From the IMG/VR virus record IMGVR_UViG_2576861193_000002: a stretch of 64,000 nt of DNA; one strand, given 5' to 3'. Shown here in pieces: positions 1 to 64,000 of this stretch. Source of the stretch: a virus (Duplodnaviria; Heunggongvirae; Uroviricota; Caudoviricetes). The notes beneath the pieces were generated by a model that was not told where the DNA came from, made no database searches, and saw nothing but the letters and a program-made list of their open reading frames with translations. Position 1 is the first letter of the stretch. The number at the start of each line of letters is the position of its first letter. The translations under genes were made by a program, and so were the position numbers.

Positions 1-69
1 AGCACCTCAAAAACACCATCATACACTAAATCAGTAAGTTGGCAGCATCACCATCGCGCCTGAGGCACA

Positions 70-1164
70 TTAAGCGTCGGAGAGATCATCTTCATCACTC
101 CTTACTCTGGCATCAACCACATTAATATTGATCGCCACAGGCTGGGGATGTTCATTATCTTCCACCGTTTCGATCTCTTTGCGCAGCTTCTGGTTTTCCA
201 TTCTGCGCCGTTCAATTTCCAGTTCCTGTAGCCGTTTATCTGCACATAAAGCCCCGCCAGCAGAAAACAAACGCAACAATTCACGCCGGGCGGCAGCCTT
301 ATCCTCCAGCAGGATCTCAACGCCGAATTTTCCGAATTTTGCCCCTGCATATAATTGCCGCGCATCCCCATCAAGCAGAGTGGTATCAGCCATATAAAGC
401 TGTCCCGTTCCCTCACCGCAGCACTTCGGGCAGTCCGGATTGGGTATGGCGTTATCAACAAAGCCGAGGCCTCCATATTCCGGTTCGGGTTTGCCATCTC
501 TGGAAGCCTGCGCCGCTGCCTTGTCGAATTCTGCTATATCGCGCCACTGGTAGAGATGATTCTCGCCCCAGCAATAACGGCAGTTAACACGGCGAAATTG
601 TGCAAGCTGATTGGGGTCGGCCAGGACAATAGCCATCAACTGACTCACTAGTAAATCCAGGTCTGCGGTATAGCGTTTCTGGTACTGATTGCGGAAGTAG
701 CTGATAGCGCGAAAAACCCTGGCATTTCTAAGCATACGACTGGCGTTGCTGTTAGCTGTCGCACCTTGCCCCTCATAACCGGCTAGTCGGTACGCCTCTG
801 TCGGCTTTTTACCCTGAGCAACAAGCATCGCAAACTTAGCCTGCTGGTCAGAAATGCCGAATTCATCGGGACAGAACGAAAATTCCTCCGCGTCGCCCTC
901 ATTCAGGCCCGCATCGAATACTGGCTTTTTTTCCTGAGATTTTTCGTTCCGCTTTTGTGCAGTCTGCGCAGATTTTTTCTGCGCACTTTTTTGCGCAGTT
1001 TTGCACATTTCTGTCTGCGCATTTTTCGGAGTTTTTTTGATGTAACGACGGGCTGTTGCGTAATTCAGTCCCCTTGCTTCACACCATGCCACCGGAGACA
1101 TACCGGAGCGGGTGTATTCAGCAATATACTCCTGCTGCAACGCCCCCCAGTCCGGTCTGCTCAT
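70..1164 (-). CDS. putative terminase small subunit / DNA-packaging protein (N-terminal HTH, Cys cluster, C-terminal coiled coil)
   Basis: 364 aa ORF; position downstream of lysis genes and trkG in the late operon; HTH-like N-terminus; CPKCCGEG motif. Confidence 0.45.
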   Translation of the reverse strand: MSRPDWGALQQEYIAEYTRSGMSPVAWCEARGLNYATARRYIKKTPKNAQTEMCKTAQKSAQKKSAQTAQKRNEKSQEKKPVFDAGLNEGDAEEFSFCPDEFGISDQQAKFAMLVAQGKKPTEAYRLAGYEGQGATANSNASRMLRNARVFRAISYFRNQYQKRYTADLDLLVSQLMAIVLADPNQLAQFRRVNCRYCWGENHLYQWRDIAEFDKAAAQASRDGKPEPEYGGLGFVDNAIPNPDCPKCCGEGTGQLYMADTTLLDGDARQLYAGAKFGKFGVEILLEDKAAARRELLRLFSAGGALCADKRLQELEIERRRMENQKLRKEIETVEDNEHPQPVAININVVDARVRSDEDDLSDA

Positions 1165-1167
1165 CAG

Positions 1168-1419
1168 TTAGTCCTGATTTTTATCCACCCTGAGTAGTTC
1201 GCGCAGAGCAAAGGCATCCCCTTTTCTGGCAAGCTTAAACAATGCCGCTCGTAACTCGGCTTCACCTTTCGCTCTGCCCTTACGGATGGCCGCATAAAAA
1301 TCTGTCATTGCTTCCCGATTTTCTTTCAGTCGGTTCAGATCAACATCCAGAACGTCAGCGATTTGTTGTGCAGTCATCCGGCACGCTGCCAGAGACTCGA
1401 CTTTCGAATACGGAATCAT
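1168..1419 (-). CDS. hypothetical phage protein, possible HTH
   Basis: 83 aa ORF upstream of putative small terminase; start uncertain (overlaps upstream ORF). Confidence 0.35.
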   Translation of the reverse strand: MIPYSKVESLAACRMTAQQIADVLDVDLNRLKENREAMTDFYAAIRKGRAKGEAELRAALFKLARKGDAFALRELLRVDKNQD

Positions 1420-2308
1420 TTGTCACCCCCATTGATATGCAGGGTGTCTTCTTCCTGTATTTTTCGTGAAGGATTTTTACTGCAGCGTTGTTCCAGGTGA
1501 CCTGATGGTGAATGCGTTTATGGCTGGCACCCATCAGTGAGATTTTTACGCACGACGGCGCATACATGACGGAGTAAAAACTTTTAACGTAGGTTCCGGA
1601 ATCCAGATACAGCTCGGTCATTCCGCCGCTGTTTTTCTGCGTCTGTTTCTGCCCTAACTGGACAGCACCGATCGTCATAAACAATTCACCACAGCGACCG
1701 AGATTCGTGTACGTATTCACATCCTCGTTAATGCGCCCCATGAATGAGAACGGTCGATCAACCGAACAGATAAAGCTGTTCATTGCCTTGCGTTTCACCC
1801 ACGAAGCATGGCCGCCATTGTCACCAAGAAAATCCCCGCCCTGCGACATAGCGATGGAAAGAGCAGGTATTGATTCGTAGTACGCCAGCATTTCAGAAAG
1901 GATCGCATCCAGTTTCCTTATCGGAAAATAGGCCTGGTCATAGTTGCGATCCACCCGAAACTGGAACTCGTGATAATCATCATCGAGCTGAATGAAGTAT
2001 TTACACCCGACCAGTTTTGCCAGGTCGAAACAGGCATTACGGGCGTAAAAAATTGAGCGGCGGTCACAGAAATTATCGGCTTCGTCAAAACGACTGGCGA
2101 TATCGGCTTTGGAAAACACCAGCACCTGTTCACCAAATTCAGCCATGTACTGATTTCGTGTCTTATCTTCATCATCAACAACGATAAAAATTTTCCCGGT
2201 ATAGCCAGCACGACGCAACGTCCGGTAAGTCAGAACTTTGTCCGGTCGCCCGTGAGTCAGAATAAAGGCGCAAAAATCATCACGCATATTCCTCCTCCTC
2301 ACCACCAT
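1355..2308 (-). CDS. uncharacterized phage protein (acidic DDED / LDDD motifs; possible nucleotide-sugar transferase-like fold)
   Basis: 317 aa ORF translationally coupled to ParB-like gene; not recognised as a known family. Confidence 0.5.
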   Translation of the reverse strand: MVVRRRNMRDDFCAFILTHGRPDKVLTYRTLRRAGYTGKIFIVVDDEDKTRNQYMAEFGEQVLVFSKADIASRFDEADNFCDRRSIFYARNACFDLAKLVGCKYFIQLDDDYHEFQFRVDRNYDQAYFPIRKLDAILSEMLAYYESIPALSIAMSQGGDFLGDNGGHASWVKRKAMNSFICSVDRPFSFMGRINEDVNTYTNLGRCGELFMTIGAVQLGQKQTQKNSGGMTELYLDSGTYVKSFYSVMYAPSCVKISLMGASHKRIHHQVTWNNAAVKILHEKYRKKTPCISMGVTNDSVFESRVSGSVPDDCTTNR

Positions 2309-3071
2309 GCATGATCTCCACCATGCGCTGCGTCATCCGGACAAATCCATTTTCAATAGCCTGCTGATAATCAATGATCACCAGCGCCGACTCCTCGAAA
2401 AAACACTGAATTTCAGAGGGGGCGTGAGCGTAATAGTCCGCAATTCTGCTGAAATTAAACACCGTGTGACGTTCTGCCGCACACAGGAGGAATTTCTCAA
2501 TATCAGGCTCAAGGGACGCCGAACGTATCCGGCTGATCAGCTCCTGAGTTTTCGTATCGTCGTACAGTTCACTGATATCCGGTTTACCGCCCGACGGCTC
2601 ATAAACAGGCGTATCAATTTTCGTCGTATACGGCTCCTCCTCATTTCCTGTACCGGGCAAAACATCCGTCAACAGTTCATCAATTTCTGTCGGGATGAAG
2701 CCTGTCAGGGAGACATCAAAATCAGCATTGATTAGGTCCGACAGCTCCATCCGCAACAGATCTTCATCCCAGCCAGCATTCATCGGCAGGCGATTATCTG
2801 CCAGGCGGTACGCCTTTTTCTGCTCATCCGTCAGGCCAGACAGAACAATGACCGGAACAGAATCCATTTTGAGCATTTCAGCCGCCATAACACGACCGTG
2901 ACCCGCAATAATTTCGCCCTTTTCGTCAATCAGCACCGGATTAGTCCAGCCGAATTGCTTAATACTTTCTACCAGTTGTGCCACCTGCTCAGGGCTGTGC
3001 GTCCTGGCGTTGTGCGCATACGGTGACAATTCTTGTAATGGGCGATAGACTATCTTTAATTTCTCGCTCAT
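2280..3071 (-). CDS. ParB-like nuclease domain protein
   Basis: 263 aa; N-terminal ParB/Srx-like motif (…EIIAGHGRVMAA…); phage late region between trkG and terminase. Confidence 0.7.
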   Translation of the reverse strand: MSEKLKIVYRPLQELSPYAHNARTHSPEQVAQLVESIKQFGWTNPVLIDEKGEIIAGHGRVMAAEMLKMDSVPVIVLSGLTDEQKKAYRLADNRLPMNAGWDEDLLRMELSDLINADFDVSLTGFIPTEIDELLTDVLPGTGNEEEPYTTKIDTPVYEPSGGKPDISELYDDTKTQELISRIRSASLEPDIEKFLLCAAERHTVFNFSRIADYYAHAPSEIQCFFEESALVIIDYQQAIENGFVRMTQRMVEIMHGGEEEEYA

Positions 3072-3208
3072 ACAGCCTTGCTTTATGAATAAAACGCACC
3101 CCAGCAGCCAGTGCTACTGGGGACGGAGGGGTTGCTGGTAAAGTTAGGTATTGGATCAATGAGTGAGTCAACATAATATTAAACTCACAATTATAAATCA
3201 GCCATATA

Positions 3209-4666
3209 TTAGGAGCGCCAAAAAAAACCTGAAAACAATATAATAACAGGATAAATTTCAAGGCGACCAAGAATCATAGCTATGCACATTAAACATTTTG
3301 CAATGTCATTAAGCACTCCGAATGACGATACAGTAGCCCCAAAACCTAATCCCATATTATTAATACATGCAGCCACTGTTGCAAATGATGTAAGAAAATC
3401 ATATCCCATACCATTTAACACCAGTATAAAAAACACCGTGAAGAGAGTATAAAGAAAAAAGAAACTCCATACAGACCTCATTACACGATCTGTAACTATC
3501 TTCCCTCCTACATTTACACTCAACAACGCTCTGGGATGAGAAAGCTGATTTATCTCGTGTTTGCTTTGTTTGAAAAGTATAAGAAATCGAAGTGACTTAA
3601 TTCCACCACAAGTTGAACCTATACATCCCCCAAAGAAACTTGACAACAGCAAAAACACTATCGTGTGCGTGGGCCAACTTGCATAATCCTGCGTAGCTAA
3701 ACCATTATCAGTGAGCATGGAGCTGGCAAGAAAAAACGAATGAATAAAACTTCCATGCAAGTCATACATACCTATATGCCAGACCTGGAAAGAGGTAACA
3801 ATGATCACCCCTAAGGCTATTAACAGAAAGAAACGAAGTTCAATATCTCTGATTAAAGGTTTTATCGTTTTCCTGCTAATAACAATATACCAAAGAGTGA
3901 AGTTGAAAGCCGATAGCAGGGAAAAAGAACCAGCCACCAGCTCAACCAAATAGTTATTAAAATATCCGATACTCTCGCTATGAGTTGAGAAACCACCAAG
4001 CGAAACTGTGGAAATCCCGTGACAAATAGCATCAAACAAAGGCATTCCTGCAAGTCTATAACAGACAATACAAGCAATACCTAATAAAGAATAAGTTATC
4101 CACAGTGTCCGTGACGTATCGGCCAGGCGGGGAGTGAGTTTGTCATCCTTAAATGGCCCCGGCATTTCTGACTGATAAAGCTTTGCACCACCAATACCCA
4201 ATAATGGCAATACAGCAACCGCCAGAACAATAACTCCTAAACCACCTATAAAATTTAACTGTGACCGATAGTACAAATATGCCCGAGGTAATGAACTAAC
4301 ATCATCAATTACAGTTGCTCCTGTTGTTGTTATTCCAGAAACCCCTTCAAACAGAGCATCAATGAACGTTAAATTAAGTTCTGAGTCAATCCATAAAGGG
4401 AATGCACTAATAACAGAAAACAAAATCCAAAACATTACAATTATAATAAACCCATCACGGGTACGTAATTGAATGCCAGATTTCTTAGTTGTATACCACG
4501 CTCCGCCACCAATGCAAAAAAATATAACGAAAGTTATAAAGAAAACGAACAGGCTTTTTTCTTTATAAAACAATGCTACAACCATTGGTGGCAACATTGA
4601 AAGACTATAGAGCCAAACCAGGAACCCACACATATGAGTAACAACTCTTACATGAGATGTATTCAT
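3209..4666 (-). CDS. trkG: Trk potassium uptake protein TrkG (prophage-borne TrkH paralog)
   Basis: Polytopic membrane protein; N-terminus MNTSHVRVVTHMCGFLVWLYSL recognised as TrkG; AT-rich gene inside Rac, as in E. coli K-12. Confidence 0.9.
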   Translation of the reverse strand: MNTSHVRVVTHMCGFLVWLYSLSMLPPMVVALFYKEKSLFVFFITFVIFFCIGGGAWYTTKKSGIQLRTRDGFIIIVMFWILFSVISAFPLWIDSELNLTFIDALFEGVSGITTTGATVIDDVSSLPRAYLYYRSQLNFIGGLGVIVLAVAVLPLLGIGGAKLYQSEMPGPFKDDKLTPRLADTSRTLWITYSLLGIACIVCYRLAGMPLFDAICHGISTVSLGGFSTHSESIGYFNNYLVELVAGSFSLLSAFNFTLWYIVISRKTIKPLIRDIELRFFLLIALGVIIVTSFQVWHIGMYDLHGSFIHSFFLASSMLTDNGLATQDYASWPTHTIVFLLLSSFFGGCIGSTCGGIKSLRFLILFKQSKHEINQLSHPRALLSVNVGGKIVTDRVMRSVWSFFFLYTLFTVFFILVLNGMGYDFLTSFATVAACINNMGLGFGATVSSFGVLNDIAKCLMCIAMILGRLEIYPVIILFSGFFWRS

Positions 4667-4803
4667 ATCTAAATATTCTTTCAATTATAACCACCTTGCT
4701 GCAATATTATGATTATACTGTATAAAATTTAACTCCTCTTAGATCTTACTTCACTGTTCCTTATGAAACAATCATCAAAATGAATCATATTGTAGTTAAG
4801 ATT

Positions 4804-5268
4804 TTACTTTAAACACTGCTCGGTTATGTATTGCTGAGCACCTTCAAGTTGGGCCTGCATCATTACCAGTCGTTCCCGGAGGGTGAAATAATCCCGTTCA
4901 GCGGTGTCTGCCAGTCGGGGGGAGGCTGCATTATCCACGCCGGAGGCGGTGGTGGCTTCACGCACTGACTGACAGACTGCTTTGATGTGCAACCGACGAC
5001 GACCAGCGGCAACATCATCACGCAGAACATCATTTTCAGCTTTCGCATCAGCTAACTCCTTCGTGTATTTTGCATCGAGCGCAGCAACATCACGCTGACG
5101 CATCTGCATGTCAGTAATTGCCGCGTTCGCCAGCTTCAGTTCTCTGGCATTTTTGTCGCGCTGTTCTTTGTAGGCGATGGCGTTATCACGGTAATGATTA
5201 ACACCCCATGACAGGCAGACGACGATGCAGATAACCAGAGCGGAGATAATCGCGGTTACTCTGTTCAT
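4804..5268 (-). CDS. Rz i-spanin (inner membrane spanin)
   Basis: Near-identical to lambda Rz by eye ([15 protein letters not shown]… [41 protein letters not shown]). Confidence 0.9.
4863..5048 (-). CDS. Rz1 o-spanin lipoprotein, embedded in Rz in another frame
   Basis: 61 aa, lipobox VVGC, proline-rich ([15 protein letters not shown]); classic embedded Rz1. Confidence 0.85.
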
Positions 5269-5762
5269 TGCTGACCCCACAAACAGATTTCACGCTCAAT
5301 CTCACGACGAGTCATGAGACCTTTCCATTGCTTACCGCCAGCATATGTCCAGCGACGTAGCTGATCACATGCGCCTTTGATATCGCCCTGGTTTATTTTG
5401 CGAAGAAGCGTCGATGTTCTGAAATTGCCAGCACCCACGTTGTAAACGAATGAGTAAAGAGCGCCGCGCGTTGTTTCCGGTATATCGACTTTGATGTACG
5501 GGTTAATTTGTCTGGCGACCGTGGCAAGGTCTTTATTCAGCAGGGCTTTGCATTCTGCTTTGGTATACGTTTTACCGAGCATGATGTCTTTTCCTGTATG
5601 CCCGTGACATACAGTCCATACACCAACAATATCTTTGTATGGTATGTAGCTGACACCTTCCAGACCATCGTTACCACTTGGGCCAGTGATTAACACTGAT
5701 GCTATAGCAATTGCTCCGCCACCAATAGCAGCAGCAACGACTTTTCGTAATGATGGAGGCAT
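5265..5762 (-). CDS. SAR endolysin (phage 21 R-like lysozyme)
   Basis: 165 aa; N-terminal SAR segment [16 protein letters not shown]; lysozyme-like core; directly downstream of holin. Confidence 0.9.
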
Positions 5763-5977
5763 TATTCACCTCTCGCAGCCTTGCGCTTATCTTCTTTAAT
5801 CTTGAAATAAAGGTTTGTCAGGTACGTCAGCAGGCCAAATACCAGACTACCCAGCACACCGATTGCAGCCCACTGTGACGGAGTTACTCTATCGAGCAAC
5901 TGTAAAAACCAGTAGCCAGCACTGCCTGCGGAGGTGCCGTAGGCAATGCCTGTTGAAATTTTGTCCATGGATTTCAT
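5762..5977 (-). CDS. pinholin (phage 21 S-like) with MKSM dual start
   Basis: [26 protein letters not shown]… matches S21; SD ggaggtga upstream; starts at 5977 and 5968. Confidence 0.85.
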
Positions 5978-6228
5978 AGCCTCACCTCCGCACGGAACGG
6001 ATGGCATAGTTATTATATGTAGGCTTTCAGACACATCAATCAGAGCCTTAATTGATATATATGCTGGAGACGATGCAATATAAAAAGCTCGCCGTAGCGA
6101 GCTAATAAAATGTATTTCTCTGATATTATGTTTATTTGTATTAGCTCAGACTTGACATCACAGGTTTCGTATATAGAACATCATCAAATCTGTCAGTTTG
6201 CTATGAATGAGATATAGTAATTGAAGAG

Positions 6229-6624
6229 CTAACCTCGCATGTCAAAGCCAGATTTCTGAAAATCTCTGTAGACTTCCGGATTGTTGAAGGCCGGAAATTT
6301 GGCTTTATGAGCTGCGGACTTTATCGCTTCGCAATAGGCTTTATCACCGTTACTGGTAGATATTTTTAACGCCGTGCCATCCTGAGAGAATTCCATATGC
6401 AACCTGCATTTTTTCCCTTTCCAGTTATGCGGCTCATCAAGTTTGGCATTAATTGCAGCTCTGATTCCCCGCGCTTGCGCCCCCCATTCATCCTGATCAT
6501 CCCAGCGTCCTGAACTGCAACTACCTGTAGCAGTAGTTTTGTGGCAATCTGAAGGGTGTAAAGGTGTGCATCCCGCAACAAAACCGACCCAAAAAGTCAA
6601 CATAACGATTTTCTTTAATCCCAC
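6229..6624 (-). CDS. prophage lipoprotein with divergent TolA domain III-like C-terminus
   Basis: 131 aa; signal peptide + lipobox (VAGC); C-terminal region alignable with the paralog at 6775-7203. Confidence 0.6.
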   Translation of the reverse strand: MGLKKIVMLTFWVGFVAGCTPLHPSDCHKTTATGSCSSGRWDDQDEWGAQARGIRAAINAKLDEPHNWKGKKCRLHMEFSQDGTALKISTSNGDKAYCEAIKSAAHKAKFPAFNNPEVYRDFQKSGFDMRG

Positions 6625-6774
6625 TTCTTGCTCCTCAATCCATTAAAATCTCAGCAATAGTAGTTGTTACGTCCGCCACTGGCTCAGAGCTGACTATCCG
6701 CTAAATTTAGCTCAGTGCCGTAGCTGTGTCAGAACAAACCTAAGCCGAAACCGTTTATTACAAAACAATAAATA

Positions 6775-7203
6775 TCAGGGTTTAAAATCCAGCACCCCAT
6801 TTTGAAATACTTTATATACTTCCGGCGAAGGGGGGGCAGGTATATCAGCATTCTTTATCGCATTCATCGCTTCACGACATAAATCGAGGTCTCCACTTTC
6901 TCTTTTAACCTCCAGTAGAAGGCCATTCGGGGCCATATGCATTCTCAGTGTACACTCTTTTCCTGAATACTTACTCGCATCCCCGAACTGTTTTTCGATG
7001 GCGCTCTTGATTTGATGGGCATACAGACGGATATCCTCACTAACATCAGAAGTACGTTCAGATGAACTCACATACTGTGTCTCTATTGCTTTATCGGAGT
7101 AATATGATGTACGGTCATGATAATTTGTCGATACAGCATCAGTGCACCCGATAATAATCCCACTAATAATCAACGTAAGAATTGATGCGCTACGAAAACC
7201 CAT
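6775..7203 (-). CDS. prophage lipoprotein carrying a TolA C-terminal domain (domain III)-like module
   Basis: 142 aa; lipobox IIGC; C-terminus …IKSAIEKQFGDASKYSGKECTLRMHMAPNGLLLEVKRESGDLDLCREAMNAIKNADIPAPPSPEVYKVFQNGVLDFKP closely resembles E. coli TolA C-terminus as recalled. Confidence 0.7.
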   Translation of the reverse strand: MGFRSASILTLIISGIIIGCTDAVSTNYHDRTSYYSDKAIETQYVSSSERTSDVSEDIRLYAHQIKSAIEKQFGDASKYSGKECTLRMHMAPNGLLLEVKRESGDLDLCREAMNAIKNADIPAPPSPEVYKVFQNGVLDFKP

Positions 7204-8140
7204 TTTTCCTCACATATGTCATATAGTAAAGGATTATATATACCGTTGTTTTGGACGCTCAAACAGCGAATCAGATCAAATAAAACGCACATTTGTTAAC
7301 ATTTACACAAAGTCTGCGTGGGATATTCTGAAAGAATATCCATAATGTGGAGAGAATCTATTGAAGTGCATGGTGCCGGGTGCCTCCCGGTGAACAAAAT
7401 GTTCGTGATACCTGTCGGCGACAGAAAAGGTTAATGGTATCACCCCACCGCACAGGGGGATTCACCATGCAGGAGTTTTCTTAGCAAACTCACTGCGCGC
7501 CCGGCAACTCCCAACCACATAAAATGCGGAGTTTGTGGTATTTATGCATATAACTCGCAGGAATTATCTTAAAAAACTGATGTCGATCCGGATTAAAAAG
7601 AAGCAGGTCATCATCAGATGACTGGAAAAAAGGAAAACAAAAAATACTCATCATACAGTTTTGATTGCAGGGATGAGCCTGCTATGCACAATATGCAGAA
7701 TATAAGCAAGATAAAAATATGCAGGCATATTATTTCGGATTTTGTTATTAACACAACCTTTTTAATAATCATTTGGCATACAATAAACCAGCCCAAAAAG
7801 AACCGCCTAAACAGGCGGTTGGTCAATACAAAGGATGCTTCGTCTTTATTATAGTAATCTGAGGCGTCGGGTGTCTTGTATCAGACAACATATTGTCCCG
7901 CTAAACAGCGAATTACAAACCACCCTGCAATGATCTCTCATCTCATTTTATATGAGTTGACGACATCAGGATAACGCATCATCAGCCCCTGCCAAGAAAT
8001 ATCAAAACTCCCGCCAGCAATGTGTTATCACAATAATGTAAAAAAAACACAGCACCGAAACTATAACTGGTCTCTGTTATAATTTGGAGCAGAAAGACCA
8101 GTTGCCCAACTAGCAGCATTCTCCCCTGCTTTCCTGACGT

Positions 8141-8167
8141 AAAAAAACCGCATTAAGCGGTTTTTTT
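8141..8167. terminator. bidirectional intrinsic terminator downstream of Q (tR'-like)
   Basis: A7-ccgc-attaa-gcgg-T7 perfect hairpin flanked by A and T runs. Confidence 0.6.
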
Positions 8168-8247
8168 ACGATGTCCATGTCTGCAATCCGCCTCGCGATA
8201 CAGCTTTGCGAAGCATAGCAAAATTGAAGCAGTTTATACGTAAGAAA

Positions 8248-8790
8248 TCAAGCCATTTTCTCAGCAAATGATTCACGCATGGGAATATATAGGGCATACT
8301 CAGCAACAGCTAACCAATTAGCAATCCGTTTTTCGCATGTGCTAAAACACCACTCTGGGTGTGCATCATTTAGCAATTCAGCCATTTTGCGCTTAGTCAT
8401 CCCCCGCCCTTCATAGCGTTGCCGGAGAATGCAAATCAATCCTGGATGCTCTGCCAGCACCTCACTTATGACTCGATCAATACATAACGCCTCTGCATCA
8501 GTACAATGCGCCAGCCAGCTCTTTTGCTTGCCGTTGATCATCTCTCGCAAAAACGCTTCCAGCTCAGCTTTCTCTATTCCCGCTTTTTTCATTCTGCGCA
8601 GGGCTTCATTAATGGCTGTTTTCGTCAGTTTTTTGGATGCCAACAACTGATTGAACATATTCCCTGACCTGCCACCGCCAATATACGACCAGCGCCCCCA
8701 CATACGTAGTTTTCCCTGAATCCAGACACTTTCCAGCGTGGTGAGGCGAAGGTGTTCTCCGCTTTTTCCTGTATTCGTTGGGTAAATCAT
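8248..8790 (-). CDS. late antiterminator Q-like protein
   Basis: 180 aa; position between nin-like genes and tR'/lysis cassette; Cys-containing Q-like C-terminus. Confidence 0.7.
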   Translation of the reverse strand: MIYPTNTGKSGEHLRLTTLESVWIQGKLRMWGRWSYIGGGRSGNMFNQLLASKKLTKTAINEALRRMKKAGIEKAELEAFLREMINGKQKSWLAHCTDAEALCIDRVISEVLAEHPGLICILRQRYEGRGMTKRKMAELLNDAHPEWCFSTCEKRIANWLAVAEYALYIPMRESFAEKMA

Positions 8791-9077
8791 AAATGACCTT
8801 TCTTTCTCCAGATTTCTTGTGTGCGAAAAACCCCTTCAGCATGCATCAGGCGCAATTCTTCTTTGGTGTAATCGCTGGTTTTTACCCGCCCGTCGATTAG
8901 ATCGTGGCATGAGCTACAGGCTATCGCCGCCTGCATATCGTGTGGTTTTGTCGCTGTTCCGCACGTCCCCGCCAGCCTGTAATGCGCCAGCACAGAGGTT
9001 TCGGGATTGTGATTGCAGTAGCCAGGGATTCTGATCTGGCACATCTGGCCTTTAGCCGCTTTACGTAAATTCACCAT
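8787..9077 (-). CDS. YbcO-like nin-region protein (DUF1364-like, Cys-rich)
   Basis: 96 aa with multiple CxxC/H motifs; translationally coupled to Q. Confidence 0.65.
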   Translation of the reverse strand: MVNLRKAAKGQMCQIRIPGYCNHNPETSVLAHYRLAGTCGTATKPHDMQAAIACSSCHDLIDGRVKTSDYTKEELRLMHAEGVFRTQEIWRKKGHL

Positions 9078-9676
9078 TACGCAAACTCCAGTAGTTGTGC
9101 GGCCACATTTTCAACTTCCTCCTGAGAGGAGAATTTACGGAACAGAATCCAGTTCCACAGCACATTCAGTACAGATTTATAAACCTGCTGAAACTCGACT
9201 TCGTCCACATTCGCAAAAGCGATGGATTTTGCCCGACGCCCACGGCTACCGTCCGGATAAATATGCTCGGTGTAAAATCCGGCCTGAATGGTTACCCACT
9301 CGCGGAAAGCCTCAAACGACTTTAGCAACGCCGTATCCCGGGTTCTACGAGTCGCAACGGTGTTAAGGTATTGCTCTGCGGCATCACTCAGGGCTGGCGT
9401 GTGTTCCCGACCAACTGATTCGCACAGGTAATCAACGAAACCAGACAGCAGTTCTCGTTCGCGAGGCGTGATCGCCCCACCGACCGGAGTCCAGTAATCG
9501 AATCCCAGTTGCAGGAGTTTGAAAAAACGCTTGTGGAATGCGTAGTTACGCACACGCTTAAAGTCTGCGTGTATCCACTCACCTATTTTGATTTGATGCA
9601 GAAAATCGCAACTCTCCGGCGTCGCCGGGAGAAGTAAACCAGAAGAAGTTTGTTTGACCAGTTGTATATGCGCCAT
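9077..9676 (-). CDS. YbcN-like nin-region protein (DUF1367-like)
   Basis: 199 aa; synteny with ybcN-ybcO-Q of lambdoid prophages. Confidence 0.65.
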   Translation of the reverse strand: MAHIQLVKQTSSGLLLPATPESCDFLHQIKIGEWIHADFKRVRNYAFHKRFFKLLQLGFDYWTPVGGAITPRERELLSGFVDYLCESVGREHTPALSDAAEQYLNTVATRRTRDTALLKSFEAFREWVTIQAGFYTEHIYPDGSRGRRAKSIAFANVDEVEFQQVYKSVLNVLWNWILFRKFSSQEEVENVAAQLLEFA

Positions 9677-9949
9677 TTCTCAATCTCTCGATGGCGCAGT
9701 GCAGCAGATGCCAGTTGTTCAGGCTGACGTATAAAGTATAAATAAACTGGTTCCAGTGTAAAGCCCCCACCTTAATGGAATAAAAACCAAACAACAGATT
9801 GCTGGGATACAAACAACGCTTATTATTAAAAGCGGTTAAACAAATTAAATTTTAATGTTATGCAAATTTGTCAGATCACCATAATATCTCATTTGAAAAC
9901 CGCTGAAATAACAATCCTATCAGGATTAATCATATTAAGGTGAGTAAAT

Positions 9950-10036
9950 ATGGAAAACAACAAATCTGCACATTACGCTCCTTTTTTATCTGTAATACTT
10001 TTTGTTTTTTGCTGTGTATGGGCATTATTTTTATAA
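9950..10036 (+). CDS. candidate 28-aa hydrophobic small protein
   Basis: ATG preceded by SD aaggtgag; MENNKSAHYAPFLSVILFVFCCVWALFL; AT-rich intergenic region next to hok. Confidence 0.3.
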   Translation: MENNKSAHYAPFLSVILFVFCCVWALFL

Positions 10037-10113
10037 AAATATTCACAGATAAAATAAACTCGCCGAATCAGGTTAAGTGTGGGTGCGTTGAGGATGCCTG
10101 ACACATCAGAGGC

Positions 10114-10135
10114 GGCGAGGGATTTCTCCCTCGCC
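10114..10135 (-). other. stable stem-loop at 3' end of hok transcript
   Basis: ggcgaggga-tttc-tccctcgcc perfect 9-bp stem just downstream of hok stop. Confidence 0.4.
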
Positions 10136-10144
10136 TAGTCACTC

Positions 10145-10300
10145 TTACTCCTCAGGTTCGTAAGCTGTGAAGACAGCGACCTCCGTCTGACCGGTTCGGA
10201 TTCGCACCTCGCAGAGGTCTTTCCTCGTTACCAGTGCCGTCACTATGACGGTTAAACAGATGACAATCAGTGCGACTAACATCGCCTTTTGCTGCTTCAT
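10145..10300 (-). CDS. hok: Hok/Gef family type I toxin (HokD/RelF-like)
   Basis: MKQQKAMLVALIVICLTVIVTALVTRKDLCEVRIRTGQTEVAVFTAYEPEE; SD aaggag upstream; in-frame upstream extension in the six-frame ORF. Confidence 0.85.
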   Translation of the reverse strand: MKQQKAMLVALIVICLTVIVTALVTRKDLCEVRIRTGQTEVAVFTAYEPEE

Positions 10301-10780
10301 AGCCTGCTTCTCCTTGCCTTCCGGCGCGTAAGAGGCTAACCTACATGTGCAAAGCATGAAATTGGCCTCAGATTAATGTTAAGCGTCTTGCCGGACGCGT
10401 AATGTTATCTGGGGCTTTTCTCTATCTGCCTTTGGTGTTCATGCCTGAGGCAGATAGCCTCAAGCACCCGCAGCAATTCTACTTAACTCCCGTCACCTCG
10501 CCAATATAAAATCAATCAGAAAGGCGATCCATAAGAACAACAGCAAGACAATAAATTGCCATTACAGCCGCAATAGCTAGCGCACATTTGAGAACCAGCA
10601 CGACAACCTCCTGTATTGGACGTACACCAGTTCTGATAAATATGAGGCTGTCTCATCATTGATTCAATATAACTATTGGGTATAGTTTCTGTGATTTTGT
10701 TCTGTAGAAATGGAACACAACAACCAGTCACCACCAGCACTTCTTTAAATACGCCAAGTCCGACGCAAGCTAACCTTCTA

Positions 10781-10804
10781 GTCCGCTTTGAGCGAGGAGC
10801 GGAC
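10781..10804. repeat. hairpin repeat R0 (GTCCGCT-10 nt-AGCGGAC)
   Basis: Same 7-bp stem as copies at 13847 and 17520. Confidence 0.55.
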
Positions 10805-11020
10805 CAAACCCGGCCAACTGACTCTTAAAGGGGCCGCAGGAATTTTTCGTCTGAACTTTCGAAGCTCCTCTCCCTGAAGACAGAAAACTTCTGTGTGCTG
10901 TGGGAATATTGAATCTTTGCCTTAGATATAAATAATTTTATCCCGCCTGAAGTTTACATTATTTTATTTATCTGTTTTTCTAAATCAGACTGCACTCCTT
11001 ACTTAAATCAGGAGCCAGTC

Positions 11021-12220
11021 ATGCCATTTGTTATTTATGTGTTTACTATCAGTGCCTTTGCGCTCGGACTCGCGGAATTTGTCCCCATTGGGCTGACAGA
11101 CGTTATGGCTCAGGGGTTGTGTGTGGGTGTGGAGCAGACCGGGGCAGCGGTTACAACCTATGCACTGGGGGCAACGTTCGCGGCACCCGTACTGTCTGCG
11201 CTGACAGCAAGCTGGAGCCGGAAAAATGTAATGCTTACAACTGCCGTTGTGTTTACTGCCGGTAGTCTGGCGGCCGCGTTTGCAGCCACATTACCTCAGC
11301 TCCTGTTAGCGCGGTTCATTGCTGGTCTGGGACACGGCCTGTTTCTGGCTGCGGCATCCAGTACCGCAGCTCGTCTTGCTGGACCGGGTAAAGCAGGCAG
11401 AGCGGTGGCTGTGGTATTTGGTGGCTTTACTCTGGCGATGGCAATCGGCGTACCGCTGAGTACATGGTTGGGGGGGGTGGTCTCATGGCGTCCAGTTCTC
11501 GGCGCTATTGCCGCTTTTGGCGCGTTCGGATTCCTTGGACTGTTGTTCGGTATGAAAGATCCCGTACGCAGCGTGCCCGGTGAACATAGTGACTCAGCAA
11601 TGCAGAATATCGGCATGCTGTTTAACCGTAAGTTGCTGGCCGGCGCGCTGGTTACGGTGCTGGCGTATGCAGGCTCGTTTACGGATTACACCTTTATCGC
11701 ACCTATTCTGACGCAGGTGACAGGGGTTACCGGAGCAACGGTGAGTCTGTTTATGCTGGTTTACGGTATTACAGCTGCGGTAGGTAATATTCTTGGTGGG
11801 AAACTTACCGACAGCATGGGGGTTAATCGTGCCAATATACTCATCATTAGCGGCATTGTTGTTGTCGTGCTTGGTATGTGGCTGCTGTCATCCTCACCGG
11901 TGAGCATGGGCATTCTGGTTGCGCTGCTGGGTATGGTGACATTTGCCGCAGTGCCGGCACTGCAGGCCCGTCTGATTGGTGTCGCTGAGCAACATGCTCC
12001 TCATGCGCATGGTGTTGCTGCCGGCCTGAATATTGCGGGCTTCAACTCAGGTATAGCGCTGGGATCAGTACTGGGCAGCATTACTATAAGCCACGCCGGT
12101 ATCGTGTATACCGGTATCAGCGGTGCGATTGTTTCTCTGCTCGGCCTGCTGTTGCTGCTTGCACAAATCCGTCGCAGCCACAGTCGTAAATTTCAACAGG
12201 TTAAAATCGTAGGCCAGTAA
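11021..12220 (+). CDS. MFS transporter (cargo gene)
   Basis: 399 aa, ~12 TM, Gly/Ala-rich MFS signature; GC-rich versus surrounding phage DNA. Confidence 0.85.
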   Translation: MPFVIYVFTISAFALGLAEFVPIGLTDVMAQGLCVGVEQTGAAVTTYALGATFAAPVLSALTASWSRKNVMLTTAVVFTAGSLAAAFAATLPQLLLARFIAGLGHGLFLAAASSTAARLAGPGKAGRAVAVVFGGFTLAMAIGVPLSTWLGGVVSWRPVLGAIAAFGAFGFLGLLFGMKDPVRSVPGEHSDSAMQNIGMLFNRKLLAGALVTVLAYAGSFTDYTFIAPILTQVTGVTGATVSLFMLVYGITAAVGNILGGKLTDSMGVNRANILIISGIVVVVLGMWLLSSSPVSMGILVALLGMVTFAAVPALQARLIGVAEQHAPHAHGVAAGLNIAGFNSGIALGSVLGSITISHAGIVYTGISGAIVSLLGLLLLLAQIRRSHSRKFQQVKIVGQ

Positions 12221-12231
12221 AGGGAGGTTAT

Positions 12232-12924
12232 ATGCTTACCCGTGAAAATATGCTTAATGGCACATTTGTCAGGGTGCATGAAGCGCTGCTCCCGGCGAAT
12301 ATGCTCTGGGACGCTGAAAAAATACGCGCATCAATGAACTCTACTCTGGAGGAGCGCCCGACGGGTGCTCCTGTCTGGATATTTGCCTACGGGTCATTGA
12401 TGTGGAATCCCGTGCTGGCGATTGAAGAAATGCAACGGGCCCGTCTGAAAGGATGGCAGCGCAGTTTCTGCATTCGTTTGATATCCGGACGAGCGACTCC
12501 TGATGTCCCCGGCAGGATGTTATCGCTCGACGAAGGTGGAATTACCGAAGGTATTGCGTTCAGACTGCCGGAATCGACTCTTATTAATGAGCTGGAAATT
12601 GTCTGGACGCGCGAGATGATAACCGGTCTTTACCGTCCGGTCTGGGCAGACGTTTCGCTAGGAAACGGTGAGGAAATTCAGGCGCTGGCTTTCGTATCAG
12701 ACAGACTGCATCCGCATTATGAACAGGACAATCTTACAGCGACCGTAGCGTTGAGCATCGCATCTGCCCGTGGAGACATTGGCACGAATGCAGATTATGT
12801 ATGGAAACTGCAGGCCACTCTGGGTGCGTTGGGAATACGGGATGATTACGTGAGTGAACTGGCCCTTGCTCTGCATGAGGCTCCCTGTAACGATAAACTT
12901 CATCAGCGAGGCGCTTCACTATGA
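12232..12924 (+). CDS. ChaC/gamma-glutamylcyclotransferase-like protein
   Basis: 230 aa; IFAYGSLMWNP motif typical of GGCT/ChaC fold. Confidence 0.7.
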   Translation: MLTRENMLNGTFVRVHEALLPANMLWDAEKIRASMNSTLEERPTGAPVWIFAYGSLMWNPVLAIEEMQRARLKGWQRSFCIRLISGRATPDVPGRMLSLDEGGITEGIAFRLPESTLINELEIVWTREMITGLYRPVWADVSLGNGEEIQALAFVSDRLHPHYEQDNLTATVALSIASARGDIGTNADYVWKLQATLGALGIRDDYVSELALALHEAPCNDKLHQRGASL

Positions 12925-13802
12925 GCCATCTGAGCCATCTGCGAACGTTTCTTGAGGCCTATCGCTCTGGCTCCTTTTCAAAGGCGGCAGAACTACTGGG
13001 CATCACTCAGCCCGCGGCGTCACAGCATATCCAGTCTCTTGAGACTCTGGTTGGTAAGCGTCTGTTTATCAGGCAGGCCAGAGGCGTGACGGCAACCGAA
13101 GCTGCGGATGAGCTTGCCCGCTCAGTTTCACCCTTCATTGATGGTCTGGAAGAAAAGCTGTCCTCTTTCCGGTCAGGCTCTGTACGCGGGGGAACAATTA
13201 ATCTGGCAGGACCGCCAGATTTTATTCATTCCCGGCTTGGGACAGTAATGGCTCCACTAATGAAGGAGGGGTATCGCCTACGCTTTCATACCGGCAATAA
13301 GCAACGTATTTATTCCCTTTTGCATGACGGGAGCGCCGATCTCGCTGTTACCGCATCTATGCCTGATGACCGTCTGTACGGCTATGCACATCTACTGACT
13401 GAACGCATGCTCCTTGTTCATGCTCCCGCCATGTCAGAGATCATCGGATCAGAACCTGGTGCTGAAACGCTTGCCTCATTACCGCTGATTGCTTATGACG
13501 AAGAGTTGCCACTGATTAGAGCGCTCTGGGCCTCCATGTTTCAGAGAGCCCCTGAGATGCAGGCTACATTCACCATTCCGGATTTACGTATTATCCGCGA
13601 CTTGGTCTGTGACGGCCACGGGTGGACAGTGCTGCCGGATTATCACTGTGACAATGACCTGAAAAGTGGTCGCCTGATTTCAGTGACACCTGCAGACCTC
13701 GCTCCGACTAATCATCTTTATCTGGTCTGGAACAAAAGGACGGCTAATAACAGCCGAACCGCCTATGTTCGGGATTACATTCTTAAAACGTTTCCGCGTT
13801 GA
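12921..13802 (+). CDS. LysR-family transcriptional regulator
   Basis: 293 aa; N-terminal HTH (…FSKAAELLGITQPAASQHIQSLE…); overlaps previous gene by 4 nt. Confidence 0.85.
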   Translation: MSHLSHLRTFLEAYRSGSFSKAAELLGITQPAASQHIQSLETLVGKRLFIRQARGVTATEAADELARSVSPFIDGLEEKLSSFRSGSVRGGTINLAGPPDFIHSRLGTVMAPLMKEGYRLRFHTGNKQRIYSLLHDGSADLAVTASMPDDRLYGYAHLLTERMLLVHAPAMSEIIGSEPGAETLASLPLIAYDEELPLIRALWASMFQRAPEMQATFTIPDLRIIRDLVCDGHGWTVLPDYHCDNDLKSGRLISVTPADLAPTNHLYLVWNKRTANNSRTAYVRDYILKTFPR

Positions 13803-13846
13803 TGTTTGAAACGGATGATTGGCGATGCGTATCATAAGTTACGTAT

Positions 13847-13870
13847 GTCCGCTTCTGGCACAAAGCAGAC
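13847..13870. repeat. hairpin repeat R1 (GTCCGCT-tctggcacaa-AGCAGAC)
   Basis: 24/30 identical to R2; sits between the LysR and DUF2254-like genes. Confidence 0.55.
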
Positions 13871-13932
13871 GCCCACTCTCACGCGAATGCTTTGCCCTTG
13901 ACTTGCCAACAACCGTATCGCTTGCTCCGCAA

Positions 13933-15225
13933 CTATGGTTTTTTATTAGAATCTTCGCCACTAAATAAATTATAATAAATTGATTTTATTAGATATCTGT
14001 CAGAATCTATATGGTCAGCACGAGTAGCATGCTCTAATGTTTCAAATGCTAGGGTTTGTGCGGCTTCAGCAAAAATTCCAGGCCAACCCTTACTCAGCAT
14101 CGACAGTCCTTTAAGTACCCTTATCTGAATTTCCCTCATACTGGCACCATCGCGCGCAACAGGTGAGAAAAAGTCTTCAAGTAGATCGTTATTCTGAAGT
14201 GGTGCAACATGTACAGAAGGATATTTCACTTCTATTTCATCAGATTTATTCTGCGCGTAAGCGGAAAGTATACGTACACCTCTGCCAATGACATCAATGG
14301 CGGTTCCAGGATCGTTCACTGCGGGGGAAAGGGCTCGGCAGGCTATTTCGGCCATGACGCTAAGACAAAATCGGGGGTCCTGAGCAAATGAACGTACATC
14401 CGAGACAATAATCGTCTCAAGTAAATCGGTGCTGATTGATGACTCCTGGCCCTGACTCAGGTACAAAACTGGCGTGGACGGATGTATGAAACTGCCCGGC
14501 TGCGCCACGAGGTATACATGACGGGGATCATTGGTCAGCAGCTTGCTGAGTTTCACCATATCAACATATTCAACATAGCCAATCTTTTTCGGATAAACTG
14601 CAACCGTTCCTTTCGGCTGTTCATTGTTCTCAAGCCATGGATATCCGCCGAGACAGGGATTTCTTGCTCTCGCAATAAATGTTTCGATGGCCGCCTGTTC
14701 TACTTTTGCCGTTGTCTCACCAACCCTCCCCAGAGAGGTCAAATGCTGTATCCAGCGAAGCAATGTGATGAGGATTAAGGCAATGACAACCAGTGTTACA
14801 ATGAATAAAATGACTCTCCCCCTTTCTCCATAAGCTCCCATATTGAGGGCAATAATCCCTACCAGACTGAAGAGAAAAGAACCGATGAAGGTGGCCAGTA
14901 CATTTTGTGTGGTGACGTCTTCAACAACTAAACGAGTAGCTCTGGGAGTCACATTAGTAGTGGCTGAACCGTAGGCTGTGACCATGATGCTCAGCGAAAA
15001 TGTGGTCACTGCCAGCATACTCGATGCCAGTATGTTCAGAATGTTATCGACTGCTTCCGCACCAACCTTCACGGAAACCGACTCAGGTATCATTGATTTA
15101 AAAAGAATTGATAAAAGGGCCGTTATTATTGCGACAATTGCGAATAACGTTGCCCTGAACCATAGTTTTTTAAATGTCTGCTTCAGCATCCATTTCCAGC
15201 GTGAAATCATTCTGCATTCCCTCAT
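13933..15225 (-). CDS. DUF2254-like membrane protein
   Basis: 430 aa; N-terminal TM helices then soluble domain. Confidence 0.55.
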   Translation of the reverse strand: MRECRMISRWKWMLKQTFKKLWFRATLFAIVAIITALLSILFKSMIPESVSVKVGAEAVDNILNILASSMLAVTTFSLSIMVTAYGSATTNVTPRATRLVVEDVTTQNVLATFIGSFLFSLVGIIALNMGAYGERGRVILFIVTLVVIALILITLLRWIQHLTSLGRVGETTAKVEQAAIETFIARARNPCLGGYPWLENNEQPKGTVAVYPKKIGYVEYVDMVKLSKLLTNDPRHVYLVAQPGSFIHPSTPVLYLSQGQESSISTDLLETIIVSDVRSFAQDPRFCLSVMAEIACRALSPAVNDPGTAIDVIGRGVRILSAYAQNKSDEIEVKYPSVHVAPLQNNDLLEDFFSPVARDGASMREIQIRVLKGLSMLSKGWPGIFAEAAQTLAFETLEHATRADHIDSDRYLIKSIYYNLFSGEDSNKKP

Positions 15226-15273
15226 ATTGCAGCCGGGATAAATAAATGCCGCCTCTGTGGCGGCATGTTGCTG

Positions 15274-17277
15274 TTAACGAACCAGATGCAGGAAGTGCAG
15301 GTGTTTTTCGTACTGGTCCAGTATGTCATTAATCAGCTGTTCCTGATTCCAGCCCATTACATCATAATTTTGGCCGCCCTCTTTGAGATAGACTTCAGCG
15401 CGATAATATCGATGTTGTTCACTCTGCTGCTCATCATTATCCAGCGCAGCGAGCGCGAAGGTCGGTGAGTTATACCCGCGAAGCCTCACTTCATATATAT
15501 AATTCAGCTCGTTGCCCAAATCGACTTCAAGGCGAATACGATCCTCGGCGGCGTCACTGATGTGGCTTATCGTTCCCTGCTTGTTAAGTTCCTCCTGAAC
15601 CAGCGTCATGGCGGGTTGGATAATGTCGTCCATAAAACGTTTCACAAGAGAGCGCTTCGGCAAATACGCGATATTGCGTAACCTTCTCTGCCAGGGAATT
15701 GGGTTACGTGCAGCCGTAGGAGCAATAGTCGCCATGCTAAGGCTTTCACGCTTGGTCAAATCCCGACGCAGGGCTTTTAACAGTCCGTATATGGATATTA
15801 ATAAGATAACTGAGAAGGGCAATGCACTCGCTATCGTTACGGTTTGCAACGCACTCAGCCCCCCTGCGATCAGCAGGGCAATAGCAACAACGCCCATGAG
15901 CGATGCCCAGAAAATTCGCTGCCAGACGGGCGTGTTTGCCACCCCACCTGATGCCAGAGTATCCACAACCATTGCCCCCGAATCAGCAGACGTTACAAAG
16001 AAGACGATGACCATCGCCATTGCAATGAATGACAGCACGGAAGAGAACGGGAAATGCTCCAGGAAATTAAACAGGGCAAGCGCAACATCCTGCTGAACGG
16101 TATTGGCGAGGTCAGTGGCGCCCTGGTTCATGATGAGATAGATGGCGCTGTTTCCAAACACCGTCATCCACATGAGCGTAAAGCCGGCGGGAACAAACAA
16201 CACGCCAGTCACGAACTCACGAATTGTCCTGCCGCGGGAAACGCGTGCAATGAACATACCTACAAACGGCGACCATGAAAGCCACCATCCCCAGTATAAT
16301 AATGTCCAGCCCCCCAGCCAGTTGCTCGACTTGGGTTCATACGCGTAAAGGTTGAACGTTTTACTCACCAGTTCCGACAGATAACCACCCGTATTTTCCA
16401 CAAATGACTTCAGCAGAAGCACAGTGGGACCCAGGCACAAGACCAGCGCCAGGAGCAACACCGCCAGGCCCAGATTAAGCTCAGACAGGATGCGTATTCC
16501 CTTGTCCAGGCCGGACACCACCGAAATCGTCGCTAACCCCGTGATGACCACGATCAAAATGACCTGTACCGTTTCATTGATGGGCACGCCGAAAAGATGG
16601 TTCAAACCGGCATTCACCTGCAATACACCGTAACCCAGCGATGTTGCAACGCCAAAGACAGTGCCTATCACGGCGAAGATATCAACCGCGTGGCCTATAG
16701 GCCCGTAAATGCGATCGCCGATAATGGGATAGAGCGCAGAACGCAGCGTTAAAGGCAGACCGTGACGGTAACTGAAAAAGGCCAGAATCAGCGCCACGAT
16801 GGCATAAATTGCCCATGCGTGCAGACCCCAGTGGAAGAACGTCAGGCGCATGGCTTCCTTCGCTGCCGCAACGGTCTCTGGAGTGCCGACAGGTGGCGAA
16901 AGATAATGCATCACAGGTTCGGCAACGCCAAAGAACATCAGGCCGATCCCCATCCCTGCCGAAAAAAGCATCGCGAACCAGGAGTGGTAGCTGAAATCAG
17001 GCTGCGCATGGTCTGGGCCCAGCTTTATATCACCGTAACGTGAGAGTCCAAGGAACGTGACGCTCAGTAAAATCAGGGCCACAGCAAGTATGTAGAACCA
17101 GCTGGCATTCGTGAAGATTTGTTGCTGAAGTAGTTTAAAATTTTTGTCGGCGACATCCGGGAATACGGCGGCAAAGGCGACAAGAAGGAAAATTAGCAAA
17201 GCAGATGTAAAGAATACCGCTTTGTTAATCTGGCTTGTAGACTTCTTTGGGGTTGTATCATTTTCACTCATAATCAT
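15274..17277 (-). CDS. BCCT-family (betaine/carnitine/choline) transporter
   Basis: 667 aa; 12-TM BCCT-like core with Trp-rich signature (…GGWTLLYWGWWLSWSPFVGMFIARVSRGRTIREF…). Confidence 0.85.
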   Translation of the reverse strand: MIMSENDTTPKKSTSQINKAVFFTSALLIFLLVAFAAVFPDVADKNFKLLQQQIFTNASWFYILAVALILLSVTFLGLSRYGDIKLGPDHAQPDFSYHSWFAMLFSAGMGIGLMFFGVAEPVMHYLSPPVGTPETVAAAKEAMRLTFFHWGLHAWAIYAIVALILAFFSYRHGLPLTLRSALYPIIGDRIYGPIGHAVDIFAVIGTVFGVATSLGYGVLQVNAGLNHLFGVPINETVQVILIVVITGLATISVVSGLDKGIRILSELNLGLAVLLLALVLCLGPTVLLLKSFVENTGGYLSELVSKTFNLYAYEPKSSNWLGGWTLLYWGWWLSWSPFVGMFIARVSRGRTIREFVTGVLFVPAGFTLMWMTVFGNSAIYLIMNQGATDLANTVQQDVALALFNFLEHFPFSSVLSFIAMAMVIVFFVTSADSGAMVVDTLASGGVANTPVWQRIFWASLMGVVAIALLIAGGLSALQTVTIASALPFSVILLISIYGLLKALRRDLTKRESLSMATIAPTAARNPIPWQRRLRNIAYLPKRSLVKRFMDDIIQPAMTLVQEELNKQGTISHISDAAEDRIRLEVDLGNELNYIYEVRLRGYNSPTFALAALDNDEQQSEQHRYYRAEVYLKEGGQNYDVMGWNQEQLINDILDQYEKHLHFLHLVR

Positions 17278-17519
17278 TTATTCCATTAATTAAATCCGCA
17301 CTGGATAGAAGGTACTACCTCTCACAGAGTAGCAAAGTTCAACTGGCTATGCGGGGTTAATCGGAATGCATGGTGGAATGAGTGCCGATACAAATCATCC
17401 TATATTCTAAGGAGTTTTAAGTTACTCAGCCTGCCAATTACTGGGGCATTTAATTTGTATGATCTGTATCAAAGCTGGGATATAAGTTAAGTGAAGTATA
17501 TTAGGCACGAATTACCAGC

Positions 17520-17543
17520 GTCTGCTCTTGGCACAAAGCGGAC
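17520..17543. repeat. hairpin repeat R2 (GTCTGCT-cttggcacaa-AGCGGAC)
   Basis: Related to R0/R1; lies just beyond the BCCT gene. Confidence 0.55.
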
Positions 17544-17611
17544 AACCACGCTAGCTCTACCCTGTGCCACAAAATGTCAATTTGCATCTGAACTAATGCA
17601 CTTTAATCTCG

Positions 17612-18034
17612 TCACTTCAATAAATACCGAACATCCCCCTGATAAAACGACAATATGCGCTGCATAACTTCGCTCTTCCGGCACTCGCGACAGATTATGT
17701 TTAGGCGACTGTCGTAGCGACGTATTTCTCCGTCAGGTAATGACCAGATAAGGTCCGGATCAACCACAACCGGTTTCTTCAGCTTTGCCCTCGATAATTT
17801 TTTGCGGGCATTTTGCCAGTCTTTACGAGCCTGTTCAGACGGGAATAACCCGTAGCCAGAATTGTATACATCGCCACTGGCAACCAGCTCTCTGGCCAGA
17901 ACGCTCATCAGATATCTTGTTGCCCCAGTTTTAGCTTCCAGTTGTCGTAACGTCTCGCGCCCACTCTGGCGTACGAGTTCAAGAACCTGCCCTTTAATTT
18001 TTTCCCGCTCTTCTTGTGTAAAAACTTTTGCCAC
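17612..18034 (-). CDS. hypothetical phage replication-region protein
   Basis: 140 aa ORF immediately downstream of O-like initiator; no recognised helicase-loader motifs. Confidence 0.45.
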   Translation of the reverse strand: MAKVFTQEEREKIKGQVLELVRQSGRETLRQLEAKTGATRYLMSVLARELVASGDVYNSGYGLFPSEQARKDWQNARKKLSRAKLKKPVVVDPDLIWSLPDGEIRRYDSRLNIICRECRKSEVMQRILSFYQGDVRYLLK

Positions 18035-18074
18035 AAGCCCTCCTGAAAATTACCTCATGACCAGAAATTAACAC

Positions 18075-19151
18075 TTACCCCCTGAAGCCCGGCGGAATTT
18101 CGTTATCCGGTTCAGAAATATGATTCACACAACGCTGGTTGTTCGTGCCGCTTACCGGGAGCAACCAGGGGTTCTCAAAATTCCGGTCCGGTCCAAAAAA
18201 CGTCGTCGCTCGCTGAACAAATTCCGTTCCCGTTTTCCCGGTAGCCGCCAAGTATCTTGCGTAACGCCTCACGCCATCCAGCATGGCCTCTGGTGGCACC
18301 CCCTCGCGTAATCTGGCCTTCCAGGCACTGAAAGCGGATTTCTTCGGGTTTGCCCCAGCACGCAACGGGTACTCCCGCCAGACCTGTTCGAACACATCCG
18401 GATAATCCACTCGTCCCACAGACTGCCCGGTGTTTTCCGGGACTACCCGATCGGCTTCCCGCTGAATGGCGGAATCGGCTTCAGGCTGCTGCAGTTGGTG
18501 TGATTGCTCCGCCCTTGCGGTCATCACCTGCTGCACAGCGCCCGAATCGGCTTTCAGCGCATACGCTGAATCGGCTTCCGGTGTCGTGCCTGCTGGCTGA
18601 CCAAGATTGACGGTCTGAACATCCCCTGCCTGGTTCGTGGCGTTTTTTACGCCATGGACCATAGTGTTTTGATCTTCTTGATCTGTATCTTTATCTGTAT
18701 CTTTATCTGTCGTGACTCGTCGTGACATGTGCGTGACATTTCGTGACGCGCCGTGACAATCGCCATTTTGTTCCCGCTTTCTTTCCCTCTCTCGCTGCGC
18801 CCTCTTGCGCTCTGCAGGAGATTTTGCGGTTTGCGAAATATTGCCGTTGTCCTCTTTAAGCACCTGGCGTTTTTCCCATCCAGTGATTAAATCACCATCA
18901 AGTACCCGCCCCTGCATCGTCTGCAAAATTGAATCAATTACCTCTTCTGTCACGTCGAGCGCACTTGCCAAATCTTCTGTCGTGACATCAATGTGACCTC
19001 GCGTGACATTTCGTGACGCGCTCACCAGGAGGTGGATATACACTGCCATCACTGTTGCAATTGGCTGTCCTGACACCCTGGCAATTGTTCGCCACTTAGG
19101 GTCATTTGGCATGTCATGCCATAATCTGAGCCAGGCGTTAGCCATACTCAC
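18075..19151 (-). CDS. replication initiator (O-like N-terminus, YdaU/DnaT-like DUF1376-type C-terminus)
   Basis: 358 aa; encloses two iteron clusters; acidic DKDTDKDTD linker; position after ydaS/ydaT. Confidence 0.65.
   Translation of the reverse strand: MSMANAWLRLWHDMPNDPKWRTIARVSGQPIATVMAVYIHLLVSASRNVTRGHIDVTTEDLASALDVTEEVIDSILQTMQGRVLDGDLITGWEKRQVLKEDNGNISQTAKSPAERKRAQRERERKREQNGDCHGASRNVTHMSRRVTTDKDTDKDTDQEDQNTMVHGVKNATNQAGDVQTVNLGQPAGTTPEADSAYALKADSGAVQQVMTARAEQSHQLQQPEADSAIQREADRVVPENTGQSVGRVDYPDVFEQVWREYPLRAGANPKKSAFSAWKARLREGVPPEAMLDGVRRYARYLAATGKTGTEFVQRATTFFGPDRNFENPWLLPVSGTNNQRCVNHISEPDNEIPPGFRG
18682..18757. repeat. candidate replication origin: AT-rich tandem repeats plus five CGTGAC iterons at ~10-bp spacing
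   Basis: CGTGAC at 18711, 18721, 18732, 18742, 18752 preceded by atctgtatcttt tandem repeats, inside the initiator gene. Confidence 0.55.
18981..19017. repeat. second iteron cluster (4 x C/TGTGAC at 10-bp spacing)
   Basis: Motif starts at 18981, 18992, 19002, 19012. Confidence 0.5.
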
Positions 19152-19216
19152 CTCTTTTGATACCGAATCTTTTTACTCACAAATTGCCGGAAGTGATCCG
19201 GTATGAATATTGCGAG

Positions 19217-19642
19217 TCAATGCACAGCCACAATATTTCCTGCAGGGCCACCACGATTCATCTGGTTGAAACCAGCGATCGCCACTGCGACAAAATCATC
19301 AGCGTCTCTCACCAGTCGTTCCCGCGTCTCCACTAGTTCCCGAAAATAGGCTGAGCTATGGCTGCGCATTCGGGCCACCAGCAGAGGTGGCATTGCTTTT
19401 TCGATAGCTGGTAACAACGCCTGAATTTTTTCAACTGCATCAGGGGTGTCTTTCTCTACCCAGCGGAAAATTTTCTGGGTATTGCGAGCCAGGGCTTCCG
19501 GATGGCTGTCGTCATACAGTTCTGGGAACGTCATACCCAGTTCAAAATAAGCCCTGGTTATTTCAGCTGCCGGAACTTTTTCACCGTCCGGATGCGCCCA
19601 GGCATTCATCGCCATGCGGATGTGTTCATGCTTGATTTTCAT
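19217..19642 (-). CDS. ydaT: YdaT-like protein (CII-like regulator / putative toxin domain)
   Basis: 141 aa; synteny racR - ydaS - ydaT - initiator as in Rac. Confidence 0.65.
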   Translation of the reverse strand: MKIKHEHIRMAMNAWAHPDGEKVPAAEITRAYFELGMTFPELYDDSHPEALARNTQKIFRWVEKDTPDAVEKIQALLPAIEKAMPPLLVARMRSHSSAYFRELVETRERLVRDADDFVAVAIAGFNQMNRGGPAGNIVAVH

Positions 19643-19907
19643 GAATCAAGCTCCTAGAAAGTGGTTGTGTTAACATTTTGGTATCTTCCAGCTCGGGCCA
19701 AATATTCATCCAATCAAAAGGCCTTAGTTGCTGACGTGTAACTTCACCATTACTGGCTCGCTCAATAAGGACACATAACGATGCCCCTAACACTTGACCT
19801 TTACTCAATGCCTTTCTTAGATAACCGATGCTGGTACCACACTCGCATGCAAACATACGCTGTTCATCTGACGAAAGAGAATTGAGAAATATTCTTAATT
19901 CTTCCAT
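19626..19907 (-). CDS. ydaS: YdaS-like Cro/C1-type HTH protein
   Basis: 93 aa; divergent from repressor gene; HTH (…ECGTSIGYLRKALSKGQ…). Confidence 0.65.
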   Translation of the reverse strand: MEELRIFLNSLSSDEQRMFACECGTSIGYLRKALSKGQVLGASLCVLIERASNGEVTRQQLRPFDWMNIWPELEDTKMLTQPLSRSLIHENQA

Positions 19908-20007
19908 AGCTACTCCTTAGTAAACACAGCAAAGAATACCCATAGGTAAACAAAAGTCAATACCCACAGGTTGTTTACCTTGCAGTAATCGCATCTATTA
20001 TTTACCT
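19908..20007. promoter_or_regulatory. divergent immunity promoter/operator region (pR/pRM-like)
   Basis: Three related dyad sites of the TACCCAT(A/G)GGTA family (aatacccataggtaaaca, tacccacaggttgtttacc, tttacctatgg). Confidence 0.55.
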
Positions 20008-20427
20008 ATGGACAAATATGAATTTAGACGACAGCAACTCATCAAAATTCGTGATGAGAAATGCGATGGTAAAGCGGTTAACGTGGCCAGAAAGATCGGG
20101 CGCGAGCCTTCTTATGTATCAAGAATGTTGTACCCAGAGGGGAAAAAGGGAAAAAAACGGATCGCTGATGATATGGTGGAGATTATCGAAGAGTCCTTTG
20201 GGTTACCCCGGGGATGGATGGATGGTATCGTTTCATCATCAACGAACACAGCCTCCAGTTATGAAACAAGGGTTCTAACGCCACGACAACGTATTTTTTT
20301 AGATCTCTTAGACGAACTGCCAGAAAGTGAAGCGGATAACTTATTAAAAACTCTTGAAGAGAAAAAACAGTATTACAATATGATCTACGAAGAAATCCGT
20401 AAAAAGAAAGCACAAAACGCATCATAG
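20008..20427 (+). CDS. racR: prophage repressor RacR-like
   Basis: 139 aa; N-terminal HTH (…AVNVARKIGREPSYVSRML…); divergent from cro-like ydaS. Confidence 0.7.
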   Translation: MDKYEFRRQQLIKIRDEKCDGKAVNVARKIGREPSYVSRMLYPEGKKGKKRIADDMVEIIEESFGLPRGWMDGIVSSSTNTASSYETRVLTPRQRIFLDLLDELPESEADNLLKTLEEKKQYYNMIYEEIRKKKAQNAS

Positions 20428-20468
20428 CTCACCAAACAACTAGTCACCAGTTAAGACACCGCAAAAAG

Positions 20469-20507
20469 TTACCCATGGGTATTTACCTTTTAAATACCTA
20501 TGGGTAT
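20469..20507. promoter_or_regulatory. oL-like operator pair
   Basis: Palindrome ttACCCATGGGTat and aaatACCTATGGGTAt, same family as sites at 19935-20012. Confidence 0.5.
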
Positions 20508-20681
20508 CCTTCTTTTCATACCAACCCACCCCGCCCCACAGAATGCAGGGCAATACTTCGAGTTACCAGGCAGTGGTCAGGGGTTAAGTAGCCAGCCCGA
20601 GGCGTAAGAACATGACGGCGGGATTCAAATTTTGCAGTGCAGCAGTTAGTTCCGCCACCCGGCGTTAAGGGGAGAGATAAG

Positions 20682-20816
20682 ATGGTGCATTACGAAGTAG
20701 TTCAGTATTTGATGGATTGTTGCGGTATCACTTACAACCAGGCTGTGCAGGCTTTACGCAGCAACGACTGGGATCTCTGGCAGGCAGAAGTCGCTATACG
20801 TAGCAACAAGATGTGA
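20682..20816 (+). CDS. ydaG: small Rac protein YdaG-like (44 aa)
   Basis: Below the ORF-track cutoff; MVHYEVVQYLMDCCGITYNQAVQALRSNDWDLWQAEVAIRSNKM; synteny. Confidence 0.55.
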   Translation: MVHYEVVQYLMDCCGITYNQAVQALRSNDWDLWQAEVAIRSNKM

Positions 20817-20826
20817 GATTCGCAAA

Positions 20827-20982
20827 ATGCAAAAAATCGACCTCGGCAACAACGAATCCCTGGTGTGCGGCGTGTTCCCCAACCAGGATGGAACGTTCAC
20901 TGCCATGACGTATACCAAAAGCAAAACATTTAAAACCGAAACTGGTGCGCGCCGATGGTTGGAGAAGCACACAGTAAGCTAA
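20827..20982 (+). CDS. ydaF: small Rac protein YdaF-like (51 aa)
   Basis: MQKIDLGNNESLVCGVFPNQDGTFTAMTYTKSKTFKTETGARRWLEKHTVS; synteny. Confidence 0.55.
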   Translation: MQKIDLGNNESLVCGVFPNQDGTFTAMTYTKSKTFKTETGARRWLEKHTVS

Positions 20983-21467
20983 CGATTAAAACGTCTACTC
21001 CTGCTGTTCCAGAATAACTTCATAAAATGGGAGTATTTTTCGGTGACGAGATAATAAGAACAGTTTGCGCTATCACTCTGATGTTGAATGATGCCCTTCC
21101 GTTCTAATTTTTTCATAACCGGGTTACGGCAAGGAGAAGTGATAATAAGATTTCCTGTTTTAAGGAAATCTTTAAATACAGCGATTTCTTTCTCAGATAA
21201 ACGAAGCAATACTCGTTGCTCTGGTAGTAATGAATAATGCTTTTGAATATGTGCTCGCAATCTTGAGAAGGAAATGGCGACCACGAAAGAAAAGGCAAAA
21301 ACGATAATCTGAAAGAGCCAAGGTATTTCAGTATAAGCATTGAATGCGTCAGTAAACTCTTTCGGTATCAGCCAGAGAGTGAGACCAAAAATGATAATCG
21401 TATACATAAGTCTTTCGAGTGGCTCGTTAGCAAAAAGTTTCAACAATGGAGTAAATACATCCAACAT
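20979..21467 (-). CDS. sieB: superinfection exclusion protein SieB
   Basis: 162 aa from internal Met (MLDVFTPLLKLF…); two TM helices; Rac synteny. Confidence 0.75.
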   Translation of the reverse strand: MLDVFTPLLKLFANEPLERLMYTIIIFGLTLWLIPKEFTDAFNAYTEIPWLFQIIVFAFSFVVAISFSRLRAHIQKHYSLLPEQRVLLRLSEKEIAVFKDFLKTGNLIITSPCRNPVMKKLERKGIIQHQSDSANCSYYLVTEKYSHFMKLFWNSRSRRFNR

Positions 21468-21908
21468 ATCAATAACTCTCAACTGTAAGGGTATTGAAAT
21501 GTTAACACAAGCTCTCGCTGTAGGGGTATAGCCGAGACCACCGAAGCCCGGAGGTGGTGAAATAAAACCGGGCACAACACGAAGGCGCATTTCCGATATC
21601 CATAAAGAGTCGGTCTTGTCTGTTAAATTTAAATGGTGGGAGTGCGCCTCCGGTTGTAAATAACGACATTGCTGTGTGTAGTCCTGGCGGCATCAGTTTT
21701 TTTCTTGAAGTTCGGCTGATGTCCGCCCTTTTTAAAGTGAATTTTGTGATGCGGTGAATGCGGCTAAGCGCACGTGGCACAGTTAAAAGTCATGTTAGTC
21801 CTTATTGGTTTGGGTGGGAAAGCCGACTGTAATTGTTAACTGGTTGCAGTCACCTGGAGGCACCAGGCACCGCATCAACAAAGTTCATTTGTAAAAATGG
21901 AGATAATT

Positions 21909-22130
21909 ATGATTGCACATCACTTCGGAACTGATGAAATACCACGTCAGTGTGTGACTCCTGGCGATTATGTTCTTCATGAAGGCCGGACATATATTGC
22001 CTCGGCAAACAATATTAAAAAGCGAAAACTATATATTCGTAACCTGACCACAAAAACATGCATTACTGACCGCATGATTAAAGTCTTCCTCGGTCGTGAT
22101 GGTTTACCTGTAAAGGCGGAGTCATGGTGA
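21909..22130 (+). CDS. kilR: FtsZ-inhibiting killing protein KilR
   Basis: 73 aa ([14 protein letters not shown]…); Rac synteny. Confidence 0.75.
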
Positions 22131-22300
22131 TGACTAAGAAAATAAAATGTGCTTACCACCTTTGCAAAAAAGACGTTGAAGAAAGCAAAGCTATTGAAAG
22201 AATGCTTCACTTCATGCACGGGATTTTATCAAAAGACGAACCGAGAAAATATTGCAGTGAAGCTTGTGCCGAAAAAGACCAGATGGCACATGAACTTTAA
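22130..22300 (+). CDS. ydaE: YdaE-like small Cys-rich protein (56 aa)
   Basis: [14 protein letters not shown]…CSEACAEKDQMAHEL; start overlaps kilR stop. Confidence 0.6.
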   Translation: MTKKIKCAYHLCKKDVEESKAIERMLHFMHGILSKDEPRKYCSEACAEKDQMAHEL

Positions 22301-22374
22301 TTAATTGACTATTCGAAACTGAATTTATGCCAGAAATGGCAGGTATTCGCTCAACCTTAATTAAGGAGAAAAAC

Positions 22375-22650
22375 ATGATTACCAATTATGAAGCCACTGT
22401 TGTAACTACCGATGACATTGTTCACGAGGTGAATCTGGAAGGAAAGCGCATTGGCTACGTAATTAAAACAGAAAATAAAGAAACCCCATTCACTGTGGTT
22501 GATATCGATGGTCCATCAGGCAACGTAAAAACACTTGATGAAGGTGTCAAAAAAATGTGCCTGGTGCATATCGGAAAGAATCTGCCCGCAGAAAAAAAAG
22601 CCGAATTTCTGGCAACTCTAATTGCAATGAAATTAAAAGGTGAAATCTGA
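22375..22650 (+). CDS. racC: RacC
   Basis: 91 aa from ATG with SD aaggag; precedes recE. Confidence 0.7.
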   Translation: MITNYEATVVTTDDIVHEVNLEGKRIGYVIKTENKETPFTVVDIDGPSGNVKTLDEGVKKMCLVHIGKNLPAEKKAEFLATLIAMKLKGEI

Positions 22651-22750
22651 AAGAAATAGCCTGCGTATGGCGCAGGCTATGAACAGTGTGTATCCGGCAA
22701 GATCATTCACTGAACAAAACGAATTTTAATCTGAGTTGAGGTTAAAAAAA

Positions 22751-25351
22751 ATGAGCACAAAACCACTCTTCCTGTTACGGAAAGCGAAAAAATCATCCGG
22801 TGAACCTGACGTCGTCCTGTGGGCAAGCAACGATTTTGAATCGACCTGTGCCACTCTGGACTACCTGATCGTTAAGTCAGGTAAAAAACTGAGCAGCTAT
22901 TTTAAAGCTGTTGCCACGAATTTTCCTGTCGTTAATGACCTGCCCGCTGAAGGTGAGATCGATTTTACCTGGAGTGAACGCTATCAACTCAGCAAAGACT
23001 CCATGACATGGGAACTAAAACCGGGAGCAGCACCAGACAACGCTCACTATCAAGGCAATACCAACGTCAACGGCGAAGACATGACTGAGATTGAGGAGAA
23101 TATGCTACTCCCAATTTCTGGCCAGGAACTGCCCATTCGTTGGCTTGCTCAACACGGCAGCGAAAAACCGGTAACGCACGTTTCACGCGACGGACTCCAG
23201 GCATTACACATTGCTCGGGCTGAAGAACTACCGGCTGTTACTGCCCTGGCTGTTTCCCACAAAACCAGCCTGCTCGACCCGCTGGAAATTCGCGAACTCC
23301 ACAAACTGGTTCGTGACACTGACAAAGTTTTCCCTAATCCTGGTAATTCAAACCTGGGACTGATAACTGCTTTTTTCGAAGCATACCTGAACGCTGACTA
23401 CACCGATCGAGGACTGCTGACAAAAGAGTGGATGAAGGGTAATCGTGTTTCACACATCACTCGCACGGCTTCCGGTGCTAATGCTGGCGGCGGAAACCTC
23501 ACCGATCGCGGCGAAGGTTTCGTACACGATCTGACGTCACTGGCGCGCGACGTAGCCACTGGCGTACTGGCCCGTTCAATGGATCTGGACATCTATAACC
23601 TTCATCCGGCACACGCTAAACGCATTGAGGAAATTATCGCTGAAAATAAACCGCCCTTTTCTGTTTTCCGCGACAAATTCATCACCATGCCTGGCGGGCT
23701 GGATTATTCCCGCGCCATCGTGGTTGCGTCCGTAAAAGAAGCACCAATTGGGATCGAGGTCATCCCCGCGCACGTCACTGAATATCTGAACAAAGTACTG
23801 ACTGAAACCGATCATGCCAACCCTGATCCGGAAATCGTGGATATTGCCTGCGGTCGCTCCTCTGCCCCGATGCCGCAGCGAGTAACAGAAGAAGGAAAAC
23901 AGGATGATGAAGAAAAACCGCAACCATCTGGAACAACGGCAGTTGAACAGGGAGAGGCTGAAACAATGGAACCGGACGCAACTGAACATCATCAGGACAC
24001 GCAGCCGCTGGATGCTCAGTCACAGGTAAATTCTGTTGATGCGAAATATCAGGAACTGCGGGCAGAACTCCATGAAGCCCGGAAAAACATTCCATCAAAA
24101 AATCCTGTCGATGCCGATAAATTGCTTGCTGCATCACGTGGTGAATTTGTTGACGGAATTAGCGACCCGAACGATCCGAAATGGGTAAAGGGGATCCAGA
24201 CTCGCGATTGTGTGTACCAGAACCAGCCAGAAACGGAAAAAACCAGCCCAGATATGAATCAACCTGAGCCAGTAGTGCAACAGGAACCGGAAATAGCCTG
24301 CAATGCCTGCGGCCAGACTGGCGGGGATAACTGCCCTGACTGTGGTGCGGTGATGGGCGACGCAACATACCAGGAAACATTCGCTGAAGAGAGTCAGGTT
24401 GAAGCTAAGGAAAATGATCCGGAGGAAATGGAAGGCGCTGAACATCCGCACAATGAGAATGCTGGCAGCGATCCGCATCGCGATTGCAGTGATGAAACTG
24501 GCGAAGTCGCAGATCCCGTAATCGTAGAAGACATAGAGCCAGGTATTTATTACGGAATTTCGAATGAGAATTACCACGCGGGTCCCGGTATCAGTAAGTC
24601 TCAGCTCGATGACATTGCTGATACTCCGGCACTATATTTGTGGCGTAAAAATGCCCCCGTGGACACCACAAAGACAAAAACGCTCGATTTAGGAACTGCT
24701 TTCCACTGCCGGGTACTTGAACCGGAAGAATTCAGTAACCGCTTTATCGTAGCACCTGAATTTAACCGCCGTACAAACGCCGGAAAAGAAGAAGAGAAAG
24801 CGTTTCTGATGGAATGCGCAAGCACAGGAAAAACGGTTATCACTGCGGAAGAAGGCCGGAAAATTGAACTCATGTATCAAAGCGTTATGGCTTTGCCGCT
24901 GGGGCAATGGCTTGTTGAAAGCGCCGGACACGCTGAATCATCAATTTACTGGGAAGATCCTGAAACAGGAATTTTGTGTCGGTGCCGTCCGGACAAAATT
25001 ATCCCTGAATTTCACTGGATCATGGACGTGAAAACTACGGCGGATATTCAACGATTCAAAACCGCTTATTACGACTACCGCTATCACGTTCAGGATGCAT
25101 TCTACAGTGACGGTTATGAAGCACAGTTTGGAGTGCAGCCAACTTTCGTTTTTCTGGTTGCCAGCACAACTATTGAATGCGGACGTTATCCGGTTGAAAT
25201 TTTCATGATGGGCGAAGAAGCAAAACTGGCAGGTCAACAGGAATATCACCGCAATCTGCGAACCCTGTCTGACTGCCTGAATACCGATGAATGGCCAGCT
25301 ATTAAGACATTATCACTGCCCCGCTGGGCTAAGGAATATGCAAATGACTAA
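22751..25351 (+). CDS. recE: exodeoxyribonuclease VIII RecE
   Basis: 866 aa from MSTKPLFLL; acidic middle region; C-terminal nuclease domain; followed by recT. Confidence 0.9.
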
Positions 25352-26153
25352 GCAACCACCAATCGCAAAAGCCGATCTGCAAAAAACTCAGGGAAACCGT
25401 GCACCAGCAGCAGTTAAAAATAGCGACGTGATTAGTTTTATTAACCAGCCATCAATGAAAGAGCAACTGGCAGCAGCTCTTCCACGCCATATGACGGCTG
25501 AACGTATGATCCGTATCGCCACCACAGAAATTCGTAAAGTTCCGGCGTTAGGAAACTGTGACACTATGAGTTTTGTCAGTGCGATCGTACAGTGTTCACA
25601 GCTCGGACTTGAGCCAGGTAGCGCCCTCGGTCATGCATATTTACTGCCTTTTGGTAATAAAAACGAAAAGAGCGGTAAAAAGAACGTTCAGCTAATCATT
25701 GGCTATCGCGGCATGATTGATCTGGCTCGCCGTTCTGGTCAAATCGCCAGCCTGTCAGCCCGTGTTGTCCGTGAAGGTGACGAGTTTAGCTTCGAATTTG
25801 GCCTTGATGAAAAGTTAATACACCGCCCGGGAGAAAACGAAGATGCCCCGGTTACCCACGTCTATGCTGTCGCAAGACTGAAAGACGGAGGTACTCAGTT
25901 TGAAGTTATGACGCGCAAACAGATTGAGCTGGTGCGCAGCCTGAGTAAAGCTGGTAATAACGGGCCGTGGGTAACTCACTGGGAAGAAATGGCAAAGAAA
26001 ACGGCTATTCGTCGCCTGTTCAAATATCTGCCCGTATCAATTGAGATCCAGCGTGCAGTATCAATGGATGAAAAGGAACCACTGACAATCGATCCTGCAG
26101 ATTCCTCTGTATTAACCGGGGAATACAGTGTAATCGATAATTCAGAGGAATAA
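25344..26153 (+). CDS. recT: recombinase RecT
   Basis: 269 aa from [12 protein letters not shown]; overlaps recE stop. Confidence 0.9.
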
Positions 26154-26209
26154 TTCAGGCTGGCGGTGTAATGCACCGCCAACTTGAAATATTTTTTATG
26201 AGAAAAATT

Positions 26210-26404
26210 ATGAGATATGACAATGTTAAACCATGTCCATTTTGTGGTTGTCCATCAGTAACGGTGAAAGCCATTTCAGGATATTACCGAGCGAAGTGTA
26301 ACGGATGCGAATCCCGAACCGGTTATGGTGGAAGTGAAAAAGAAGCACTCGAAAGATGGAATAAACGAACCACTGGAAATAATAATGGAGGTGTTCATGT
26401 ATAA
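26210..26404 (+). CDS. ralR: restriction alleviation protein RalR (Lar)
   Basis: 64 aa, MRYDNVKPCPFCGCPS… zinc ribbon. Confidence 0.8.
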   Translation: MRYDNVKPCPFCGCPSVTVKAISGYYRAKCNGCESRTGYGGSEKEALERWNKRTTGNNNGGVHV

Positions 26405-26606
26405 AATTACCGCCACTATTGAAAAGGAAGGTGGCACTCCTACTAACTGGACAAGATATTCAAAATCTAAACTAACGAAATCAGAATGCGAAAAAATGCT
26501 CTCAGGTAAAAAAGAAGCAGGCGTTTCCAGAGAGCAGAAAGTAAAACTGATAAATTTTAATTGCGAGAAACTTCAGTCCTCGAGAATTGCATTGTATTCA
26601 AATTAA
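26397..26606 (+). CDS. ydaC: YdaC-like protein
   Basis: 69 aa, MYKITATIEKEGG…; Rac synteny. Confidence 0.7.
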   Translation: MYKITATIEKEGGTPTNWTRYSKSKLTKSECEKMLSGKKEAGVSREQKVKLINFNCEKLQSSRIALYSN

Positions 26607-26684
26607 AACTTCATAGCTGATTATTAATAATCAACATCGGGCGTCAATTTCAGTCTAACATTGGCGCCTGCCAGAGGTGATGCG

Positions 26685-26900
26685 ATGGCACAAGTAATCT
26701 TTAATGAAGAGTGGATGGTTGAATACGGCCTGATGCTTCGCACTGGTCTGGGGGCCAGACAAATTGAAGCATACCGCCAGAACTGTTGGGTGGAGGGCTT
26801 CCACTTCAAACGAGTATCTCCTTTAGGTAAGCCAGACAGCAAACGAGGGATTATCTGGTACAACTATCCAAAGATAAATCAGTTTATCAAAGACTCATGA
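26685..26900 (+). CDS. xisR: excisionase XisR
   Basis: 71 aa immediately upstream of integrase. Confidence 0.75.
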
Positions 26901-26901
26901 T

Positions 26902-28137
26902 ATGTCTAAATTACCAACAGGTGTCGAGATTAGAGGTAGATACATTCGCATCTGGTTCATGTTTCGAGGAAAACGATGTCGGGAAACATTAAAAGGCTGG
27001 GAGATTACAAACAGTAATATTAAAAAGGCCGGAAATTTAAGAGTGCTGGTAGTTCATGAAATAAACTCCGGTGAATTTGAGTATTTAAGACGTTTTCCCC
27101 AGTCCAGCACTGGGGCAAAAATGGTGACAACGAGAGTCATAAAAACGTTCGGAGAGCTTTGTGATATCTGGACAAAAATTAAAGAGACAGAGTTAACAAC
27201 AAACACAATGAAGAAAACGAAATCACAATTAAAAACACTCAGAATAATAATTTGTGAAAGTACCCCGATATCACATATTCGTTATAGCGATATCTTAAAC
27301 TACCGGAATGAACTGCTGCATGGAGAAACGCTTTACCTGGATAATCCAAGATCCAACAAAAAAGGAAGAACCGTGCGCACAGTTGATAACTATATCGCCC
27401 TGCTCTGTTCGCTGTTGCGTTTTGCGTATCAGTCGGGATTTATATCAACCAAACCATTTGAAGGAGTAAAAAAATTACAGCGAAACAGAATAAAGCCTGA
27501 TCCGTTATCTAAAACAGAATTCAATGCATTAATGGAAAGTGAAAAAGGACAGAGCCAGAACTTGTGGAAATTTGCCGTTTACTCAGGACTTCGTCACGGG
27601 GAACTGGCAGCTCTGGCGTGGGAGGATGTGGATCTCGAAAAGGGAATAGTGAATGTCAGAAGAAACCTGACGATACTTGATATGTTCGGTCCCCCAAAAA
27701 CAAATGCCGGGATCCGAACAGTAACACTACTGCAGCCTGCTCTTGAAGCACTGAAGGAGCAATACAAACTGACCGGGCATCATCGCAAAAGCGAAATCAC
27801 CTTTTATCATCGGGAGTACGGCAGAACCGAAAAGCAAAAACTGCATTTTGTTTTCATGCCCAGGGTGTGTAACGGAAAACAAAAACCTTATTACTCGGTA
27901 AGCAGTTTGGGGGCAAGGTGGAATGCAGCAGTAAAACGTGCTGGTATTCGCCGCCGTAATCCGTACCATACGCGGCATACTTTTGCCTGCTGGCTGTTGA
28001 CGGCAGGAGCGAACCCGGCATTTATAGCCAGCCAAATGGGGCATGAAACTGCGCAGATGGTGTATGAAATTTACGGTATGTGGATTGATGACATGAACGA
28101 CGAACAGATAGCCATGTTGAATGCGCGGTTATCGTAG
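26902..28137 (+). CDS. intR: tyrosine integrase IntR
   Basis: 411 aa; C-terminal catalytic region; adjacent to ttcA. Confidence 0.9.
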   Translation: MSKLPTGVEIRGRYIRIWFMFRGKRCRETLKGWEITNSNIKKAGNLRVLVVHEINSGEFEYLRRFPQSSTGAKMVTTRVIKTFGELCDIWTKIKETELTTNTMKKTKSQLKTLRIIICESTPISHIRYSDILNYRNELLHGETLYLDNPRSNKKGRTVRTVDNYIALLCSLLRFAYQSGFISTKPFEGVKKLQRNRIKPDPLSKTEFNALMESEKGQSQNLWKFAVYSGLRHGELAALAWEDVDLEKGIVNVRRNLTILDMFGPPKTNAGIRTVTLLQPALEALKEQYKLTGHHRKSEITFYHREYGRTEKQKLHFVFMPRVCNGKQKPYYSVSSLGARWNAAVKRAGIRRRNPYHTRHTFACWLLTAGANPAFIASQMGHETAQMVYEIYGMWIDDMNDEQIAMLNARLS

Positions 28138-28188
28138 TTGCAAAGTTTGCCCCCAATTTGCCCCACTTAGTACCAGAGAACTGAAATA

Positions 28189-29124
28189 ATGCAAGAAAAT
28201 CAACAAATTACAAAGAAAGAACAATACAACCTGAACAAATTACAAAAACGTCTGCGTCGTAACGTGGGCGAAGCCATTGCTGACTTCAATATGATTGAAG
28301 AAGGCGATCGCATCATGGTTTGCCTCTCCGGGGGTAAAGACAGCTATACCATGCTGGAGATTCTGCGCAATTTGCAGCAAAGCGCGCCAATCAATTTTTC
28401 GCTGGTGGCTGTTAACCTCGATCAAAAGCAACCGGGCTTCCCGGAACACGTTCTGCCCGAGTATCTTGAAAAGCTGGGCGTTGAGTACAAGATTGTTGAA
28501 GAGAATACTTACGGTATCGTGAAAGAGAAGATTCCAGAGGGCAAAACCACTTGCTCACTGTGTTCTCGCCTTCGTCGCGGTATCCTTTATCGTACCGCAA
28601 CGGAACTGGGGGCGACGAAGATCGCGTTGGGTCACCATCGTGACGATATCCTGCAAACGTTGTTCTTAAATATGTTCTACGGCGGTAAGATGAAAGGTAT
28701 GCCTCCGAAACTGATGAGCGATGATGGCAAACATATCGTTATTCGTCCGCTGGCCTACTGCCGCGAGAAAGATATTCAGCGATTTGCCGATGCAAAAGCG
28801 TTCCCGATTATTCCGTGCAACCTGTGCGGTTCACAGCCTAACCTGCAACGTCAGGTGATTGCTGACATGTTGCGTGACTGGGATAAACGTTATCCAGGGC
28901 GTATCGAGACGATGTTCAGCGCGATGCAGAATGTGGTGCCGTCGCATCTGTGCGATACCAACCTGTTCGATTTCAAAGGCATCACCCACGGTTCTGAAGT
29001 GGTTAACGGGGGTGATCTGGCGTTTGATCGCGAAGAGATCCCACTACAACCGGCGTGCTGGCAGCCAGAAGAAGATGAAAATCAGTTGGATGAGTTACGG
29101 CTGAATGTGGTTGAAGTGAAATAA
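28189..29124 (+). CDS. ttcA: tRNA 2-thiocytidine(32) synthetase TtcA
   Basis: 311 aa; PP-loop SGGKDS; CxxC pairs; Rac attachment locus. Confidence 0.9.
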
Positions 29125-29252
29125 CCAGGATAGCGCCCGATGCGCAAGCGTATCGGGCTACTCTTATGGAGGCCGGATAAGACGCGGCCAGCGTCGCATC
29201 CGGCAATCCCGAATAAGATGTTTACTCTTGCACCCGGCAATTCAACATTTCA

Positions 29253-30626
29253 TTATTTTAATAACCGCACCCGGCACGTTTTTCCTTTAATCTTCCCGCC
29301 CTGTAACTGTTTCCATGCTTTATGAGCAACAGCCTGACGGACCGCGACATAGACATGCGCCGGATGCACGGCGATTTTGCCAATATCTGCGCCATCAAGC
29401 CCGATATCTCCTGTCAGTGCACCTAATACATCACCCGGGCGCATTTTGGCTTTTTTCCCGCCATCGATACACAACGTTGCCATTTCTGCTTCCAGCGTCG
29501 CAATGGAACTATTAGCTGGCGGCGTTTGCCAGTTAAGTTTTATCTGCAACATGTCAGAAATGATATTGGCCCGCTGTGCTTCTTCCGGAGCACAGAAACT
29601 GATCGCCAGACCGCTATTTCCTGCACGAGCTGTACGACCGATGCGATGTACATGAACTTCAGGGTCCCACGCCAGCTCAAAGTTCACCACCAGCTCAAGC
29701 GATTTAATATCCAGACCACGCGCAGCAACATCAGTCGCGACCAGTACACGGGCGCTACCGTTAGCAAAACGTACCAGGGTCTGATCGCGATCGCGTTGCT
29801 CCAAATCGCCGTGTAATGACAATGCACTTTGCCCTACTTCATTCAGCGCGTCGCAGACAGCCTGGCAATCTTTTTTGGTATTGCAAAACACCACGCAAGA
29901 GGATGGCTGATGCAAGCTTAATAACCGTTGCAACAGAGGAATTTTGCCTTTGCTGGATGTCTCATAAAATTGTTGTTCAATGGGTGGCAAAGCATCTGTT
30001 GAGTCAATTTCAATCGCCAAAGGATCGCGTTGCACTCGTCCGCTGATTGCAGCGATGGCTTCCGGCCAGGTTGCCGAAAACAGAAGCGTCTGTCGAGATG
30101 CAGGCGCAAAACGGATGACATCATCAATGGCATCGCTAAATCCCATATCCAGCATGCGGTCGGCCTCATCCATCACCAGCGTATTCAACGCATCCAGTGA
30201 TACCGTGCCTTTTTGCAGGTGATCCAGCAAACGCCCCGGCGTTGCCACGATAATATGCGGCGCATGTTGCAACGAATCACGCTGCATACCGAACGGTTGA
30301 CCACCGCACAACGTCAAAATTTTGGTATTTGGCAGAAAACGCGCCAGCCGACGCAATTCACCTGCCACCTGATCCGCCAGTTCACGCGTAGGACACAGCA
30401 CTAAAGCCTGGGTTTGAAATAGCGACGCATCAATTTGCTGTAACAAGCCGAGGCCAAAAGCCGCCGTTTTGCCGCTGCCGGTTTTCGCCTGCACGCGAAC
30501 ATCTTTTCCGGCAAGGATCGCCGGAAGCGCGGCGGCCTGCACCGGCGTCATGGTTAAATAACCCAACTCATTAAGGTTCGTGAGTTGGGCGGGAGGCAAA
30601 ACATTCAGGGTAGAAAAAGCGGTCAC
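29253..30626 (-). CDS. dbpA: ATP-dependent RNA helicase DbpA
   Basis: 457 aa DEAD-box helicase (Walker A GSGKT, DEAD motif); GTG start. Confidence 0.9.
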   Translation of the reverse strand: MTAFSTLNVLPPAQLTNLNELGYLTMTPVQAAALPAILAGKDVRVQAKTGSGKTAAFGLGLLQQIDASLFQTQALVLCPTRELADQVAGELRRLARFLPNTKILTLCGGQPFGMQRDSLQHAPHIIVATPGRLLDHLQKGTVSLDALNTLVMDEADRMLDMGFSDAIDDVIRFAPASRQTLLFSATWPEAIAAISGRVQRDPLAIEIDSTDALPPIEQQFYETSSKGKIPLLQRLLSLHQPSSCVVFCNTKKDCQAVCDALNEVGQSALSLHGDLEQRDRDQTLVRFANGSARVLVATDVAARGLDIKSLELVVNFELAWDPEVHVHRIGRTARAGNSGLAISFCAPEEAQRANIISDMLQIKLNWQTPPANSSIATLEAEMATLCIDGGKKAKMRPGDVLGALTGDIGLDGADIGKIAVHPAHVYVAVRQAVAHKAWKQLQGGKIKGKTCRVRLLK

Positions 30627-30655
30627 AATCTATTCTCGTGGTCATCGACGCAAAG

Positions 30656-30829
30656 TTAGCAGGCGCGTATCCTCGCAGATCTACGCTCACGATGCGACAA
30701 TTTAATCGGTTCTTCATCGGGTGGTGGGTCAGGCATGGGTTGCGGGCGAGGGATCGGATCGGGCACTGGAACAGGATCGCCAGGAATCGGTTCAGGGACA
30801 GGAATTTGCAAATAAATAAGTGTCGTCAT
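30656..30829 (-). CDS. candidate 57-aa proline-rich upstream ORF
   Basis: SD gaggga + ATG; MTTLIYLQIPVPEPIPGDPVPVPDPIPRPQPMPDPPPDEEPIKLSHRERRSARIRAC; ends 30 nt before dbpA start. Confidence 0.3.
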   Translation of the reverse strand: MTTLIYLQIPVPEPIPGDPVPVPDPIPRPQPMPDPPPDEEPIKLSHRERRSARIRAC

Positions 30830-30886
30830 ATTTCCCTCTGGTCATTGGGTGGACTCTTAAAGGGTAGACGCTGATAAATAACAGGC

Positions 30887-30998
30887 AAAAAAAAGCCGAC
30901 TCATCAAAGTCGGCGTCGTACGAATCAATTGTGCTATGCAGTAATTCAAAAAAGGAAGTAAGACAATATGGAGCGCAACGCCCATCGCTTGACGTTGC
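30887..30998 (-). ncRNA. fnrS: FnrS small RNA
   Basis: Reverse complement reads GCAGGTGAATGCAACGTCAAGCGATGGGCG…GCCGACTTTGATGAGTCGGCTTTTTTTT, matching FnrS as recalled; terminal hairpin + U-run. Confidence 0.8.
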
Positions 30999-31043
30999 AT
31001 TCACCTGCAAGAGAGATATTGCCCTGAATGGGTAGAGAGTTTA

Positions 31044-31057
31044 TTGACTTCGCTCAA
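31044..31057. promoter_or_regulatory. FNR box upstream of fnrS
   Basis: TTGAG-cgaa-GTCAA close to FNR consensus TTGAT-N4-ATCAA. Confidence 0.6.
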
Positions 31058-31103
31058 ACTTTGCGGCGTTTTTGTATACAGACAGCCGGAAAAATTGCTT
31101 TTG

Positions 31104-32108
<1,005 letters not shown>

Positions 32109-32482
32109 TTATTTTGTAGTCTAGCCTTCTGGCCCTGTTACGCAACATCTCATCACCCCATTACCCTGAAATGATTAATAAAATTCTGTCTAAATTGAAT
32201 ACAAAAAGCAAAATGCTTTTCCGTATACAAACCGTGTGAAGTGTTAAATAGCGTCTATCATTATCAGAATTATCTGATCATATGACGTGGCTTTTTTGCG
32301 ATCGGATAGCAACAAAAATTGATAAAAATAACGGGATCTCAATGATTACGCACAACTTCAATACCCTGGACTTACTCACCAGTCCTGTCTGGAATGGTTA
32401 GCACTATTAATAATAATTTATAAAACAGTATGTTATAGTGCTTTTGTTTTTGGTTTTGGATATTTGGTCACTATTTGGTACA

Positions 32483-32510
32483 CAAAAAGAAACGAGGCGT
32501 TAGCCTCGTT
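32483..32510 (-). terminator. intrinsic terminator after tail fibre gene
   Basis: Hairpin aacgaggc-gtta-gcctcgtt followed by U-run on minus strand. Confidence 0.55.
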
Positions 32511-32541
32511 TCGCGCGGCGATGTTCTTCGCACATCACCTC

Positions 32542-34731
32542 TTATTCTTCGCTTCCGGTCAACTGCCGGACAAGCTCTTCAAGTTTTGTGATCCGTTCAT
32601 CCATGACGGCAATGTTAGCTCGTAGGCTGGCATTCTCCCCTTCCAGTTCGGTGACGCGGTTATCTGTTTCGTGTGCCACCTGGACAAGTAAGCCAGTCAC
32701 TGCGGCATAATCAACATTGAGGTAACGCGATTCTTCGCGTAGCTCGTTGCCATCAATGGTCGGCCCCTGCAACTCTTTGCCGTAATGAGTAAACGATCCA
32801 ACAGCCTCCGGTAGCGCCTCCATAACCTCCTGAGCGATAACACCAGCGTAAGGCAGGCCGTTTTCCTTAAGGGTATAAGTGTACCCGTTCATTTTGCGGA
32901 TGGCTTCAGTTGCGTTATTTATAACCTGAATGTTGTCTTTAAGGTCGCGATCAGATGATTGATTTACTGATAAGCAAGTAACGCTTCCAGACGCTTTAAT
33001 ATTTGTCACATCAAGTCTGTCGTTTGCAAAATTATATGAGATTGCTGTGCTTGTGCTTCCGGCATCATCATAATTGCTTTTATGAATAAACCAGTTTCCG
33101 CCATTAGCAATAAGGGTATAAGCTGGCGTGTTAGCCGGGCGATCTGTTTCATCAAATCTTATTGCAGGGTTAGCACTATTTATTTGCAAAGGTTTTTCAA
33201 GCGTTGATTTCAGTATCGCACTATCTACAATTAAATTACCTTCTGAGTTAAGGTTTAGATATTTTGAATCACCAGTTGAACCATTGTATACAAACCTTAT
33301 TGTTAATTGACTTTTCCCTTCTGATAAAGTCTGAGCATACATATAAGCTGCAAGACGCAAATCGTCGTTAGTTGACAATAGTCTTGTGCGGAGGATTCCA
33401 CTAGATGTGCCTACGTCTGTCGAATCACTATATTTATCAAGAAATAGACTATTAAGCTGAGGGCTATTATCCCTGCCCAACCCTAGATTAGTTCTGGCAT
33501 TATCAAGGCTTGTCGCACCAGTGCCGCCTTGAGCAACGGCTAACGGTATCCATTTTTTTTGCGTATCGCTGTAACAACCCCACGATGAGGCAGATAAACC
33601 AAGTCGCATAGAGTTGTCAGCGTTATATATCCATGTTTCGCTGCCCCACTCACTAACCCTTTCGGTTGATACCATTTTTTTCCATGCGCTCCAACCTTGC
33701 CCGCCATACGACCTTCTGTAACTAATTTTCATATCGTTAAACAAATAATAGGTCTGCATGCACCCTTCTGAATCACCTGCGCCAGTTTTTTGCACTAACA
33801 ATGAACCAGCAATCTGTATGGGGTAATTTAATTCAGGTTTTGCGTTTGCTGATAATACTTGATGATAAAATCCTGCTGCGCTTCCTTTTAAGTCATCAAG
33901 ATTCTGTCTATCGCTAAGGGTAGTTTTTGCATCATGCATAACCATTAGGTTTTTTCTGGCTTCTGCTGCGTTTCCAGCACCAGTACCGCCATACATAACG
34001 CCTAACTTAAGTGCCCCGGCGGTTGAATAAGCACCCCACCCAGCGTTATTAACGAAGATGTAATTTTTATTTTCTCCGTCCCGCAACTGAGTTTCTTTTG
34101 AGGAACCACCATTTTGAAGCAAGCGATTTACTTCATCCTTGCGTGCGTGGCGTGTCCAGTTCTGGCCTGATGCTGCGACCCATGTATAAGTATAAAGTGA
34201 TCGCGTAGACCAACCGACAAAGACGCCAGCATATGAAGGCGACGCATCCCGCTGACAGATAAATCCACTCAAAAATGATTCGCCAGCCGCTACGGAAGGA
34301 AAGCCCTTAGTCGTTTCCTTTATGCGCAAAAAGCCAACGTAAGAAGACGGATCGCCTGATATATCGACGCAATCTCGCGGCTCTGGACCCAAGCCAATAT
34401 TGCTGCCATCTATTGCGCTTGATATTTCATCTTCCTTTTCCTGATAAAAACGAAGTGTTTCAGCTACATCCTGGGCAAGCCCATCAACTGAGATCGAATC
34501 AGAAAGCAGAATACTAAATTTTGTTCCGGCAGGGATGGCGGGGTTAGCCGCTGGCGTTACTGACAGTTCAGTACCGCTTTTAATTTCTGTGATGGTAAAG
34601 ATCTGCACCGGATTGCCGATTGCAATGAGCGTGCAACCTACACGAATGAGAGAAAGCGGCGCGGAAAAGTTTGTTCCCGTGCCTGTAACAGTATTGCCAT
34701 TAATGGCAATTGTTCCAGTTGTGTAAATCAT
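32542..34731 (-). CDS. tail fibre/tailspike with C-terminal intramolecular chaperone (peptidase S74-like) domain
   Basis: 729 aa; C-terminus …DLKDNIQVINNATEAIRKMNGYTYT… with coiled-coil tail, typical of autoproteolytic fibre chaperone domains. Confidence 0.75.
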   Translation of the reverse strand: MIYTTGTIAINGNTVTGTGTNFSAPLSLIRVGCTLIAIGNPVQIFTITEIKSGTELSVTPAANPAIPAGTKFSILLSDSISVDGLAQDVAETLRFYQEKEDEISSAIDGSNIGLGPEPRDCVDISGDPSSYVGFLRIKETTKGFPSVAAGESFLSGFICQRDASPSYAGVFVGWSTRSLYTYTWVAASGQNWTRHARKDEVNRLLQNGGSSKETQLRDGENKNYIFVNNAGWGAYSTAGALKLGVMYGGTGAGNAAEARKNLMVMHDAKTTLSDRQNLDDLKGSAAGFYHQVLSANAKPELNYPIQIAGSLLVQKTGAGDSEGCMQTYYLFNDMKISYRRSYGGQGWSAWKKMVSTERVSEWGSETWIYNADNSMRLGLSASSWGCYSDTQKKWIPLAVAQGGTGATSLDNARTNLGLGRDNSPQLNSLFLDKYSDSTDVGTSSGILRTRLLSTNDDLRLAAYMYAQTLSEGKSQLTIRFVYNGSTGDSKYLNLNSEGNLIVDSAILKSTLEKPLQINSANPAIRFDETDRPANTPAYTLIANGGNWFIHKSNYDDAGSTSTAISYNFANDRLDVTNIKASGSVTCLSVNQSSDRDLKDNIQVINNATEAIRKMNGYTYTLKENGLPYAGVIAQEVMEALPEAVGSFTHYGKELQGPTIDGNELREESRYLNVDYAAVTGLLVQVAHETDNRVTELEGENASLRANIAVMDERITKLEELVRQLTGSEE

Positions 34732-34865
34732 CGCAATGACTCCATTTTGTTAATTAACGGAATAATTCTACCATTTTGTGATCTGTGTTGCATTTTATGC
34801 TTATACAAAATGTATATTATAATAAACAAAGCAACAAATACACACAATCTGAGTGGGGTGTACTA

Positions 34866-35084
34866 ATGAAAATGGTAACAATTATCGCTGTTGCGGCTAT
34901 TCTGGTTGGTTGCGCTGACACTAATCGACACAACGGTCATTGTGCAACTAGCGCATACGGTGTCTGCTATGAAAGATGGGTTGATGGTGTAATGGTTCCT
35001 GCCGGGGAAATTTGTCGGGTGTATGATGGCACTGATGGCCATAGTGGCAAGACTAGAGATTGCGGAAGTAAGGAGTGGTATTAA
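34866..35084 (+). CDS. Cys-rich small lipoprotein (candidate receptor-masking / superinfection exclusion)
   Basis: 72 aa; signal peptide + lipobox LVGC; 6 Cys; counter-oriented between tail fibre and J. Confidence 0.55.
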   Translation: MKMVTIIAVAAILVGCADTNRHNGHCATSAYGVCYERWVDGVMVPAGEICRVYDGTDGHSGKTRDCGSKEWY

Positions 35085-36019
35085 TGGGTGCAGGTATATA
35101 TATTGGGCTGAATGACGGACGCCCTGCAATGGAAATAACAAGCGGGTTGCGTGCGTTCTCACACGCTGGAGATTTCAATATTCAAAAGGCCGGGTTTTTG
35201 CAAAGTTTTTCCATAAAGGATTTAACTGGCGGAGATAAGTTTTTAATCCCAAAGGCAGGCGCTTACGCGTTTGAGCTTGACCGGGGCGTTGAAACATATT
35301 TTATATCAGGCTTTAGTGCTTCTGGTGGCACGGCAAGGATTTCAATTAGTGGTGAGAACGCATATTCTGATAGGATCACTAATTTTAGCGGTAGCGTGTT
35401 TGAGATAGCAAAGGCGTCTACTGGTGAGGGTATATTAGTTGCAGATAGCACAGGTTTTGCATCGATAACGACTAACGATACATTGATGTCATGTTTATGG
35501 GTTGGAAGTGTTAGCTTTACTGGGTCTTACACTATGCCAGTTGCTGGCGTTCCTTTCGGTAACTGGAGCAATAGCGGAGTTTCAGTTGAGTTTGACGGAA
35601 ACAATAAATTGATCTGTACAAACACAAACACCTCTTCCACTGGTGACACATATGGATCTGTGGCGATGAATTTGGCTATTTTTAGCAAATCACCGCCATC
35701 ACCTGGCGACGGAATAACCATCATCAATAAAAATAATCAATGCGTGTTTTCAACAAAACAAAGGCCATTGGTTGTTAAGGGATTTATAACGTTATCTAAT
35801 AGTTATCAGAATATTGGTGACGCATTCTTCCCAATATTGAGATGCGGCTTTAATACCAGAGCCATTAAAGCATACAAGGAGCTAAGATACAAAGGCATTA
35901 TGATGTACAATGGGCAGGTGAAAAGCGGAACAGGATCAAGGATTGTCAGGTATGAAATAGGTAACAGGCCGGATTTCTGTATAGGTATGAAGCTACCTTA
36001 TTTGCCAGCAATTTATTAA
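35084..36019 (+). CDS. hypothetical Ser/Thr/Gly-rich protein
   Basis: ~311 aa; ATG overlaps lipoprotein stop, SD aaggag; no recognisable family. Confidence 0.5.
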   Translation: MGAGIYIGLNDGRPAMEITSGLRAFSHAGDFNIQKAGFLQSFSIKDLTGGDKFLIPKAGAYAFELDRGVETYFISGFSASGGTARISISGENAYSDRITNFSGSVFEIAKASTGEGILVADSTGFASITTNDTLMSCLWVGSVSFTGSYTMPVAGVPFGNWSNSGVSVEFDGNNKLICTNTNTSSTGDTYGSVAMNLAIFSKSPPSPGDGITIINKNNQCVFSTKQRPLVVKGFITLSNSYQNIGDAFFPILRCGFNTRAIKAYKELRYKGIMMYNGQVKSGTGSRIVRYEIGNRPDFCIGMKLPYLPAIY

Positions 36020-36059
36020 TAAAATTAGTTGCCCCAACCATTTGGCGGGGCAACAGTTA

Positions 36060-39000
36060 TTACCAAACACCAATAATAATTTTACCACCACTAGGAAGAT
36101 TTACCGTAATGCCGTTATTGTTAATAATTACCCGTCCGTCACTATTGCGTACATCGAAATTTTGATTGCCTTTAACAATGACGTTACCCCTTACGGTGAC
36201 TTCGTTGAATTGCGCCCATCCATCTTTGTTAATCATCCAACCTTTTGAGTCTTGAACAAATACGGTTGACTGGATTTGCTGCGCTATTTTTGCAGTACCG
36301 ATAGATCCGTCTTTAATAAACGCTTCTTTAACATACATTGCATCATTGGTGGTATAGAAAGGTGATGTGTATGTGCCGTTTGCTGCGGTCATCAACACGA
36401 AGCGGTCAACGAGGAAAATACACTGCGATTGAACGTTAGTGCCGCTACCAGTCAGCCCAAGAGACATACCTGTTGCATACTTCATGCCGTTGTTGTCGGT
36501 TGCCAGCTTGATAGAGTACGTCGCATCAACATTACCTTTGAAGTCGGTTAACGCTTTCGACGTCGTCTGTATCGCTGTTGTGTTCCCGTTAACGGTCACT
36601 GTTAGCTGATCGATTTTGCTTGATAATGCCTCGTCAGCCGTCGCCATTGCCTGCGACCATTCTGTAATATTTGAGTTTACAGAATCGAAAGACGCTGAGA
36701 TCTGGCCAAATTTTTCCGCGCTTGATGCTTCATGCGTAGAAAGTGCCGTTGACACCTCTGATACCTTCGAATTAATCGTACTGGTAAGCGATGAGTTAAG
36801 ACTACTGATTGCGTCAGTACGGGCCTTCGTTTCGTCTGCAATAGCCTTATCAATACGGGTTACGTTACTTGTCACCTTACTATCAAGCGTGGAAATTGAT
36901 GCGTTCACTCCGCTGATAGCCTGGGCGCGGGCGCTTGATTCGTCGGCAATAGCCTGATCCAGCCTGCTAACTTCAGATTCAGTGTTGTTTTCAAGCGTGC
37001 TAATACTTGCATTCACTCCACTGATAGCTTCAGTTCTTGCGCTTGTCTCATCTGCAATGGCTTTATCAAGACGGCTTATTCTTGAATCCGTTTTCTTGTC
37101 TAGCGCTGACACTGAGGCATTTACTCCGCTGATAGCCTCGCTGCGTGCGCTGGTTTCGTCTGCAATTGCCCTATCAAGGCGGTTGACGCTTGCTTCCGTC
37201 TTCCTATCAAGATCGGTGATCGATGCGTTTACGGAGCTAATGGCTTCCGCTGTGGCTTTTTTCTCCTCTGCTATAACATTGTCAATACGGTCAATTTGCG
37301 CGTTGGTTTCTTTGCGGCCTTTCTTGTATTGGGCCGTGAGAGTAACCCGCGTGTTGGTTTGAGCAATAGAGTTGTTGATAAGTGCGATTGAGGCGTTTTG
37401 CAGACTTGCTTTAGTCTGATTTATTTCGTCGCTGTTTTTGTCAACGTTATTTTCAACAGTGCCAAGCTCCGCGCTGATGCCCGATATTGCCTGTGCACGG
37501 GCGCTTGATTCATCTGCAATTGCCTGATCAAGACGTTTAACGCTGGCGTTTGTGCTATTTTCAAGCGTTGTTAAATCAGCTTTAACCTCTGTTATTGCGG
37601 CGCTTCTTGCCTGCGTTTCATCTGATATTGCTTTATCAAGACGGGAAACGCTCGCGTCAGTTTTGCTTTCAAGATTGCTTATTGAGGCGTTAACGTCGCT
37701 AATGGCCTGGGTGCGGGCACTGGTTTCATCTGCAACCGCTTGATCCAGTCTGCTTACTTCTGATTCTGTATTGTTTTCAAGTGTGCTAATACTTGCATTC
37801 ACGCTACTGATAGCGTCTGTGCGTGCTTTTGTTTCGTCTGCTATCGCTTTATCAATGCGGTTAATGTTGCTTGTAACTTTGCCGTCAAGCGTGGAAATTG
37901 AGGTATTCACGCCGCTGATGGCTTCAGTTCTTGCACTGGTTTCATCTGCAATTGCCTGATCCAAGCGTTTTACGCTGGCGTCAGTTTTCTTGTCTAGCGT
38001 TGAAATACTTGCATTTACGTCGCTGATGGCTTGAGTCCGCGCGCTAGTCTCGTCAGCGATTGCTTGATCAAGGCGGTTAACGCTTGCGTCAGTTTTCTTA
38101 TCAAGATTGCTTATTGAAGCGTTTACACCGTTAATAGCTTCAGCGCGGGCGCTGGCCTCGTCAGCTACTGCGCGCTGCACGTTAGAAATCTGACCTTTAA
38201 GGTTGGAGTCCATCGTATTCATTTCTGCTGTGATGGTTTCCAGTGATTCCGCTGTCGCTTTTTTCTCTTCAGCGATAACGTTGTCAATGCGGTCGATTTC
38301 CGCTTTAGTCTCTGTCCTGCCTTTCTTGTACTGAGCGGTAAGAGTTACGCGCGTGTTTGTCTGTGCAAGTGAGTTATTAATAAGAGCAAGTGACGCGTTT
38401 TGCAGGCTTGCTTTTGCTTGCGCCAGTTCGCTGCCAACTTTTTCGCTGGACACTTCTAATGAGTCAATTCTTGCCTCATGCTGTCCAATATCATCGGCGT
38501 TTTCCTCAACCTTTTTATAAAGATCTTCCGTTTCTTTTTTCAGTGTGTCCGTATCAGCTTTTATGGCCCCTGTTTCTGTGATTAGGCCGTCCGTATCAAT
38601 CCTCAAATCGTCAGTGATGTTTGTCAGGTTGTCCGTGTCAACCCTCAAATCGTCAGTGATGTTTGTCAGGTTATCAGTTGCAGTTTTGAGGTTGTCGGTA
38701 GCAGTTTTAAGGTCATTTGTAGCGCTTTCGATAAGATCAGCGCGGTCGCCAAGATCTTTAATGTCGCTAATCATCCCCTTAAACTGTTCTGAATTAATTA
38801 CGTCTTTTGTGACGTAGTCGCTAATTTCATCGAAGTTTTCAGTTGGTTTGCCTGATGCCTCAACGAAATCTGACACGCCAAAAGCGTTACGTGTACGAAT
38901 ATAAACGTAATAGGTGTGCCCCGTGTTCATGCCGCCAAAAGTCCACTGATAGCCGCGCCCGGTAAACTGCGCTGATGTGGTTACTTTTGATGGATCTGTG

Positions 39001-41243
39001 ATCTGGTTTTCACCTGCGAAGTAAAATTCGTATGCTGTATCAGTGGTCAGGGTTGTTTTGCTAATCGGATACACTGTTGCCTGGAAAACACCAGGAACCC
39101 AATTAACGCCGACCGGGGCCGCTGGTGCACCAATAACCAGGTCCACAATACTTTCCGCACCCTTCATGCCAGTGTCATTACGCCCGCGAATACCAAGCGT
39201 GTAGCTGCCAGTATCAAGGCCATAAAACTCATAGCGGTAATTCGTTGTTTCATAAGTTGCCACCACGCGGCCTTCGGCGTTATATACGCGTATTTCAAAG
39301 GTCAGGCGATGCGTTGTCGTCTGTGTTTCCCATGTAGCGCGACATTGAACAGTTTCAGAACCAACATTTAACACCTTCAGGTTTTCAATGTTCGGCACGC
39401 GGAAGTGATTAAGCGTGTCGTTGTTTACCTCAAAGATTGCGCCTTCATCGACTACAGCCTGTTTATGTGGGTCATGCTGTGCTGCCTCGATGGTGTACAC
39501 GCTGTTGTTTTCAGTTTCTGCTACGCTGATGATTCGGCACAGGACGGGTTTTGCTGCGTCAGTTGATACAGCAAAAACAGTTCCGTTACGAATCCACGCG
39601 GGGGCGGCTGCAAGGGTGATATTGTTTCCGTTAACTCCGGTGATCTGGTGTTTTTTAAACTTGCCATCACTATCAAGTAAACTAATGGTATCGCCTGCGG
39701 CGATGTATTCCGAATCAACCTTATCTACCGTTATCACCTTGCCATTATTCGCCACGATACGACCGCCAAAACGAGCGCCTGCGCGGTTATTGTCGAGTAT
39801 CTCGATAATATCCCCAGGGGTGAAGTGAATTGCGTCGCGGGCCATTTTAAACGTGAATTTTGATGGTTCGCGTTTTGCTGTTTCTATCAGCCACTTGCCA
39901 GCGCGGTATGCCTGCCCGCGTGAAGTGCAACCGAAAGCCTCTAGCGTGGTTTCGTTATAACCATCGCGGGCGATCAATTCATCATCTGCCACGTATTCTT
40001 TTGATTGCTCCCAACCGTTTTCCGGGTCAGTCCATGACACGATAACTGCGTTGTAAGATTCTGCACGGGCAATACTTGAACGAGTAAACGCGCCATCAAC
40101 AACGTTAGCATTCGTGATGGTAGCAATTGGATCTTGCGGTGCATCAATCATCACCGTAAGGCGCTGCCCATCCCATAACGCGATACCACGGAACATGCCT
40201 GCGATATTGTCCAGTAAGTCGCGGGCGCTCATTTGCTCAGTTATGTAAGCATTAAGCGTCATGCGAGGTTCAAAGCCGCCGTAACCGTCGTTTACCAACT
40301 GGTCGCAGTATTGAGAAAGCGTATATAATGCGCCGTCGTCAACATCAATGTAACCAGCATGACGTGCAAGCCCGAAACGTTCATTTTTAACCAGATACCG
40401 GAATAGCCACGCAGGGTTATTGGTGTACGCTTTTTTAAATCCACCTAGCCATAAACCTGAATACGTGCGCGTTTCAGGGTTATAGTTGTCAGGCACATCA
40501 ACAATCAGTCCGCGCAGATGATAGGTGCGGGTAGGTGTATCAGTATACTGGTCATGGTCAATTACAGCACCAGCTACAGCGGTATGAGGGTAAGACAGGT
40601 TATCGTCGATTATTTCGCTGTAGCTACTCCACCGCGTATCATTACGAAGAAGATCGCTTTTGCTGTCTGCTGTTACGCGACGAACGCGAATATCAAACGG
40701 CTTTTCATCCGGCGCTTTGATAATGTGAGCTTCCAGATATTCACCGCTTTGTTTACCGGGACCAATGTGTATACCTTTAACCGGCGACCACGTAGAAGAT
40801 GATGACGGTTTAACATCAACCACCAACATAACGGATGTATTATATTGATTGCCCTCATCATCTGACTGAACAAGAGCATCAACGCCAAGATTTAACCTTA
40901 CGCGGGTAACGTTTGGATCTGAAACAGTCCTTATTATTGGCGTGTCGTGAGTTACCTTTGCGTTGACAATAACGGTTGATTCGATGGCATTAAAACCATT
41001 AATCGGCGATTGGTCAGCCGTGCCGTTGCGCCAGGCTATACTAATCCCAGGAATTGATGTGTTTCCGTTTGCGTCAGTGATAGGCGTGTCATTAAGCATT
41101 ACGTTGTTTAATGGCGCATTCTGGTTAACTACTCCAAAAATTGGTCCTTCACTTAGAATATCTAAAACCCGATAAAATTGTTTATGAAACAAATTATCAT
41201 TAAGCAAAGTTGGTGTTTTTGCTTTACCGCCGCCACTAGACAT
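36060..41243 (-). CDS. J-like host specificity / central tail fibre protein with long coiled-coil repeat insert
   Basis: 1727 aa; follows L-K-I; middle third is tandem ~35-aa repeats (…DETSARTQAISDVNASISTLDKKTDASVKRLDQAIA…). Confidence 0.85.
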   Translation of the reverse strand: MSSGGGKAKTPTLLNDNLFHKQFYRVLDILSEGPIFGVVNQNAPLNNVMLNDTPITDANGNTSIPGISIAWRNGTADQSPINGFNAIESTVIVNAKVTHDTPIIRTVSDPNVTRVRLNLGVDALVQSDDEGNQYNTSVMLVVDVKPSSSSTWSPVKGIHIGPGKQSGEYLEAHIIKAPDEKPFDIRVRRVTADSKSDLLRNDTRWSSYSEIIDDNLSYPHTAVAGAVIDHDQYTDTPTRTYHLRGLIVDVPDNYNPETRTYSGLWLGGFKKAYTNNPAWLFRYLVKNERFGLARHAGYIDVDDGALYTLSQYCDQLVNDGYGGFEPRMTLNAYITEQMSARDLLDNIAGMFRGIALWDGQRLTVMIDAPQDPIATITNANVVDGAFTRSSIARAESYNAVIVSWTDPENGWEQSKEYVADDELIARDGYNETTLEAFGCTSRGQAYRAGKWLIETAKREPSKFTFKMARDAIHFTPGDIIEILDNNRAGARFGGRIVANNGKVITVDKVDSEYIAAGDTISLLDSDGKFKKHQITGVNGNNITLAAAPAWIRNGTVFAVSTDAAKPVLCRIISVAETENNSVYTIEAAQHDPHKQAVVDEGAIFEVNNDTLNHFRVPNIENLKVLNVGSETVQCRATWETQTTTHRLTFEIRVYNAEGRVVATYETTNYRYEFYGLDTGSYTLGIRGRNDTGMKGAESIVDLVIGAPAAPVGVNWVPGVFQATVYPISKTTLTTDTAYEFYFAGENQITDPSKVTTSAQFTGRGYQWTFGGMNTGHTYYVYIRTRNAFGVSDFVEASGKPTENFDEISDYVTKDVINSEQFKGMISDIKDLGDRADLIESATNDLKTATDNLKTATDNLTNITDDLRVDTDNLTNITDDLRIDTDGLITETGAIKADTDTLKKETEDLYKKVEENADDIGQHEARIDSLEVSSEKVGSELAQAKASLQNASLALINNSLAQTNTRVTLTAQYKKGRTETKAEIDRIDNVIAEEKKATAESLETITAEMNTMDSNLKGQISNVQRAVADEASARAEAINGVNASISNLDKKTDASVNRLDQAIADETSARTQAISDVNASISTLDKKTDASVKRLDQAIADETSARTEAISGVNTSISTLDGKVTSNINRIDKAIADETKARTDAISSVNASISTLENNTESEVSRLDQAVADETSARTQAISDVNASISNLESKTDASVSRLDKAISDETQARSAAITEVKADLTTLENSTNASVKRLDQAIADESSARAQAISGISAELGTVENNVDKNSDEINQTKASLQNASIALINNSIAQTNTRVTLTAQYKKGRKETNAQIDRIDNVIAEEKKATAEAISSVNASITDLDRKTEASVNRLDRAIADETSARSEAISGVNASVSALDKKTDSRISRLDKAIADETSARTEAISGVNASISTLENNTESEVSRLDQAIADESSARAQAISGVNASISTLDSKVTSNVTRIDKAIADETKARTDAISSLNSSLTSTINSKVSEVSTALSTHEASSAEKFGQISASFDSVNSNITEWSQAMATADEALSSKIDQLTVTVNGNTTAIQTTSKALTDFKGNVDATYSIKLATDNNGMKYATGMSLGLTGSGTNVQSQCIFLVDRFVLMTAANGTYTSPFYTTNDAMYVKEAFIKDGSIGTAKIAQQIQSTVFVQDSKGWMINKDGWAQFNEVTVRGNVIVKGNQNFDVRNSDGRVIINNNGITVNLPSGGKIIIGVW

Positions 41244-41802
41244 ATAGACCCCCTGTTTCGTGTAATTTCGTGTATCCTGCGCCAGCTTTATTTAGCTCTT
41301 CAATCATGAATGACCGCCACGCGACGGCGGCATTAATAGCCATTTCAAGTCCACCGCACGCTATAACGCTAAATGATTTACTAACTCTTTTGTCGTTATC
41401 AGCGGTGATACGTGCTCTAATAGATCTCCCTTCTGCGTGCCAACATATCCCAAATGGCAATCCGCTCTCCCTTGTCGCGCGACCTATGGTCATATTTCTG
41501 GCGTTACCTTTTTTATCTGTTACGCGTATGTTATTGAATTTATTATTAAGCCCATTACCATCAATGTGATCGATGATCTCACTGCGTTTTAATTTTCTGC
41601 CACTGCATAATTCGTAAACAATCCGGTGAGCATAATAGCGACGGCCCTTCCATGTGATTTTCCAGTACTTATTGCCGCTTTTTGCCGCTACTATTTTTCC
41701 TGCCGCATCGCCAGTCCTCGCCGTTCTGCTGTTAGCGGTGACTTTCCACCTTAAACATGAAGGAGAATCTTCATCATAAACAAACAATTCAGACCAGTTC
41801 AC
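41236..41802 (-). CDS. HNH homing endonuclease (HNH_3-type)
   Basis: 188 aa; motif IDHIDGNGLNNKFNNIR; inserted between tail genes I and J. Confidence 0.75.
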   Translation of the reverse strand: MNWSELFVYDEDSPSCLRWKVTANSRTARTGDAAGKIVAAKSGNKYWKITWKGRRYYAHRIVYELCSGRKLKRSEIIDHIDGNGLNNKFNNIRVTDKKGNARNMTIGRATRESGLPFGICWHAEGRSIRARITADNDKRVSKSFSVIACGGLEMAINAAVAWRSFMIEELNKAGAGYTKLHETGGLYV

Positions 41803-41814
41803 TGTAACCCCCTA

Positions 41815-42345
41815 TTAACTTACAACGTCTAAGGCGTCTCTGTTGTTACTTGTATCTATGCCTAACGATCCGACGTTTGAACCTATTTTCATTTCACCCA
41901 ACAGGATCGGCACTGGCCTACCCTGGCCTACCTTGTTTTCAATGCTGGTGTAGGTGTTGTTAGATATGGTGTTATCTTGTGCGCTTTCTGCTGATGTCTT
42001 TATCTTCATATTGCGAGACATGAAGATCGAGAACGCAACACTAACAACCGAAACACCGATCAAAATCCAGCCTACAACGCCAATTCCTGCAATACCACCT
42101 TCCACCACTGGCGCAACAATGACTGTAGTCCCATCCGGGTATTTACTGTTAACCGCTGCTGGCGCGGTCTTTTCGTCATAATCTTTCCCGGCAATTCGTA
42201 AGCGCAATGGTGTGTTTAAAAACGCCTTCTTGAACTCCTGATTCTGTGCGGTCAATAAGCCAAGTCCCTGCGCTGGCGTATCAACGTTTAAACACACCTT
42301 GCCGTAATATCTTCGAAGATTGCCCGTAAATCTAAATTTGAGCAT
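41815..42345 (-). CDS. tail assembly protein I-like
   Basis: 176 aa; position between K and J; hydrophobic central segment. Confidence 0.7.
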   Translation of the reverse strand: MLKFRFTGNLRRYYGKVCLNVDTPAQGLGLLTAQNQEFKKAFLNTPLRLRIAGKDYDEKTAPAAVNSKYPDGTTVIVAPVVEGGIAGIGVVGWILIGVSVVSVAFSIFMSRNMKIKTSAESAQDNTISNNTYTSIENKVGQGRPVPILLGEMKIGSNVGSLGIDTSNNRDALDVVS

Positions 42346-43019
42346 TTGTCAGATCTCCATATTGAATGCGTTTGTCTAACATAAGCGGGCCGCATTTGCT
42401 CGCGGCGGCTTAATAGTCCGGCATTGTCATGATGCAAAACGGTGTTATCTCCCAGGTAAATCATCGCGTGACATGGGTCAGCACCCTTAAACGGCTGACG
42501 GATAATCACGTCACCCGGCTGAATGCTTTGCGCGTCAACCATGAAAAACCCGTTCAATGGCAGGTTTTTTATATACAGGTTTTCCCCACGCAGCCACCAC
42601 CCATCGTGGCGTTCAAAGTCCGGTAGATCCACGCCGCAAAGGTGATAGGCGTCACGGAAAAGCGAGTAGCAGTCTGTTTTACCGTGCTCAAATTTACGAC
42701 CTAACAGGTGAGCTACAGGGCGGAACTTTCTTACCCTGCCACCGGAACATAAAAACCACGGCAGGCCGGAAATAACTTGCTGTTGTCGATCCCGTGCTGA
42801 CAATACTAATGAATTGTCAGTATGGGAGTGAAAAACTGCAGTTATAACGCCTAATTCGTCAGCTTTGATATAATCGTCAGGCGAGATTTTAAAGCTGTTG
42901 TGAGGCGTTTCAGACACGTTTAAGCATGGGTAAAAATAATCGTTATCTATCACCAGCCCGCACACCTCCTCTTCCTGGTGGGCTGCTGCATAGCGAATCA
43001 TTTTATCTTCAAGTGCCAT
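42288..43019 (-). CDS. tail assembly protein K-like (JAB/MPN + NlpC/P60-type)
   Basis: Start set at internal Met MALEDKMIRYAAAH; EVCGLV motif; C-terminal Cys/His region. Confidence 0.7.
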   Translation of the reverse strand: MALEDKMIRYAAAHQEEEVCGLVIDNDYFYPCLNVSETPHNSFKISPDDYIKADELGVITAVFHSHTDNSLVLSARDRQQQVISGLPWFLCSGGRVRKFRPVAHLLGRKFEHGKTDCYSLFRDAYHLCGVDLPDFERHDGWWLRGENLYIKNLPLNGFFMVDAQSIQPGDVIIRQPFKGADPCHAMIYLGDNTVLHHDNAGLLSRREQMRPAYVRQTHSIWRSDKCSNLDLRAIFEDITARCV

Positions 43020-43021
43020 AA

Positions 43022-43726
43022 TTAACCCACCTTGCTCGATCCAGGAAAACATGAAATTGGTAACGGATTCGGGCGCGGAAAACGCAAACGGCAACCGCTT
43101 AGGCGGTGGCTGCATTTGTCCATCCTTGGATCGTTGGTTGATTCGTCTTTATCGGTAGCTACAGGGCCGCCACTATATCCGCAACCGTCGCCGCGATACT
43201 GCCACTGGCAAACGTCAGCGAGAATTGTGCGCCCAGGGATAACAGCTTTATCAGCATCAATTGGCGTTGACAGTTCATATTGCACCTGGTCGGCTGTTTC
43301 TTCGCTCATCGCCTCAACGACGTAAAAAGATACAGCCTCAATAGATGGATCTGCATCTGGGTTGCCGTTGGGGAAGTTGATAGCGTCCAGGTATTTTACT
43401 TCCACCTGGCGGCGCGTAACCTTCATTCCTCGAAGGTCGTTAAAATCGTTATTCATCCCAGTGATTAGCCCGCCAATGTTGGCTACTACCATTTGGGGGC
43501 GTGAGTAAACGCCTTCGTTTTTCATTTCGAAGCCAGTCGCCTCGATTGGGTAGCTGTTGTAGGCCACTCCCTTCCAGATAACCGGGCCGTAATAGCCATT
43601 CGCGCCGGAATGGAAGCGGATAATCTCGCCACCCAGGGGCGTGAGGTCTAATTCAAACAAGTCAATTACCGCACCGACTCCGGCATCCACGGAATCAATA
43701 ATCATTTCTGTAGGTATGCTGCGCAT
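43022..43726 (-). CDS. minor tail protein L-like
   Basis: 234 aa; synteny M-L-K-I-J; C-terminal Cys cluster. Confidence 0.75.
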   Translation of the reverse strand: MRSIPTEMIIDSVDAGVGAVIDLFELDLTPLGGEIIRFHSGANGYYGPVIWKGVAYNSYPIEATGFEMKNEGVYSRPQMVVANIGGLITGMNNDFNDLRGMKVTRRQVEVKYLDAINFPNGNPDADPSIEAVSFYVVEAMSEETADQVQYELSTPIDADKAVIPGRTILADVCQWQYRGDGCGYSGGPVATDKDESTNDPRMDKCSHRLSGCRLRFPRPNPLPISCFPGSSKVG

Positions 43727-43743
43727 TTTATCACCTTGTAATT

Positions 43744-43807
43744 TGTGATCGACGTCACGCTAAATCATACCAAAACGGTTGATAGCGCTTTTTACAATAT
43801 GTATATT
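43744..43807 (+). promoter_or_regulatory. sigma70-type promoter with upstream CRP-like site for the moron cassette
   Basis: TGTGA-tcgacg-TCACg (43744-43759) centred ~62 bp upstream of predicted TSS; -35 TTGATA (43779-84), 17-bp spacer, -10 TATATT (43802-07). Confidence 0.5.
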
Positions 43808-43853
43808 GTACTCAAAAGGAAGCATGGTTAACAAAATGGCGCGGAGGTGTGAG

Positions 43854-44009
43854 ATGGTTGATAAGGTGTGGAGGTTGAAGGTATTCCTGGCGGATGGCAG
43901 GGAAATGACTGTAGCTCTGTATAAGGATGAAGGCGAGGCACTTACTGACGCGCTTTTACTCGCTGAAGACGAACGCGTTTTGGGGTACAGGATCGAACCC
44001 GTCAAATGA
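43854..44009 (+). CDS. hypothetical small protein (moron cassette gene 1)
   Basis: SD ggagg + ATG at 43854 (51 aa); the longer track ORF starts at 43779 inside the promoter. Confidence 0.45.
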   Translation: MVDKVWRLKVFLADGREMTVALYKDEGEALTDALLLAEDERVLGYRIEPVK

Positions 44010-44021
44010 GGGTTTAACAAA

Positions 44022-44372
44022 ATGCAAAAATACAGCTTAGATGTGTGGACTGATAAATGTGAATGGGAATGCATGGGCCTATTTGACACATATGCTGCGG
44101 CGCGTGATGAAGGTCGCGAATTACTTCTCTGTTGGTCTAACGCTCGTGATTTTGATATTACTCCGGTCCAAGTACCGGATAAGGTGGAAGAGATGAACCC
44201 TAAAGATATTGATGTTAGCTTCAATGTTAACTTTGCTGACTCTATGGATCAGTCTTGCCCTGGTGAAATACACGCAAAAGGTTTCCCCGCTGACGATCCA
44301 GAAGCAAAACGCGAATACGAAAAAGCGGCAAAAGATTTCTGTATCGACAATTTGTCTGCGTTCGATAAATAA
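44022..44372 (+). CDS. hypothetical acidic protein (moron cassette gene 2)
   Basis: 116 aa, rich in D/E, 5 Cys; no recognised family. Confidence 0.5.
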   Translation: MQKYSLDVWTDKCEWECMGLFDTYAAARDEGRELLLCWSNARDFDITPVQVPDKVEEMNPKDIDVSFNVNFADSMDQSCPGEIHAKGFPADDPEAKREYEKAAKDFCIDNLSAFDK

Positions 44373-44381
44373 GGCGGCAAC

Positions 44382-44630
44382 ATGGGGCGGCGCAATCACG
44401 GTGATTATGTGTACACGTTGAAACAGGCCGCCCGCCTCATCGGTTATCATGAGCACGAATTTATTGATTTGCTGATCGAGCGCGGGATTTTGTATCAGGT
44501 TTGTTTAACGCTGTACCCGAAAGCTAAGTACCTACAAGAAAAGTTATTCATCATTATGACGGATGAAAACCAGGTCAATCACTCATTCGTCACTGATAAA
44601 GGCGTTAATTATCTGCGTGATAACTTATAG
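44382..44630 (+). CDS. hypothetical protein with HTH-like segment (moron cassette gene 3)
   Basis: 82 aa; …YTLKQAARLIGYHEHEFIDLLIERGIL…. Confidence 0.5.
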   Translation: MGRRNHGDYVYTLKQAARLIGYHEHEFIDLLIERGILYQVCLTLYPKAKYLQEKLFIIMTDENQVNHSFVTDKGVNYLRDNL

Positions 44631-44781
44631 GTGACAGATTATAAAATAGAAGTTTTGGCGCTAATAATAATGGGACTGATAGTATTTGGCGTTCACGCTG
44701 TCGATTGGGACTGGGCGGCGATAGCCAATAACATGGCGCACGCTCACCCAATGAGTTTGATGTACATTAACTACTGACAAG

Positions 44782-44811
44782 AAAAACCCCGCACGAAGCG
44801 GGGTTGTTTTT
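44782..44811. terminator. bidirectional intrinsic terminator
   Basis: aaccccgc-acgaa-gcggggtt flanked by A-run and T-run. Confidence 0.65.
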
Positions 44812-44995
44812 ATACATCATCAACCAAAAATAAAACTTCCTTCCCTTCCCTGGATCTGCACCCCACGTACCCATCACCCATATCATGTAGATACCAGGTA
44901 TCGCCATTGTCAGCCTTTACAGTAAGGTCGTTGATCTCGTAGTCGTCAAATAATGTAAAAGCGTCAGTTTTGTCCACTACACAAGTCCCGTACAT
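44810..44995 (-). CDS. hypothetical small protein downstream of M
   Basis: 61 aa from MYGTCVV with SD gggggt; acidic. Confidence 0.4.
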   Translation of the reverse strand: MYGTCVVDKTDAFTLFDDYEINDLTVKADNGDTWYLHDMGDGYVGCRSREGKEVLFLVDDV

Positions 44996-45006
44996 ATTAA
45001 CCCCCA

Positions 45007-45360
45007 CTAGCTGACAACTTGCTCAAATGTTGCGTTTAGCGTGTATACAGGCCCGTCCTTTGTCATACTCCAGCTACGGCAAACAAAAAGCCTTTGCACG
45101 CCATCCATAGACGGCGACCAGTAAAAAGCCTCGACAGCGCCGCGCGCCCTCAAGAATGCTTCTGCCTGGATCGCTACGTTCCCACCATCACCGCATCCTG
45201 CACTACTGCCTTTAAAGACCAGGGTGTAGCTATCAAGCAACGTGTTAATCCCTTTCGCCTGGCGCTGTTCATAACCATCACCAAGTTTAATGACAGATAC
45301 GTTTGGTTCCCTGGTCACGCTGTAGCTTCTTTGCGGCGTCCATCTGAAAACTTCTGGCAT
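45007..45360 (-). CDS. minor tail protein M-like
   Basis: 117 aa; between tape measure and L. Confidence 0.65.
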   Translation of the reverse strand: MPEVFRWTPQRSYSVTREPNVSVIKLGDGYEQRQAKGINTLLDSYTLVFKGSSAGCGDGGNVAIQAEAFLRARGAVEAFYWSPSMDGVQRLFVCRSWSMTKDGPVYTLNATFEQVVS

Positions 45361-45529
45361 GATTCCCCCTATAAGTTACATATTGCATACATCTTTACGC
45401 GCTTCTACGCGAAAAATGAGAAATTCATCACAAGAATTATAACCAGTTTACAAAATGGCTTCACATAAGGCGTGACAAGATGTATATAGTAAGCAAGAAG
45501 AAAAAGCAGTACCGACAAAGGGGGGCAAT

Positions 45530-45685
45530 ATGGAACGCTATGTGGTTGTGATGCTGAACAAAGCATTCGAACAGGTGGAAGTTGCGATTGTGAAGGGCTT
45601 TGATGATGCATTCAAATACGGTCAATTTATGATGAATGCGAAGGAAAATGAGTACCGTGATTTCTTCCTAAAAGTAGTCAACTGA
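45530..45685 (+). CDS. hypothetical 51-aa protein (first gene of T5orf172 cassette)
   Basis: Strong SD aaagggggg then ATG; MERYVVVMLNKAFEQVEVAIVKGFDDAFKYGQFMMNAKENEYRDFFLKVVN. Confidence 0.45.
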   Translation: MERYVVVMLNKAFEQVEVAIVKGFDDAFKYGQFMMNAKENEYRDFFLKVVN

Positions 45686-45705
45686 TTGATTGCGTGGGGT
45701 GAGTT

Positions 45706-45960
45706 ATGAAATTGGTAATGATTGGCAAAAACCTGAAAGCTCAGAAAAACGCGCCGGAACATGTAGTTAAAAAAGCAAAGGAACTTTTGAACGCGTTTTT
45801 AAACAAGAATGCGTCACCCAAAAAATTGAAAGACGGTTACGGCTACGCCTTCCGCGCCAATTTAGACTGGCGAGTCTATAGCCAGGATCTGAAGGAGTGG
45901 GTGATTGTTGAACACCATAAATTCAATGAATTGTCTGGCGTTCGCGGTTGCCATAAGTAA
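45706..45960 (+). CDS. hypothetical 84-aa basic protein (weak RelE/ParE-like C-terminal pattern)
   Basis: SD ggggtgag; …GYGYAFRANLDWRVYSQDLKEWVIVEHHKF… is reminiscent of RelE-fold toxins but unconfirmed. Confidence 0.45.
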   Translation: MKLVMIGKNLKAQKNAPEHVVKKAKELLNAFLNKNASPKKLKDGYGYAFRANLDWRVYSQDLKEWVIVEHHKFNELSGVRGCHK

Positions 45961-46047
45961 GGCGGGATATGGATGACGATAAATTCACCCGGCGGGAGAT
46001 CTGGAATATTTAGTTGGTGATTTTCGTGAGGGGATATATCTCGCGGA

Positions 46048-47007
46048 ATGGTCGGATATAAAATGGGTGTGATTATGGCGCGAAAAATGACACATGAAGA
46101 ACATATTGCAGATATAGCAAATGTCAATCCTCGTGTTGATATTTTAGGAGAAATTACAGGCTGCAATGATAAGGTGTCGTGTCGTTGCAGAGTTTGTAAC
46201 CACAAATGGCGTACTACGCCGCACAGCCTTAAGGCTGGCAGGGGCTGCCCCGAATGTAAAAGAACAAAGATAGCACGAATAAAACAACTATCACATAACG
46301 ATCATGTTGCTGCAATTGCTAATGTTAATCCATTTGTTGAAGTGCTAGAAAAAATTGTTAATGTAAAGAAAAAGATCGCATGTCGTTGTAATAATTGCAA
46401 AAACATATGGATGACTACGCCAAATGATCTCAAAAACGGTCACGGCTGTCCGAAATGCTCTGGCGTAGCGAAGCTGTCACATGAAGAGCAGATTGCAGCT
46501 ATTGCGAAAGTTAACCAAAATGTTGATGTAATAGGCAATATTGTTAATGACAAAACAAAAGTATCATGCCGCTGCAAGGCTTGCGGTCATGTGTGGTCGG
46601 CTACGCCTAACGACCTTAAAAATGGGCGCGGCTGCCCGAAATGCGCGAAACGAGGGTTTTTATCCCACGAACACGGAAAACTTTACATCATGGTTGATGA
46701 TCTTGAAGTGCCAACAATGATGAAAATCGGCGTGAGCGTTAAGGAGAACGAGCGAAGAAATAAAGTATTAAAAAGCGCACATAAAGCAGGTGTCAGAATC
46801 CCTGATTTGTATGTCGTGAAAACGTGGGTGGGGCCAACTGAAAAAGTACAAGAATTAGAAAGCACGATGCATAAGGCTTTTAGCAATTATAAAATTAACT
46901 TCCCTGTAAAATTTGATGGCAGTAATGAATTTTTCTACTACAGGCCGGAAGTATTCAGCATGGTAGAAAGTACATACAGTGATATTGTAAATAAAAATGC
47001 GGCATGA
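46048..47007 (+). CDS. T5orf172 / GIY-YIG-like domain protein with three tandem zinc-ribbon repeats
   Basis: 319 aa; three ~60-aa repeats each with CRCxxC…GCPxC; C-terminal LYIMVDD…MMKIGVS GIY-YIG-like motif. Confidence 0.6.
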   Translation: MVGYKMGVIMARKMTHEEHIADIANVNPRVDILGEITGCNDKVSCRCRVCNHKWRTTPHSLKAGRGCPECKRTKIARIKQLSHNDHVAAIANVNPFVEVLEKIVNVKKKIACRCNNCKNIWMTTPNDLKNGHGCPKCSGVAKLSHEEQIAAIAKVNQNVDVIGNIVNDKTKVSCRCKACGHVWSATPNDLKNGRGCPKCAKRGFLSHEHGKLYIMVDDLEVPTMMKIGVSVKENERRNKVLKSAHKAGVRIPDLYVVKTWVGPTEKVQELESTMHKAFSNYKINFPVKFDGSNEFFYYRPEVFSMVESTYSDIVNKNAA

Positions 47008-47047
47008 ATATTCAGCCCACCACCATTAGTGACGGGCTTATTCTTAG

Positions 47048-49255
47048 TTATCTTTTTCGTGGCTGTATAATCCCCCCGGGGCGCGTGCTCTGCTCCCTCA
47101 CAACACCCATAGCAACCTTCTTCATCGTCTCTTGCAGTTTGGCGCTGTCCTGCTCGGTCCATCCGTTCTCGGCTGTTATGTTGATGGTAACAGGCATGTT
47201 GATGCCGCCACCGCCGCCAATGTCGCGATTTGGTATTACCCTGCCGTTGTCACCCGGAATCATGTACTGCTCGCCGTTTCGAGATTGGAAGATCTCTGGC
47301 TTGCCGTGCTCGCCAACCCTATAAAGATTATTGCTATTAACCGCACCGCCGTTATAACGAGCGCCAGCAAGCCCAAGCGCCTTAGCCCCAGCCACACCAG
47401 TGGCAAGACTCGTGCCCCCCACGGTCGCCGCTCCGCCCATCGTGGCAACGTTTGCCAGGTATGCAGGAGTGGCCCACGCAGATCCTAATGCAGTAGCCTC
47501 GGCTAGTGCTTTAGCTGTTGCCGCAGCGCTGGCGGCCTCACCGATCAATTGCTGTTTAACCCATTCAGCCCCCATTTGAACAAGTGTACCGATAACGGAG
47601 GAAAGGATTGTATTGCCAATGTTAGCCAGCGCCTGCTGCCAACTTTGAGTGCCGTTAACCAGGCCCACAAGCGCATTTGTTGCAGATCCTCCCATTGCAT
47701 CAACGGTATCACCCAATAGTTTGTAGCTCATTGACTGTGCTTTATATCGCTCCCATTCAATGGAGATCATTTCTTGTGCGTGCGCTCTTTCTTGCTCCTT
47801 CATGTATTGCTCGGTAGCGCCAAGATCTTCCAGCATTTGCTTGCGTATGGTCCATTCATTTTGCGCCTGCTGTATTGGGTCCAGCTCGCCGCGCTTCTGA
47901 TCCAGTGATGAAATCATTTTGTCCCATTTTTCTTGCAGCCTATTGATCGGGTCGTTAATTTCTGCTAGAGTTTCGCGCAATTCATCACCAATTCCCTTCA
48001 TTGCGCCTTTGTATTCAAGCATGGTTATTTTCCCGGCTTTAAAGGCTGCATCTATGGCTTTTTGTGATTCAAGCGCTTTGCGCATTGCTGCTGAATCTTC
48101 GTTGTATGCATCTGAAATGCGCACACCCTGTTCCGCAAGGCGCTCGGCTTCTGATTTGCCGGATTTTTTACCTTTGCCTTTATTACCCTTGCCACCAGGT
48201 TGAGGCTTAAATGTTATGCGACTTACACCAGCTTGCCCCGTGGGGAGAGTGGAAACAAATGGCTGTTCTCCATCGCCAAACCATCCAACCTGTTTTGCTT
48301 GAGCGCGGAACAAACTAAGCCCAGGCACTATACCCTCAAACGCCCCAGCCAATAGCCACAATTTGTCAGTTAATGACGTGCTGTCGCTCGCCAGGGACTT
48401 AAACCAGCCGGATAATATTTGGACTTCACTAGAGATAGCTTGTATACCAGTAACCACCAAATCGGACACGCCAAGCGTTTGATTTAGCGTGTCGATTAGC
48501 AGATCGAAGTTGTTTTTTAGCTCGTTAAATGCCTGATCTGTTGTTGTTGGCAGCTTTGCGAAGTCCTTCTCTATGTCTTCTGCGCCAGCAAGAATTGCGT
48601 TGGTAACATCCTCAGCGGTGAGCTTACCATCAAGCATTCTTGCGCGAAGTTCACCCATCGAGATTCCCATTTGTTTGGATACGCGCCGCCACACCTCTGG
48701 CATGTTTTCAAGTACAGAGTTGTATTCTTCCGCGCGAACAATGCCGCCCGTCAGTGACTGCCCTAACTGGCGAAGTGCGTTTGACATTTCATCTGATGAG
48801 CTACCACCGATACGCCCTATTTTTTGAAGCGAGTCGGTAAGCTGCAATACCTGCTGACTTGTCGCACTGGTATCCTGAAGGCTGGCCTTCAGGCTTTCCC
48901 ACAGCTTCCCGGTGCTTTGAACGCTCATCCCTGTACGATTCGATATCTGAATAATCCCGTCAAAATTCGATTTTGCGTCAGCAATGCCACTCGACAGGCG
49001 CGTCACCCTGGCACGAAGCAGATTTACGTTATCCGCGATCTCCAGGAATTTTTTTGCAGCCATAACCATCATCCCAATGTTCACAGCTTTAGATAAATTA
49101 CTTATTGTGGTGTTAAGTGACTTTACTGATTTATCGGTGCGTTTAGCGCCTTGCTCGATTTTATCAAACGAGTCTTCAGCCTTGCGTTGAGCTACAAGTA
49201 ACCGTTCGGTTTTTGCGTCAACGGTATATTCGATCGTGCCTACATTTGTGGTCAT
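47048..49255 (-). CDS. tail tape measure protein
   Basis: 735 aa, coiled-coil rich, Gly-rich C-terminal region; between tail chaperone and M. Confidence 0.85.
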   Translation of the reverse strand: MTTNVGTIEYTVDAKTERLLVAQRKAEDSFDKIEQGAKRTDKSVKSLNTTISNLSKAVNIGMMVMAAKKFLEIADNVNLLRARVTRLSSGIADAKSNFDGIIQISNRTGMSVQSTGKLWESLKASLQDTSATSQQVLQLTDSLQKIGRIGGSSSDEMSNALRQLGQSLTGGIVRAEEYNSVLENMPEVWRRVSKQMGISMGELRARMLDGKLTAEDVTNAILAGAEDIEKDFAKLPTTTDQAFNELKNNFDLLIDTLNQTLGVSDLVVTGIQAISSEVQILSGWFKSLASDSTSLTDKLWLLAGAFEGIVPGLSLFRAQAKQVGWFGDGEQPFVSTLPTGQAGVSRITFKPQPGGKGNKGKGKKSGKSEAERLAEQGVRISDAYNEDSAAMRKALESQKAIDAAFKAGKITMLEYKGAMKGIGDELRETLAEINDPINRLQEKWDKMISSLDQKRGELDPIQQAQNEWTIRKQMLEDLGATEQYMKEQERAHAQEMISIEWERYKAQSMSYKLLGDTVDAMGGSATNALVGLVNGTQSWQQALANIGNTILSSVIGTLVQMGAEWVKQQLIGEAASAAATAKALAEATALGSAWATPAYLANVATMGGAATVGGTSLATGVAGAKALGLAGARYNGGAVNSNNLYRVGEHGKPEIFQSRNGEQYMIPGDNGRVIPNRDIGGGGGINMPVTINITAENGWTEQDSAKLQETMKKVAMGVVREQSTRPGGIIQPRKR

Positions 49256-49381
49256 GATTGCTACTCCAGTTTTGTGATCTGTGTCTCTATTTTATACAAA
49301 ATGGCTTTACTTCAGCGACTCCATTTTGTATAAGGAAGCCATAGGGAACAGTTAAGAAATCAAACAAAAACGAGGTGAATT

Positions 49382-49561
49382 ATGAAAAGTTTAATCAACA
49401 AAATTCTGGTGGTTGCCATTGCTCTTGCAATCTGTGTGCACATGACCGTGCTTTACTGGCAAGCTCCAAATGCAATGCTCATGATGCAGATCGCAGGTCA
49501 AAAGGCGTTCATCCCTGGCTGGGGTGCGCTGGATGCTTTAATCCGCTGGTTTATGGCTTAA
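49382..49561 (+). CDS. small membrane protein (59 aa)
   Basis: SD gaggtg + ATG; MKSLINKILVVAIALAICVH… with one TM helix. Confidence 0.5.
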   Translation: MKSLINKILVVAIALAICVHMTVLYWQAPNAMLMMQIAGQKAFIPGWGALDALIRWFMA

Positions 49562-49572
49562 AGGTGCTAATT

Positions 49573-49947
49573 ATGAAAAACGTATTAAAAGCCGCGCTGA
49601 TTGGTGTTATTGCTCTGTCGCTCGCTGGGTGTGCAAGATCAACTGATTTTGTTAGGTTGGCTGATAATAAGTTGCAGGCTGGAATGACTTGCGAGCAGGT
49701 TACTAAAATCATGGGTGAGCCTCAAAGGATTGAGTATGACGGTAAGTACAGCTATCACGTATGGTGGTCGGTAACAAGTACGGTAGGTTTTACATACATG
49801 GATGTTGAAGAGTTATCCCCTTCAAGGGTTATAGCGAAGTTTGATAATTGTATTCTGAAAGAATGGAAAGATCGCAGCAAGGCGAAGACTGTATATGGCA
49901 CAATTACTCACAGCTCACCAGGCGCTGCCGTCAAAGATTTCAATTAA
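49573..49947 (+). CDS. lipoprotein (124 aa)
   Basis: Signal peptide + lipobox LAGC; translationally coupled to preceding small ORF. Confidence 0.6.
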   Translation: MKNVLKAALIGVIALSLAGCARSTDFVRLADNKLQAGMTCEQVTKIMGEPQRIEYDGKYSYHVWWSVTSTVGFTYMDVEELSPSRVIAKFDNCILKEWKDRSKAKTVYGTITHSSPGAAVKDFN

Positions 49948-49976
49948 AGAAAGGCCCGGCTAATTCCGGGCTTTTT
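49948..49976. terminator. bidirectional intrinsic terminator
   Basis: gcccgg-ctaatt-ccgggc followed by T5, preceded by A-rich run. Confidence 0.55.
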
Positions 49977-50652
49977 GTTCTTTGGATTTTTTTAGTCTTT
50001 CCAGCACCTCCATAGCCTCCCTCATTCCATCGTCATAAGCCTTTTTATCAAGCAATACATTTGGTCGTTTTTGTTTGTTTCTTGCTTCTTGCGGCGTTTT
50101 GGCGCGTACTGCGGCCCTGTATCCGGTCATTGTCATGCCCCATGCTTCTGATTCAGATAGCCCCAGGTGAGCAACGGCGGAGTAAACATATTCAAGGATG
50201 TCGAATGTTGGCTTGTACTCGCCTTCCTGGGTTGTGACCGTGTCTTCTTCTGGACCGTCACCAATTAAACCGTGATACATACAGTGTTGCGCCAGTGTGA
50301 TAACGTCGCTGGTGGGCATCAACCCAGGTTTTAGTCTCAACTTACCCGAAGGAGTGAAGCTGCATTCGCCCAATAACGGGCCTATTTCGTCCTCTGAGCA
50401 ACATTTCAGGACGTGGATGGACGTTTGCACTAACTCACCATAACAACGCGCCATAATGCGATTGCGGAGGTCTGGATCCGTTGGCAAACGCTGTGGGTAT
50501 TTACCACCGTGCACAGTTGCGAAGTATTCAACTAATTCCCTGTCACTGCCGACCTTAGCCATTGCAGCAAAGCAGGGGTTAAACACATACCGCCTGCCAT
50601 CAACCACAACCGCAAATTGTCCTGTTCGAACATGGATCATAACTGTCACCAT
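49960..50652 (-). CDS. tail assembly chaperone (G/GT-like)
   Basis: 230 aa between major tail and tape measure genes. Confidence 0.5.
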   Translation of the reverse strand: MVTVMIHVRTGQFAVVVDGRRYVFNPCFAAMAKVGSDRELVEYFATVHGGKYPQRLPTDPDLRNRIMARCYGELVQTSIHVLKCCSEDEIGPLLGECSFTPSGKLRLKPGLMPTSDVITLAQHCMYHGLIGDGPEEDTVTTQEGEYKPTFDILEYVYSAVAHLGLSESEAWGMTMTGYRAAVRAKTPQEARNKQKRPNVLLDKKAYDDGMREAMEVLERLKKSKEQKARN

Positions 50653-50693
50653 AAAATAAAGGGGCCAAATGGCCCCGATGTTAATATTTACTG

Positions 50694-51170
50694 TTACACT
50701 GACGGAACGTCACCTACCGTGACCTTGCCAGCGCTTTCGCATTCAATGGACCAGGTGGACACATCATCGTTAGGGTCTTCTTCTTTGAATGAAGTGCAAA
50801 GGAACGGACCCTCAGTTACGTCAACCGGGGAAACAAGTTTAAGCCACACATAAGGTTGTGATCCGGTAGTTTCACCGGGGCTGACAACGTGGCGCTTCAG
50901 TTCTTTTTGGTTGTGGATTGCTTCGGTGCGGGATACGCCGTCACCAGAGAAAGAAACAGATTTGTAAGTTACCAATGATTCTTTCGTGTAGTCTGCTGAT
51001 TTGTCAGCGGTGGCGTCTGCGGTTTCCCATTCTACGGAAAGCGATTTACCACGCATCATGCCTAACGCTTTATATGCTTCGTCATTAGGTTTCGCATTAG
51101 GGCAAGCGATAGCAAAGAATACAGCCACGTCGCGGCCCAAGAATGCGCCTTTTTCGCAAGTCTGAGACAT
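50694..51170 (-). CDS. major tail (tube) protein
   Basis: 158 aa; position upstream of chaperone and tape measure. Confidence 0.65.
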   Translation of the reverse strand: MSQTCEKGAFLGRDVAVFFAIACPNAKPNDEAYKALGMMRGKSLSVEWETADATADKSADYTKESLVTYKSVSFSGDGVSRTEAIHNQKELKRHVVSPGETTGSQPYVWLKLVSPVDVTEGPFLCTSFKEEDPNDDVSTWSIECESAGKVTVGDVPSV

Positions 51171-51182
51171 GTTTGTTACCTC

Positions 51183-51569
51183 TTATCTGGATATAATGGT
51201 TTGGAAAGCTACGGTAAAAATAAAGCGCCCTTCTCTCGTCTGCATTGCAGGAATAGCGCCAACTGGCTTCATGTGTGTAATTTTATCAGTTTTATACTCT
51301 GTTATCATACTTTGCCGTATTGCGTCGGCGAGATCTTCCACTTCACTGATATTTGCGTCATTGCGCGCTGAAATAACCAGGATGCGGAAGTAGTCACGGG
51401 TTACCGCTTCTTCACCAGCCGCGCCGCCGTTTTGCTGTATGACAATATATCTGCTGTTATTCGAATTGGATCGCTCATTCCAGAAACGGGCCTGCAAAAT
51501 ATAACCTTCGTCGTACCCGTGGGATTTAATCCAATCCCTTATTTCGTCGTATACTTCGCTGCGTTTCAT
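51183..51569 (-). CDS. tail terminator / tail completion protein
   Basis: 128 aa, synteny. Confidence 0.5.
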   Translation of the reverse strand: MKRSEVYDEIRDWIKSHGYDEGYILQARFWNERSNSNNSRYIVIQQNGGAAGEEAVTRDYFRILVISARNDANISEVEDLADAIRQSMITEYKTDKITHMKPVGAIPAMQTREGRFIFTVAFQTIISR

Positions 51570-52045
51570 GATTGTTTCGTCCAGTACCCAAGTTTAATCG
51601 TGTTCCAGATTTCATTGAAATTATCTGGTTCCTCGAACGCCTTGCGCAAAAATTCCGGTTCCGCGTTCGGATCCCAGTAATAACCTTTCCCAGTACCGCC
51701 GCCGAACTCAATTACCTGTTTCGGTCCGAAATCTGAAAGGTTATTGGTTTTCCCGAAATGCTCGCGCGGCTGTCCCATTAATGTACCTGGCATGTCATGC
51801 ACCCACTCAGCATAGCGGGCGGTATATCCAACCCTGAGACAAAGGCCGTTACCGTTTTTCTCAACTGTCTGGTACATACTGTTAATTAAAAACCCTGTAT
51901 CAACTGGAGTCATTCCAGACGCAAGGCCAGAGGCAACATTGCCAACCATCCATAGCACTTCATAAGTTTTTTTATCTGCTATATTCCTGATCTCTTCCGT
52001 CATTTTCATGCGGACGCGCCTGACGCCTTTTAGCGGCATAATCAA
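51566..52045 (-). CDS. HK97 gp10-like neck protein
   Basis: 159 aa, synteny. Confidence 0.5.
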   Translation of the reverse strand: MIMPLKGVRRVRMKMTEEIRNIADKKTYEVLWMVGNVASGLASGMTPVDTGFLINSMYQTVEKNGNGLCLRVGYTARYAEWVHDMPGTLMGQPREHFGKTNNLSDFGPKQVIEFGGGTGKGYYWDPNAEPEFLRKAFEEPDNFNEIWNTIKLGYWTKQS

Positions 52046-52431
52046 CCCCCTGTCACGATCTTATAATCCGGCGTGTCGTTAAACATGCTCATGTCCCATT
52101 CAACGACTCCGGTTATAAAGTTGGCCCCAGCCGCCAGCGGGTCAGCAATAGTAGTGGTGTCACCAGTGGCAAGCATCCAGCCTTTTTCCGGGCGCTGTAC
52201 TGGCTGCATATCGTGAAGCAGTTCGGTATATACGGTTATTGTGTTGCTAACCTCATTCCCGTTTGCGTCTGTTGCGGTTCCGTCAGTGCGTTCCCATGCA
52301 CAATCAATCAGGTATGGCGTTCCGTATACGTCGGAGTTTGTCCAGTCGTCACGCGTCACGGGGTAAATGGTGGCCAACGCTTTGTAGCTGAATCTCGCGA
52401 TCTTACTCATAGCCATAGCTCCATTTAACAA
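52042..52431 (-). CDS. head closure / head-tail adaptor protein
   Basis: 129 aa, synteny. Confidence 0.5.
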   Translation of the reverse strand: MLNGAMAMSKIARFSYKALATIYPVTRDDWTNSDVYGTPYLIDCAWERTDGTATDANGNEVSNTITVYTELLHDMQPVQRPEKGWMLATGDTTTIADPLAAGANFITGVVEWDMSMFNDTPDYKIVTGG

Positions 52432-52588
52432 TTTTCGGATGGGTTTTCGCCACGCGCGGGCAAAGAATCACCCATTCTCCAGCGTCATTAAGATATGCCG
52501 CCACCTGTCGCCCGGTATCAGTCTGCACCCATACGCGGGTAAACAGTTTTGGTAATAGCGGATCCGGTAATGTCAGGTCATTCCACAT
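52403..52588 (-). CDS. hypothetical small protein
   Basis: 61 aa ORF between connector genes. Confidence 0.3.
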   Translation of the reverse strand: MWNDLTLPDPLLPKLFTRVWVQTDTGRQVAAYLNDAGEWVILCPRVAKTHPKIVKWSYGYE

Positions 52589-52590
52589 TG

Positions 52591-52977
52591 TTACATCCTC
52601 CCGCTTTTACCTATCCACAGCCCAGCGTGTGCGGTGTTTTCTGGATCCGGCGGAATCAGTTCTGCTGTGCAATGGTGTTTGTCCAGTGAGTAAAGCAACG
52701 AATAGGCTGCCTTCCATTTCTTATTGAAATCGACATAGCGGTAAGACTGGCTTGCACCGTTCGTGCCTGTGTGTGAGGAAACGTATTTATTCGCCTGTGT
52801 GAGTCCTAACAGTCCGATCAGATAAAGTTGAATTAATGTTGCAGTGGGGGCCGGATAGTTAGCATCAAGGCATTCGTTAACGCTGTTTGCCTGCTCCACC
52901 AGCAAGGATAAAACCACGTCTGGTATTTCAATTCCCTGACTTTCAAGATATTCCCGCGCCTGTTGTGTAGTAACCAT
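52591..52977 (-). CDS. head-tail connector (gp6-like) protein
   Basis: Start at MVTTQQAREYL; directly downstream of major capsid gene. Confidence 0.55.
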   Translation of the reverse strand: MVTTQQAREYLESQGIEIPDVVLSLLVEQANSVNECLDANYPAPTATLIQLYLIGLLGLTQANKYVSSHTGTNGASQSYRYVDFNKKWKAAYSLLYSLDKHHCTAELIPPDPENTAHAGLWIGKSGRM

Positions 52978-53042
52978 TTTGTTTTCTCCACATACAAAAA
53001 AAATCCCCGGCATTGCGCCGGGGAGTTACAGGAAACGTTATA

Positions 53043-54095
53043 TTAGGAATTTTTGCCGTAAACGACTCCGGAACGGCCCAGCATGTCGCAGGTGATTTGT
53101 AAACCTTCGGCAGACATGATTTTGAAATTGTAGTTATCGGTAGGCATGGTGCGCGGTACAGGTACTACGCCAGTAGTCATACCGATCAGCGGGGTGATAA
53201 CGTCACGACGGCGCTGATAAGCAATGATTTCGTTGCCTTTCAGTGCAAAGGTCTGGCGGATTTCACCAACCGGGGCGAACGGCATAACCGTATTGAGCAC
53301 GCTGCCAACTACAGCACCGTTAACGATGTGCGGGCGGGCCAGGTTAGCCATGATTTCAGGTGATACCCACATAACATCATATTTAGCAACGAAGTTATTG
53401 CGGGCCAGAACACCAAATTCACCAATGGTGAAGAAGTCGATCAGTGCGTCAAATTTTGCAGTGGTCAGGTCAGTGGTCATGGTTAGTTGTTGGGTGTTTT
53501 TGTGGTTTTTAATACCCATAGCTTTATGACCATCAACCGCGATGTTTTCGTTACCTTCCAGGTAGAAGTTAACGCGTTTTTTGTTGAATTTTTTCAGTTT
53601 CAGGCGCTGACTGTCCAGGGCGAGGTCAATACCTACAGTATTTAAGCCCTGAGCTAAACGCCAGTTAACACCGTAACCAGCTGCGAACATCGGGATCGGG
53701 TCGCCATCGCTGCCGTATTCGGTGTGATCAAAGCCGTGTGGCGCCTGACCATCCATAGACATTACGACTTCATCGTTGATGTCGCCGGATACGCTGTACA
53801 TTTTCAGCGTTTTACCGATAGGCAGTACGGTTTGCACACCCATCAGGTCGTTGACGATCTCAATACCGATTTCCTCGGTGTTCAGTTCGATGATCTGGTT
53901 ATCAATTTCTTTCCAGAACTCTTTTGCGAAGCCACCAACAGCGTTACAGGCAAGCATTTCAGAAGTCATGTTTGCTTTGTTTGCTGCAATCATGGCGTCA
54001 TGCTGAGCGTTGAAGATATTGCGCTGCGCCCACAGTTCGCTCCAATGACCCTGCATACGGGCGTTGGTAGCAAGGTTTTCTTTAGTAAAGTACAT
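53043..54095 (-). CDS. major capsid protein (lambda E-like)
   Basis: 350 aa; preceded by decoration protein gene. Confidence 0.8.
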   Translation of the reverse strand: MYFTKENLATNARMQGHWSELWAQRNIFNAQHDAMIAANKANMTSEMLACNAVGGFAKEFWKEIDNQIIELNTEEIGIEIVNDLMGVQTVLPIGKTLKMYSVSGDINDEVVMSMDGQAPHGFDHTEYGSDGDPIPMFAAGYGVNWRLAQGLNTVGIDLALDSQRLKLKKFNKKRVNFYLEGNENIAVDGHKAMGIKNHKNTQQLTMTTDLTTAKFDALIDFFTIGEFGVLARNNFVAKYDVMWVSPEIMANLARPHIVNGAVVGSVLNTVMPFAPVGEIRQTFALKGNEIIAYQRRRDVITPLIGMTTGVVPVPRTMPTDNYNFKIMSAEGLQITCDMLGRSGVVYGKNS

Positions 54096-54112
54096 GTTTT
54101 TCCCCTTTTAAA

Positions 54113-54535
54113 TTAAGCGACGCGAACGCGGATAAAGTCTTCCGCTTCCAGTCTTACGTCTTCCTGGCAGAATGCAATGGTTTTTGCCGATCCGCCGTCC
54201 ACAGCAGAAGACAATTTAGCGCCATCTGACGCAAGGGCAATGGCTGCGCCTTTGGTGTAGGTTGCAGCAGGAACACGAAGAGCAAACTCACGCCCCTGTT
54301 CCACATAATCAGCAACAACCGTAGCATTAGCTGCGATTGCATCTGCAATGGTTTTACCTTCATGGAATGCTGGGTTAACGATATACAACTGCTCATTGTC
54401 AACATCAGCAGTGACCGCTTTAACGAATTTACCGCCCTGCAGTTTAACCAGTTCACCTGGTTTTAATTCAGCACCAGCGAGGCGGGTTTCGGTGATGGAC
54501 TTGCCATCAATATTTACACGACGAAAACGAAACAT
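54113..54535 (-). CDS. head decoration protein (gpD-like)
   Basis: 140 aa immediately upstream of major capsid gene. Confidence 0.65.
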   Translation of the reverse strand: MFRFRRVNIDGKSITETRLAGAELKPGELVKLQGGKFVKAVTADVDNEQLYIVNPAFHEGKTIADAIAANATVVADYVEQGREFALRVPAATYTKGAAIALASDGAKLSSAVDGGSAKTIAFCQEDVRLEAEDFIRVRVA

Positions 54536-54551
54536 TGTGATCCCCTTTTAA

Positions 54552-55835
54552 TTAGAAATAAGTGTTAAAGTCCGGGACTTCGCCTTTTTTACCTTCGCTT
54601 GCTGCGTTGGCTGCCATCGGCGCGGCTTTGCCCAGGGATTTAAACATTGCTTCTAACGCTTCACCATTTAATGCGTTAGCAACAATTTCGCCGTGAACTT
54701 TTGCTACTGCGGCGCGTTTTTCTGCTTCTTCTTTATTTGCGTTTGCTGCGATCTCTTCTTTGATCGCTTTCTGGTTGGTCTGTAATTCTTCAACGCTTGC
54801 CTGTACTGGTTTTAATGCCTCTGCTACTGCATTAGCGATATTAGCGGCTAAACCTTCGTTAATTTCTTTTACCAGTTCGGCGCGTTCTTCTTTGGTCAAA
54901 GGCATGGGTTCACCCTCCGATTTATTGGCCTTAATTTTTTCATTCAGGGAGAAAAGATTAGATAAGTGTTCAGCGAACTGAGCGAACCACGATTTGCTTT
55001 CCTCATTGGTTGCAAGCTCGCCATTATTGAGAACAATTTTATCAGCCTGTTTTTGGTAGTTGTATTTTTCCGCGTAATTTTTATTGGTGGCGATCGTCAC
55101 TTCTTTATCAGTGAAGTCCACGACATAGACATAATCGGCATCAGGAAGCAATTCACGCGCAGCTTCAGCAAGTTGTCTTTCAAGCGTGCGATAGCTGTTT
55201 TCTTTCATTGCCACCGCCATTAACGGTTTTGCCTGGTCAGTGTTAACCATCAGGCCAACGCCCTGCTCTGGTGATGCGGCTGGCGGCTCATGCAGCAAAA
55301 TAGCGTCATGATCAATCGACATGATTTTGACAACGCTGTCAGCACCCTGGGCTTTCATCTCTTCAGTAGCTGGCATACGTTGACGGTATACGGCTACGGA
55401 TGACCAGATCGGATCTTTGCTTTCGCCTTTTTCCAGCGCTTCCAGTCGGCTTAATAATTCGCGTCCTTGTTCTGAATGGCTGGCAGTTTCAACATCCACC
55501 CATTTTTCCACATAAACACGGTTCCCACGCAATTCAACATTCCTGTTCCATGCACCACAAAAACCAATATTTAGTCCTTCAGGGCTAAATGCGGAAACAA
55601 ATTCACCGTCAACCGTAGGATGGCCCAACGGTGCGAGTGTTCCTTCCAGCGACTGATAATTAGCGATAATTTCAGCTTCCGGGTAATATTCCCGATTCAT
55701 AACGATATTGAAGGGCAACGTATAGGACGGGACTACAATGTGTTCACGCCCGTTATATGTTTCCCGACGGATGGTATTAGCGGTTAATTTGGTATTAACC
55801 TGAATCAATTCTTTATTCACGGTTTTTACTCCCAA
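54552..55835 (-). CDS. prohead protease / scaffolding protein
   Basis: 427 aa; C-terminal half Ala/Glu/Lys-rich coiled coil typical of scaffold. Confidence 0.55.
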   Translation of the reverse strand: MGVKTVNKELIQVNTKLTANTIRRETYNGREHIVVPSYTLPFNIVMNREYYPEAEIIANYQSLEGTLAPLGHPTVDGEFVSAFSPEGLNIGFCGAWNRNVELRGNRVYVEKWVDVETASHSEQGRELLSRLEALEKGESKDPIWSSVAVYRQRMPATEEMKAQGADSVVKIMSIDHDAILLHEPPAASPEQGVGLMVNTDQAKPLMAVAMKENSYRTLERQLAEAARELLPDADYVYVVDFTDKEVTIATNKNYAEKYNYQKQADKIVLNNGELATNEESKSWFAQFAEHLSNLFSLNEKIKANKSEGEPMPLTKEERAELVKEINEGLAANIANAVAEALKPVQASVEELQTNQKAIKEEIAANANKEEAEKRAAVAKVHGEIVANALNGEALEAMFKSLGKAAPMAANAASEGKKGEVPDFNTYF

Positions 55836-56770
55836 TCTTCGCCATATTTAGCGTGCGCAACCTTATAATTTTCTTGCGCTCGCTCTAATATTCGTTTGTT
55901 TAATATGTTACCAGACTCATCAACCATCACGGTAATAGTGCTACATTTGCAGTTAATTGAATTTGGCGATCTGCTCCACCATTCGCGCTGCTCTTCTATG
56001 GTGTACGTTTTCCCGTGCCGCTGTGCGTGTGACAGCCTGGTAGTCGGTGACAATGCTGAAATGTGCATTTGCATAGTGCGCAAATTAAGCTCTTCCGTCG
56101 CCGCTTCTGCCTCATCCATACGCGCTGTGCGTAACGCTGTGCATATTTCAGTGCGGGCAATACGTTTGCACCTGTATAGCGGTAATTGCGTTTCCTGCTG
56201 CAATGTGCGCGCTATTTCAAGTGGATTTAAACCACGGGCCATGCCTTCAGTTAATCGGCGGGCCATATCCTTCTTGATCTGTGCGGTCAGCCCGCGCATC
56301 TCTTCAAATACACGGGTACGGACCAGGGCAAGGCGCGTGCGATAGGTCTGGCTGGTTAATACCGCCGACACTTCAGGGTAAGCCCTGGAATATGTGACTG
56401 ACTGATTAGCGAGGTTGGCGTATTCCTGAGAAGTGCCGCGTTGATATGCCACCTTTACATATTCTTGCCAGAACCAGAAGTTTTCCGGGTCTGTTAACTC
56501 GAATATTTCATCAATCATGTCGCTGGCGTCTTCCAGCAAGTCATGTAATTCGTCAATGTAGATCTGAAAGGTGTATTTTTTATTAACAGCCAGGCTATAT
56601 TGCATTCTGTCCAGTATGGCAATATACGGATCCGCAACTTTCTTCAGGCAGGCTTTAAAACGCTTGATAGCGCCAGACCGTAACTTCCCTGTCATGGTCG
56701 GGTCTTCGGTGTTAGATGGCATTATCGCGGCGGGAGGTATTCGCCTGATTATTTTCTTCACCTTCATCAT
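55826..56770 (-). CDS. head morphogenesis protein (SPP1 gp7 / Mu F-like)
   Basis: 314 aa immediately after portal. Confidence 0.65.
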   Translation of the reverse strand: MMKVKKIIRRIPPAAIMPSNTEDPTMTGKLRSGAIKRFKACLKKVADPYIAILDRMQYSLAVNKKYTFQIYIDELHDLLEDASDMIDEIFELTDPENFWFWQEYVKVAYQRGTSQEYANLANQSVTYSRAYPEVSAVLTSQTYRTRLALVRTRVFEEMRGLTAQIKKDMARRLTEGMARGLNPLEIARTLQQETQLPLYRCKRIARTEICTALRTARMDEAEAATEELNLRTMQMHISALSPTTRLSHAQRHGKTYTIEEQREWWSRSPNSINCKCSTITVMVDESGNILNKRILERAQENYKVAHAKYGEDWE

Positions 56771-58085
56771 CGTTTTCCTCGTCTTCCAGTTCTACTTCAC
56801 TAGCTGGGCCATCGTATCCGGCAGCTTCGCGGATCTCGTCACCGCTAAATATTTCCTCACCAGTAGCAAGACAAGCCTGATTGATTTGCGCCATTTTGTG
56901 TGCCGCTTCCAGTAGCTCGGCTTTTGTCATGGCGTTAAGGTCATCCCATAAAACTGATACATCGACTGGCATACTGATAAGGCGGAGATCTGCCATCTTG
57001 CGGAATAGTTCCTCAAGCTCGCCTCCAATTTCCTCACGGCGGGTCATACAGCGATTATTGAAGTAGCGTAGGTCTTCAGTTGATGCGCGTTCGCCCTGCT
57101 GATTCCCTACCAGGATACGCGTCGGAATGTCGATACCAGCGGCGGCAGTTTGCAGGTTGACGTCATAGGTTGCAGATGGATCGGCTACGGCAGTTACCAG
57201 CGGGCTAACACTTGCCCCTTGTAATGCCATCATCACATCATTACCCCTATTCATTTCTGCTGCTGCCTCGTTGAATTTCTCGCGTAGCTCTGTAACGTCG
57301 CAATCGTATGTTGCAGCCAGGGAACGGAAATCAATCTCTTTATCGAACGAGATAGCCAGTTGACGAGCGGCATTTTTCAGGAATGACTCACCGCTACCGC
57401 CTTCCACTTTCTCCAGCGAAACGAAAGCGTTATAGGACGGCTCAAGGAAAGCGATAGCATCATCAGAATAATCACCGAAAATAAAGATACGGTCTGGATG
57501 AATCTTTCTTGCTATGGTCTTACTGTTGATGCGCTCCTTGTATTCCCACCATGTCGGCAGGCCATAGTTTTCTTTATCCGGGTTTTCTTCGAAGTCCTTC
57601 GGCGTAAGAGCACCAGCCCACACAGGGGTGAATTTGGCAATGCCTACGCCTTTTGTTACTGGCTGATCCCACGGCTGATTATCTCTGACATGAATTAACA
57701 GGCCCGCATAACGACCGATGAGGCGGCGGCGATCGCATTCAGCTATGACGCGCCAGAAACGATTATCAAATTGCTTTTTAATTTCTCTTTCCCACGGCGT
57801 TTCCGTTTCTGCTTTCTCGTCTTCCGTACCTTCAATCAGCGTTGGCCTGGTGCGCCAGCACGTAGTGATGATCTTCTCAATGGCACCGTGAGCGATACCA
57901 CCGCGACGATACAGCTTGTAAAGATCTTCATAGGTGATTTCTTCTTTGAATCCGTATTCACTCCACGCAGCGTCACGTTTTGCGTCAATACCCATTGAGA
58001 ATGGGTTAGCGGCTGCATAGCGGGCAAAGGCCGCCTGGCGTTGTGACAAGGCAGCATTAACCGCCAATTCTAAATTGGATGGCAT
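56712..58085 (-). CDS. portal protein
   Basis: Start at MPSNLE with SD aggag; acidic C-terminus; downstream of large terminase. Confidence 0.75.
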   Translation of the reverse strand: MPSNLELAVNAALSQRQAAFARYAAANPFSMGIDAKRDAAWSEYGFKEEITYEDLYKLYRRGGIAHGAIEKIITTCWRTRPTLIEGTEDEKAETETPWEREIKKQFDNRFWRVIAECDRRRLIGRYAGLLIHVRDNQPWDQPVTKGVGIAKFTPVWAGALTPKDFEENPDKENYGLPTWWEYKERINSKTIARKIHPDRIFIFGDYSDDAIAFLEPSYNAFVSLEKVEGGSGESFLKNAARQLAISFDKEIDFRSLAATYDCDVTELREKFNEAAAEMNRGNDVMMALQGASVSPLVTAVADPSATYDVNLQTAAAGIDIPTRILVGNQQGERASTEDLRYFNNRCMTRREEIGGELEELFRKMADLRLISMPVDVSVLWDDLNAMTKAELLEAAHKMAQINQACLATGEEIFSGDEIREAAGYDGPASEVELEDEENDDEGEENNQANTSRRDNAI

Positions 58086-58163
58086 AATGTTTACTCCTGA
58101 ATACATGTTTACGCGTTGCTACGCGAAAAATAGAAAAATTCGTGATGGGTTGTGAGGCAGATT

Positions 58164-59648
58164 TTAAAATCCGCGCAGGCGCTTAGGTAACATAAGGCCT
58201 ATAGCTTGAGGCTGACTCAATTCAGTGATGCCCCACACCATAGCGTCGAGTCGGTCCGGGGATTTTTTGGCGGTAGCTGGCACGTATTCCATCATTTGAT
58301 TTTCCAGCGTGTACAGTTCGCCAGTGTGAGCGACCTTGCCTTGCGCATACAATGCGGATATTGGTTCCGCGCGGGCAAACTTACCCTTACTGGCGTGAAC
58401 CTTAACGATACGACCATCAAAGCGAGCATTGCGTAAGGTTGCCTCCGCCATGTCGCCGCCCTGGTTGGTTTCGATAACTATCGCATCAGCTTCGTGGATC
58501 TTGTAAGCGCGTATTGCAGTTTGCGCCCAATCGTTAGGCGACATGCGGCCTGAATAGTCACCATCAACAGAATACTGAGCATTCTTGCCGCCACCATAGG
58601 CGGAACATGCCACGATCCCGGTTTCGTCAGACTCATCAGATGACGTTGTCGCCGGGTCGATGGCTATCACAGTGCGGATCTTGTCCTGCGTTATCTGCAT
58701 CCGGTGCGCTGCGGTTATCATGGCTTCAGTCCACAATGCACCATCTTCGTCGAATTTACGCGGGCGCTGCATGTACTGGGCTTCAAATGACCGCCTGTGT
58801 GCTTTCAGTCCAGCTTCATGGGCGTCATTGTGCTTTTTAGGCCATAGCCAGCCATCTGGCAGGTTGTGAGCGATAGGGATGGCGAACTCGTTTTCAGGGT
58901 ACAGATCCCAGTAGTCCAGGCTATTGTCTATCTTCACTGGCAGGTTAAGGTGATACCATTTCTCACCACTCCCACCGCGTAGCAGGTAGCCGGACAAATC
59001 ATCATAGTGGATGCGCTGCATGATGACGATGACAGGCGTTGTTTGCACTGCCAGACGTGAAGCAAGTGTGTCGTTATAATTGGTGTTTACCTGCTTTCTC
59101 ACCACGTCAGAGTAAGCGTCAGCGGGTTTCAATGGGTCGTCTATGATTAACGCGCCGTTAAATCCTGATTCCATGTACCCAGCACGGAACCCAGTTACCT
59201 GGCCAAGCGATGACGTTGCATACACGCCGCCACCGTATTCAGTCCACCACATCGATTTACTGTTGGCATCGTTGCGGATCTTCATGGGCCACATTGCCTG
59301 ATATTCAGGCGTACAGATCATGTTTCTTACAGTCGAGGAGTTGAGTAGCGCCAGGTTGTTGGAATAGGAAACGTGAAGGAATCTTGTGCGGGGATTTATT
59401 GCGAGGGACCGCGCCATCATGTTGATAGTCGCGATCATGGTTTTACCGTACCCTGGGGGAATATTAATGATGAGGCGGGTGATCTCACCATTAATAACGC
59501 GTTGCAGTGCATCACGGATGGCTAAATGATGGCCTGAGATTAACATCTTCGTTCCGTTCGCTTGTTTATAGAAATAGCGATTGAAAAACAGGCCATCGTT
59601 TTCACATTTGGACTGAATAACTCGTTCTTTGATTGTCAGCATAATCAC
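58164..59648 (-). CDS. terminase large subunit
   Basis: 494 aa; Walker A-like PPGYGKT; C-terminal nuclease acidic motifs. Confidence 0.9.
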   Translation of the reverse strand: MIMLTIKERVIQSKCENDGLFFNRYFYKQANGTKMLISGHHLAIRDALQRVINGEITRLIINIPPGYGKTMIATINMMARSLAINPRTRFLHVSYSNNLALLNSSTVRNMICTPEYQAMWPMKIRNDANSKSMWWTEYGGGVYATSSLGQVTGFRAGYMESGFNGALIIDDPLKPADAYSDVVRKQVNTNYNDTLASRLAVQTTPVIVIMQRIHYDDLSGYLLRGGSGEKWYHLNLPVKIDNSLDYWDLYPENEFAIPIAHNLPDGWLWPKKHNDAHEAGLKAHRRSFEAQYMQRPRKFDEDGALWTEAMITAAHRMQITQDKIRTVIAIDPATTSSDESDETGIVACSAYGGGKNAQYSVDGDYSGRMSPNDWAQTAIRAYKIHEADAIVIETNQGGDMAEATLRNARFDGRIVKVHASKGKFARAEPISALYAQGKVAHTGELYTLENQMMEYVPATAKKSPDRLDAMVWGITELSQPQAIGLMLPKRLRGF

Positions 59649-60130
59649 ACCTCATCTTCTACTTCCTGAACGATGCGGGCGATCTCTTCTTTCGTGACTT
59701 CAACCCGGACGGGTGCTTCTTCCCTGTTGCCGACGATCTCCTGTGTGACGCGTTCACCATATTTACGCGGTTGCAGTTTTGCCAGTAGCCATTTACGCGT
59801 TTCAATCATCAGTTGATGGCGGCGGCACTCATCTTTGTCGATGTTCTCCGCTGCGTCGGCTATGTCGATAATCTCATCAGCTAATACCTCAAAACCGATC
59901 TCTTTCGCGCGTATGTACATGTCCGAGAACTCTGGCACGTCTCTGAACCATTTAAGAATTGTTGAACGCGCAGGCATATCAGGCATCTTAGAAATTTTGT
60001 TAATGCTCTGACCGTCCGCAACCAGCTCACAGATCTCTAATGCCTTTTCTTCGGTATAACCATGCGGACGGCCCACCTTTTTAGCTGCTGGCTTTTTATC
60101 GTCAGCCTTTGCCTTTTTAGTGCGGGCCAT
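59645..60130 (-). CDS. terminase small subunit
   Basis: 161 aa; N-terminal HTH (…LEICELVADGQSINKISKM…); overlaps large subunit start. Confidence 0.7.
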   Translation of the reverse strand: MARTKKAKADDKKPAAKKVGRPHGYTEEKALEICELVADGQSINKISKMPDMPARSTILKWFRDVPEFSDMYIRAKEIGFEVLADEIIDIADAAENIDKDECRRHQLMIETRKWLLAKLQPRKYGERVTQEIVGNREEAPVRVEVTKEEIARIVQEVEDEV

Positions 60131-60293
60131 AATTCACCTCTTAAAATTTATTCACTATATATAAACACTCGATTAATGTTGCGAAGTATATTGATACACC
60201 CAACCAACTTGATGGATATTTCATTGTCTGCCATTCTCTTTCTTTGGCTTACTAAGTTTAGGAAGCGCATAAAATGCGCGTCCAAGCCATAAC

Positions 60294-60362
60294 CTATTGA
60301 GTCAGCGCGGCCATGGTAAGAACAATCGCAACGATCAGGAAAAAGAAATCAAGCCATTTCAT
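60294..60362 (-). CDS. mini-ORF 1 (22 aa hydrophobic peptide)
   Basis: MKWLDFFFLIVAIVLTMAALTQ; SD aggtga. Confidence 0.4.
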   Translation of the reverse strand: MKWLDFFFLIVAIVLTMAALTQ

Positions 60363-60378
60363 TTTAATCACCTGCGAT

Positions 60379-60450
60379 TCAACTAAGATTTAAAATCACC
60401 GCAATAACAACGATCACTACAATCATGCAAAAGAAGTCTGCTTCTTTCAT
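60379..60450 (-). CDS. mini-ORF 2 (23 aa hydrophobic peptide)
   Basis: MKEADFFCMIVVIVVIAVILNLS; SD gaggg. Confidence 0.4.
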   Translation of the reverse strand: MKEADFFCMIVVIVVIAVILNLS

Positions 60451-60455
60451 CTTTT

Positions 60456-60527
60456 TAACCCTCGATAGAAATCAACGGCAATGACTGCAATAACAGCCAC
60501 CAGCAAAAGCATTTCGTATGCGTTCAT
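60456..60527 (-). CDS. mini-ORF 3 (23 aa hydrophobic peptide)
   Basis: MNAYEMLLLVAVIAVIAVDFYRG; SD gaagg. Confidence 0.4.
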
Positions 60528-60537
60528 GTGAATACCT

Positions 60538-60612
60538 TCAGCTTTCGATGAATATCATTATCGCCAGCCATACAGCGACGCATAAAGAAAGGATAACGAG
60601 CGGGTCAATCAT
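60538..60612 (-). CDS. mini-ORF 4 (24 aa hydrophobic peptide)
   Basis: MIDPLVILSLCVAVWLAIMIFIES; starts 2 nt after stop of HExxH gene. Confidence 0.4.
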   Translation of the reverse strand: MIDPLVILSLCVAVWLAIMIFIES

Positions 60613-60614
60613 AA

Positions 60615-61157
60615 TCAGCCTCGTTTAAAGCTCATAACACGCGGTACAAGCGCCTCTTTTGCTTTCTGCTTACGTTTGCCTTTCTTCGCTGGTTTTTCTT
60701 CTTCCTTCGGCTGCTCTGCCTGCTCTAATGCCTGATCGACGACTTCAGCCGCCTGCATTGCCGCCACCCGTGCTTCATTTGATTCTGCCAGGATGGGGAA
60801 GAAAGCATCAAAGATACGGCCTACCATGTAAGCGTATGTCTCATTTGCAGGGTGGCTCGGATCTGTAGTGGCAACGACGCCTACATCACTTAATACGTGA
60901 AACGTCGTGTGGGCCGCCTCATGTACCAGCGTTCCTAACTCATTGTCGAATACTGCGATCACGTAGAAGTTACCGCCTTTCTCGCCAGTGCAAGTAAGCG
61001 TCAATCCTCCTGCCAGTTCGAAATCAGGTTCGATTGGTACTCCTGCCTTTTCGCAAAATTCATAAAACATCTCGCGGGTCGGGCAAAAGAAAACTGTTGT
61101 ATGCTCAAAGAGCGGGACTTTGAATTGAGGCAACTTAATGCCTTTAGCCTTAGCCAT
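60615..61157 (-). CDS. hypothetical protein with HExxH motif (putative zinc metallopeptidase-like)
   Basis: 180 aa; …GTLVHEAAHTTFHVL…; Lys-rich C-terminal tail. Confidence 0.5.
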   Translation of the reverse strand: MAKAKGIKLPQFKVPLFEHTTVFFCPTREMFYEFCEKAGVPIEPDFELAGGLTLTCTGEKGGNFYVIAVFDNELGTLVHEAAHTTFHVLSDVGVVATTDPSHPANETYAYMVGRIFDAFFPILAESNEARVAAMQAAEVVDQALEQAEQPKEEEKPAKKGKRKQKAKEALVPRVMSFKRG

Positions 61158-61436
61158 CAGAATATTCCTCTATCCTGAAAAATATAACCCCCGCAAAACT
61201 CGACACCGCAGGGAGTGAAAACAGCTATAAAACACTGAAAACGGCGCTGTGTGAGTACCGTTTACAGAATTTTATAAAACTGTAGAATGGCGCTTTCTTC
61301 TACCCAGGTAGCGCCTGACCTGTTAATGGGACTGTTGATCCGGTATTACGTGTTTTTGACTTTTCCGCCGTCGCTCGCGGGAAGGATTGGCCCGGTTATG
61401 GCTGGCTGGCAGAAACGGCGACACGTCCACGCGCTG

Positions 61437-61907
61437 TTATTCTTTGCGTAAGCACTGCGTTTTGATGTAGTCCTGTAGCCCTACGATCTGAGCGTCTTTC
61501 GTTTTTAGTTGTTCTCTGAGGGATAGATAAGCCGATTCAGCGTCGGGAGTGAGTCTACAGGCGGCTCTATCAATGCTGCTGGCGGTTCCGGAGGAGTCTG
61601 ACACTCGCACGGGTATTGCGTTGACGCGCAGCCTGATAGTGCCGTTATCAATGCCAGTGCGCAGATCGGCAATGTCAGATCTGATAGCTTTAATCTCATC
61701 GTGATACCTCTTATCAAGTTTTGACAGTTCGGCGTTTCGCTCCTTCATCTGCTGAATAGTGTTACTTGCTGTTTTCAGTGCGCCTTGCGTGGTCGTTAAT
61801 TCTTCCTGTAACCTTGTCGCCTCACTCTGGTAATGGCATGTCACGGCTGTAAGACTGGCAATGATGCAAACAACAGCGGCGATAATTAACGCCTTCACCT
61901 TGTCCAT
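61437..61907 (-). CDS. Rz-like i-spanin
   Basis: N-terminal TM + coiled coil periplasmic domain; embedded Rz1. Confidence 0.75.
   Translation of the reverse strand: MDKVKALIIAAVVCIIASLTAVTCHYQSEATRLQEELTTTQGALKTASNTIQQMKERNAELSKLDKRYHDEIKAIRSDIADLRTGIDNGTIRLRVNAIPVRVSDSSGTASSIDRAACRLTPDAESAYLSLREQLKTKDAQIVGLQDYIKTQCLRKE
61505..61699 (-). CDS. Rz1-like o-spanin lipoprotein (embedded)
   Basis: Lipobox LSGC; proline-rich (PPEPPAALIEPP). Confidence 0.7.
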   Translation of the reverse strand: MRLKLSDLTLPICALALITALSGCASTQYPCECQTPPEPPAALIEPPVDSLPTLNRLIYPSENN

Positions 61908-62416
61908 GTTCCCCCCTCGCAACCCATCGAAGGTGCATATTCACCATAGAAAAAGTTTTCCGCCAAAATGCGAGCCGCGATCGCTTCGTCCAGTGAATAA
62001 AACAAGCCAATACATATGCGTTTACCGTCATTGTCGGTAATCCTTACCCGCCATTTAGGCTTGCTCCGCTCTGTTTTGTGGTAGGTAACACCCCTAAATC
62101 CAGATGATGTATGAGGGGTAAGGTGTTTTTTATTCATGCTGTTATGCGTATCGTCTACTTCTCGCAAGTTTATAATCCTGTTATCGTGTTTTATCCCATT
62201 GATATGATCGATATCCTTTTCAGGCCATACTCCATAATGGAAAAACCACGCAAGGCGATGCGCTTTATATCTTCCTATGTATATATATCCGCTTTTATGC
62301 TTAAACCCTGCCACACTACCAGCCTTAATCCTCCCGTGAGGACTAATCTTATAGGTAAAAACACCTGTTTCTGGATCATAGTGCAGCTTTCGTTTTAGCT
62401 CATCATCACTTTTCAT
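61895..62416 (-). CDS. HNH homing endonuclease (HNH_3-type), paralog of 41236-41802
   Basis: 173 aa; motif IDHINGIKHDNRIINLR; inserted between endolysin and Rz. Confidence 0.75.
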   Translation of the reverse strand: MKSDDELKRKLHYDPETGVFTYKISPHGRIKAGSVAGFKHKSGYIYIGRYKAHRLAWFFHYGVWPEKDIDHINGIKHDNRIINLREVDDTHNSMNKKHLTPHTSSGFRGVTYHKTERSKPKWRVRITDNDGKRICIGLFYSLDEAIAARILAENFFYGEYAPSMGCEGGTWTR

Positions 62417-62897
62417 TAGTTACGCCCCATTCACAAACAGCGCGTTCAATATCGCGTCGATTTTTTAATCCCTGTATATATCGCCCATTATCATATACCC
62501 AGCGATCCAACTCCTTACACGCCCCCATAAAGTCGCCTTTATTTATTTTTTTTAACAAGGTTGATTTTTTGAAAGCGTCAACCCCGATATTGTATGAAAA
62601 GCTAATTAGCGCGGCGCGTTGGTAGTCATTCATGTCAACTTTTACATAACGATCGACCGCCTTTTTGTAAACGGCTAAGTGTTTTTGTAAAAGTCTCTCG
62701 CATTCATCAGGTGTGTATCTCTTACCAGGGACAACATCAGGGCCGGTTATGCCATTGCATACAGTTAGCACGCCTCCGGTATCGTAATAAGGCTCGTAAG
62801 CCGTACCCTCAACCCATACAAGCAAAACAGATGCAATGGCTAACGTTCCACCAGCCGCCGCCTTAGTTAGTCGGTTTTTCAGCGATTGGCTAATCAT
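62406..62897 (-). CDS. endolysin (lysozyme-like, N-terminal signal-anchor)
   Basis: 163 aa from MISQSLKN; hydrophobic N-terminus then lysozyme-like core resembling the prophage-1 endolysin. Confidence 0.8.
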   Translation of the reverse strand: MISQSLKNRLTKAAAGGTLAIASVLLVWVEGTAYEPYYDTGGVLTVCNGITGPDVVPGKRYTPDECERLLQKHLAVYKKAVDRYVKVDMNDYQRAALISFSYNIGVDAFKKSTLLKKINKGDFMGACKELDRWVYDNGRYIQGLKNRRDIERAVCEWGVTNEK

Positions 62898-62898
62898 G

Positions 62899-63099
62899 TT
62901 ACTTATTCCCCATTCGCGCGTCGTGTTCCTCTTGCGCTCGCTTGTTCTCCTGTGATTTGAAATAATAGTTAACGGCAAATGTGCCAATGGTTGATAAGAT
63001 ACCCACAAAGACGGCAACGTCATTGATGGTTATCGCGCCGAAAAAAGCAGTTACGGCCCCAGTCACATACGCACACGCCGCCCGTATTCTGTCGAACAT
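62899..63099 (-). CDS. holin
   Basis: 66 aa, two TM segments, charged C-terminus; SD ggagg; stop overlaps endolysin start. Confidence 0.7.
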   Translation of the reverse strand: MFDRIRAACAYVTGAVTAFFGAITINDVAVFVGILSTIGTFAVNYYFKSQENKRAQEEHDARMGNK

Positions 63100-63113
63100 A
63101 GATTTACCTCCAA

Positions 63114-63141
63114 CAAAGCAAAAACCCGGCGCGGGGCCGGG
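63114..63141 (-). terminator. intrinsic terminator just upstream of holin (tR'-like)
   Basis: acccggc-gcgg-gccgggt hairpin followed by U-rich run on minus strand. Confidence 0.5.
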
Positions 63142-63565
63142 TAGTTACAGTTTCGCATTGTTAGATAATATTTTAATCTGTTTGTTTACGCCCTACAAAT
63201 ACGGCTTTACGGCTTTCTATATATCAGGCCATTATCAAGCAATCTTTGCATATGCCACCGATCCATGTCGCTTGATTCCCAATACGGAACATCATCAGGT
63301 CTTATCATCACCGCTTCACCTCTAACCAAATAAGCGATGTTGAATACCTTGTGTAAATAGATACCGTCTTCAATCTCGTTCATAGGTCGCTAACCTTCAC
63401 CAGCCATCTTCCGCCACATAGGGATAGATTCATCAAAATATGTATTTTCCATTCCATCATTGTATGCCAGTTCATAAAAACGCCCACGATTTACATCTTC
63501 AATCACGCGGCTGTACGTGCCATCGGTACGACTAACACCGCGCCATAGCCTGAACACAACCATAA

Positions 63566-63865
63566 TTAAAACTCCGCACCAGGTAAGCTACGCGCTTTAT
63601 TTACCGCATCGTGCTTTAAACATAGGCAGGCGTGGTAGTTCATAATCCCCATATTACCAACTGGTATTTCATTATTTTCTGCCTTTATTCTTAACAACTG
63701 GTTTTTAGTGAAGATCCTGTCACCATCAGTGATATATAACCAGTCGCCGCGCTTGCCAACTACAACATGAGTTCCGCCCCAACTGTCTTTAAATTCATAA
63801 TTGTAGAAAACATCATCATTAGGAACTTCGACAAAACAGCACGCAATGAATTTATCGCTTTTCAT
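63566..63865 (-). CDS. hypothetical phage protein
   Basis: 99 aa ORF upstream of lysis cassette. Confidence 0.35.
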   Translation of the reverse strand: MKSDKFIACCFVEVPNDDVFYNYEFKDSWGGTHVVVGKRGDWLYITDGDRIFTKNQLLRIKAENNEIPVGNMGIMNYHACLCLKHDAVNKARSLPGAEF

Positions 63866-64000
63866 GATCCCACCCCTTCTGGTTTAATGGGGCCATTTGG
63901 CCCCTGTTTCGCGCATCTTCCAGGAAAGTAACATTAATCAGAAAACCCCTTTATAATCGACCGTGTATTTTGCTACTAATTTCCATTCACAATAGTTTTC

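Follow-up and report, generated by a model that had tools for sequence, protein, structure and literature searches.

What is the function of a pair of overlapping minus-strand genes, spanning 1355 to 3071, that lies in the late operon of an intact Rac-type lambdoid Escherichia coli prophage, between trkG and the small terminase gene, and encodes a ParB-like protein and a second protein with conspicuous acidic motifs? The window that we analyzed, a 64,000-nucleotide stretch, contains the complete locus (Table 1). A reading made from the sequence alone had described the pair as a ParB-like nuclease coupled to an unrecognized 317-aa protein upstream of the packaging gene, and had guessed at a DNA-modification or anti-restriction module. 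Both open reading frames (ORFs) are indeed present where that reading placed them. The location upstream of the packaging gene holds as well, except that an 83-aa ORF resembling a fragment of the small terminase intervenes; this ORF and the small terminase gene belong to the conserved downstream context and are outside the cassette itself. The proposed overlap is real, but shorter than described. The longest ORF of the second gene (1355-2308, minus strand) indeed encodes 317 aa, but its conserved start is the ATG at 2287-2285, corresponding to M8 of that ORF and matching both 15 homologs and the PGAP call, which gives a product of 310 aa; counted from this ATG, the two genes overlap by 8 nt (ATGCGTGA) rather than 29 nt.

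The gene starting at this ATG overlaps the stop codon of the upstream gene (TGA, 2282-2280), and is preceded by a strong GAGGAGG ribosome-binding site, with the Shine-Dalgarno sequence GAGGAGGAGG at 2300-2291 embedded in the stretch that encodes the EEEE tail of the upstream protein. The two genes are thus translationally coupled. Late antiterminated transcription of the pair would have to read through the hairpin that follows the trkG moron. Judging from sequence conservation, both genes can be considered real, far beyond chance, and homologs of each number in the thousands. Of 5426 complete E. coli genomes, 867 contain the 2.1-kb stretch with a coverage of 80% or more; about one-sixth of these 5426 genomes carry an intact cassette.

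Table 1. Features of the partner/glycosyltransferase locus, with positions in the 64,000-nucleotide window
Feature	Position	Strand	Evidence or remark
Small terminase	70-1164	minus	Terminase_2 and phrog_51
83-aa ORF resembling small-terminase fragment	1168-1419	minus	between glycosyltransferase and small terminase
TAGT glycosyltransferase gene, 310 aa from conserved start	1355..2287	minus	profile, fold, homologs
Coupling junction of partner and glycosyltransferase genes	2280..2300	minus	overlap ATGCGTGA and GAGGAGGAGG
Partner gene (full-length YnaK)	2280-3071	minus	263-aa ORF
Partner C-terminal domain, residues about 145-250	2322..2639	minus	cross-phage conservation
ParB/Srx N-domain of partner, residues 1-135	2667..3071	minus	Pfam, PHROG, PADLOC, Foldseek, conservation
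Terminator-like hairpin and T-run after trkG moron	3099..3122	minus	28 nt before partner ATG
trkG	3209-4684		upstream of the pair; TrkH, E 1e-144

The second protein is a clear member of the TAGT family of GT-A-fold glycosyltransferases. Residues 15-229 of the 317-aa form match the Pfam TAGT model (PF20691) with 121 bits (E = 8.4e-35; curated cutoff, 27.5 bits), and the protein matches PHROG 842 with E = 1e-103 and carries the newer PGAP name "GREB1-related protein" in E. coli. It can therefore no longer be called unrecognized, and the glycosyltransferase profile search that the sequence-only reading had proposed leads to the family that includes the DNA glucosyltransferase of T2/T6. The acidic motifs pointed out in that reading proved to be VVDDED and QLDDDY (DxD), motifs of a GT-A glycosyltransferase. 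The DxD residues D109-D110-D111 (317-aa numbering; positions 1976-1984) are invariant across 16 sequences, and such invariance of the catalytic motifs indicates that the protein is under selection as an enzyme. Foldseek searches with the AlphaFold model retrieved GT-A glycosyltransferases from the PDB (E about 1e-4) and viral TAGT-domain proteins (E = 2e-20, TM 0.6-0.68), and no match was obtained in a sequence search against solved structures or, for this protein, with PADLOC. The models of the enzyme and of its partner are of moderate quality (pLDDT of 63 and 68, respectively), with low confidence in the C-terminal half of the enzyme, which is basic (pI 9.5).

The enzyme does not occur alone. 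Among 80 species-level genome loci, the partner gene is located immediately upstream of the glycosyltransferase gene, on the same strand, in 78, and the contig end cuts both loci in which the partner is missing. In the reverse check, which started from the C-terminal domain of the partner, a TAGT was found in all 80 viral loci, directly downstream in 65; in those of the other 15 that were inspected, it is upstream or one inserted gene away. Viruses that carry the pair infect archaea as well as bacteria of many phyla, with hosts ranging from E. coli to Haloarcula, and include the T4-like Vibrio phage pv27; the pair retains 45-60% identity between E. coli and Bacteroidota, Firmicutes, or a haloarchaeal virus. 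The pairing is obligate across phyla.

The partner consists of an N-terminal domain with the ParB/Srx fold, an acidic linker, and a C-terminal domain specific to the glycosyltransferase, and is strongly acidic overall (pI 4.5, net charge -25). The N-domain matches Pfam ParB_N (PF02195) just above the cutoff (28.9 vs. 26.3 bits) and scores far better against phrog_498 (E = 1e-50) and the PADLOC MTase_II model (E = 2e-38), making the ParB domain that is fused to phage DNA methyltransferases its closest relative. Foldseek matches of the N-domain are ParB, Noc, KorB, Srx, and SerK. The partner also matches Spo0J (E = 2e-5), and its score against TIGR00180 falls below the cutoff of that model. The N-domain carries the P-motif G57-H-G-R60 (2892-2903) and D92-N93; at least 90% of 52 partners retain G57 and N93, and 60-90% retain R60. 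Thus, the partner has in common with the partition proteins Spo0J, Noc, and KorB the N-terminal fold, the GxxR P-motif, and the box III Asn but, unlike these, is strongly acidic, is encoded in a late operon, and is devoid of a helix-turn-helix (HTH) domain, a ParA, and the canonical dimerization domain. No ParA-binding motif, membrane segment, or recognizable DNA-binding domain was identified in the partner either, and membrane segments are likewise absent from the glycosyltransferase. The name "ParB-like nuclease," adopted in the sequence-only reading, is historical, the fold being the only shared feature: Pfam, NCBIfam, and PADLOC detect no nuclease domain in the partner. A role in ParABS partition was considered and rejected, given the absence of parA from the prophage annotation, of an HTH, of a Pfam match to the dimerization domain, and of a ParA-binding motif, together with the late-operon position. 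A known defense system was rejected as well, the only PADLOC hit being that of the ParB domain to the methyltransferase model. As for YnaK itself, the literature yielded only an overexpression screen of a truncated K-12 fragment.

Conservation in the partner centers not on the ParB domain but on the acidic, previously unannotated C-terminal domain of ~110 aa. This domain opens with the invariant peptide Y148-T-x-K-I-x-x-P-x-Y157-E-P (2595-2630), which is followed by a helical core with the signature FLxxAAxRHxVFNF..IADYYAHA..ESALVIIDY..AIxNGF. In other phages, it also occurs by itself, as a protein of 130-140 aa encoded next to the glycosyltransferase, and some lineages do without the ParB N-domain. 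The partner domain accounts for approximately 1,200 clusters. Comparative sequence analysis points to the C-terminal module and the enzyme as the universally conserved core of the cassette. Neither a PDB profile search nor Pfam scans of 23 members gave a significant match for the C-terminal domain; its AlphaFold model is of low confidence, and the fold search matched the N-domain only. Nine of the 23 members showed a faint match of 20 residues to PF23887 (Phage L5 gene 47-like; E about 0.03), which was dismissed as noise. The top 150 representatives included no natural fusion of the partner domain with the glycosyltransferase; the seemingly long ORFs of high-GC loci reflect upstream read-through.

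In most loci, the pair directly precedes the terminase genes. TerL is encoded within 4 kb of it in 37 of 62 loci (and probably in 7 more), and in Lactobacillus phage c5, for which neither an integrase nor a CI-type repressor is annotated, the pair represents the first genes after cos. The packaging systems involved are diverse, including HNH/cos, P22-like pac, and T4-like ones. Where the C-terminal domain is a stand-alone protein, the module is embedded among genes for DNA polymerase A, sliding clamp, primase, and helicase. Some cassettes contain additional genes, encoding a second TAGT, TAGT-methyltransferase and methyltransferase-ParB fusions, a radical SAM enzyme, a fusion of a His-phosphatase with a cytidylyltransferase-like domain (nucleotidyltransferase-phosphatase), or CofD/YvcK-like and HAD proteins.

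The best reading of these observations, with a probability of about one-half, is that phage DNA is glycosylated late in infection under the guidance of the partner. Under this scenario, the C-terminal ~110 residues of the partner would be a dedicated glycosyltransferase-binding module, and the ParB N-domain an NTP-gated, DNA-associating module, as in ParB-dependent thymine dioxygenases and ParB-methyltransferase fusions. Late in infection, the partner would dock or activate the enzyme on phage DNA that has been replicated and is about to be, or is being, packaged; the enzyme would take a sugar from a nucleotide-sugar of the host and attach it to the phage genome; and the sugar may shield that genome from nucleases in the next host. 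The identity of the enzyme (TAGT family, DDD motif, and fold), in a family with a DNA-glucosylating T2/T6 member, argues for DNA glycosylation; the obligate pairing and the ATGCGTGA coupling argue for a partner-enzyme cassette; the methyltransferase-type N-domain, the placement in replication modules, and the basic C-terminal half of the enzyme suggest a link to DNA; and the position before the terminase genes is suggestive of late timing. The variable tailoring and donor-synthesis genes, which resemble the signature of an arms race, also count in favor of DNA glycosylation. If DNA is indeed modified, the cassette would involve new chemistry or a new acceptor, with implications for restriction evasion, for the sequencing of temperate phage genomes, and for enzyme tools.

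Fusions of ParB domains with DNA methyltransferases, to which the N-domain is closely related, typically adjoin packaging genes. In these fusions, represented by phrog_498 and PADLOC MTase_II, the ParB domain is covalently joined to a methyltransferase acting on canonical bases, whereas the ParB domain of the cassette is continuous with an adaptor domain, the glycosyltransferase being a separate protein; genes for ParB/methyltransferase fusions are enriched in prophages (Kaljevic et al. 2025, PMC12704722). Another parallel is provided by the 5mYOX/ParB pairs (O'Toole et al. 2026, PMC13229309). There, experiments demonstrated that a phage ParB homolog consisting of an NTP-binding and a C-terminal domain, without a DNA-binding domain, activates the cognate DNA dioxygenase on double-stranded DNA. 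These ParB homologs are encoded beside the DNA-modifying enzyme, often near the terminase, and are specific to their cognate enzymes. The cassette partner, too, has no DNA-binding domain and is adjacent to and co-inherited with its enzyme. The differences are that the client is a glycosyltransferase rather than a dioxygenase and that the C-terminal domain of the cassette partner is distinct, highly conserved, and also found as a stand-alone protein. As represented in later papers, Iyer et al. 2013 (NAR 41:7635) defined the TAGT family and already proposed ParB-directed modification. Whichever acceptor is used, the cassette broadens an emerging pattern in which ParB-fold proteins serve DNA-modifying enzymes as adaptors.

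The main difficulty lies with the acceptor. Glycosylation of phage DNA has been worked out only for pathways that begin with the synthesis of a hydroxymethyl-pyrimidine, such as those of T-even phages, of TET/5mYOX phages, and of base J, and the TAGT family owes its name to the association with the TET/JBP (5mYOX) dioxygenase. Yet, no TET/JBP protein, thymidylate-synthase-like hydroxymethylase, or α/β-glucosyltransferase is annotated in the whole prophage, in the complete 31.8-kb genome of phage c5, where the remaining hypothetical proteins are no longer than about 210 aa, or in the ±10-kb neighborhoods with Pfam calls on four contigs, and no TET/JBP (5mYOX) dioxygenase was detected among 30 scanned neighbor proteins (20 cluster representatives and 10 products of inserted genes). 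Because the gene making the acceptor base is absent, DNA modification is something that we infer, and the early guess of a DNA-modification module, while gaining from the TAGT family and the methyltransferase-type ParB domain, is weakened on precisely this point. Furthermore, all characterized relatives glycosylate hydroxyls, namely, those of glucosyl-hmC, hmU, and Ser/Thr (GREB1), which counts against DNA as the substrate. Also counted against it are the acidic partner without a DNA-binding domain, the dispensability of the ParB N-domain, the moderate AlphaFold models, the protein-acting GREB1 in the same glycosyltransferase family, and the absence of any report of modified DNA in these phages from the literature that we found. 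Glycosylation of DNA with no hydroxymethyl-pyrimidine precursor, at a canonical base or another DNA position, is conceivable but rather doubtful; it would represent a previously unknown DNA modification carried out by a minimal two-gene cassette. According to a 2026 survey, 288 of 753 glycosyltransferase-bearing phage genomes encode a "solitary" TAGT of undefined function. The present locus exhibits this class in the best-known host, as a coupled two-gene cassette with a previously undescribed partner domain and no precursor pathway.

The main rival to DNA glycosylation is O-glycosylation of a protein, analogous to that of Ser/Thr by GREB1 (O-GlcNAc) or of Tyr by glycogenin, with the invariant peptide of the partner, the terminase, or a virion protein as the candidate acceptor. 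GREB1 and the base-J glucosyltransferase (JGT) are eukaryotic relatives of TAGT with a related GT-A catalytic domain, neither having a ParB-type partner; JGT acts on hmU made by JBP, whereas GREB1, a 1949-aa protein O-GlcNAc transferase, modifies ERα. A protein acceptor would dispense with the unavailable hydroxylated base, the partner peptide, with its invariant Tyr residues, is in a low-pLDDT, probably flexible segment, and at one locus, further GT2 genes adjoin the capsid gene. Given hosts as distant as E. coli and Haloarcula, the conserved peptide must bind something that is phage-encoded or universal. However, the position of T149 varies (T, S, A, or N), the peptide could equally be a docking motif, and the methyltransferase-type ParB domain and the replication-module placement point to nucleic acid. 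Protein glycosylation appears unlikely; should the partner or another protein be glycosylated, the cassette would be a new system for the glycosylation of proteins by phages, with a tie to DNA handling.

The label "β-glucosyl-HMC-α-glucosyltransferase" that RefSeq and PHROG attach to the enzyme implies a classical two-step pathway, with 5-hydroxymethyl-pyrimidines or a first sugar supplied by an unrecognized phage or host enzyme. The available parts of the T2/T6 TAGT papers describe glucosylation of DNA and mention no ParB-type partner, such as the cassette enzyme has. The two enzymes are phage-encoded and have in common Pfam PF20691, the GT-A fold, and the DxD motif. The T-even TAGT adds a second glucose and, because its acceptor is α-glucosyl-hmC, needs a dCMP hydroxymethylase and an α-glucosyltransferase, neither of which is found in the cassette; both, as well as a β-glucosyltransferase, are absent from the prophage and c5, and their complete inventories hold no candidate of suitable size or fold. 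The sequence relationship is also remote: T4-like Aeromonas phage TAGTs are at most 24% identical to the cassette enzyme, and T6 TAGT was not detected with it by tblastn. Apart from the family name and precedent, a hidden first step gains some plausibility from the thousands of phage 5mYOX-like contigs missed by the Pfam TET/JBP model, from C5 cytosine methyltransferases upstream of the pair in 11 of 80 loci, and from a thymidylate-synthase homolog in pv27, the inventory of which covered the first 100 kb and the 13-kb module; the latter gene, however, adjoins DHFR, as is the case for true thymidylate synthases. We therefore regard the two-step pathway as improbable, and the label, which is spreading through RefSeq phage records, as a likely over-annotation.

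It is similarly improbable that the cassette glycosylates a small molecule, such as an immune signaling nucleotide or a component of the nucleotide pool, as an anti-defense measure, with the ParB/Srx domain binding NTP or acting like a kinase. Among the structural matches of the partner, Srx and the serine kinase SerK are true enzymes, proteins with the ParB fold bind a variety of NTPs, and some cassettes contain genes resembling those of nucleotide-sugar metabolism. Nevertheless, the ParB domain is optional, the conserved partner is a helical C-terminal domain that does not look enzymatic, the linkage of the module to genes for packaging or replication is consistent, and there is no precedent for such activity in the TAGT family. 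Still harder to sustain is a structural role, in which the ParB-like protein would be the effector, in cos/pac recognition, as a nuclease helper of the terminase, or in prophage partition, and the glycosyltransferase would be incidental. The adjacency of the terminase, the older "ParB-like nuclease" and "partition" annotations, and the suggestion of Iyer et al. 2013, as relayed by citing papers, that ParB guides the modification machinery while DNA is being packaged are compatible with this role, but it would fit poorly with the lack of ParA, of a ParA-binding motif, and of an HTH domain, with the association of the pair with HNH/cos, P22-like pac, and T4-like systems alike, with its replication-module location in some phages, and with the invariant catalytic motifs of the enzyme. 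Least probable is lysogenic conversion, in which a host envelope glycan, such as O-antigen or teichoic acid, would be modified for superinfection exclusion: prophage TarP and similar GT-A enzymes do modify envelope glycans, and the CofD/YvcK-like and cytidylyltransferase-like neighbors recall envelope-polymer pathways, but the pair is located in a late operon, away from att/int, neither protein has a membrane segment, the link to a ParB-type partner is obligate, and the pair is carried by c5, by T4-like pv27, and by an archaeal virus.

The sequence-only reading had seen a ParB-like nuclease beside an unrecognised 317-aa protein with acidic motifs, and suggested a DNA-modification or anti-restriction module. 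The two ORFs were recovered as observed, with corrected gene boundaries, and the second turned out to be readily classifiable: the search for glycosyltransferase profiles matched it to Pfam TAGT (TET-associated glycosyltransferase, PF20691; E 8.4e-35, 121 bits; cut-off, 27.5 bits) and to PHROG 842 (E 1e-103). The acidic motifs are VVDDED and QLDDDY, the latter being the invariant DxD motif. In the AlphaFold model (mean pLDDT 63), the N-terminal Rossmann-like half is good and the basic C-terminal half (pI 9.5) is poor; the model matched the GT-A glycosyltransferases SpsA, AvpGT, SunS and glycogenin in the PDB (E ~1e-4) and TAGT-domain viral proteins in BFVD (E 2e-20, TM 0.6-0.68). Newer PGAP runs name the enzyme 'GREB1-related protein'. 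GREB1, a eukaryotic TAGT relative, O-GlcNAcylates a protein, and the characterised phage member, the T2/T6 enzyme, attaches a second glucose to alpha-glucosyl-hmC. Family membership and context thus support the suggested DNA modification by a glycosyltransferase, with DNA as the putative substrate, whereas the nuclease assignment is not borne out, the N-terminal domain of the partner having a ParB/Srx fold.

All genes from position 70 to ~6000 lie on the minus strand, and late transcription would have to pass through the terminator-like hairpin that belongs to trkG to reach the cassette. The enzyme start is placed at the eighth ORF codon (MRDDF..., 310 aa) by 15 homologues and PGAP alike, so that the overlap of the two genes, correctly noticed from the sequence, measures 8 nt rather than 29 nt. 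At the junction (GGT GAG GAG GAG GAA TAT GCG TGA on the minus strand), the enzyme ATG (2287-2285) overlaps the partner stop codon (2282-2280) as ATGCGTGA, and GAGGAGGAGG, encoded by the EEEE tail of the partner, lies 5' of this ATG, which makes the junction a textbook example of translational coupling. Because its homologues of 83-139 aa are located between the enzyme and large terminase (TerL) genes in Veillonella and Firmicutes prophages, the 83-aa ORF may encode another DNA-binding protein of the small-terminase type.

Features of the two prophages, the first seven rows in transcription order
Feature	Coordinates	Strand	Remarks
Holin, lysozyme, Rz/Rz1	4804-6034	-	first in this order
trkG	3209-4684	-	moron, low GC (0.38), between lysis genes and cassette
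Terminator-like hairpin	3122-3099	-	trkG's own
Partner ORF	2280-3071	-	263 aa, full-length YnaK
Enzyme ORF	1355-2308	-	317 aa at longest; 310 aa from conserved start
83-aa ORF	1168-1419	-	overlaps 3' end of enzyme gene; TerS-fragment-like (phrog_309, E 8e-23)
Small terminase (TerS)	70-1164	-	last in this order
TolA-domain ORF	6229-6624	-	131 aa; PF06519, E 1e-14
TolA-domain ORF	6775-7203	-	142 aa; PF06519, E 2e-23
Cargo block	11021-17277		non-phage genes inside the first prophage
Tail fibre	32542-34731		second prophage
GpJ	36060-41243		second prophage
Tape measure	47048-49255		second prophage
Portal	56712-58106		second prophage
TerL	58164-59648		second prophage
Lysozyme	62406-63023		second prophage

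The partner consists of two domains and is very acidic (pI 4.5, net charge -25). Residues 1-135 adopt the ParB/Srx fold (Pfam ParB_N, 28.9 bits; Spo0J similarity, E 2e-5), with conserved P-motif G57-H-G-R60 and D92-N93, and Foldseek matched the partner to ParB, Noc, KorB, Srx and SerK. The best profile matches of this domain are to the methyltransferase type, found N-terminally in phage DNA methyltransferases (phrog_498, E 1e-50; PADLOC MTase_II, E 2e-38), and not to partition proteins; no helix-turn-helix domain, ParA-binding motif or membrane segment was found in the partner. The C-terminal domain (residues ~145-250), for which no Pfam or PDB match was found, starts with the invariant peptide Y-T-x-K-I-x-x-P-x-Y-E-P, followed by a helical core, FLxxAAxRHxVFNF...IADYYAHA...ESALVIIDY..AIxNGF, and is far more conserved than the ParB domain across 52 full-length partners. 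In a full-library phmmer search, it was carried by 1,189 50%-identity clusters, in most of which it forms the C-terminal end of a 250-300-aa protein. A stand-alone version of 130-140 aa is encoded directly 5' of the enzyme in T4-like Vibrio phages of ~191-196 kb (54% identity), amid primase, exonuclease and helicase genes in phage pv27, and in Bacteroidales phages, amid DNA polymerase A and sliding-clamp genes.

To gauge the pairing of the two genes, we scanned for the enzyme in one genome per species, obtaining 80 loci (46-100% identity) from Proteobacteria, Bacteroidota, Firmicutes, Verrucomicrobiota, Acidobacteriota, Saccharibacteria and others. A partner homologue lies directly upstream on the same strand in 78 of these, the other 2 ending at a contig edge. 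Conversely, among 80 viral contigs picked by the partner domain, the enzyme is directly downstream in 65 and was detected upstream in 4 of the other 15; at the remaining 11, a tblastn search using the E. coli enzyme as query detected no TAGT beside the domain. ORF maps of these 11 place an extra gene behind the domain, with a TAGT after it confirmed by Pfam scans of representative loci, except at one, where a TAGT bears an N-terminal extension of ~185 aa instead. The inserted genes encode a His-phosphatase and cytidylyltransferase-like fusion, a radical SAM enzyme, a SAM methyltransferase, or a CofD/YvcK-like and HAD fusion; for the latter, the TAGT is upstream in one contig (L180), and none was located in another (L197). 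Among other loci, some contain an additional TAGT paralogue and others encode fusions of the TAGT-methyltransferase or methyltransferase-ParB type. Given the pairing, the conservation of the C-terminal domain and its stand-alone occurrence, the core of the cassette is the partner domain plus the enzyme, to which a ParB domain is often added at the N-terminus of the partner. The cassette takes in tailoring and donor-synthesis enzymes, the same pattern as in hypermodification pathways. It is widespread and readily testable: among the 5,426 complete genomes of E. coli, 867 contain an intact locus and ~740 more contain remnants.

In most loci, the pair is directly 5' of the small terminase, large terminase and portal genes; of the 62 loci with enough flank, 37 (plus 7 probable) have TerL no more than 4 kb away. 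HK97-like contigs show the order HNH, one or two small ORFs, partner, enzyme, TerS, TerL, portal, protease and capsid; in one of them (L168, a JGI metagenome contig), four GT2-family glycosyltransferase genes in a row just behind the capsid gene (17837-20316) recall virion glycosylation clusters. The pair constitutes ORF1 and ORF2 right behind cos in Lactobacillus phage c5, and genes 21 and 22, 5' of the terminase, in haloarchaeal virus HHTV-2.

The TAGT family name implies a TET/JBP dioxygenase, and the RefSeq/PHROG label implies hmC and an alpha-glucosyltransferase. No TET/JBP dioxygenase, hmC pathway, alpha-glucosyltransferase or thymidylate-synthase-like hydroxymethylase was found in the whole Rac-type prophage, the complete 31.8-kb genome of c5, the annotated ±10 kb neighbourhoods or 30 scanned neighbour proteins. 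The locus is a variation on a known theme, a phage TAGT glycosyltransferase and a ParB-type adaptor, in this case lacking any precursor pathway and having an undescribed obligate partner domain; our literature search found no paper on this domain or testing the pair. Independently, a 2026 survey reported solitary TAGT homologues of undefined function in 288 of 753 phage genomes. The name of PHROG 842, 'beta-glucosyl-HMC-alpha-glucosyltransferase', is applied to this subfamily in RefSeq NC_019449 (c5), NC_021340 (HHTV-2) and NC_024206 (phi jlb1) and in GenBank OR413349 (pv27), and is likely an over-annotation being propagated, because the labelled phages, such as c5, show no hmC pathway.

We favour, with a probability of about 0.5, a reading in which phage DNA is glycosylated late in infection under the guidance of the partner. 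Contact with DNA would be made through the enzyme's basic C-terminal half, and the partner's C-terminal domain would serve to dock the enzyme or to activate it. In partners that have one, the ParB domain would allow association with DNA in an NTP-gated manner, a role suggested for phage thymine dioxygenases (5mYOX/ParB) and KorB/KorA. Late expression would spare the chromosome of the lysogen. ParB-directed modification, an idea of 2013 as relayed by citing papers, received experimental confirmation in 2026 in the case of thymine dioxygenases (PMC13229309).

The acceptor is the serious weakness of the DNA-glycosylation reading, since no hydroxylated base is available here and, to our knowledge, the known relatives all glycosylate a hydroxyl. 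Two possibilities of interest follow, both of low probability. The first is a new acceptor on canonical DNA. Slightly less probable is protein glycosylation, for which the invariant, flexible Tyr/Thr peptide of the partner is an obvious acceptor candidate; with hosts ranging from E. coli to Haloarcula, this peptide must bind something universal or phage-encoded, that is, the enzyme. A hidden classical pathway, set against the searches described, and a small-molecule target are less likely. The same applies to a packaging or partition role despite the proximity to terminase genes: the pair accompanies cos/HNH, P22-like and T4-like systems, which speaks against a function bound to one packaging mechanism. 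Envelope glycan conversion is likewise less likely.

In the T4-like Vibrio phage pv27 (L252, 30930-32042 and 39401-39928; L251, 25388-26251), the stand-alone partner domain and the glycosyltransferase are accompanied by a '2-aminooxy adenylosuccinate synthetase' of the PurZ type and by an HD phosphohydrolase, a hint of a 2-aminoadenine genome. The phage further has thymidylate synthase, together with DHFR, and a small protein resembling heptose-1-P adenylyltransferase.

RefSeq annotation of an identical stretch and its flanks places the pair in an intact Rac-type lambdoid prophage, in which intR adjoins ttcA. To one side are recET, kilR, sieB and ralR; to the other are genes for the large terminase, the portal, a P22-type capsid and a lambda-like tail. 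The second lambdoid prophage (~32000-64000) provides an internal contrast, no ParB/glycosyltransferase pair having been found in it. YnaK of E. coli K-12 is a truncated form of the partner, and PGAP annotates ynaK in NZ_AP027769.1 (21715-21972) as a 258-nt pseudogene ('missing C-terminus'). That segment is 100% identical in DNA to window positions ~2814-3071 and the 263-aa ORF is intact there, the call probably being an artefact of a gene model built from the truncated K-12 version. A 2026 overexpression screen reported 3- to 6-fold higher MICs of six antibiotics with the K-12 fragment, giving no mechanism (PMC12924614). The cargo block (MFS transporter, gamma-glutamylcyclotransferase, LysR regulator, DUF2254 and BCCT transporter) adjoins an ISEsa1 remnant and relBE/hokD toxin genes. 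Both ORFs with the TolA C-terminal domain lie upstream of the lysis cassette and could encode decoys of the TolA domain that is used by colicins and filamentous phages.

Follow-up and report, generated by a model that had tools for sequence, protein, structure and literature searches.

Two prophage lipoproteins with a TolA domain III fold as possible decoys for colicins and filamentous phages

Colicins and filamentous phages enter the cell via TolA, as is textbook knowledge, and tolerance is normally ascribed to tol or receptor mutations. Which role could two small lipoproteins play that are encoded by a prophage and resemble the very domain of TolA that these invaders use? The two genes, here called L1 and L2, lie in a stretch of viral DNA of 64,000 nt (IMG/VR record IMGVR_UViG_2576861193_000002), referred to as the window. 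The element carrying them is a Rac-type E. coli prophage, with the pair located just before the lysis genes; going by the map of its Rac prophage, E. coli K-12 is not known to possess the pair. We evaluated gene integrity, fold, membrane anchor, selection and genomic context of both genes and weighed the possible functions against each other.

Position and signals of the L1-L2 cassette

The features of the locus are summarized in Table 1. The original prediction had proposed two paralogous lipoproteins, and both ORFs exist exactly where it placed them. They carry lipoprotein signal peptides and are paralogues with 29% identity (E 2e-18). Direct reading of the sequence reveals a Shine-Dalgarno motif in front of either gene, GAGGAA for L1 and GAGGAG for L2.

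Table 1. Features of the L1-L2 locus in the window.
Feature	Position	Strand	Description and basis
Q-like protein (DUF1133)	8248..8790	minus	Pfam DUF1133, E 2.5e-107
Candidate late promoter (7877-7848) and terminator hairpin (7820-7801)	7801..7877	minus	Consensus scans only
STnc100-like RNA element (Rfam RF02076)	7314..7500	minus	86.6 bits, gathering score 47
Sigma-70 promoter-like site	7233..7262	minus	TTGAGC, 18-nt spacer, TATAAT; consensus scan, 10/12 matches
L1	6775..7203	minus	142 aa, ATG start; ORF list, Pfam, AF2, lipobox, dN/dS
L1 signal peptide	7147-7203	minus	Residues 1-19
L1 Cys20 codon	7144-7146	minus	Predicted lipidated residue
L1 disordered tether			Residues 21-50
L1 TolA domain III fold	6778-7053	minus	Residues 51-142
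L2	6229..6624	minus	131 aa, GTG start; ORF list, Pfam, PDB match, AF2, dN/dS
L2 Cys19 codon	6568-6570	minus	
L2 TolA domain III fold	6232-6492	minus	Residues 45-131
Intrinsic terminator-like hairpin	6076..6103	minus	AGCTCGCTACGGCGAGCT then TTTTATATTG; terminator scan
P21-type (S21-type, EssD-like) holin	5762..6034	minus	Pfam Phage_holin_2_1, E 4.5e-35

The pair had been assigned to the interval between Q and the holin, and the flanking genes agree with this. Upstream a Q-like DUF1133 protein is encoded, which matches Phage_antitermQ at the border of significance (26.1 bits, cutoff 26). Downstream the P21-type holin is followed by genes for a phage lysozyme and for Rz/Rz1. The holin travels together with L1 and L2 in a 99%-identical module with boundaries at 5761/5775 and 7394, which is also present in phages with another Q and another endolysin. 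Moreover the interval is filled differently in related phages, as expected for the cargo slot that had been suggested. In other prophages an L1 variant of 65-68% identity follows tRNA-Met/tRNA-Arg and precedes STnc100, AsxR and nanS-p, a slot that presumably equals the position of stx2AB on maps of Stx2 phages. An STnc100-like element is likewise located directly upstream of the L1-L2 cassette. Copies of it bracket the cargo slot of related prophages: in L004 and L008 the element precedes L1, in L045 and L063 it comes after the L1 variant.

The region downstream of the Q-like gene contains a candidate late promoter and a terminator-like hairpin, both by consensus, which possibly represent pR' and tR'. 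A second promoter-like site, with a -10 element that ends 30 nt ahead of the start codon of L1, is a candidate for a Q-independent promoter of the cassette; since the scan returned 11 sites against 7.5 expected in shuffled sequences, the site is weak on its own. Since the 65-68% variants follow tRNA genes, the sequences in front of them share no homology with the region before L1, and the copies of the cassette itself are all ~99% identical, hence conservation adds no power to the promoter and terminator scans. Between the L2 stop and the holin start a strong hairpin with a 7-bp stem including 5 G-C pairs is followed by a T-run. Positions 6000-7350 have a G+C content of 0.36-0.48, the lysis genes at 4800-5700 one of 0.47-0.53, which is a modest contrast. 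With a promoter-like site, two genes and a terminator-like hairpin the cassette looks like a moron. Such an arrangement inside a Q-dependent late operon could result in low expression in lysogens and strong expression after induction. A 'TolA' gene of CP-933O with 32-fold induction by ciprofloxacin (PMC11125564) was considered as expression evidence and discarded, since the table of that article lists it as a tail fibre protein.

Fold, lipid anchor and binding faces

The likeness to TolA domain III, expected from the original prediction, is far beyond chance in both Pfam and phmmer searches. The TolA C-terminal family PF06519 (gathering score 25 bits) matches L1 with 82.6 bits (E 2.4e-23) and L2 with 54.6 bits (E 1.3e-14). 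In phmmer comparisons with PDB sequences L1 aligns to E. coli TolA 334-421 without gaps (E 5e-28; 52/88 residues or 59% identical), and L2 reaches E 5e-9 with 27 of the 88 residues identical (31%). The C-terminal motif given in the original prediction was correct, but the similarity is not limited to ~60 residues and extends over all 88 residues of domain III. The pair Cys363/Cys388 of E. coli TolA is kept in ungapped register in both proteins and is invariant in the family alignments.

Structure prediction leads to the same fold, which has three strands and three helices. In the AlphaFold (AF2) models the tethers are disordered, while residues 51-142 of L1 and the domain of L2 are predicted confidently (pLDDT ~90). 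All best Foldseek matches of both models are TolAIII structures; L1 superimposes on 1TOL/2X9A with an rmsd of 0.7 A over 88 residues, L2 on 3QDP with 1.0 A over 86 residues.

L1 starts with MGFRSASILTLIISGIIIG-C20-T (lipobox IIGC) and L2 with MGLKKIVMLTFWVGFVAG-C19-T (lipobox VAGC). The residues G-C-T of the lipobox do not vary across all aligned L1 homologues, and the pattern [LVI][ASTVI][GAS]C is present in 59-60 of the 92 short family representatives. Residue +2 is Thr in L1 and L2. Asp at this position, the signal for inner-membrane retention in E. coli, occurs in none of the 59 representatives bearing a lipobox, and we predict that both proteins are tethered to the outer membrane. L2 additionally has a conserved Cys27/Cys36 mini-hairpin directly after the lipid anchor, and this Cys-loop motif is invariant in the alignments.

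How do these results fit the existing annotation? Both proteins belong to PHROG 5772 over their full length (E 7e-65 and 2e-62 for L1 and L2), and PGAP collects them as 'cell envelope integrity TolA C-terminal domain-containing protein', names that RefSeq uses as well. These bins are silent on lipoprotein architecture and role. For L1 the label even reads tolA pseudogene, 'missing N-terminus' (incomplete). With 75.6 bits L1 exceeds the cutoff of 59.45 for the tolA model TIGR02794, which explains the label. Such a label implies non-functional debris of a captured tolA gene. L1 is, however, a complete ORF with ribosome binding site, start codon and invariant lipobox. The dN/dS ratios of the domains are well below 1 (0.25-0.35 for L1, 0.07 for L2), L2 is 78-89% identical across genera of Enterobacterales, and the models of both proteins are confident. 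In addition the cassette is complete and near-identical in 773 of 5426 complete E. coli genomes. Non-functional remnants are effectively refuted by architecture and dN/dS. Because L1 and L2 are under purifying selection, the pseudogene call is wrong and should be corrected in RefSeq.

The TolA names in the databases could also be taken literally, such that L1 and L2 would be working substitutes of TolA which couple energy to the outer membrane. This second reading of the names is ruled out for practical purposes by architecture together with dN/dS. A lipoprotein signal stands in place of the transmembrane anchor of domain I, and the helical domain II is missing. Lacking both anchor and long helical domain, L1 and L2 cannot couple to the TolQR motor. 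Accordingly the full-length model NF007065 scores 107.8 bits for L1 and 53.7 bits for L2, against a cutoff of 213, and covers only profile positions 293-386/387. Furthermore the genes are found outside the tol-pal cluster (tolQRA-tolB-pal), next to the phage genes for Q-like protein, holin, lysozyme and Rz.

We compared the surfaces of both proteins with the ligand sites known for TolA. The first helix (334-349) and the edge strand beta3 (415-420) make up the site for g3p-N1, ColN and TolB, where D418 and K420 form hydrogen bonds through their backbone (PMC4339652; PMC7391070). In L1 11 of 16 helix residues and 4 of 6 strand residues (L417, D418, F419, K420) are identical. The strand reads GVLDFK in L1 and SGFDMR in L2, compared to APLDFK in TolA, and neither protein has a proline at the positions of D418 and K420. 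L2 keeps D418 and beta-forming residues on this face but has lost most of the TolA side chains of the known binding faces. The site for ColA comprises L375-P380, K368, K379 and K396 (PMC3365938) and is partly kept in L1, with LLEVKR instead of LLDIKP, K379 and K396 retained and K368 replaced by H. Beta-strand augmentation relies mainly on the backbone, however, so that conserved residues predict binding poorly.

Relatives on prophages and plasmids

A relative is encoded in about a quarter of the complete E. coli genomes. Relatives of L2 with 88% identity are located directly after the relaxase gene nikB in the transfer region of IncI/K/B/O/Z (I-complex) plasmids. The I-pili of IncI-type plasmids are the receptors of phage If1, and 2X9A, one of the structures matched by the L1 model, shows IF1 g3p bound to TolA domain III. 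A 10-kb plasmid of Klebsiella encodes a cloacin/E3-type bacteriocin, i.e. of the Tol-pathway type, together with a TolAIII lipoprotein, whose gene is directly followed by one for a periplasmic TonB C-terminal domain with signal peptide. With this pair the plasmid encodes the docking domain of either import route as a free copy. A 'TolA protein' of a cloacin-type plasmid is merely mentioned in the literature (PMC10269471), where we found no functional study of prophage or plasmid TolAIII lipoproteins. The PADLOC defence models gave no match.

The family is not always associated with mobile elements. Some distant lipoprotein TolAIII genes reside among apparently ordinary chromosomal genes and may have a housekeeping role in some species; for other distant short representatives the contigs are too short to judge the context.

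Such members, together with the divergence of L2, would fit a periplasmic binding module that reuses the TolA fold for another partner, e.g. a host envelope protein, a component of conjugation or pilus, or a different class of toxin. The low identity of L2 to TolAIII and its altered faces point in this direction, as do the invariant Cys-loop gained close to the lipid anchor, the location in the transfer region of I-complex plasmids and a relative that follows a thioredoxin-fold gene on a Klebsiella plasmid. On the other hand the largely intact face of L1, at 59% identity to TolAIII, is hard to explain without shared ligands, and an alternative partner is suggested by none of our results. We consider a retargeted module quite improbable.

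Proposed function and comparison with known systems

A decoy or a disturbance of Tol-Pal had been put forward in the original prediction, and both are still hypotheses. The reading we prefer, with a probability of roughly 0.5, is that L1 and L2 are outer-membrane-tethered decoys against Tol-dependent colicins and filamentous phages. In each protein a stand-alone TolA domain III is held by a flexible tether of ~25-30 residues. Positioned just under the outer membrane, this domain would intercept the epitopes by which group A colicins and related bacteriocins bind TolA, as well as the N1 domain of filamentous-phage g3p, upon their entry into the periplasm. Moreover it might bind the N-terminus of TolB, which E-type colicins need for the hand-over to TolA. 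A captured invader would never reach the energised TolA and end up in a dead end, and two diverged paralogues would cover a wider range of invaders. Induction of the prophage would coincide with SOS-inducing stress and hence with colicin release by neighbouring cells.

Indirect support for decoys comes from the contexts of the relatives, namely the bacteriocin plasmid, the TonB domain and the neighbouring relaxase gene. The retention of the g3p/ColN/TolB face in L1, as judged from the alignment, argues for the same role in an equally indirect way. Periplasmic TolAIII reportedly gave colicin tolerance in the work of Levengood-Freyermuth in 1993. Export of TolAIII to the periplasm serves to render E. 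coli leaky for periplasmic proteins (PMC6195910, citing Levengood-Freyermuth 1993 and Wan and Baneyx 1998), so domain III acts in trans when it is free. TolAIII binds ColN and g3p with ~1 uM but TolB with ~40 uM (PMC4339652), so that a decoy in modest amounts should bind invaders in preference to the host partner.

The timing of expression counts against decoys. The site in the late operon, the module shared with the holin and the L1 variant in the stx slot suggest that the proteins are made mainly in cells about to lyse, in which case protection from colicins would pay only during the latent period. The main rival reading is an accessory of lysis or release. Free TolAIII, produced in bulk from the Q-dependent late transcript, would titrate TolB or disturb Tol-Pal, and the resulting loose outer membrane, leakiness and vesicles would render lysis faster or more complete or improve the release of progeny or toxin. 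The position between Q-like gene and holin and the mobility of the 99%-identical module among phages with different Q and endolysin agree with such a role. The same applies to the strand for TolB binding conserved in L1 and to the position of the variant in the presumed stx2 slot, where the cargo is one that lysis releases. The leaky cells with exported TolAIII (PMC6195910) are in line with it as well. However, the phage already possesses a full set of holin, endolysin and Rz/Rz1. The L1 variants are encoded 3-4.5 kb away from the holin, and the terminator-like hairpin between L2 and holin suggests that the cassette is also transcribed while the lysis genes have to stay silent. No phage lysis takes place that the L2 relatives of conjugative plasmids or the TolAIII lipoproteins of bacteriocin plasmids could support, and the role on a plasmid cannot be phage lysis. 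Weakening of Tol-Pal also leaves the pairing with a TonB C-terminal domain unexplained. An accessory of lysis therefore appears unlikely to us, albeit not remote.

Extending the decoy reading beyond this prophage, we tentatively suggest, at somewhat less than even odds, that the free, outer-membrane-tethered TolA domain III and in some cases periplasmic TonB C-terminal domains, widespread on mobile elements in Enterobacterales, constitute an unrecognised class of 'import-machinery decoys'. Its carriers would be lambdoid prophages, I-complex and F-type plasmids and small bacteriocin plasmids. These proteins would make cells broadly tolerant of bacteriocins that depend on Tol or Ton and of filamentous phages specific for pili.

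If L1 and L2 are decoys, survival in the bacteriocin warfare of the gut would depend on a common determinant that is passed on horizontally and has been ignored so far. It would also shape which cells Ff, If1 or CTX-type phages are able to infect and how well engineered colicins and tools for phage display or therapy perform on wild strains. The presence of such a gene on conjugative plasmids that display pili would be explained, and the stx cargo slot would have a second known use besides toxins. If they instead weaken Tol-Pal at lysis, they would represent a new kind of accessory for lysis or vesiculation.

Several known systems share single traits with L1 and L2. E. coli TolA domain III (~334-421; 1TOL, 1S62, 3QDP/3QDR, 2X9A) has the fold, the PF06519 domain and the disulfide pair in common with them, whereas L1 and L2 are encoded by a prophage and have their predicted lipid anchor at the opposite membrane. 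Resident g3p of filamentous phages, studied by Boeke, Model and Zinder in 1982, is said to block TolA and thereby to cause colicin tolerance and superinfection resistance. It targets the same TolAIII interaction that we propose for L1 and L2 but represents the mirror image, as there the ligand saturates the TolA of the host, while here a copy of TolA would soak up the ligand. Recombinant TolAIII exported to the periplasm (Levengood-Freyermuth, Click and Webster 1993; Wan and Baneyx 1998; used in PMC6195910) is likewise a domain III on its own, which affects the Tol pathway in trans and causes leakiness. In contrast to this soluble and overexpressed laboratory construct with the host's own sequence, L1 and L2 are natural, diverged, predicted to be lipid-tethered and kept by selection on mobile elements.

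Llp of T5 and Cor of phi80, N15 and HK022 are also small phage-encoded lipoproteins of the outer membrane that face the periplasm. Both are considered to stop incoming parasites at the envelope (for Llp, bioRxiv 10.64898/2026.03.26.714494). They bind the receptor FhuA and plug it, whereas L1 and L2 would mimic a co-receptor in the periplasm. Their folds are unrelated to that of L1 and L2, and we see no sign that TolA serves this prophage for its own entry. With stx2AB of Stx phages and the morons bor and lom, finally, L1 and L2 have in common the slot; a G+C content below that of the lysis genes and a candidate arrangement of promoter, gene and terminator, as far as consensus scans show, would also fit such cargo. 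Their product, however, is unrelated to this cargo and would be aimed at the bacterial envelope rather than at a eukaryotic host.

Two small lipoproteins with a TolA domain III fold

The 142-aa lipoprotein L1 and the 131-aa lipoprotein L2 are encoded on the same strand, each gene preceded by a Shine-Dalgarno sequence. A lipobox closes both signal peptides, reading IIG-C20 in L1 and VAG-C19 in L2, with Thr as the +2 residue; its G-C-T does not vary in an alignment of L1 homologues with L2. The tether of L1 is variable and disordered, whereas the mature N-terminus of the L2 subfamily, C-x-PLHPS-x-CHKTTATGSCSSGRWDDQDEW (window 6490-6567, L2 residues 20-45), is almost invariant among L2 relatives. 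This motif holds two extra cysteines and is modelled by AlphaFold as a small beta-hairpin (pLDDT 63-76).

Both proteins match the TolA C-terminal family PF06519 (L1 82.6 bits, L2 54.6 bits, gathering score 25). A search of PDB sequences gives an ungapped alignment of L1 residues 55-142 with E. coli TolA 334-421 (E 5e-28), and L2 is matched to TolA with E 5e-9. The original prediction had given the C-terminal TolA motif correctly, but its extent of ~60 aa was too short, as the match spans the whole domain of 88 residues. Identity to TolA 334-421 amounts to 52/88 for L1 and 27/88 for L2, the latter being the diverged version as suspected, and the cysteine pair C363/C388 of TolA is kept in both. 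Mutual identity is 29% (E 2e-18); judged by sequence, L1 and L2 are paralogues, as had also been proposed.

AlphaFold predicts the domain III (TolAIII) fold confidently for both proteins. The first 50 residues of L1 (signal peptide and a tether of ~30 residues) are unstructured, and the fold comprises 51-142 with pLDDT ~90; over 88 residues it superposes on TolAIII of 1TOL and 2X9A at 0.7 A. In L2 an unstructured N-terminal part precedes the fold at 45-131 (1.0 A on 3QDP).

Neither protein has the transmembrane anchor or the helical domain II of TolA, and both stay below the NF007065 cutoff, which effectively excludes a substitute TolA. In RefSeq, L1 appears as 'tolA, pseudogene, missing N-terminus' and L2 as 'TolA C-terminal domain-containing protein'; the RefSeq/PGAP records NZ_CP029492 and NZ_CP033250 give L1 as a tolA pseudogene fragment and let L2 begin at an internal Met (124 aa). 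The pseudogene label is contradicted by a dN/dS of 0.25-0.35 inside the domain between L1 and its variants of 65-68% identity, by a dN/dS of 0.07 between L2 and its plasmid and phage relatives, and by 78-89% identity of L2 relatives across Escherichia, Citrobacter, Enterobacter, Klebsiella, Raoultella and Serratia. Hence a pseudogene is effectively excluded. Purifying selection acts on both lipoprotein genes, which are complete, and the public annotation is therefore misleading.

Cassette anatomy and the late-region cargo slot

Features of the L1/L2 cassette and the surrounding prophage (window positions)
Feature	Position	Strand	Remark
trkG	3209-4684	minus	directly after Rz/Rz1, same arrangement in K-12 Rac
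P21-type holin	5762-6034	minus	downstream of L1/L2
Strong hairpin and T-run	6103-6086	minus	consensus match only; between L2 and holin
L2	6229-6624	minus	ORF, 131 aa, GTG start
L1	6775-7203	minus	ORF, 142 aa, ATG start
Sigma-70-like site	7262-7233	minus	TTGAGC, 18-nt spacer, TATAAT; consensus match only; ends 30 nt before L1 start
STnc100 (RF02076)	7500-7314	minus	Rfam; just upstream of cassette
Candidate pR'/tR'	7877-7801	minus	second promoter-like site and hairpin, consensus matches only; downstream of Q-like gene
Q-like gene	8248-8790	minus	DUF1133 protein, borderline Phage_antitermQ match; upstream side of L1/L2
sok (hokD antitoxin RNA)	10295-10469	minus	Rfam
RalA (RalR antitoxin sRNA)	26403-26581	minus	Rfam
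FnrS	30891-31008	minus	Rfam

L1 and L2 are flanked by the Q-like gene and the holin, the slot named in the original prediction. Genes for a YbcO nuclease and a DUF1367 protein also lie upstream, while phage lysozyme and Rz/Rz1 follow the holin. A terminator scan of the L1-L2 interval found none between the two genes. The G+C content of the cassette is below that of the lysis genes. In comparison with phages whose Q and endolysin differ, the exchanged unit (window 5761/5775-7394, 99% identity) contains holin, terminator, L2, L1 and a 190 bp leader, and its boundary at 7394 falls within the STnc100 copy.

Further STnc100 copies are found in related prophages (L045 5599-5807; L063 5599-5803 and 5854-6062; L004 5444-5634; L008 4700-4890). 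They bracket the late-region cargo slot, with two copies in one locus. An L1 variant without L2 (124 genomes at query coverage of at least 80%) is located in other lambdoid prophages directly 3' of tRNA-Met(cat) and tRNA-Arg and 5' of STnc100, AsxR (an anti-stx2 sRNA whose score of 63 bits is just at the gathering threshold) and nanS-p. STnc100 thus lies downstream of the variant in this stx-type slot but upstream of L1 in the window. The position of the variant is that of stx2AB on Stx2 phage maps. STnc100 may represent a conserved junction for recombinational cargo swapping. At ~1.2 kb upstream from the L1 variant, the opposite strand of L045 encodes a phage-borne general porin (2649-3791, minus strand; Porin_1, E 8e-151). 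Porins serve as colicin translocators, and the pairing may not be accidental.

The window is collinear with an annotated Rac-family prophage (99.7-99.8% identity) that has intR, recET, ralR, kilR and trkG. We assign it to the Rac locus of E. coli because of trkG behind Rz/Rz1 and the Rfam hits sok, RalA and FnrS. The sieB gene of the closely matching strain ECCHD184 (locus L098) has an internal stop according to its annotation. The prophage also bears a non-phage cargo block of ~6-7 kb between hokD/sok and the replication genes (window about 11000-17300, carried over from the annotated twin L098 with an offset of 13,901), encoding an MFS transporter, a gamma-glutamylcyclotransferase, a LysR regulator, a DUF2254 protein and a BCCT transporter.

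Relatives on chromosomes and plasmids

Of 5426 complete E. coli genomes, 773 carry a near-identical copy of the complete cassette, and 1340 show some match. L2 relatives of 88% identity occur on about 600 plasmids. On IncI1/B/O, I-gamma/K1 and K2/Z plasmids they immediately follow the nikB relaxase gene, and a scan of the interval between both genes gave no promoter-like or terminator-like site. They also lie near psiB-psiA-hok on 92-kb IncF plasmids with toxB. A further accessory context is a phage-like contig (L072 3539-6116), where an 83%-identical L2 relative is found near terminase genes, between genes for an ImpB/UmuC-type polymerase and an SRAP (YedK-like) protein.

Searched with a profile, 1.8 billion representative proteins yielded 625 relatives. 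Among the best 150, 92 have at most 170 aa; a lipobox is present in ~60 of these 92, never with Asp at +2. Some distant family members reside among ordinary chromosomal genes.

The 10,060 bp Klebsiella ColRNAI plasmid NZ_CP107420 (L005) encodes a cloacin/E3-type bacteriocin with immunity and lysis genes. Its segment 6445-7178 encodes a TolAIII lipoprotein of 123 aa with the lipobox LTAC and, immediately behind it, a TonB C-terminal domain with signal peptide (121 aa; Pfam TonB_C, E 9e-11). Together they supply the docking domain of each import pathway as a free copy. On other Klebsiella plasmids of 10-12 kb, a tolA-plus-TonB annotation lies under the match.

The main alternative to a decoy function, supported by the linkage of L1/L2 to the holin and by the stx-slot position, is that abundant late product would titrate TolB and that the loosened outer membrane would aid lysis, vesiculation or cargo release. 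With a full spanin set already in place and relatives borne on plasmids, we consider this rather unlikely.

Binding faces and a putative decoy function

TolAIII is a hub for TolB, g3p-N1 and colicin N, which add a strand to beta3 (415-420) through backbone bonds with D418/K420 and contact helix 334-349; colicin A docks on the opposite edge, at L375-P380 together with K368, K379 and K396 (PMC4339652, PMC3365938, PMC7391070). L1 has retained 11/16 residues of the first helix, 4/6 of beta3 (L417, D418, F419 and K420 among them) and the greater part of the strand bound by colicin A. What L2 shares with TolAIII is the fold, D418 and beta-forming residues, but few side chains. A binding module retargeted to another partner appears improbable to us, though less so in the case of L2.

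A 1993 paper by Webster on exported TolAIII reportedly describes colicin tolerance. Exported TolAIII is known to act in trans on the envelope (PMC6195910 and papers cited there). A free domain III is unable to pass on force and can only occupy ligands. Since colicin N and g3p bind TolAIII ~40-fold tighter than TolB does (PMC4339652), a tethered copy near porin exits would be expected to trap invaders preferentially. PDB 2X9A, matched by the L1 model, is IF1 g3p in complex with TolA domain III. I-pili are the receptor of this phage.

The plasmid contexts point to defence over lysis, given free copies of both docking domains on a Tol-type bacteriocin plasmid and the L2-type gene on I-pilus plasmids. 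We therefore favour a decoy function of L1 and L2, at a probability of roughly one half. The late-operon position is compatible with a decoy. Prophage induction and colicin release share the SOS signal, so the phage factory would have to be shielded in the latent period, and a decoy, though costly, would probably do no lasting harm where the cell lyses anyway.

A literature search across 8 million papers returned no description of the natural lipoprotein architecture, the prophage and plasmid spread or any function. We infer the mechanism of L1 and L2; the system itself is real and common, can be tested at low cost, and is of clear interest for work on colicins, Tol-Pal and phage defence. Already known are the family to which the domain belongs, the annotation bins (PGAP names and PHROG 5772, whose label is 'unknown function') and the trans effect of TolAIII.

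What the first reader, a model, noticed from the sequence alone, without database searches (positions are those of the whole stretch)
9950..10520. hok-type toxin locus with adjacent 28-aa hydrophobic ORF
A HokD/RelF-like toxin sits between the nin-like genes and the cargo island, with a leader containing fold-back complementarity and a stable 3' stem-loop. The expected Sok-like antisense RNA should be encoded on the plus strand around 10300-10450 but I could not delimit it. Separately, a 28-aa hydrophobic ORF with good SD lies 110 bp away on the opposite strand.
Basis: partly seen in the sequence, partly recalled or inferred. Interest (0 to 1): 0.4.

Follow-up and report, generated by a model that had tools for sequence, protein, structure and literature searches.

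The report
Complete hokD/sok toxin cassette plus unannotated mini-ORF
This is an ordinary, complete copy of the well-known hok/mok/sok toxin-antitoxin cassette (HokD type) inside a Rac prophage of E. coli; the only unrecorded item is a neighbouring 28-codon hydrophobic ORF that is conserved in about a fifth of E. coli genomes, has never been annotated, and does not belong to the hok cassette.

Summary
Window 10081-10481 is a complete hokD-type hok/mok/sok type I toxin-antitoxin cassette on the minus strand. It has a hok promoter, a 392-nt mRNA whose 5' end pairs with its 3' end, a 70-codon mok frame, a 51-aa Hok identical to RefSeq HokD, and a 3' protective stem-loop.

Its promoter is -35 TTGCCT 10314-10319 and -10 TAACCT 10337-10342. 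This rests on alignment with the annotated K-12 sokC. No transcript data were available.

The 28-aa ORF (9950-10036, plus strand) exists. It has a conserved Shine-Dalgarno sequence and is intact in all 91 copies I retrieved. It occurs in 1188 of 5426 complete E. coli genomes, is never annotated, and is absent from a collection of 15 billion proteins. It shows a modest coding signature (15 synonymous versus 18 non-synonymous changes, p=0.014).

The ORF is not part of the hok cassette. It belongs to a ~375-bp module on the nin-gene side of a prophage cargo and defence hotspot, and each element occurs without the other.

Verdict: the hok part is already known. ORF28 is a moderately supported candidate small membrane protein of unknown role. 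Overall interest is low.

The parts
10476..10504 (-). hok promoter: -35 TTGGCG (10504-10499), 17-nt spacer, -10 TAGAAT (10481-10476). The inferred transcription start is about 10469.
   Evidence: The promoter scan gives 9 of 12 matches. The implied start coincides with position 1 of the Rfam hok-leader model.
10078..10469 (-). Full-length hok mRNA, about 392 nt. It contains tac (10469-10458), ucb/anti-SD (~10414-10407), mok SD GAGG (10369-10366, mRNA nt 101-104), the Sok-target hairpin with loop CUUUGCA (YUNR-type UUUG), the hok SD, the coding sequences, the 3' stem-loop and fbi.
   Evidence: Rfam RF01794 scores 116 bits over model positions 1-157. The minimum-free-energy fold pairs the 5' and 3' ends and sequesters the mok SD, with z=-6.9. 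Element positions were computed and match R1, where the mok SD is at nt 104-107 and 19 mok codons precede hok (PMC9841398).
10145..10357 (-). mok (mokD) reading frame: 70 codons, in frame with hok, with 19 codons upstream of the hok AUG.
   Evidence: ORF list. The arrangement is the same as the annotated K-12 mokC/hokC pair, which share a stop codon.
10145..10300 (-). hokD coding sequence: a 51-aa membrane toxin. The Tyr47 codon sits in a UACG context.
   Evidence: Pfam HOK_GEF 83.6 bits. PHROG 251 'MokW-like host killing', E=7e-33. Identical to WP_000813269.1 HokD.
10114..10135 (-). 3' stem-loop GGCGAGGGA-GAAA-UCCCUCGCC. By analogy with R1 it is the protective end of the processed (truncated) hok mRNA.
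   Evidence: It forms in both the full-length and the truncated folds. Its role is taken from R1 mutagenesis (PMC9841398).
10081..10093 (-). fbi (fold-back inhibitory) element CCUCAACGCACCC, complementary to tac with one bulge.
   Evidence: Minimum-free-energy fold and coordinates. Homology with the plasmid-borne hokD cassettes ends exactly here.
10314..10342 (+). Inferred sok promoter: -35 TTGCCT (10314-10319), 17-nt spacer, -10 TAACCT (10337-10342).
   Evidence: It aligns column for column with the sequence upstream of the annotated K-12 sokC and sokB (alignment A3). It fell below the threshold of the consensus promoter scan.
10349..10425 (+). Inferred Sok (SokD) antisense RNA, 77 nt. It has a 5' single-stranded tail of about 15-17 nt covering the mok AUG, a long hairpin (10364-10418) and a U-rich tail CUUUUCUCUAU.
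   Evidence: Both ends were transferred from the annotated sokC (NC_000913 16952-17010) through alignment A3. The fold is -32.9 kcal/mol with z=-5.3. Expression was not tested.
9950..10036 (+). ORF28, MENNKSAHYAPFLSVILFVFCCVWALFL: a candidate single-pass small membrane protein. Its SD AAGGTGAG is at 9937-9944.
   Evidence: 91 of 91 retrieved copies are intact, with 10 protein variants. The region is in 1188 of 5426 E. coli genomes and never annotated. It is not in the protein collection. Synonymous changes are in excess, p=0.014. No family matches.
9700..10075 (.). The 'ORF28 module': a conserved block reaching from upstream of the first nin gene to just past the ORF28 stop. It contains a leftward promoter-like site (TTTACA-16-TATACT, 9762-9735), a 6-bp hairpin (9913-9927), ORF28, and a degenerate copy of the hairpin AAACCCGC-N4-GCGGGTTT (~10050-10072).
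   Evidence: Alignment A2 shows that homology ends after the ORF28 stop or hairpin while the downstream cargo differs. The promoter-like site is conserved in all six loci compared.

Best explanation
Window 10081-10481 is a complete, apparently intact hokD-type hok/mok/sok type I toxin-antitoxin cassette. It sits as a ~400-bp moron in the cargo and defence hotspot between the replication module and the nin/Q module of a Rac prophage variant.

Mechanism, inferred by homology with R1 hok/sok:
1. The hok promoter makes a ~392-nt mRNA that is translationally silent. Its 5' tac element pairs with the 3' fbi element, and the mok Shine-Dalgarno sequence is sequestered by the upstream ucb box.
2. Slow 3' trimming back to the GGCGAGGGA...UCCCUCGCC hairpin refolds the leader. 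This exposes the mok SD and the Sok-target loop.
3. The unstable 77-nt Sok RNA (10349-10425, plus strand) pairs there. It blocks mok translation, and therefore hok translation, and triggers RNase III cleavage.
4. If Sok supply stops, Hok is made and depolarises the inner membrane.

Shown here: all the sequence and structure elements. Inferred: transcription, processing, toxicity, and any biological role such as prophage retention or abortive infection.

The 28-codon ORF is a separate unit. It belongs to a ~375-bp module attached to the nin side of the hotspot. It most likely encodes a small single-pass inner-membrane protein transcribed against the early-right operon (about 0.55-0.6 that it is translated). 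Its function is unknown, and it is not mechanistically tied to hok.
For: hok cassette:
- Hok matches Pfam HOK_GEF at 83.6 bits and is identical to RefSeq HokD.
- The Rfam hok-leader model matches in full at 116 bits. The annotated K-12 hokC and hokB loci score 118 and 110 bits on the hok strand.
- A promoter-like site places the start at model position 1.
- The fold shows tac/fbi pairing, a sequestered mok SD and the 3' hairpin, with z=-6.9. The truncated RNA shows the 5' metastable hairpin.
- The mok SD is at nt 101-104, and 19 mok codons precede hok. R1 has nt 104-107 and 19 codons (PMC9841398).
- The Sok ends and promoter align with the annotated sokC and sokB. The Sok hairpin has z=-5.3.
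- The cassette limits 10081-10481 are defined by phage-plasmid homologues of 86-92% identity.
- K-12 hokD retains only 10056-10314, that is, it lacks the leader and sok. This window therefore holds the complete form.

ORF28:
- It is intact in 91 of 91 copies, and its frame is the only one of six that stays open in both clades.
- The SD is conserved.
- A minimum spanning tree of 12 haplotypes gives 15 synonymous and 18 non-synonymous changes, against an expected synonymous fraction of 0.26 (p=0.014). Variable sites fall 5:7:13 by codon position.

Independence from hok:
- ORF28 is followed by the IteS/IteA system or by DUF1971 instead of hok in some loci.
- hok occurs without ORF28 in K-12, in L098 and on plasmids.
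Against: - No transcript, processing or toxicity data exist for this locus.
- The sok -10 (TAACCT) matches the consensus at only 3 of 6 positions and was missed by the consensus scan.
- The minimum-free-energy fold of the truncated mRNA does not by itself show the tac/ucb rearrangement.
- According to the preprint 10.1101/2025.08.07.668861, the chromosomal hok loci tested in earlier work did not mediate post-segregational killing. 'Intact' therefore need not mean 'active'.
- For ORF28, no conserved nearby plus-strand promoter was found.
- Pairwise pN/pS of 0.25-0.38 is not significant on its own (p=0.12-0.16). ORF survival by chance under 15 random substitutions is 0.21.
- Diversity is limited to two clades within Escherichia and Shigella.
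- No hit was found in the part of the Sakai Ribo-seq small-ORF tables that is held. It is not known whether Sakai carries the ORF.
Confidence: 0.85

Rival explanations
1. ORF28 is not a gene. It is a chance open frame in a T-rich, conserved non-coding segment whose real function lies in DNA or RNA signals of the early-right operon: terminators on the minus strand, the leftward promoter, and the recombination anchor of the cargo hotspot.
For: - The whole 375-bp block is conserved, not only the ORF.
- The strongest conserved signal is a minus-strand promoter-like site.
- A terminator-type hairpin for the minus strand follows the ORF in related loci.
- No conserved proximal plus-strand promoter was found.
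- The ORF stays intact by chance with probability about 0.2, and the pairwise synonymous excess is not significant.
- It has never been annotated and is absent from protein collections.
Against: - All 91 copies are intact, with ATG and SD kept.
- Only this frame is open in both clades.
- The tree-wide synonymous excess has p=0.014, and variation by codon position is 5:7:13.
- Replacements keep the hydrophobic character.
- Its absence from annotation is expected, because 87 nt is below the usual 90-nt cut-off of gene callers.
Confidence: 0.38
2. ORF28 is itself a type I toxin (Ibs/ShoB/TisB-like membrane peptide) with its own antisense RNA. The candidate is a minus-strand transcript from TTTCCA-16-TATGAT (9956-9929) that ends at the weak hairpin at 9834-9817.
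For: - It is a 28-aa peptide with a 19-residue hydrophobic C-terminal stretch.
- A promoter-like site overlaps its start on the other strand, and a terminator-like site lies about 110 nt downstream.
- It sits in a prophage cargo and defence hotspot.
Against: - The putative antisense RNA has no significant structure: z=-1.1, and 28 of 200 shuffles fold as well.
- Its promoter is not conserved in clade B.
- There is no similarity to any toxin family.
- It is not duplicated in tandem, unlike many type I loci.
- It lacks the C-terminal charged residues typical of several such toxins. This last point rests on my own knowledge.
Confidence: 0.06
3. The hok cassette is an evolutionary relic that is structurally intact but functionally silent. 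Hok is never released, or Sok is not made. This would resemble the chromosomal hok loci reported not to give post-segregational killing.
For: [quoted passage not shown]
- The hok promoter (9/12) and the sok -10 (3/6) are modest.
- The element is fixed in a decaying Rac prophage disrupted by IS elements.
Against: - No inactivating lesion of the kinds seen in K-12 (IS insertion, truncation, rearrangement) is present. Every element is in place.
- An identical protein occurs on about 1000 contigs.
- The same preprint found the HokD coding sequence toxic when expressed.
- The cassette is maintained on phage-plasmids at 86-92% identity from promoter to fbi.
Confidence: 0.25
4. ORF28 transcription is functionally coupled to hok. 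Its convergent transcript would run into the hok 3' end (fbi and the 3' hairpin, 45-100 nt away) and modulate hok mRNA folding or processing as a second antisense input.
For: - The spacing of 113-119 nt between ORF28 and the hok stop is constant in most loci, including one E. ruysiae locus whose Hok is only 63% identical.
- The intervening hairpin is degenerate in this window, at -5.4 kcal/mol.
- K-12 hokB also has a small ORF, yncP, converging on its 3' end.
Against: - ORF28 and hok each occur without the other.
- In most hok-adjacent copies a good hairpin separates them.
- The constant spacing follows from shared ancestry of one prophage lineage, and the locus sample is biased towards near-identical sequences.
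Confidence: 0.05

Closest known systems
hok/mok/sok (parB) of plasmid R1, the archetypal type I toxin-antitoxin system
   Same: The element order and almost the same coordinates:
- a ~390-400-nt mRNA with tac/fbi end pairing;
- the mok SD GAGG near nt 101-107;
- 19 mok codons before hok;
- a Hok of about 50 aa in the HOK_GEF family;
- a 3' protective hairpin;
- a short antisense RNA covering the mok start, with a single-stranded 5' tail followed by a hairpin and a U-tail.

   Different: - It is carried by a chromosomal prophage, not a plasmid.
- The nucleotide sequence is too diverged for blastn.
- The Sok hairpin is 16 nt longer than the Rfam consensus.
- mok is in frame with hok.
- Activity has not been tested.
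hokC/mokC/sokC and hokB/mokB/sokB of E. coli K-12 (annotated chromosomal hok loci)
   Same: Both K-12 leaders match the same Rfam model at 118 and 110 bits. The sok promoter and both Sok ends align column for column. mokC is an in-frame extension of hokC, like mok here.
   Different: K-12 hokC is flanked by IS186. The K-12 Sok RNAs are 57-59 nt against 77 nt here.
hokD (relF) of the K-12 Qin prophage
   Same: The toxin is the same (HokD), and the sequence from the fbi region to 14 nt upstream of the hok AUG is 94% identical, covering window 10056-10314.
   Different: K-12 hokD lacks its own promoter, tac, ucb, the mok start and the whole sok gene. It sits behind relBE. The window carries the complete, autonomous form.
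Small hydrophobic proteins of E. coli prophages and type I toxins (YnfS of Qin; Ibs, ShoB, TisB), as comparators for ORF28
   Same: Similar size (about 19-30 aa), a single hydrophobic helix, prophage or intergenic location, and missed by gene callers. YnfS is 29 aa and lies in Qin.
   Different: There is no detectable sequence similarity to any of them. No partner antisense RNA was identified. There is no expression evidence.

Membership tests
[quoted passage not shown] | A toxin ORF of about 50 aa belonging to the Hok/Gef family | tested here: met
   Pfam PF01848 scores 83.6 bits against a cut-off of 22. The protein is identical to RefSeq HokD WP_000813269.1.
[quoted passage not shown] | A structured 5' leader of the hok mRNA (tac stem, ucb/anti-SD, Sok-target hairpin) that matches the family covariance model | tested here: met
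   RF01794 matches model positions 1-157 at 116 bits (gathering score 59) on the hok strand. In the K-12 control, the model hits the hok strand at the annotated hokC and hokB loci.
[quoted passage not shown] | Long-range 5'-3' pairing (tac/fbi) that closes the full-length mRNA and sequesters the mok SD | tested here: met
   In the minimum-free-energy structure of 10469->10078, nt 1-12 pair with nt 377-389 and the mok SD pairs with the upstream box. z=-6.9.
[quoted passage not shown] | An overlapping mok reading frame with its own SD, to which hok translation is coupled | tested here: met
   There is a 70-codon ORF at 10145-10357. GAGG lies 8 nt upstream of its AUG, and 19 codons precede the hok AUG, as in R1. 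The coupling itself cannot be tested here.
[quoted passage not shown] | A cis-encoded Sok antisense RNA gene, with promoter, 5' tail complementary to the mok start region, and terminator hairpin | tested here: met
   Sequence and structure only. The promoter and both RNA ends align with the annotated sokC and sokB. A hairpin with a U-tail is present, z=-5.3. Transcription was not observed.
[quoted passage not shown] | A stable 3' stem-loop that becomes the end of the processed, translatable mRNA | tested here: met
   A 9-bp G+C-rich hairpin at 10114-10135 forms in both folds. Processing cannot be tested here.
[quoted passage not shown] | Hok kills or depolarises the cell when Sok decays (post-segregational killing or abortive infection) | not testable with these tools
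   Literature only. The HokD coding sequence was toxic on overexpression, and earlier-tested chromosomal loci did not mediate killing (10.1101/2025.08.07.668861).
Type I toxin (generic), considered for ORF28 | A small hydrophobic toxic peptide | tested here: inconclusive
   It is hydrophobic and 28 aa. Toxicity cannot be tested, and it matches no toxin family.
Type I toxin (generic), considered for ORF28 | A dedicated antisense or divergent antitoxin sRNA | tested here: not met
   The only candidate (minus strand, about 9922->9806) has z=-1.1, and its promoter is absent in clade B.
Bona fide protein-coding small ORF, considered for ORF28 | The frame is maintained and under purifying selection across homologues, with a ribosome-binding site | tested here: inconclusive
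   All 91 copies are intact and the SD is conserved. The synonymous excess has p=0.014 on a minimum spanning tree of 12 haplotypes. Pairwise tests are not significant, and there are only two clades.

The most novel reading that the evidence does not exclude
ORF28 and the second flanking mini-ORF (ORF29, 10512-10601, minus strand, with a perfect AGGAGG SD) are genuinely translated small membrane proteins. They mark the two conserved borders of a cargo and defence hotspot in Rac/Qin-type lambdoid prophages. ORF28 would be a new family of prophage small membrane protein, expressed against the early operon, with a role in exclusion or defence, or in modulating the neighbouring hok transcript.
Probability: 0.2. 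Interest if true: 0.45.

Novelty: already known. Interest (0 to 1): 0.2.

Why it matters
The hok/sok part adds nothing new. It is a textbook system, already annotated as HokD and present in most E. coli genomes. It does give a clean example of the complete ancestral hokD locus, with its own promoter, mok and sok. The K-12 reference copy (relF, behind relBE) has lost these parts.

There are two modest points of value. First, Rfam's 'sok' model actually matches the hok-sense leader, so automated hits give the wrong strand for Sok. Second, two conserved small hydrophobic ORFs flank the variable slot of a prophage defence hotspot and are systematically missed by annotation. In other strains this slot holds hok, IteS/IteA, nuclease/methylase or DUF262/AAA systems. 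If these ORFs are translated, they would add to the catalogue of prophage small membrane proteins. They would also be convenient landmarks for finding the hotspot.

Tried and rejected
1. Looked for the ORF28 peptide in protein resources.
- The exact sequence is not among 15 billion proteins.
- The search for homologous proteins refuses queries under 40 aa.
- Pfam, NCBIfam and PHROGs give only noise.

2. Looked for distant positional homologues upstream of DUF1367 (NinB-like) genes in Gifsy-2, Klebsiella phages and PHB10. Those phages have short same-strand genes there and no ORF28-like ORF. Species-level genome and viral scans find ORF28 only in Escherichia and Shigella.

3. Tested a type I antitoxin-like antisense RNA for ORF28. 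It has no significant fold, and its promoter is not conserved.

4. Tested the 6-bp hairpin 5' of the ORF28 SD for covariation. One compensatory pair and several G.U changes are present, but 67 of 500 shuffles do as well, so it is not significant.

5. Searched for a conserved plus-strand promoter for ORF28 with a weight-matrix scan over both clades. Only a weak distal candidate is positionally conserved (ATGCCA-18-TAAAGT, about 9709-9738).

6. Searched the literature and the Sakai Ribo-seq supplement for the peptides. Nothing was found. The supplement file was truncated when stored.

7. Checked whether ORF28 resembles K-12 YnfS or YncP. It does not.

8. blastn could not reach R1 hok itself. The comparison with R1 therefore rests on published coordinates, not on a direct alignment.
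Full report
**Where we are.** The window is E. coli chromosome. Stretch 9700-10700 is 100% identical to many complete genomes, in which the only annotated feature is hokD. In one collinear genome the annotation shows a Rac prophage variant at ttcA. Reading leftwards on the minus strand the order is:
- intR, xisR, ralR, recET, kilR, sieB, ydaS/T-like genes and DUF977 (17612-18034);
- a 6.5-kb cargo island holding a BCCT transporter, DUF2254, LysR, a gamma-glutamylcyclotransferase and an MFS transporter (11021-17271);
- hokD (10145-10300);
- the nin-type genes DUF1367 (9077-9676), DUF1364 and the Q antiterminator (DUF1133);
- IS-disrupted genes, lysis genes and trkG.

A whole-window Rfam scan agrees with this. 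It finds RalA at 26403-26581, FnrS at 30891-31008, STnc100 at 7314-7500, and the hok leader.

**The hok observation is correct.**
- The 51-aa ORF at 10145-10300 (minus strand) scores 83.6 bits against Pfam HOK_GEF and E=7e-33 against PHROG 251.
- It is identical to RefSeq HokD WP_000813269.1, a sequence seen on about a thousand contigs.
- Rfam RF01794 matches 10469->10295 on the minus strand over its whole length, at 116 bits and E=4e-27.
- The family is named 'sok', but the model is in hok-sense orientation. It ends at the hok AUG. In K-12 it hits the hok/mok strand at hokC and hokB (118 and 110 bits), while the annotated sokC and sokB lie on the other strand. The hit is therefore the hok mRNA leader, not Sok.

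**Anatomy of the cassette.**
- A promoter-like site TTGGCG-17-TAGAAT (10504-10476) puts the start at about 10469, which is position 1 of the Rfam model.
- The 392-nt RNA 10469->10078 folds with z=-6.9.
- Its first 12 nt (tac, GGGUGCUUGAGG) pair with CCUCAACGCACCC at 10093-10081 (fbi).
- The mok SD GAGG (mRNA nt 101-104, window 10369-10366) is paired to an upstream box.
- The 9-bp hairpin GGCGAGGGA-GAAA-UCCCUCGCC (10135-10114) stands just 5' of fbi.
- When the last 36 nt are removed, the 5' end folds into a local hairpin of the kind described as the metastable structure.
- mok is the 70-codon frame 10145-10357. It is in frame with hok, as in the annotated K-12 mokC/hokC pair.
- Nineteen mok codons precede the hok AUG. 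R1 has the same number, and its mok SD is at nt 104-107 (PMC9841398).
- The loop of the Sok-target hairpin (CUUUGCA) contains a YUNR-type UUUG (alignment). The significance of that motif is from my own knowledge of the family.

**Delimiting Sok.** I aligned the plus strand with the K-12 loci and with other hokD-type cassettes.
- The 5' end of the annotated sokC (NC_000913 16952) falls on window 10349, and its 3' end (17010) falls on 10425.
- The upstream boxes are conserved across all seven sequences: TTG(A)CC(T) and GTAAGAGGCTAA(C/T)CT.
- In the window these read -35 TTGCCT (10314-10319), a 17-nt spacer and -10 TAACCT (10337-10342).
- The predicted 77-nt RNA has a single-stranded 5' tail that covers the mok AUG (10357).
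- The tail is followed by a long hairpin and the tail CUUUUCUCUAU. The fold is -32.9 kcal/mol with z=-5.3.
- It is about 18 nt longer than sokC, because the hairpin carries a 16-nt insertion relative to the Rfam consensus.
- This is inference by homology and structure. The -10 is weak by consensus, the generic scan missed it, and no transcript data were available.

**Limits and status of the cassette.**
- HokD-type homologues on plasmids, including IncY types that carry phage antirepressor genes, match 86-92% over window 10481-10081. That span runs from the -10 box to fbi and no further. The mobile unit is therefore about 400 bp.
- K-12 hokD (relF) matches only 10056-10314. It lacks the promoter, tac, ucb, the mok start and sok, and it lies behind relBE. 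The window holds the complete form.
- Homologous sequence, mostly the hok part, is found in 4813 of 5426 complete E. coli genomes, with a median of two places per genome.
- A recent survey reports that hok is enriched in prophages and that the HokD coding sequence is toxic when expressed. It also reports that the chromosomal loci tested earlier did not give post-segregational killing (10.1101/2025.08.07.668861).
- Nothing in this part is new.

**The 28-aa ORF.**
- It is present as described: 9950-10036 on the plus strand, MENNKSAHYAPFLSVILFVFCCVWALFL, with SD AAGGTGAG 5 nt before the ATG. It converges on hok, and the two stop codons are 108 nt apart.
- The region is found in 1188 of 5426 E. 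coli genomes at 74-100% identity, with no annotated feature in any listed hit.
- It occurs in four phage records and in 195 IMG/VR stretches.
- Among species-representative genomes it was found only in E. ruysiae and Shigella flexneri.
- The peptide is not in the 15-billion-protein collection. At 87 nt it is below the usual gene-caller minimum; that cut-off is from my own knowledge.
- It matches no Pfam, NCBIfam or PHROG family.

**Is ORF28 coding?**
- All 91 retrieved copies keep ATG, 28 codons and the stop. There are 10 protein variants in two clades that are 75-79% identical.
- Its frame is the only one of six that stays open in both clades.
- Between clades pN/pS is 0.25-0.38. Taken alone this is not significant: the synonymous excess has p=0.12-0.16, and the chance that the ORF survives 15 random substitutions is 0.21.
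- Over a minimum spanning tree of the 12 haplotypes there are 15 synonymous and 18 non-synonymous changes. The expected synonymous fraction is 0.26, giving a one-sided binomial p=0.014. Variable sites fall 5:7:13 on codon positions 1:2:3.
- The ORF has 12 haplotypes, against 24 for the 87 nt upstream.
- Against coding: I found no conserved proximal plus-strand promoter, and there are no expression data.
- I put the probability that it is translated at about 0.55-0.6.

**ORF28 is not part of the hok system.**
- Homology among loci runs from upstream of the first nin gene (about 9700) to just past the ORF28 stop, and then breaks.
- Downstream of the stop one finds the hok cassette, or DUF1971 with or without a hok, or the IteS/IteA anti-phage system.
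- Upstream, the module is joined either to DUF1367-type or to DUF968/ydfU-type nin regions.
- hok occurs without ORF28 in K-12, in strain FDAARGOS_1298 and on plasmids.
- A hairpin AAACCCGC-N4-GCGGGTTT follows the ORF in most copies. It has a U-rich tail on the minus strand, and on both strands in the IteS context. It therefore looks like the terminator that closes the cargo slot. In this window it is degenerate, at -5.4 kcal/mol.

**The other flank.**
- A 310-bp block (10490-10800) is conserved in 1737 genomes and unannotated in RefSeq.
- It contains a second hydrophobic mini-ORF (10512-10601, minus strand, MLVLKCALAIAAVMAIYCLAVVLMDRLSD) with a GTG start and a perfect AGGAGG SD.
- GenBank submitters have occasionally called it 'membrane protein'.
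- It is frameshifted in one lineage.
- Between these two conserved flanks, different strains carry hok, IteS/IteA, a nuclease plus a methyltransferase, or DUF262/AAA genes. That is the pattern of a prophage defence and cargo hotspot.

**Alternatives considered for ORF28.**
- A type I toxin with its own antisense RNA is unsupported. The only candidate antisense transcript has z=-1.1, and its promoter is missing in clade B.
- Coupling to hok by convergent transcription is not excluded, but the independent distribution of the two elements argues against it.
- A chance ORF in a regulatory segment remains a serious rival, at about 0.38.

**Verdict.**
- The hok/mok/sok locus is a complete, already-known HokD-type cassette.
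- Sok is now delimited by homology to 10349-10425.
- The 28-aa ORF is a real, conserved and unannotated feature with moderate evidence for coding and no evidence for toxicity.
- Overall interest is low (0.2). The residual novelty lies in the two mini-ORFs that flank the hotspot.

Noticed in passing
window 10490-10800, especially 10512-10601 (minus strand): A second small hydrophobic ORF (29 aa, MLVLKCALAIAAVMAIYCLAVVLMDRLSD) lies immediately upstream of the hok promoter. It has a GTG start and a perfect AGGAGG SD at 10612-10607. It sits in a 310-bp block present in 1737 of 5426 E. coli genomes. The block is unannotated in RefSeq, sporadically called 'membrane protein' in GenBank, and frameshifted with a mutated SD in one lineage.
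   Followed up: partly
window 10037-10490 and the equivalent slot in L005, L099, L100, L101, L002, L003: The slot between the ORF28 module and the ORF29 block holds different cargo in different strains:
- the hok cassette;
- DUF1971, with or without a hok;
- the IteS/IteA anti-phage system;
- hok plus an ATP-dependent nuclease and a Dcm methylase;
- DUF262/AAA genes.
This is a defence and cargo hotspot between the replication and nin modules of Rac/Qin-type prophages.
   Followed up: partly
window 9735-9762 (minus strand): A strong promoter-like site, TTTACA-16-TATACT, lies about 60 nt upstream of the DUF1367 start. It is the best-scoring site in all six diverged copies of the module, whatever nin gene follows. 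It may be an internal promoter for the nin/Q genes.
   Followed up: partly
window 9913-9927: A 6-bp hairpin or palindrome, AATCCT-ATC-AGGATT, lies just 5' of the ORF28 SD. Sequence variation in the otherwise invariant upstream region concentrates there, with one T-A to C-G swap and several U.G wobbles. This is not statistically significant: 67 of 500 shuffles do as well.
   Followed up: yes
window 10295-10469; K-12 loci L090 and L091: The Rfam family RF01794 is named 'sok antitoxin', but it models the hok-sense leader and ends at the hok AUG. It hits the strand opposite to the annotated sokC and sokB in K-12. Automated Rfam hits therefore assign Sok to the wrong strand.
   Followed up: yes
window 10160-10162 (minus strand; Tyr47 codon of hokD): The Tyr47 codon UAC is followed by G, giving UACG within CUUACGAA. 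This is the context reported for TadA A-to-I editing that recodes Tyr to Cys in hok mRNAs (literature: 10.1101/2025.08.07.668861). The motif is present here, but editing was not assessed.
   Followed up: no
window 11021-17271: A 6.5-kb cargo island sits inside the Rac prophage between the DUF977 gene and the hok locus. It holds an MFS transporter, a gamma-glutamylcyclotransferase, a LysR regulator, DUF2254 and a BCCT transporter. Only 284 genomes share the junction at about 10800-11020.
   Followed up: no
window 26403-26581, 30891-31008, 7314-7500: Other Rfam hits in the window are RalA (the antitoxin RNA of the RalR type I system of Rac, 225 bits), FnrS (135 bits) and STnc100 downstream of the Q gene (87 bits). 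The window therefore contains two different type I toxin-antitoxin systems in one prophage.
   Followed up: no
L091 177-245 (K-12 yncP): K-12 hokB has an annotated 22-aa small ORF, yncP, that converges on its 3' end and overlaps it. This is a positional parallel to ORF28 and hokD, but the sequences are unrelated and yncP is not hydrophobic.
   Followed up: partly
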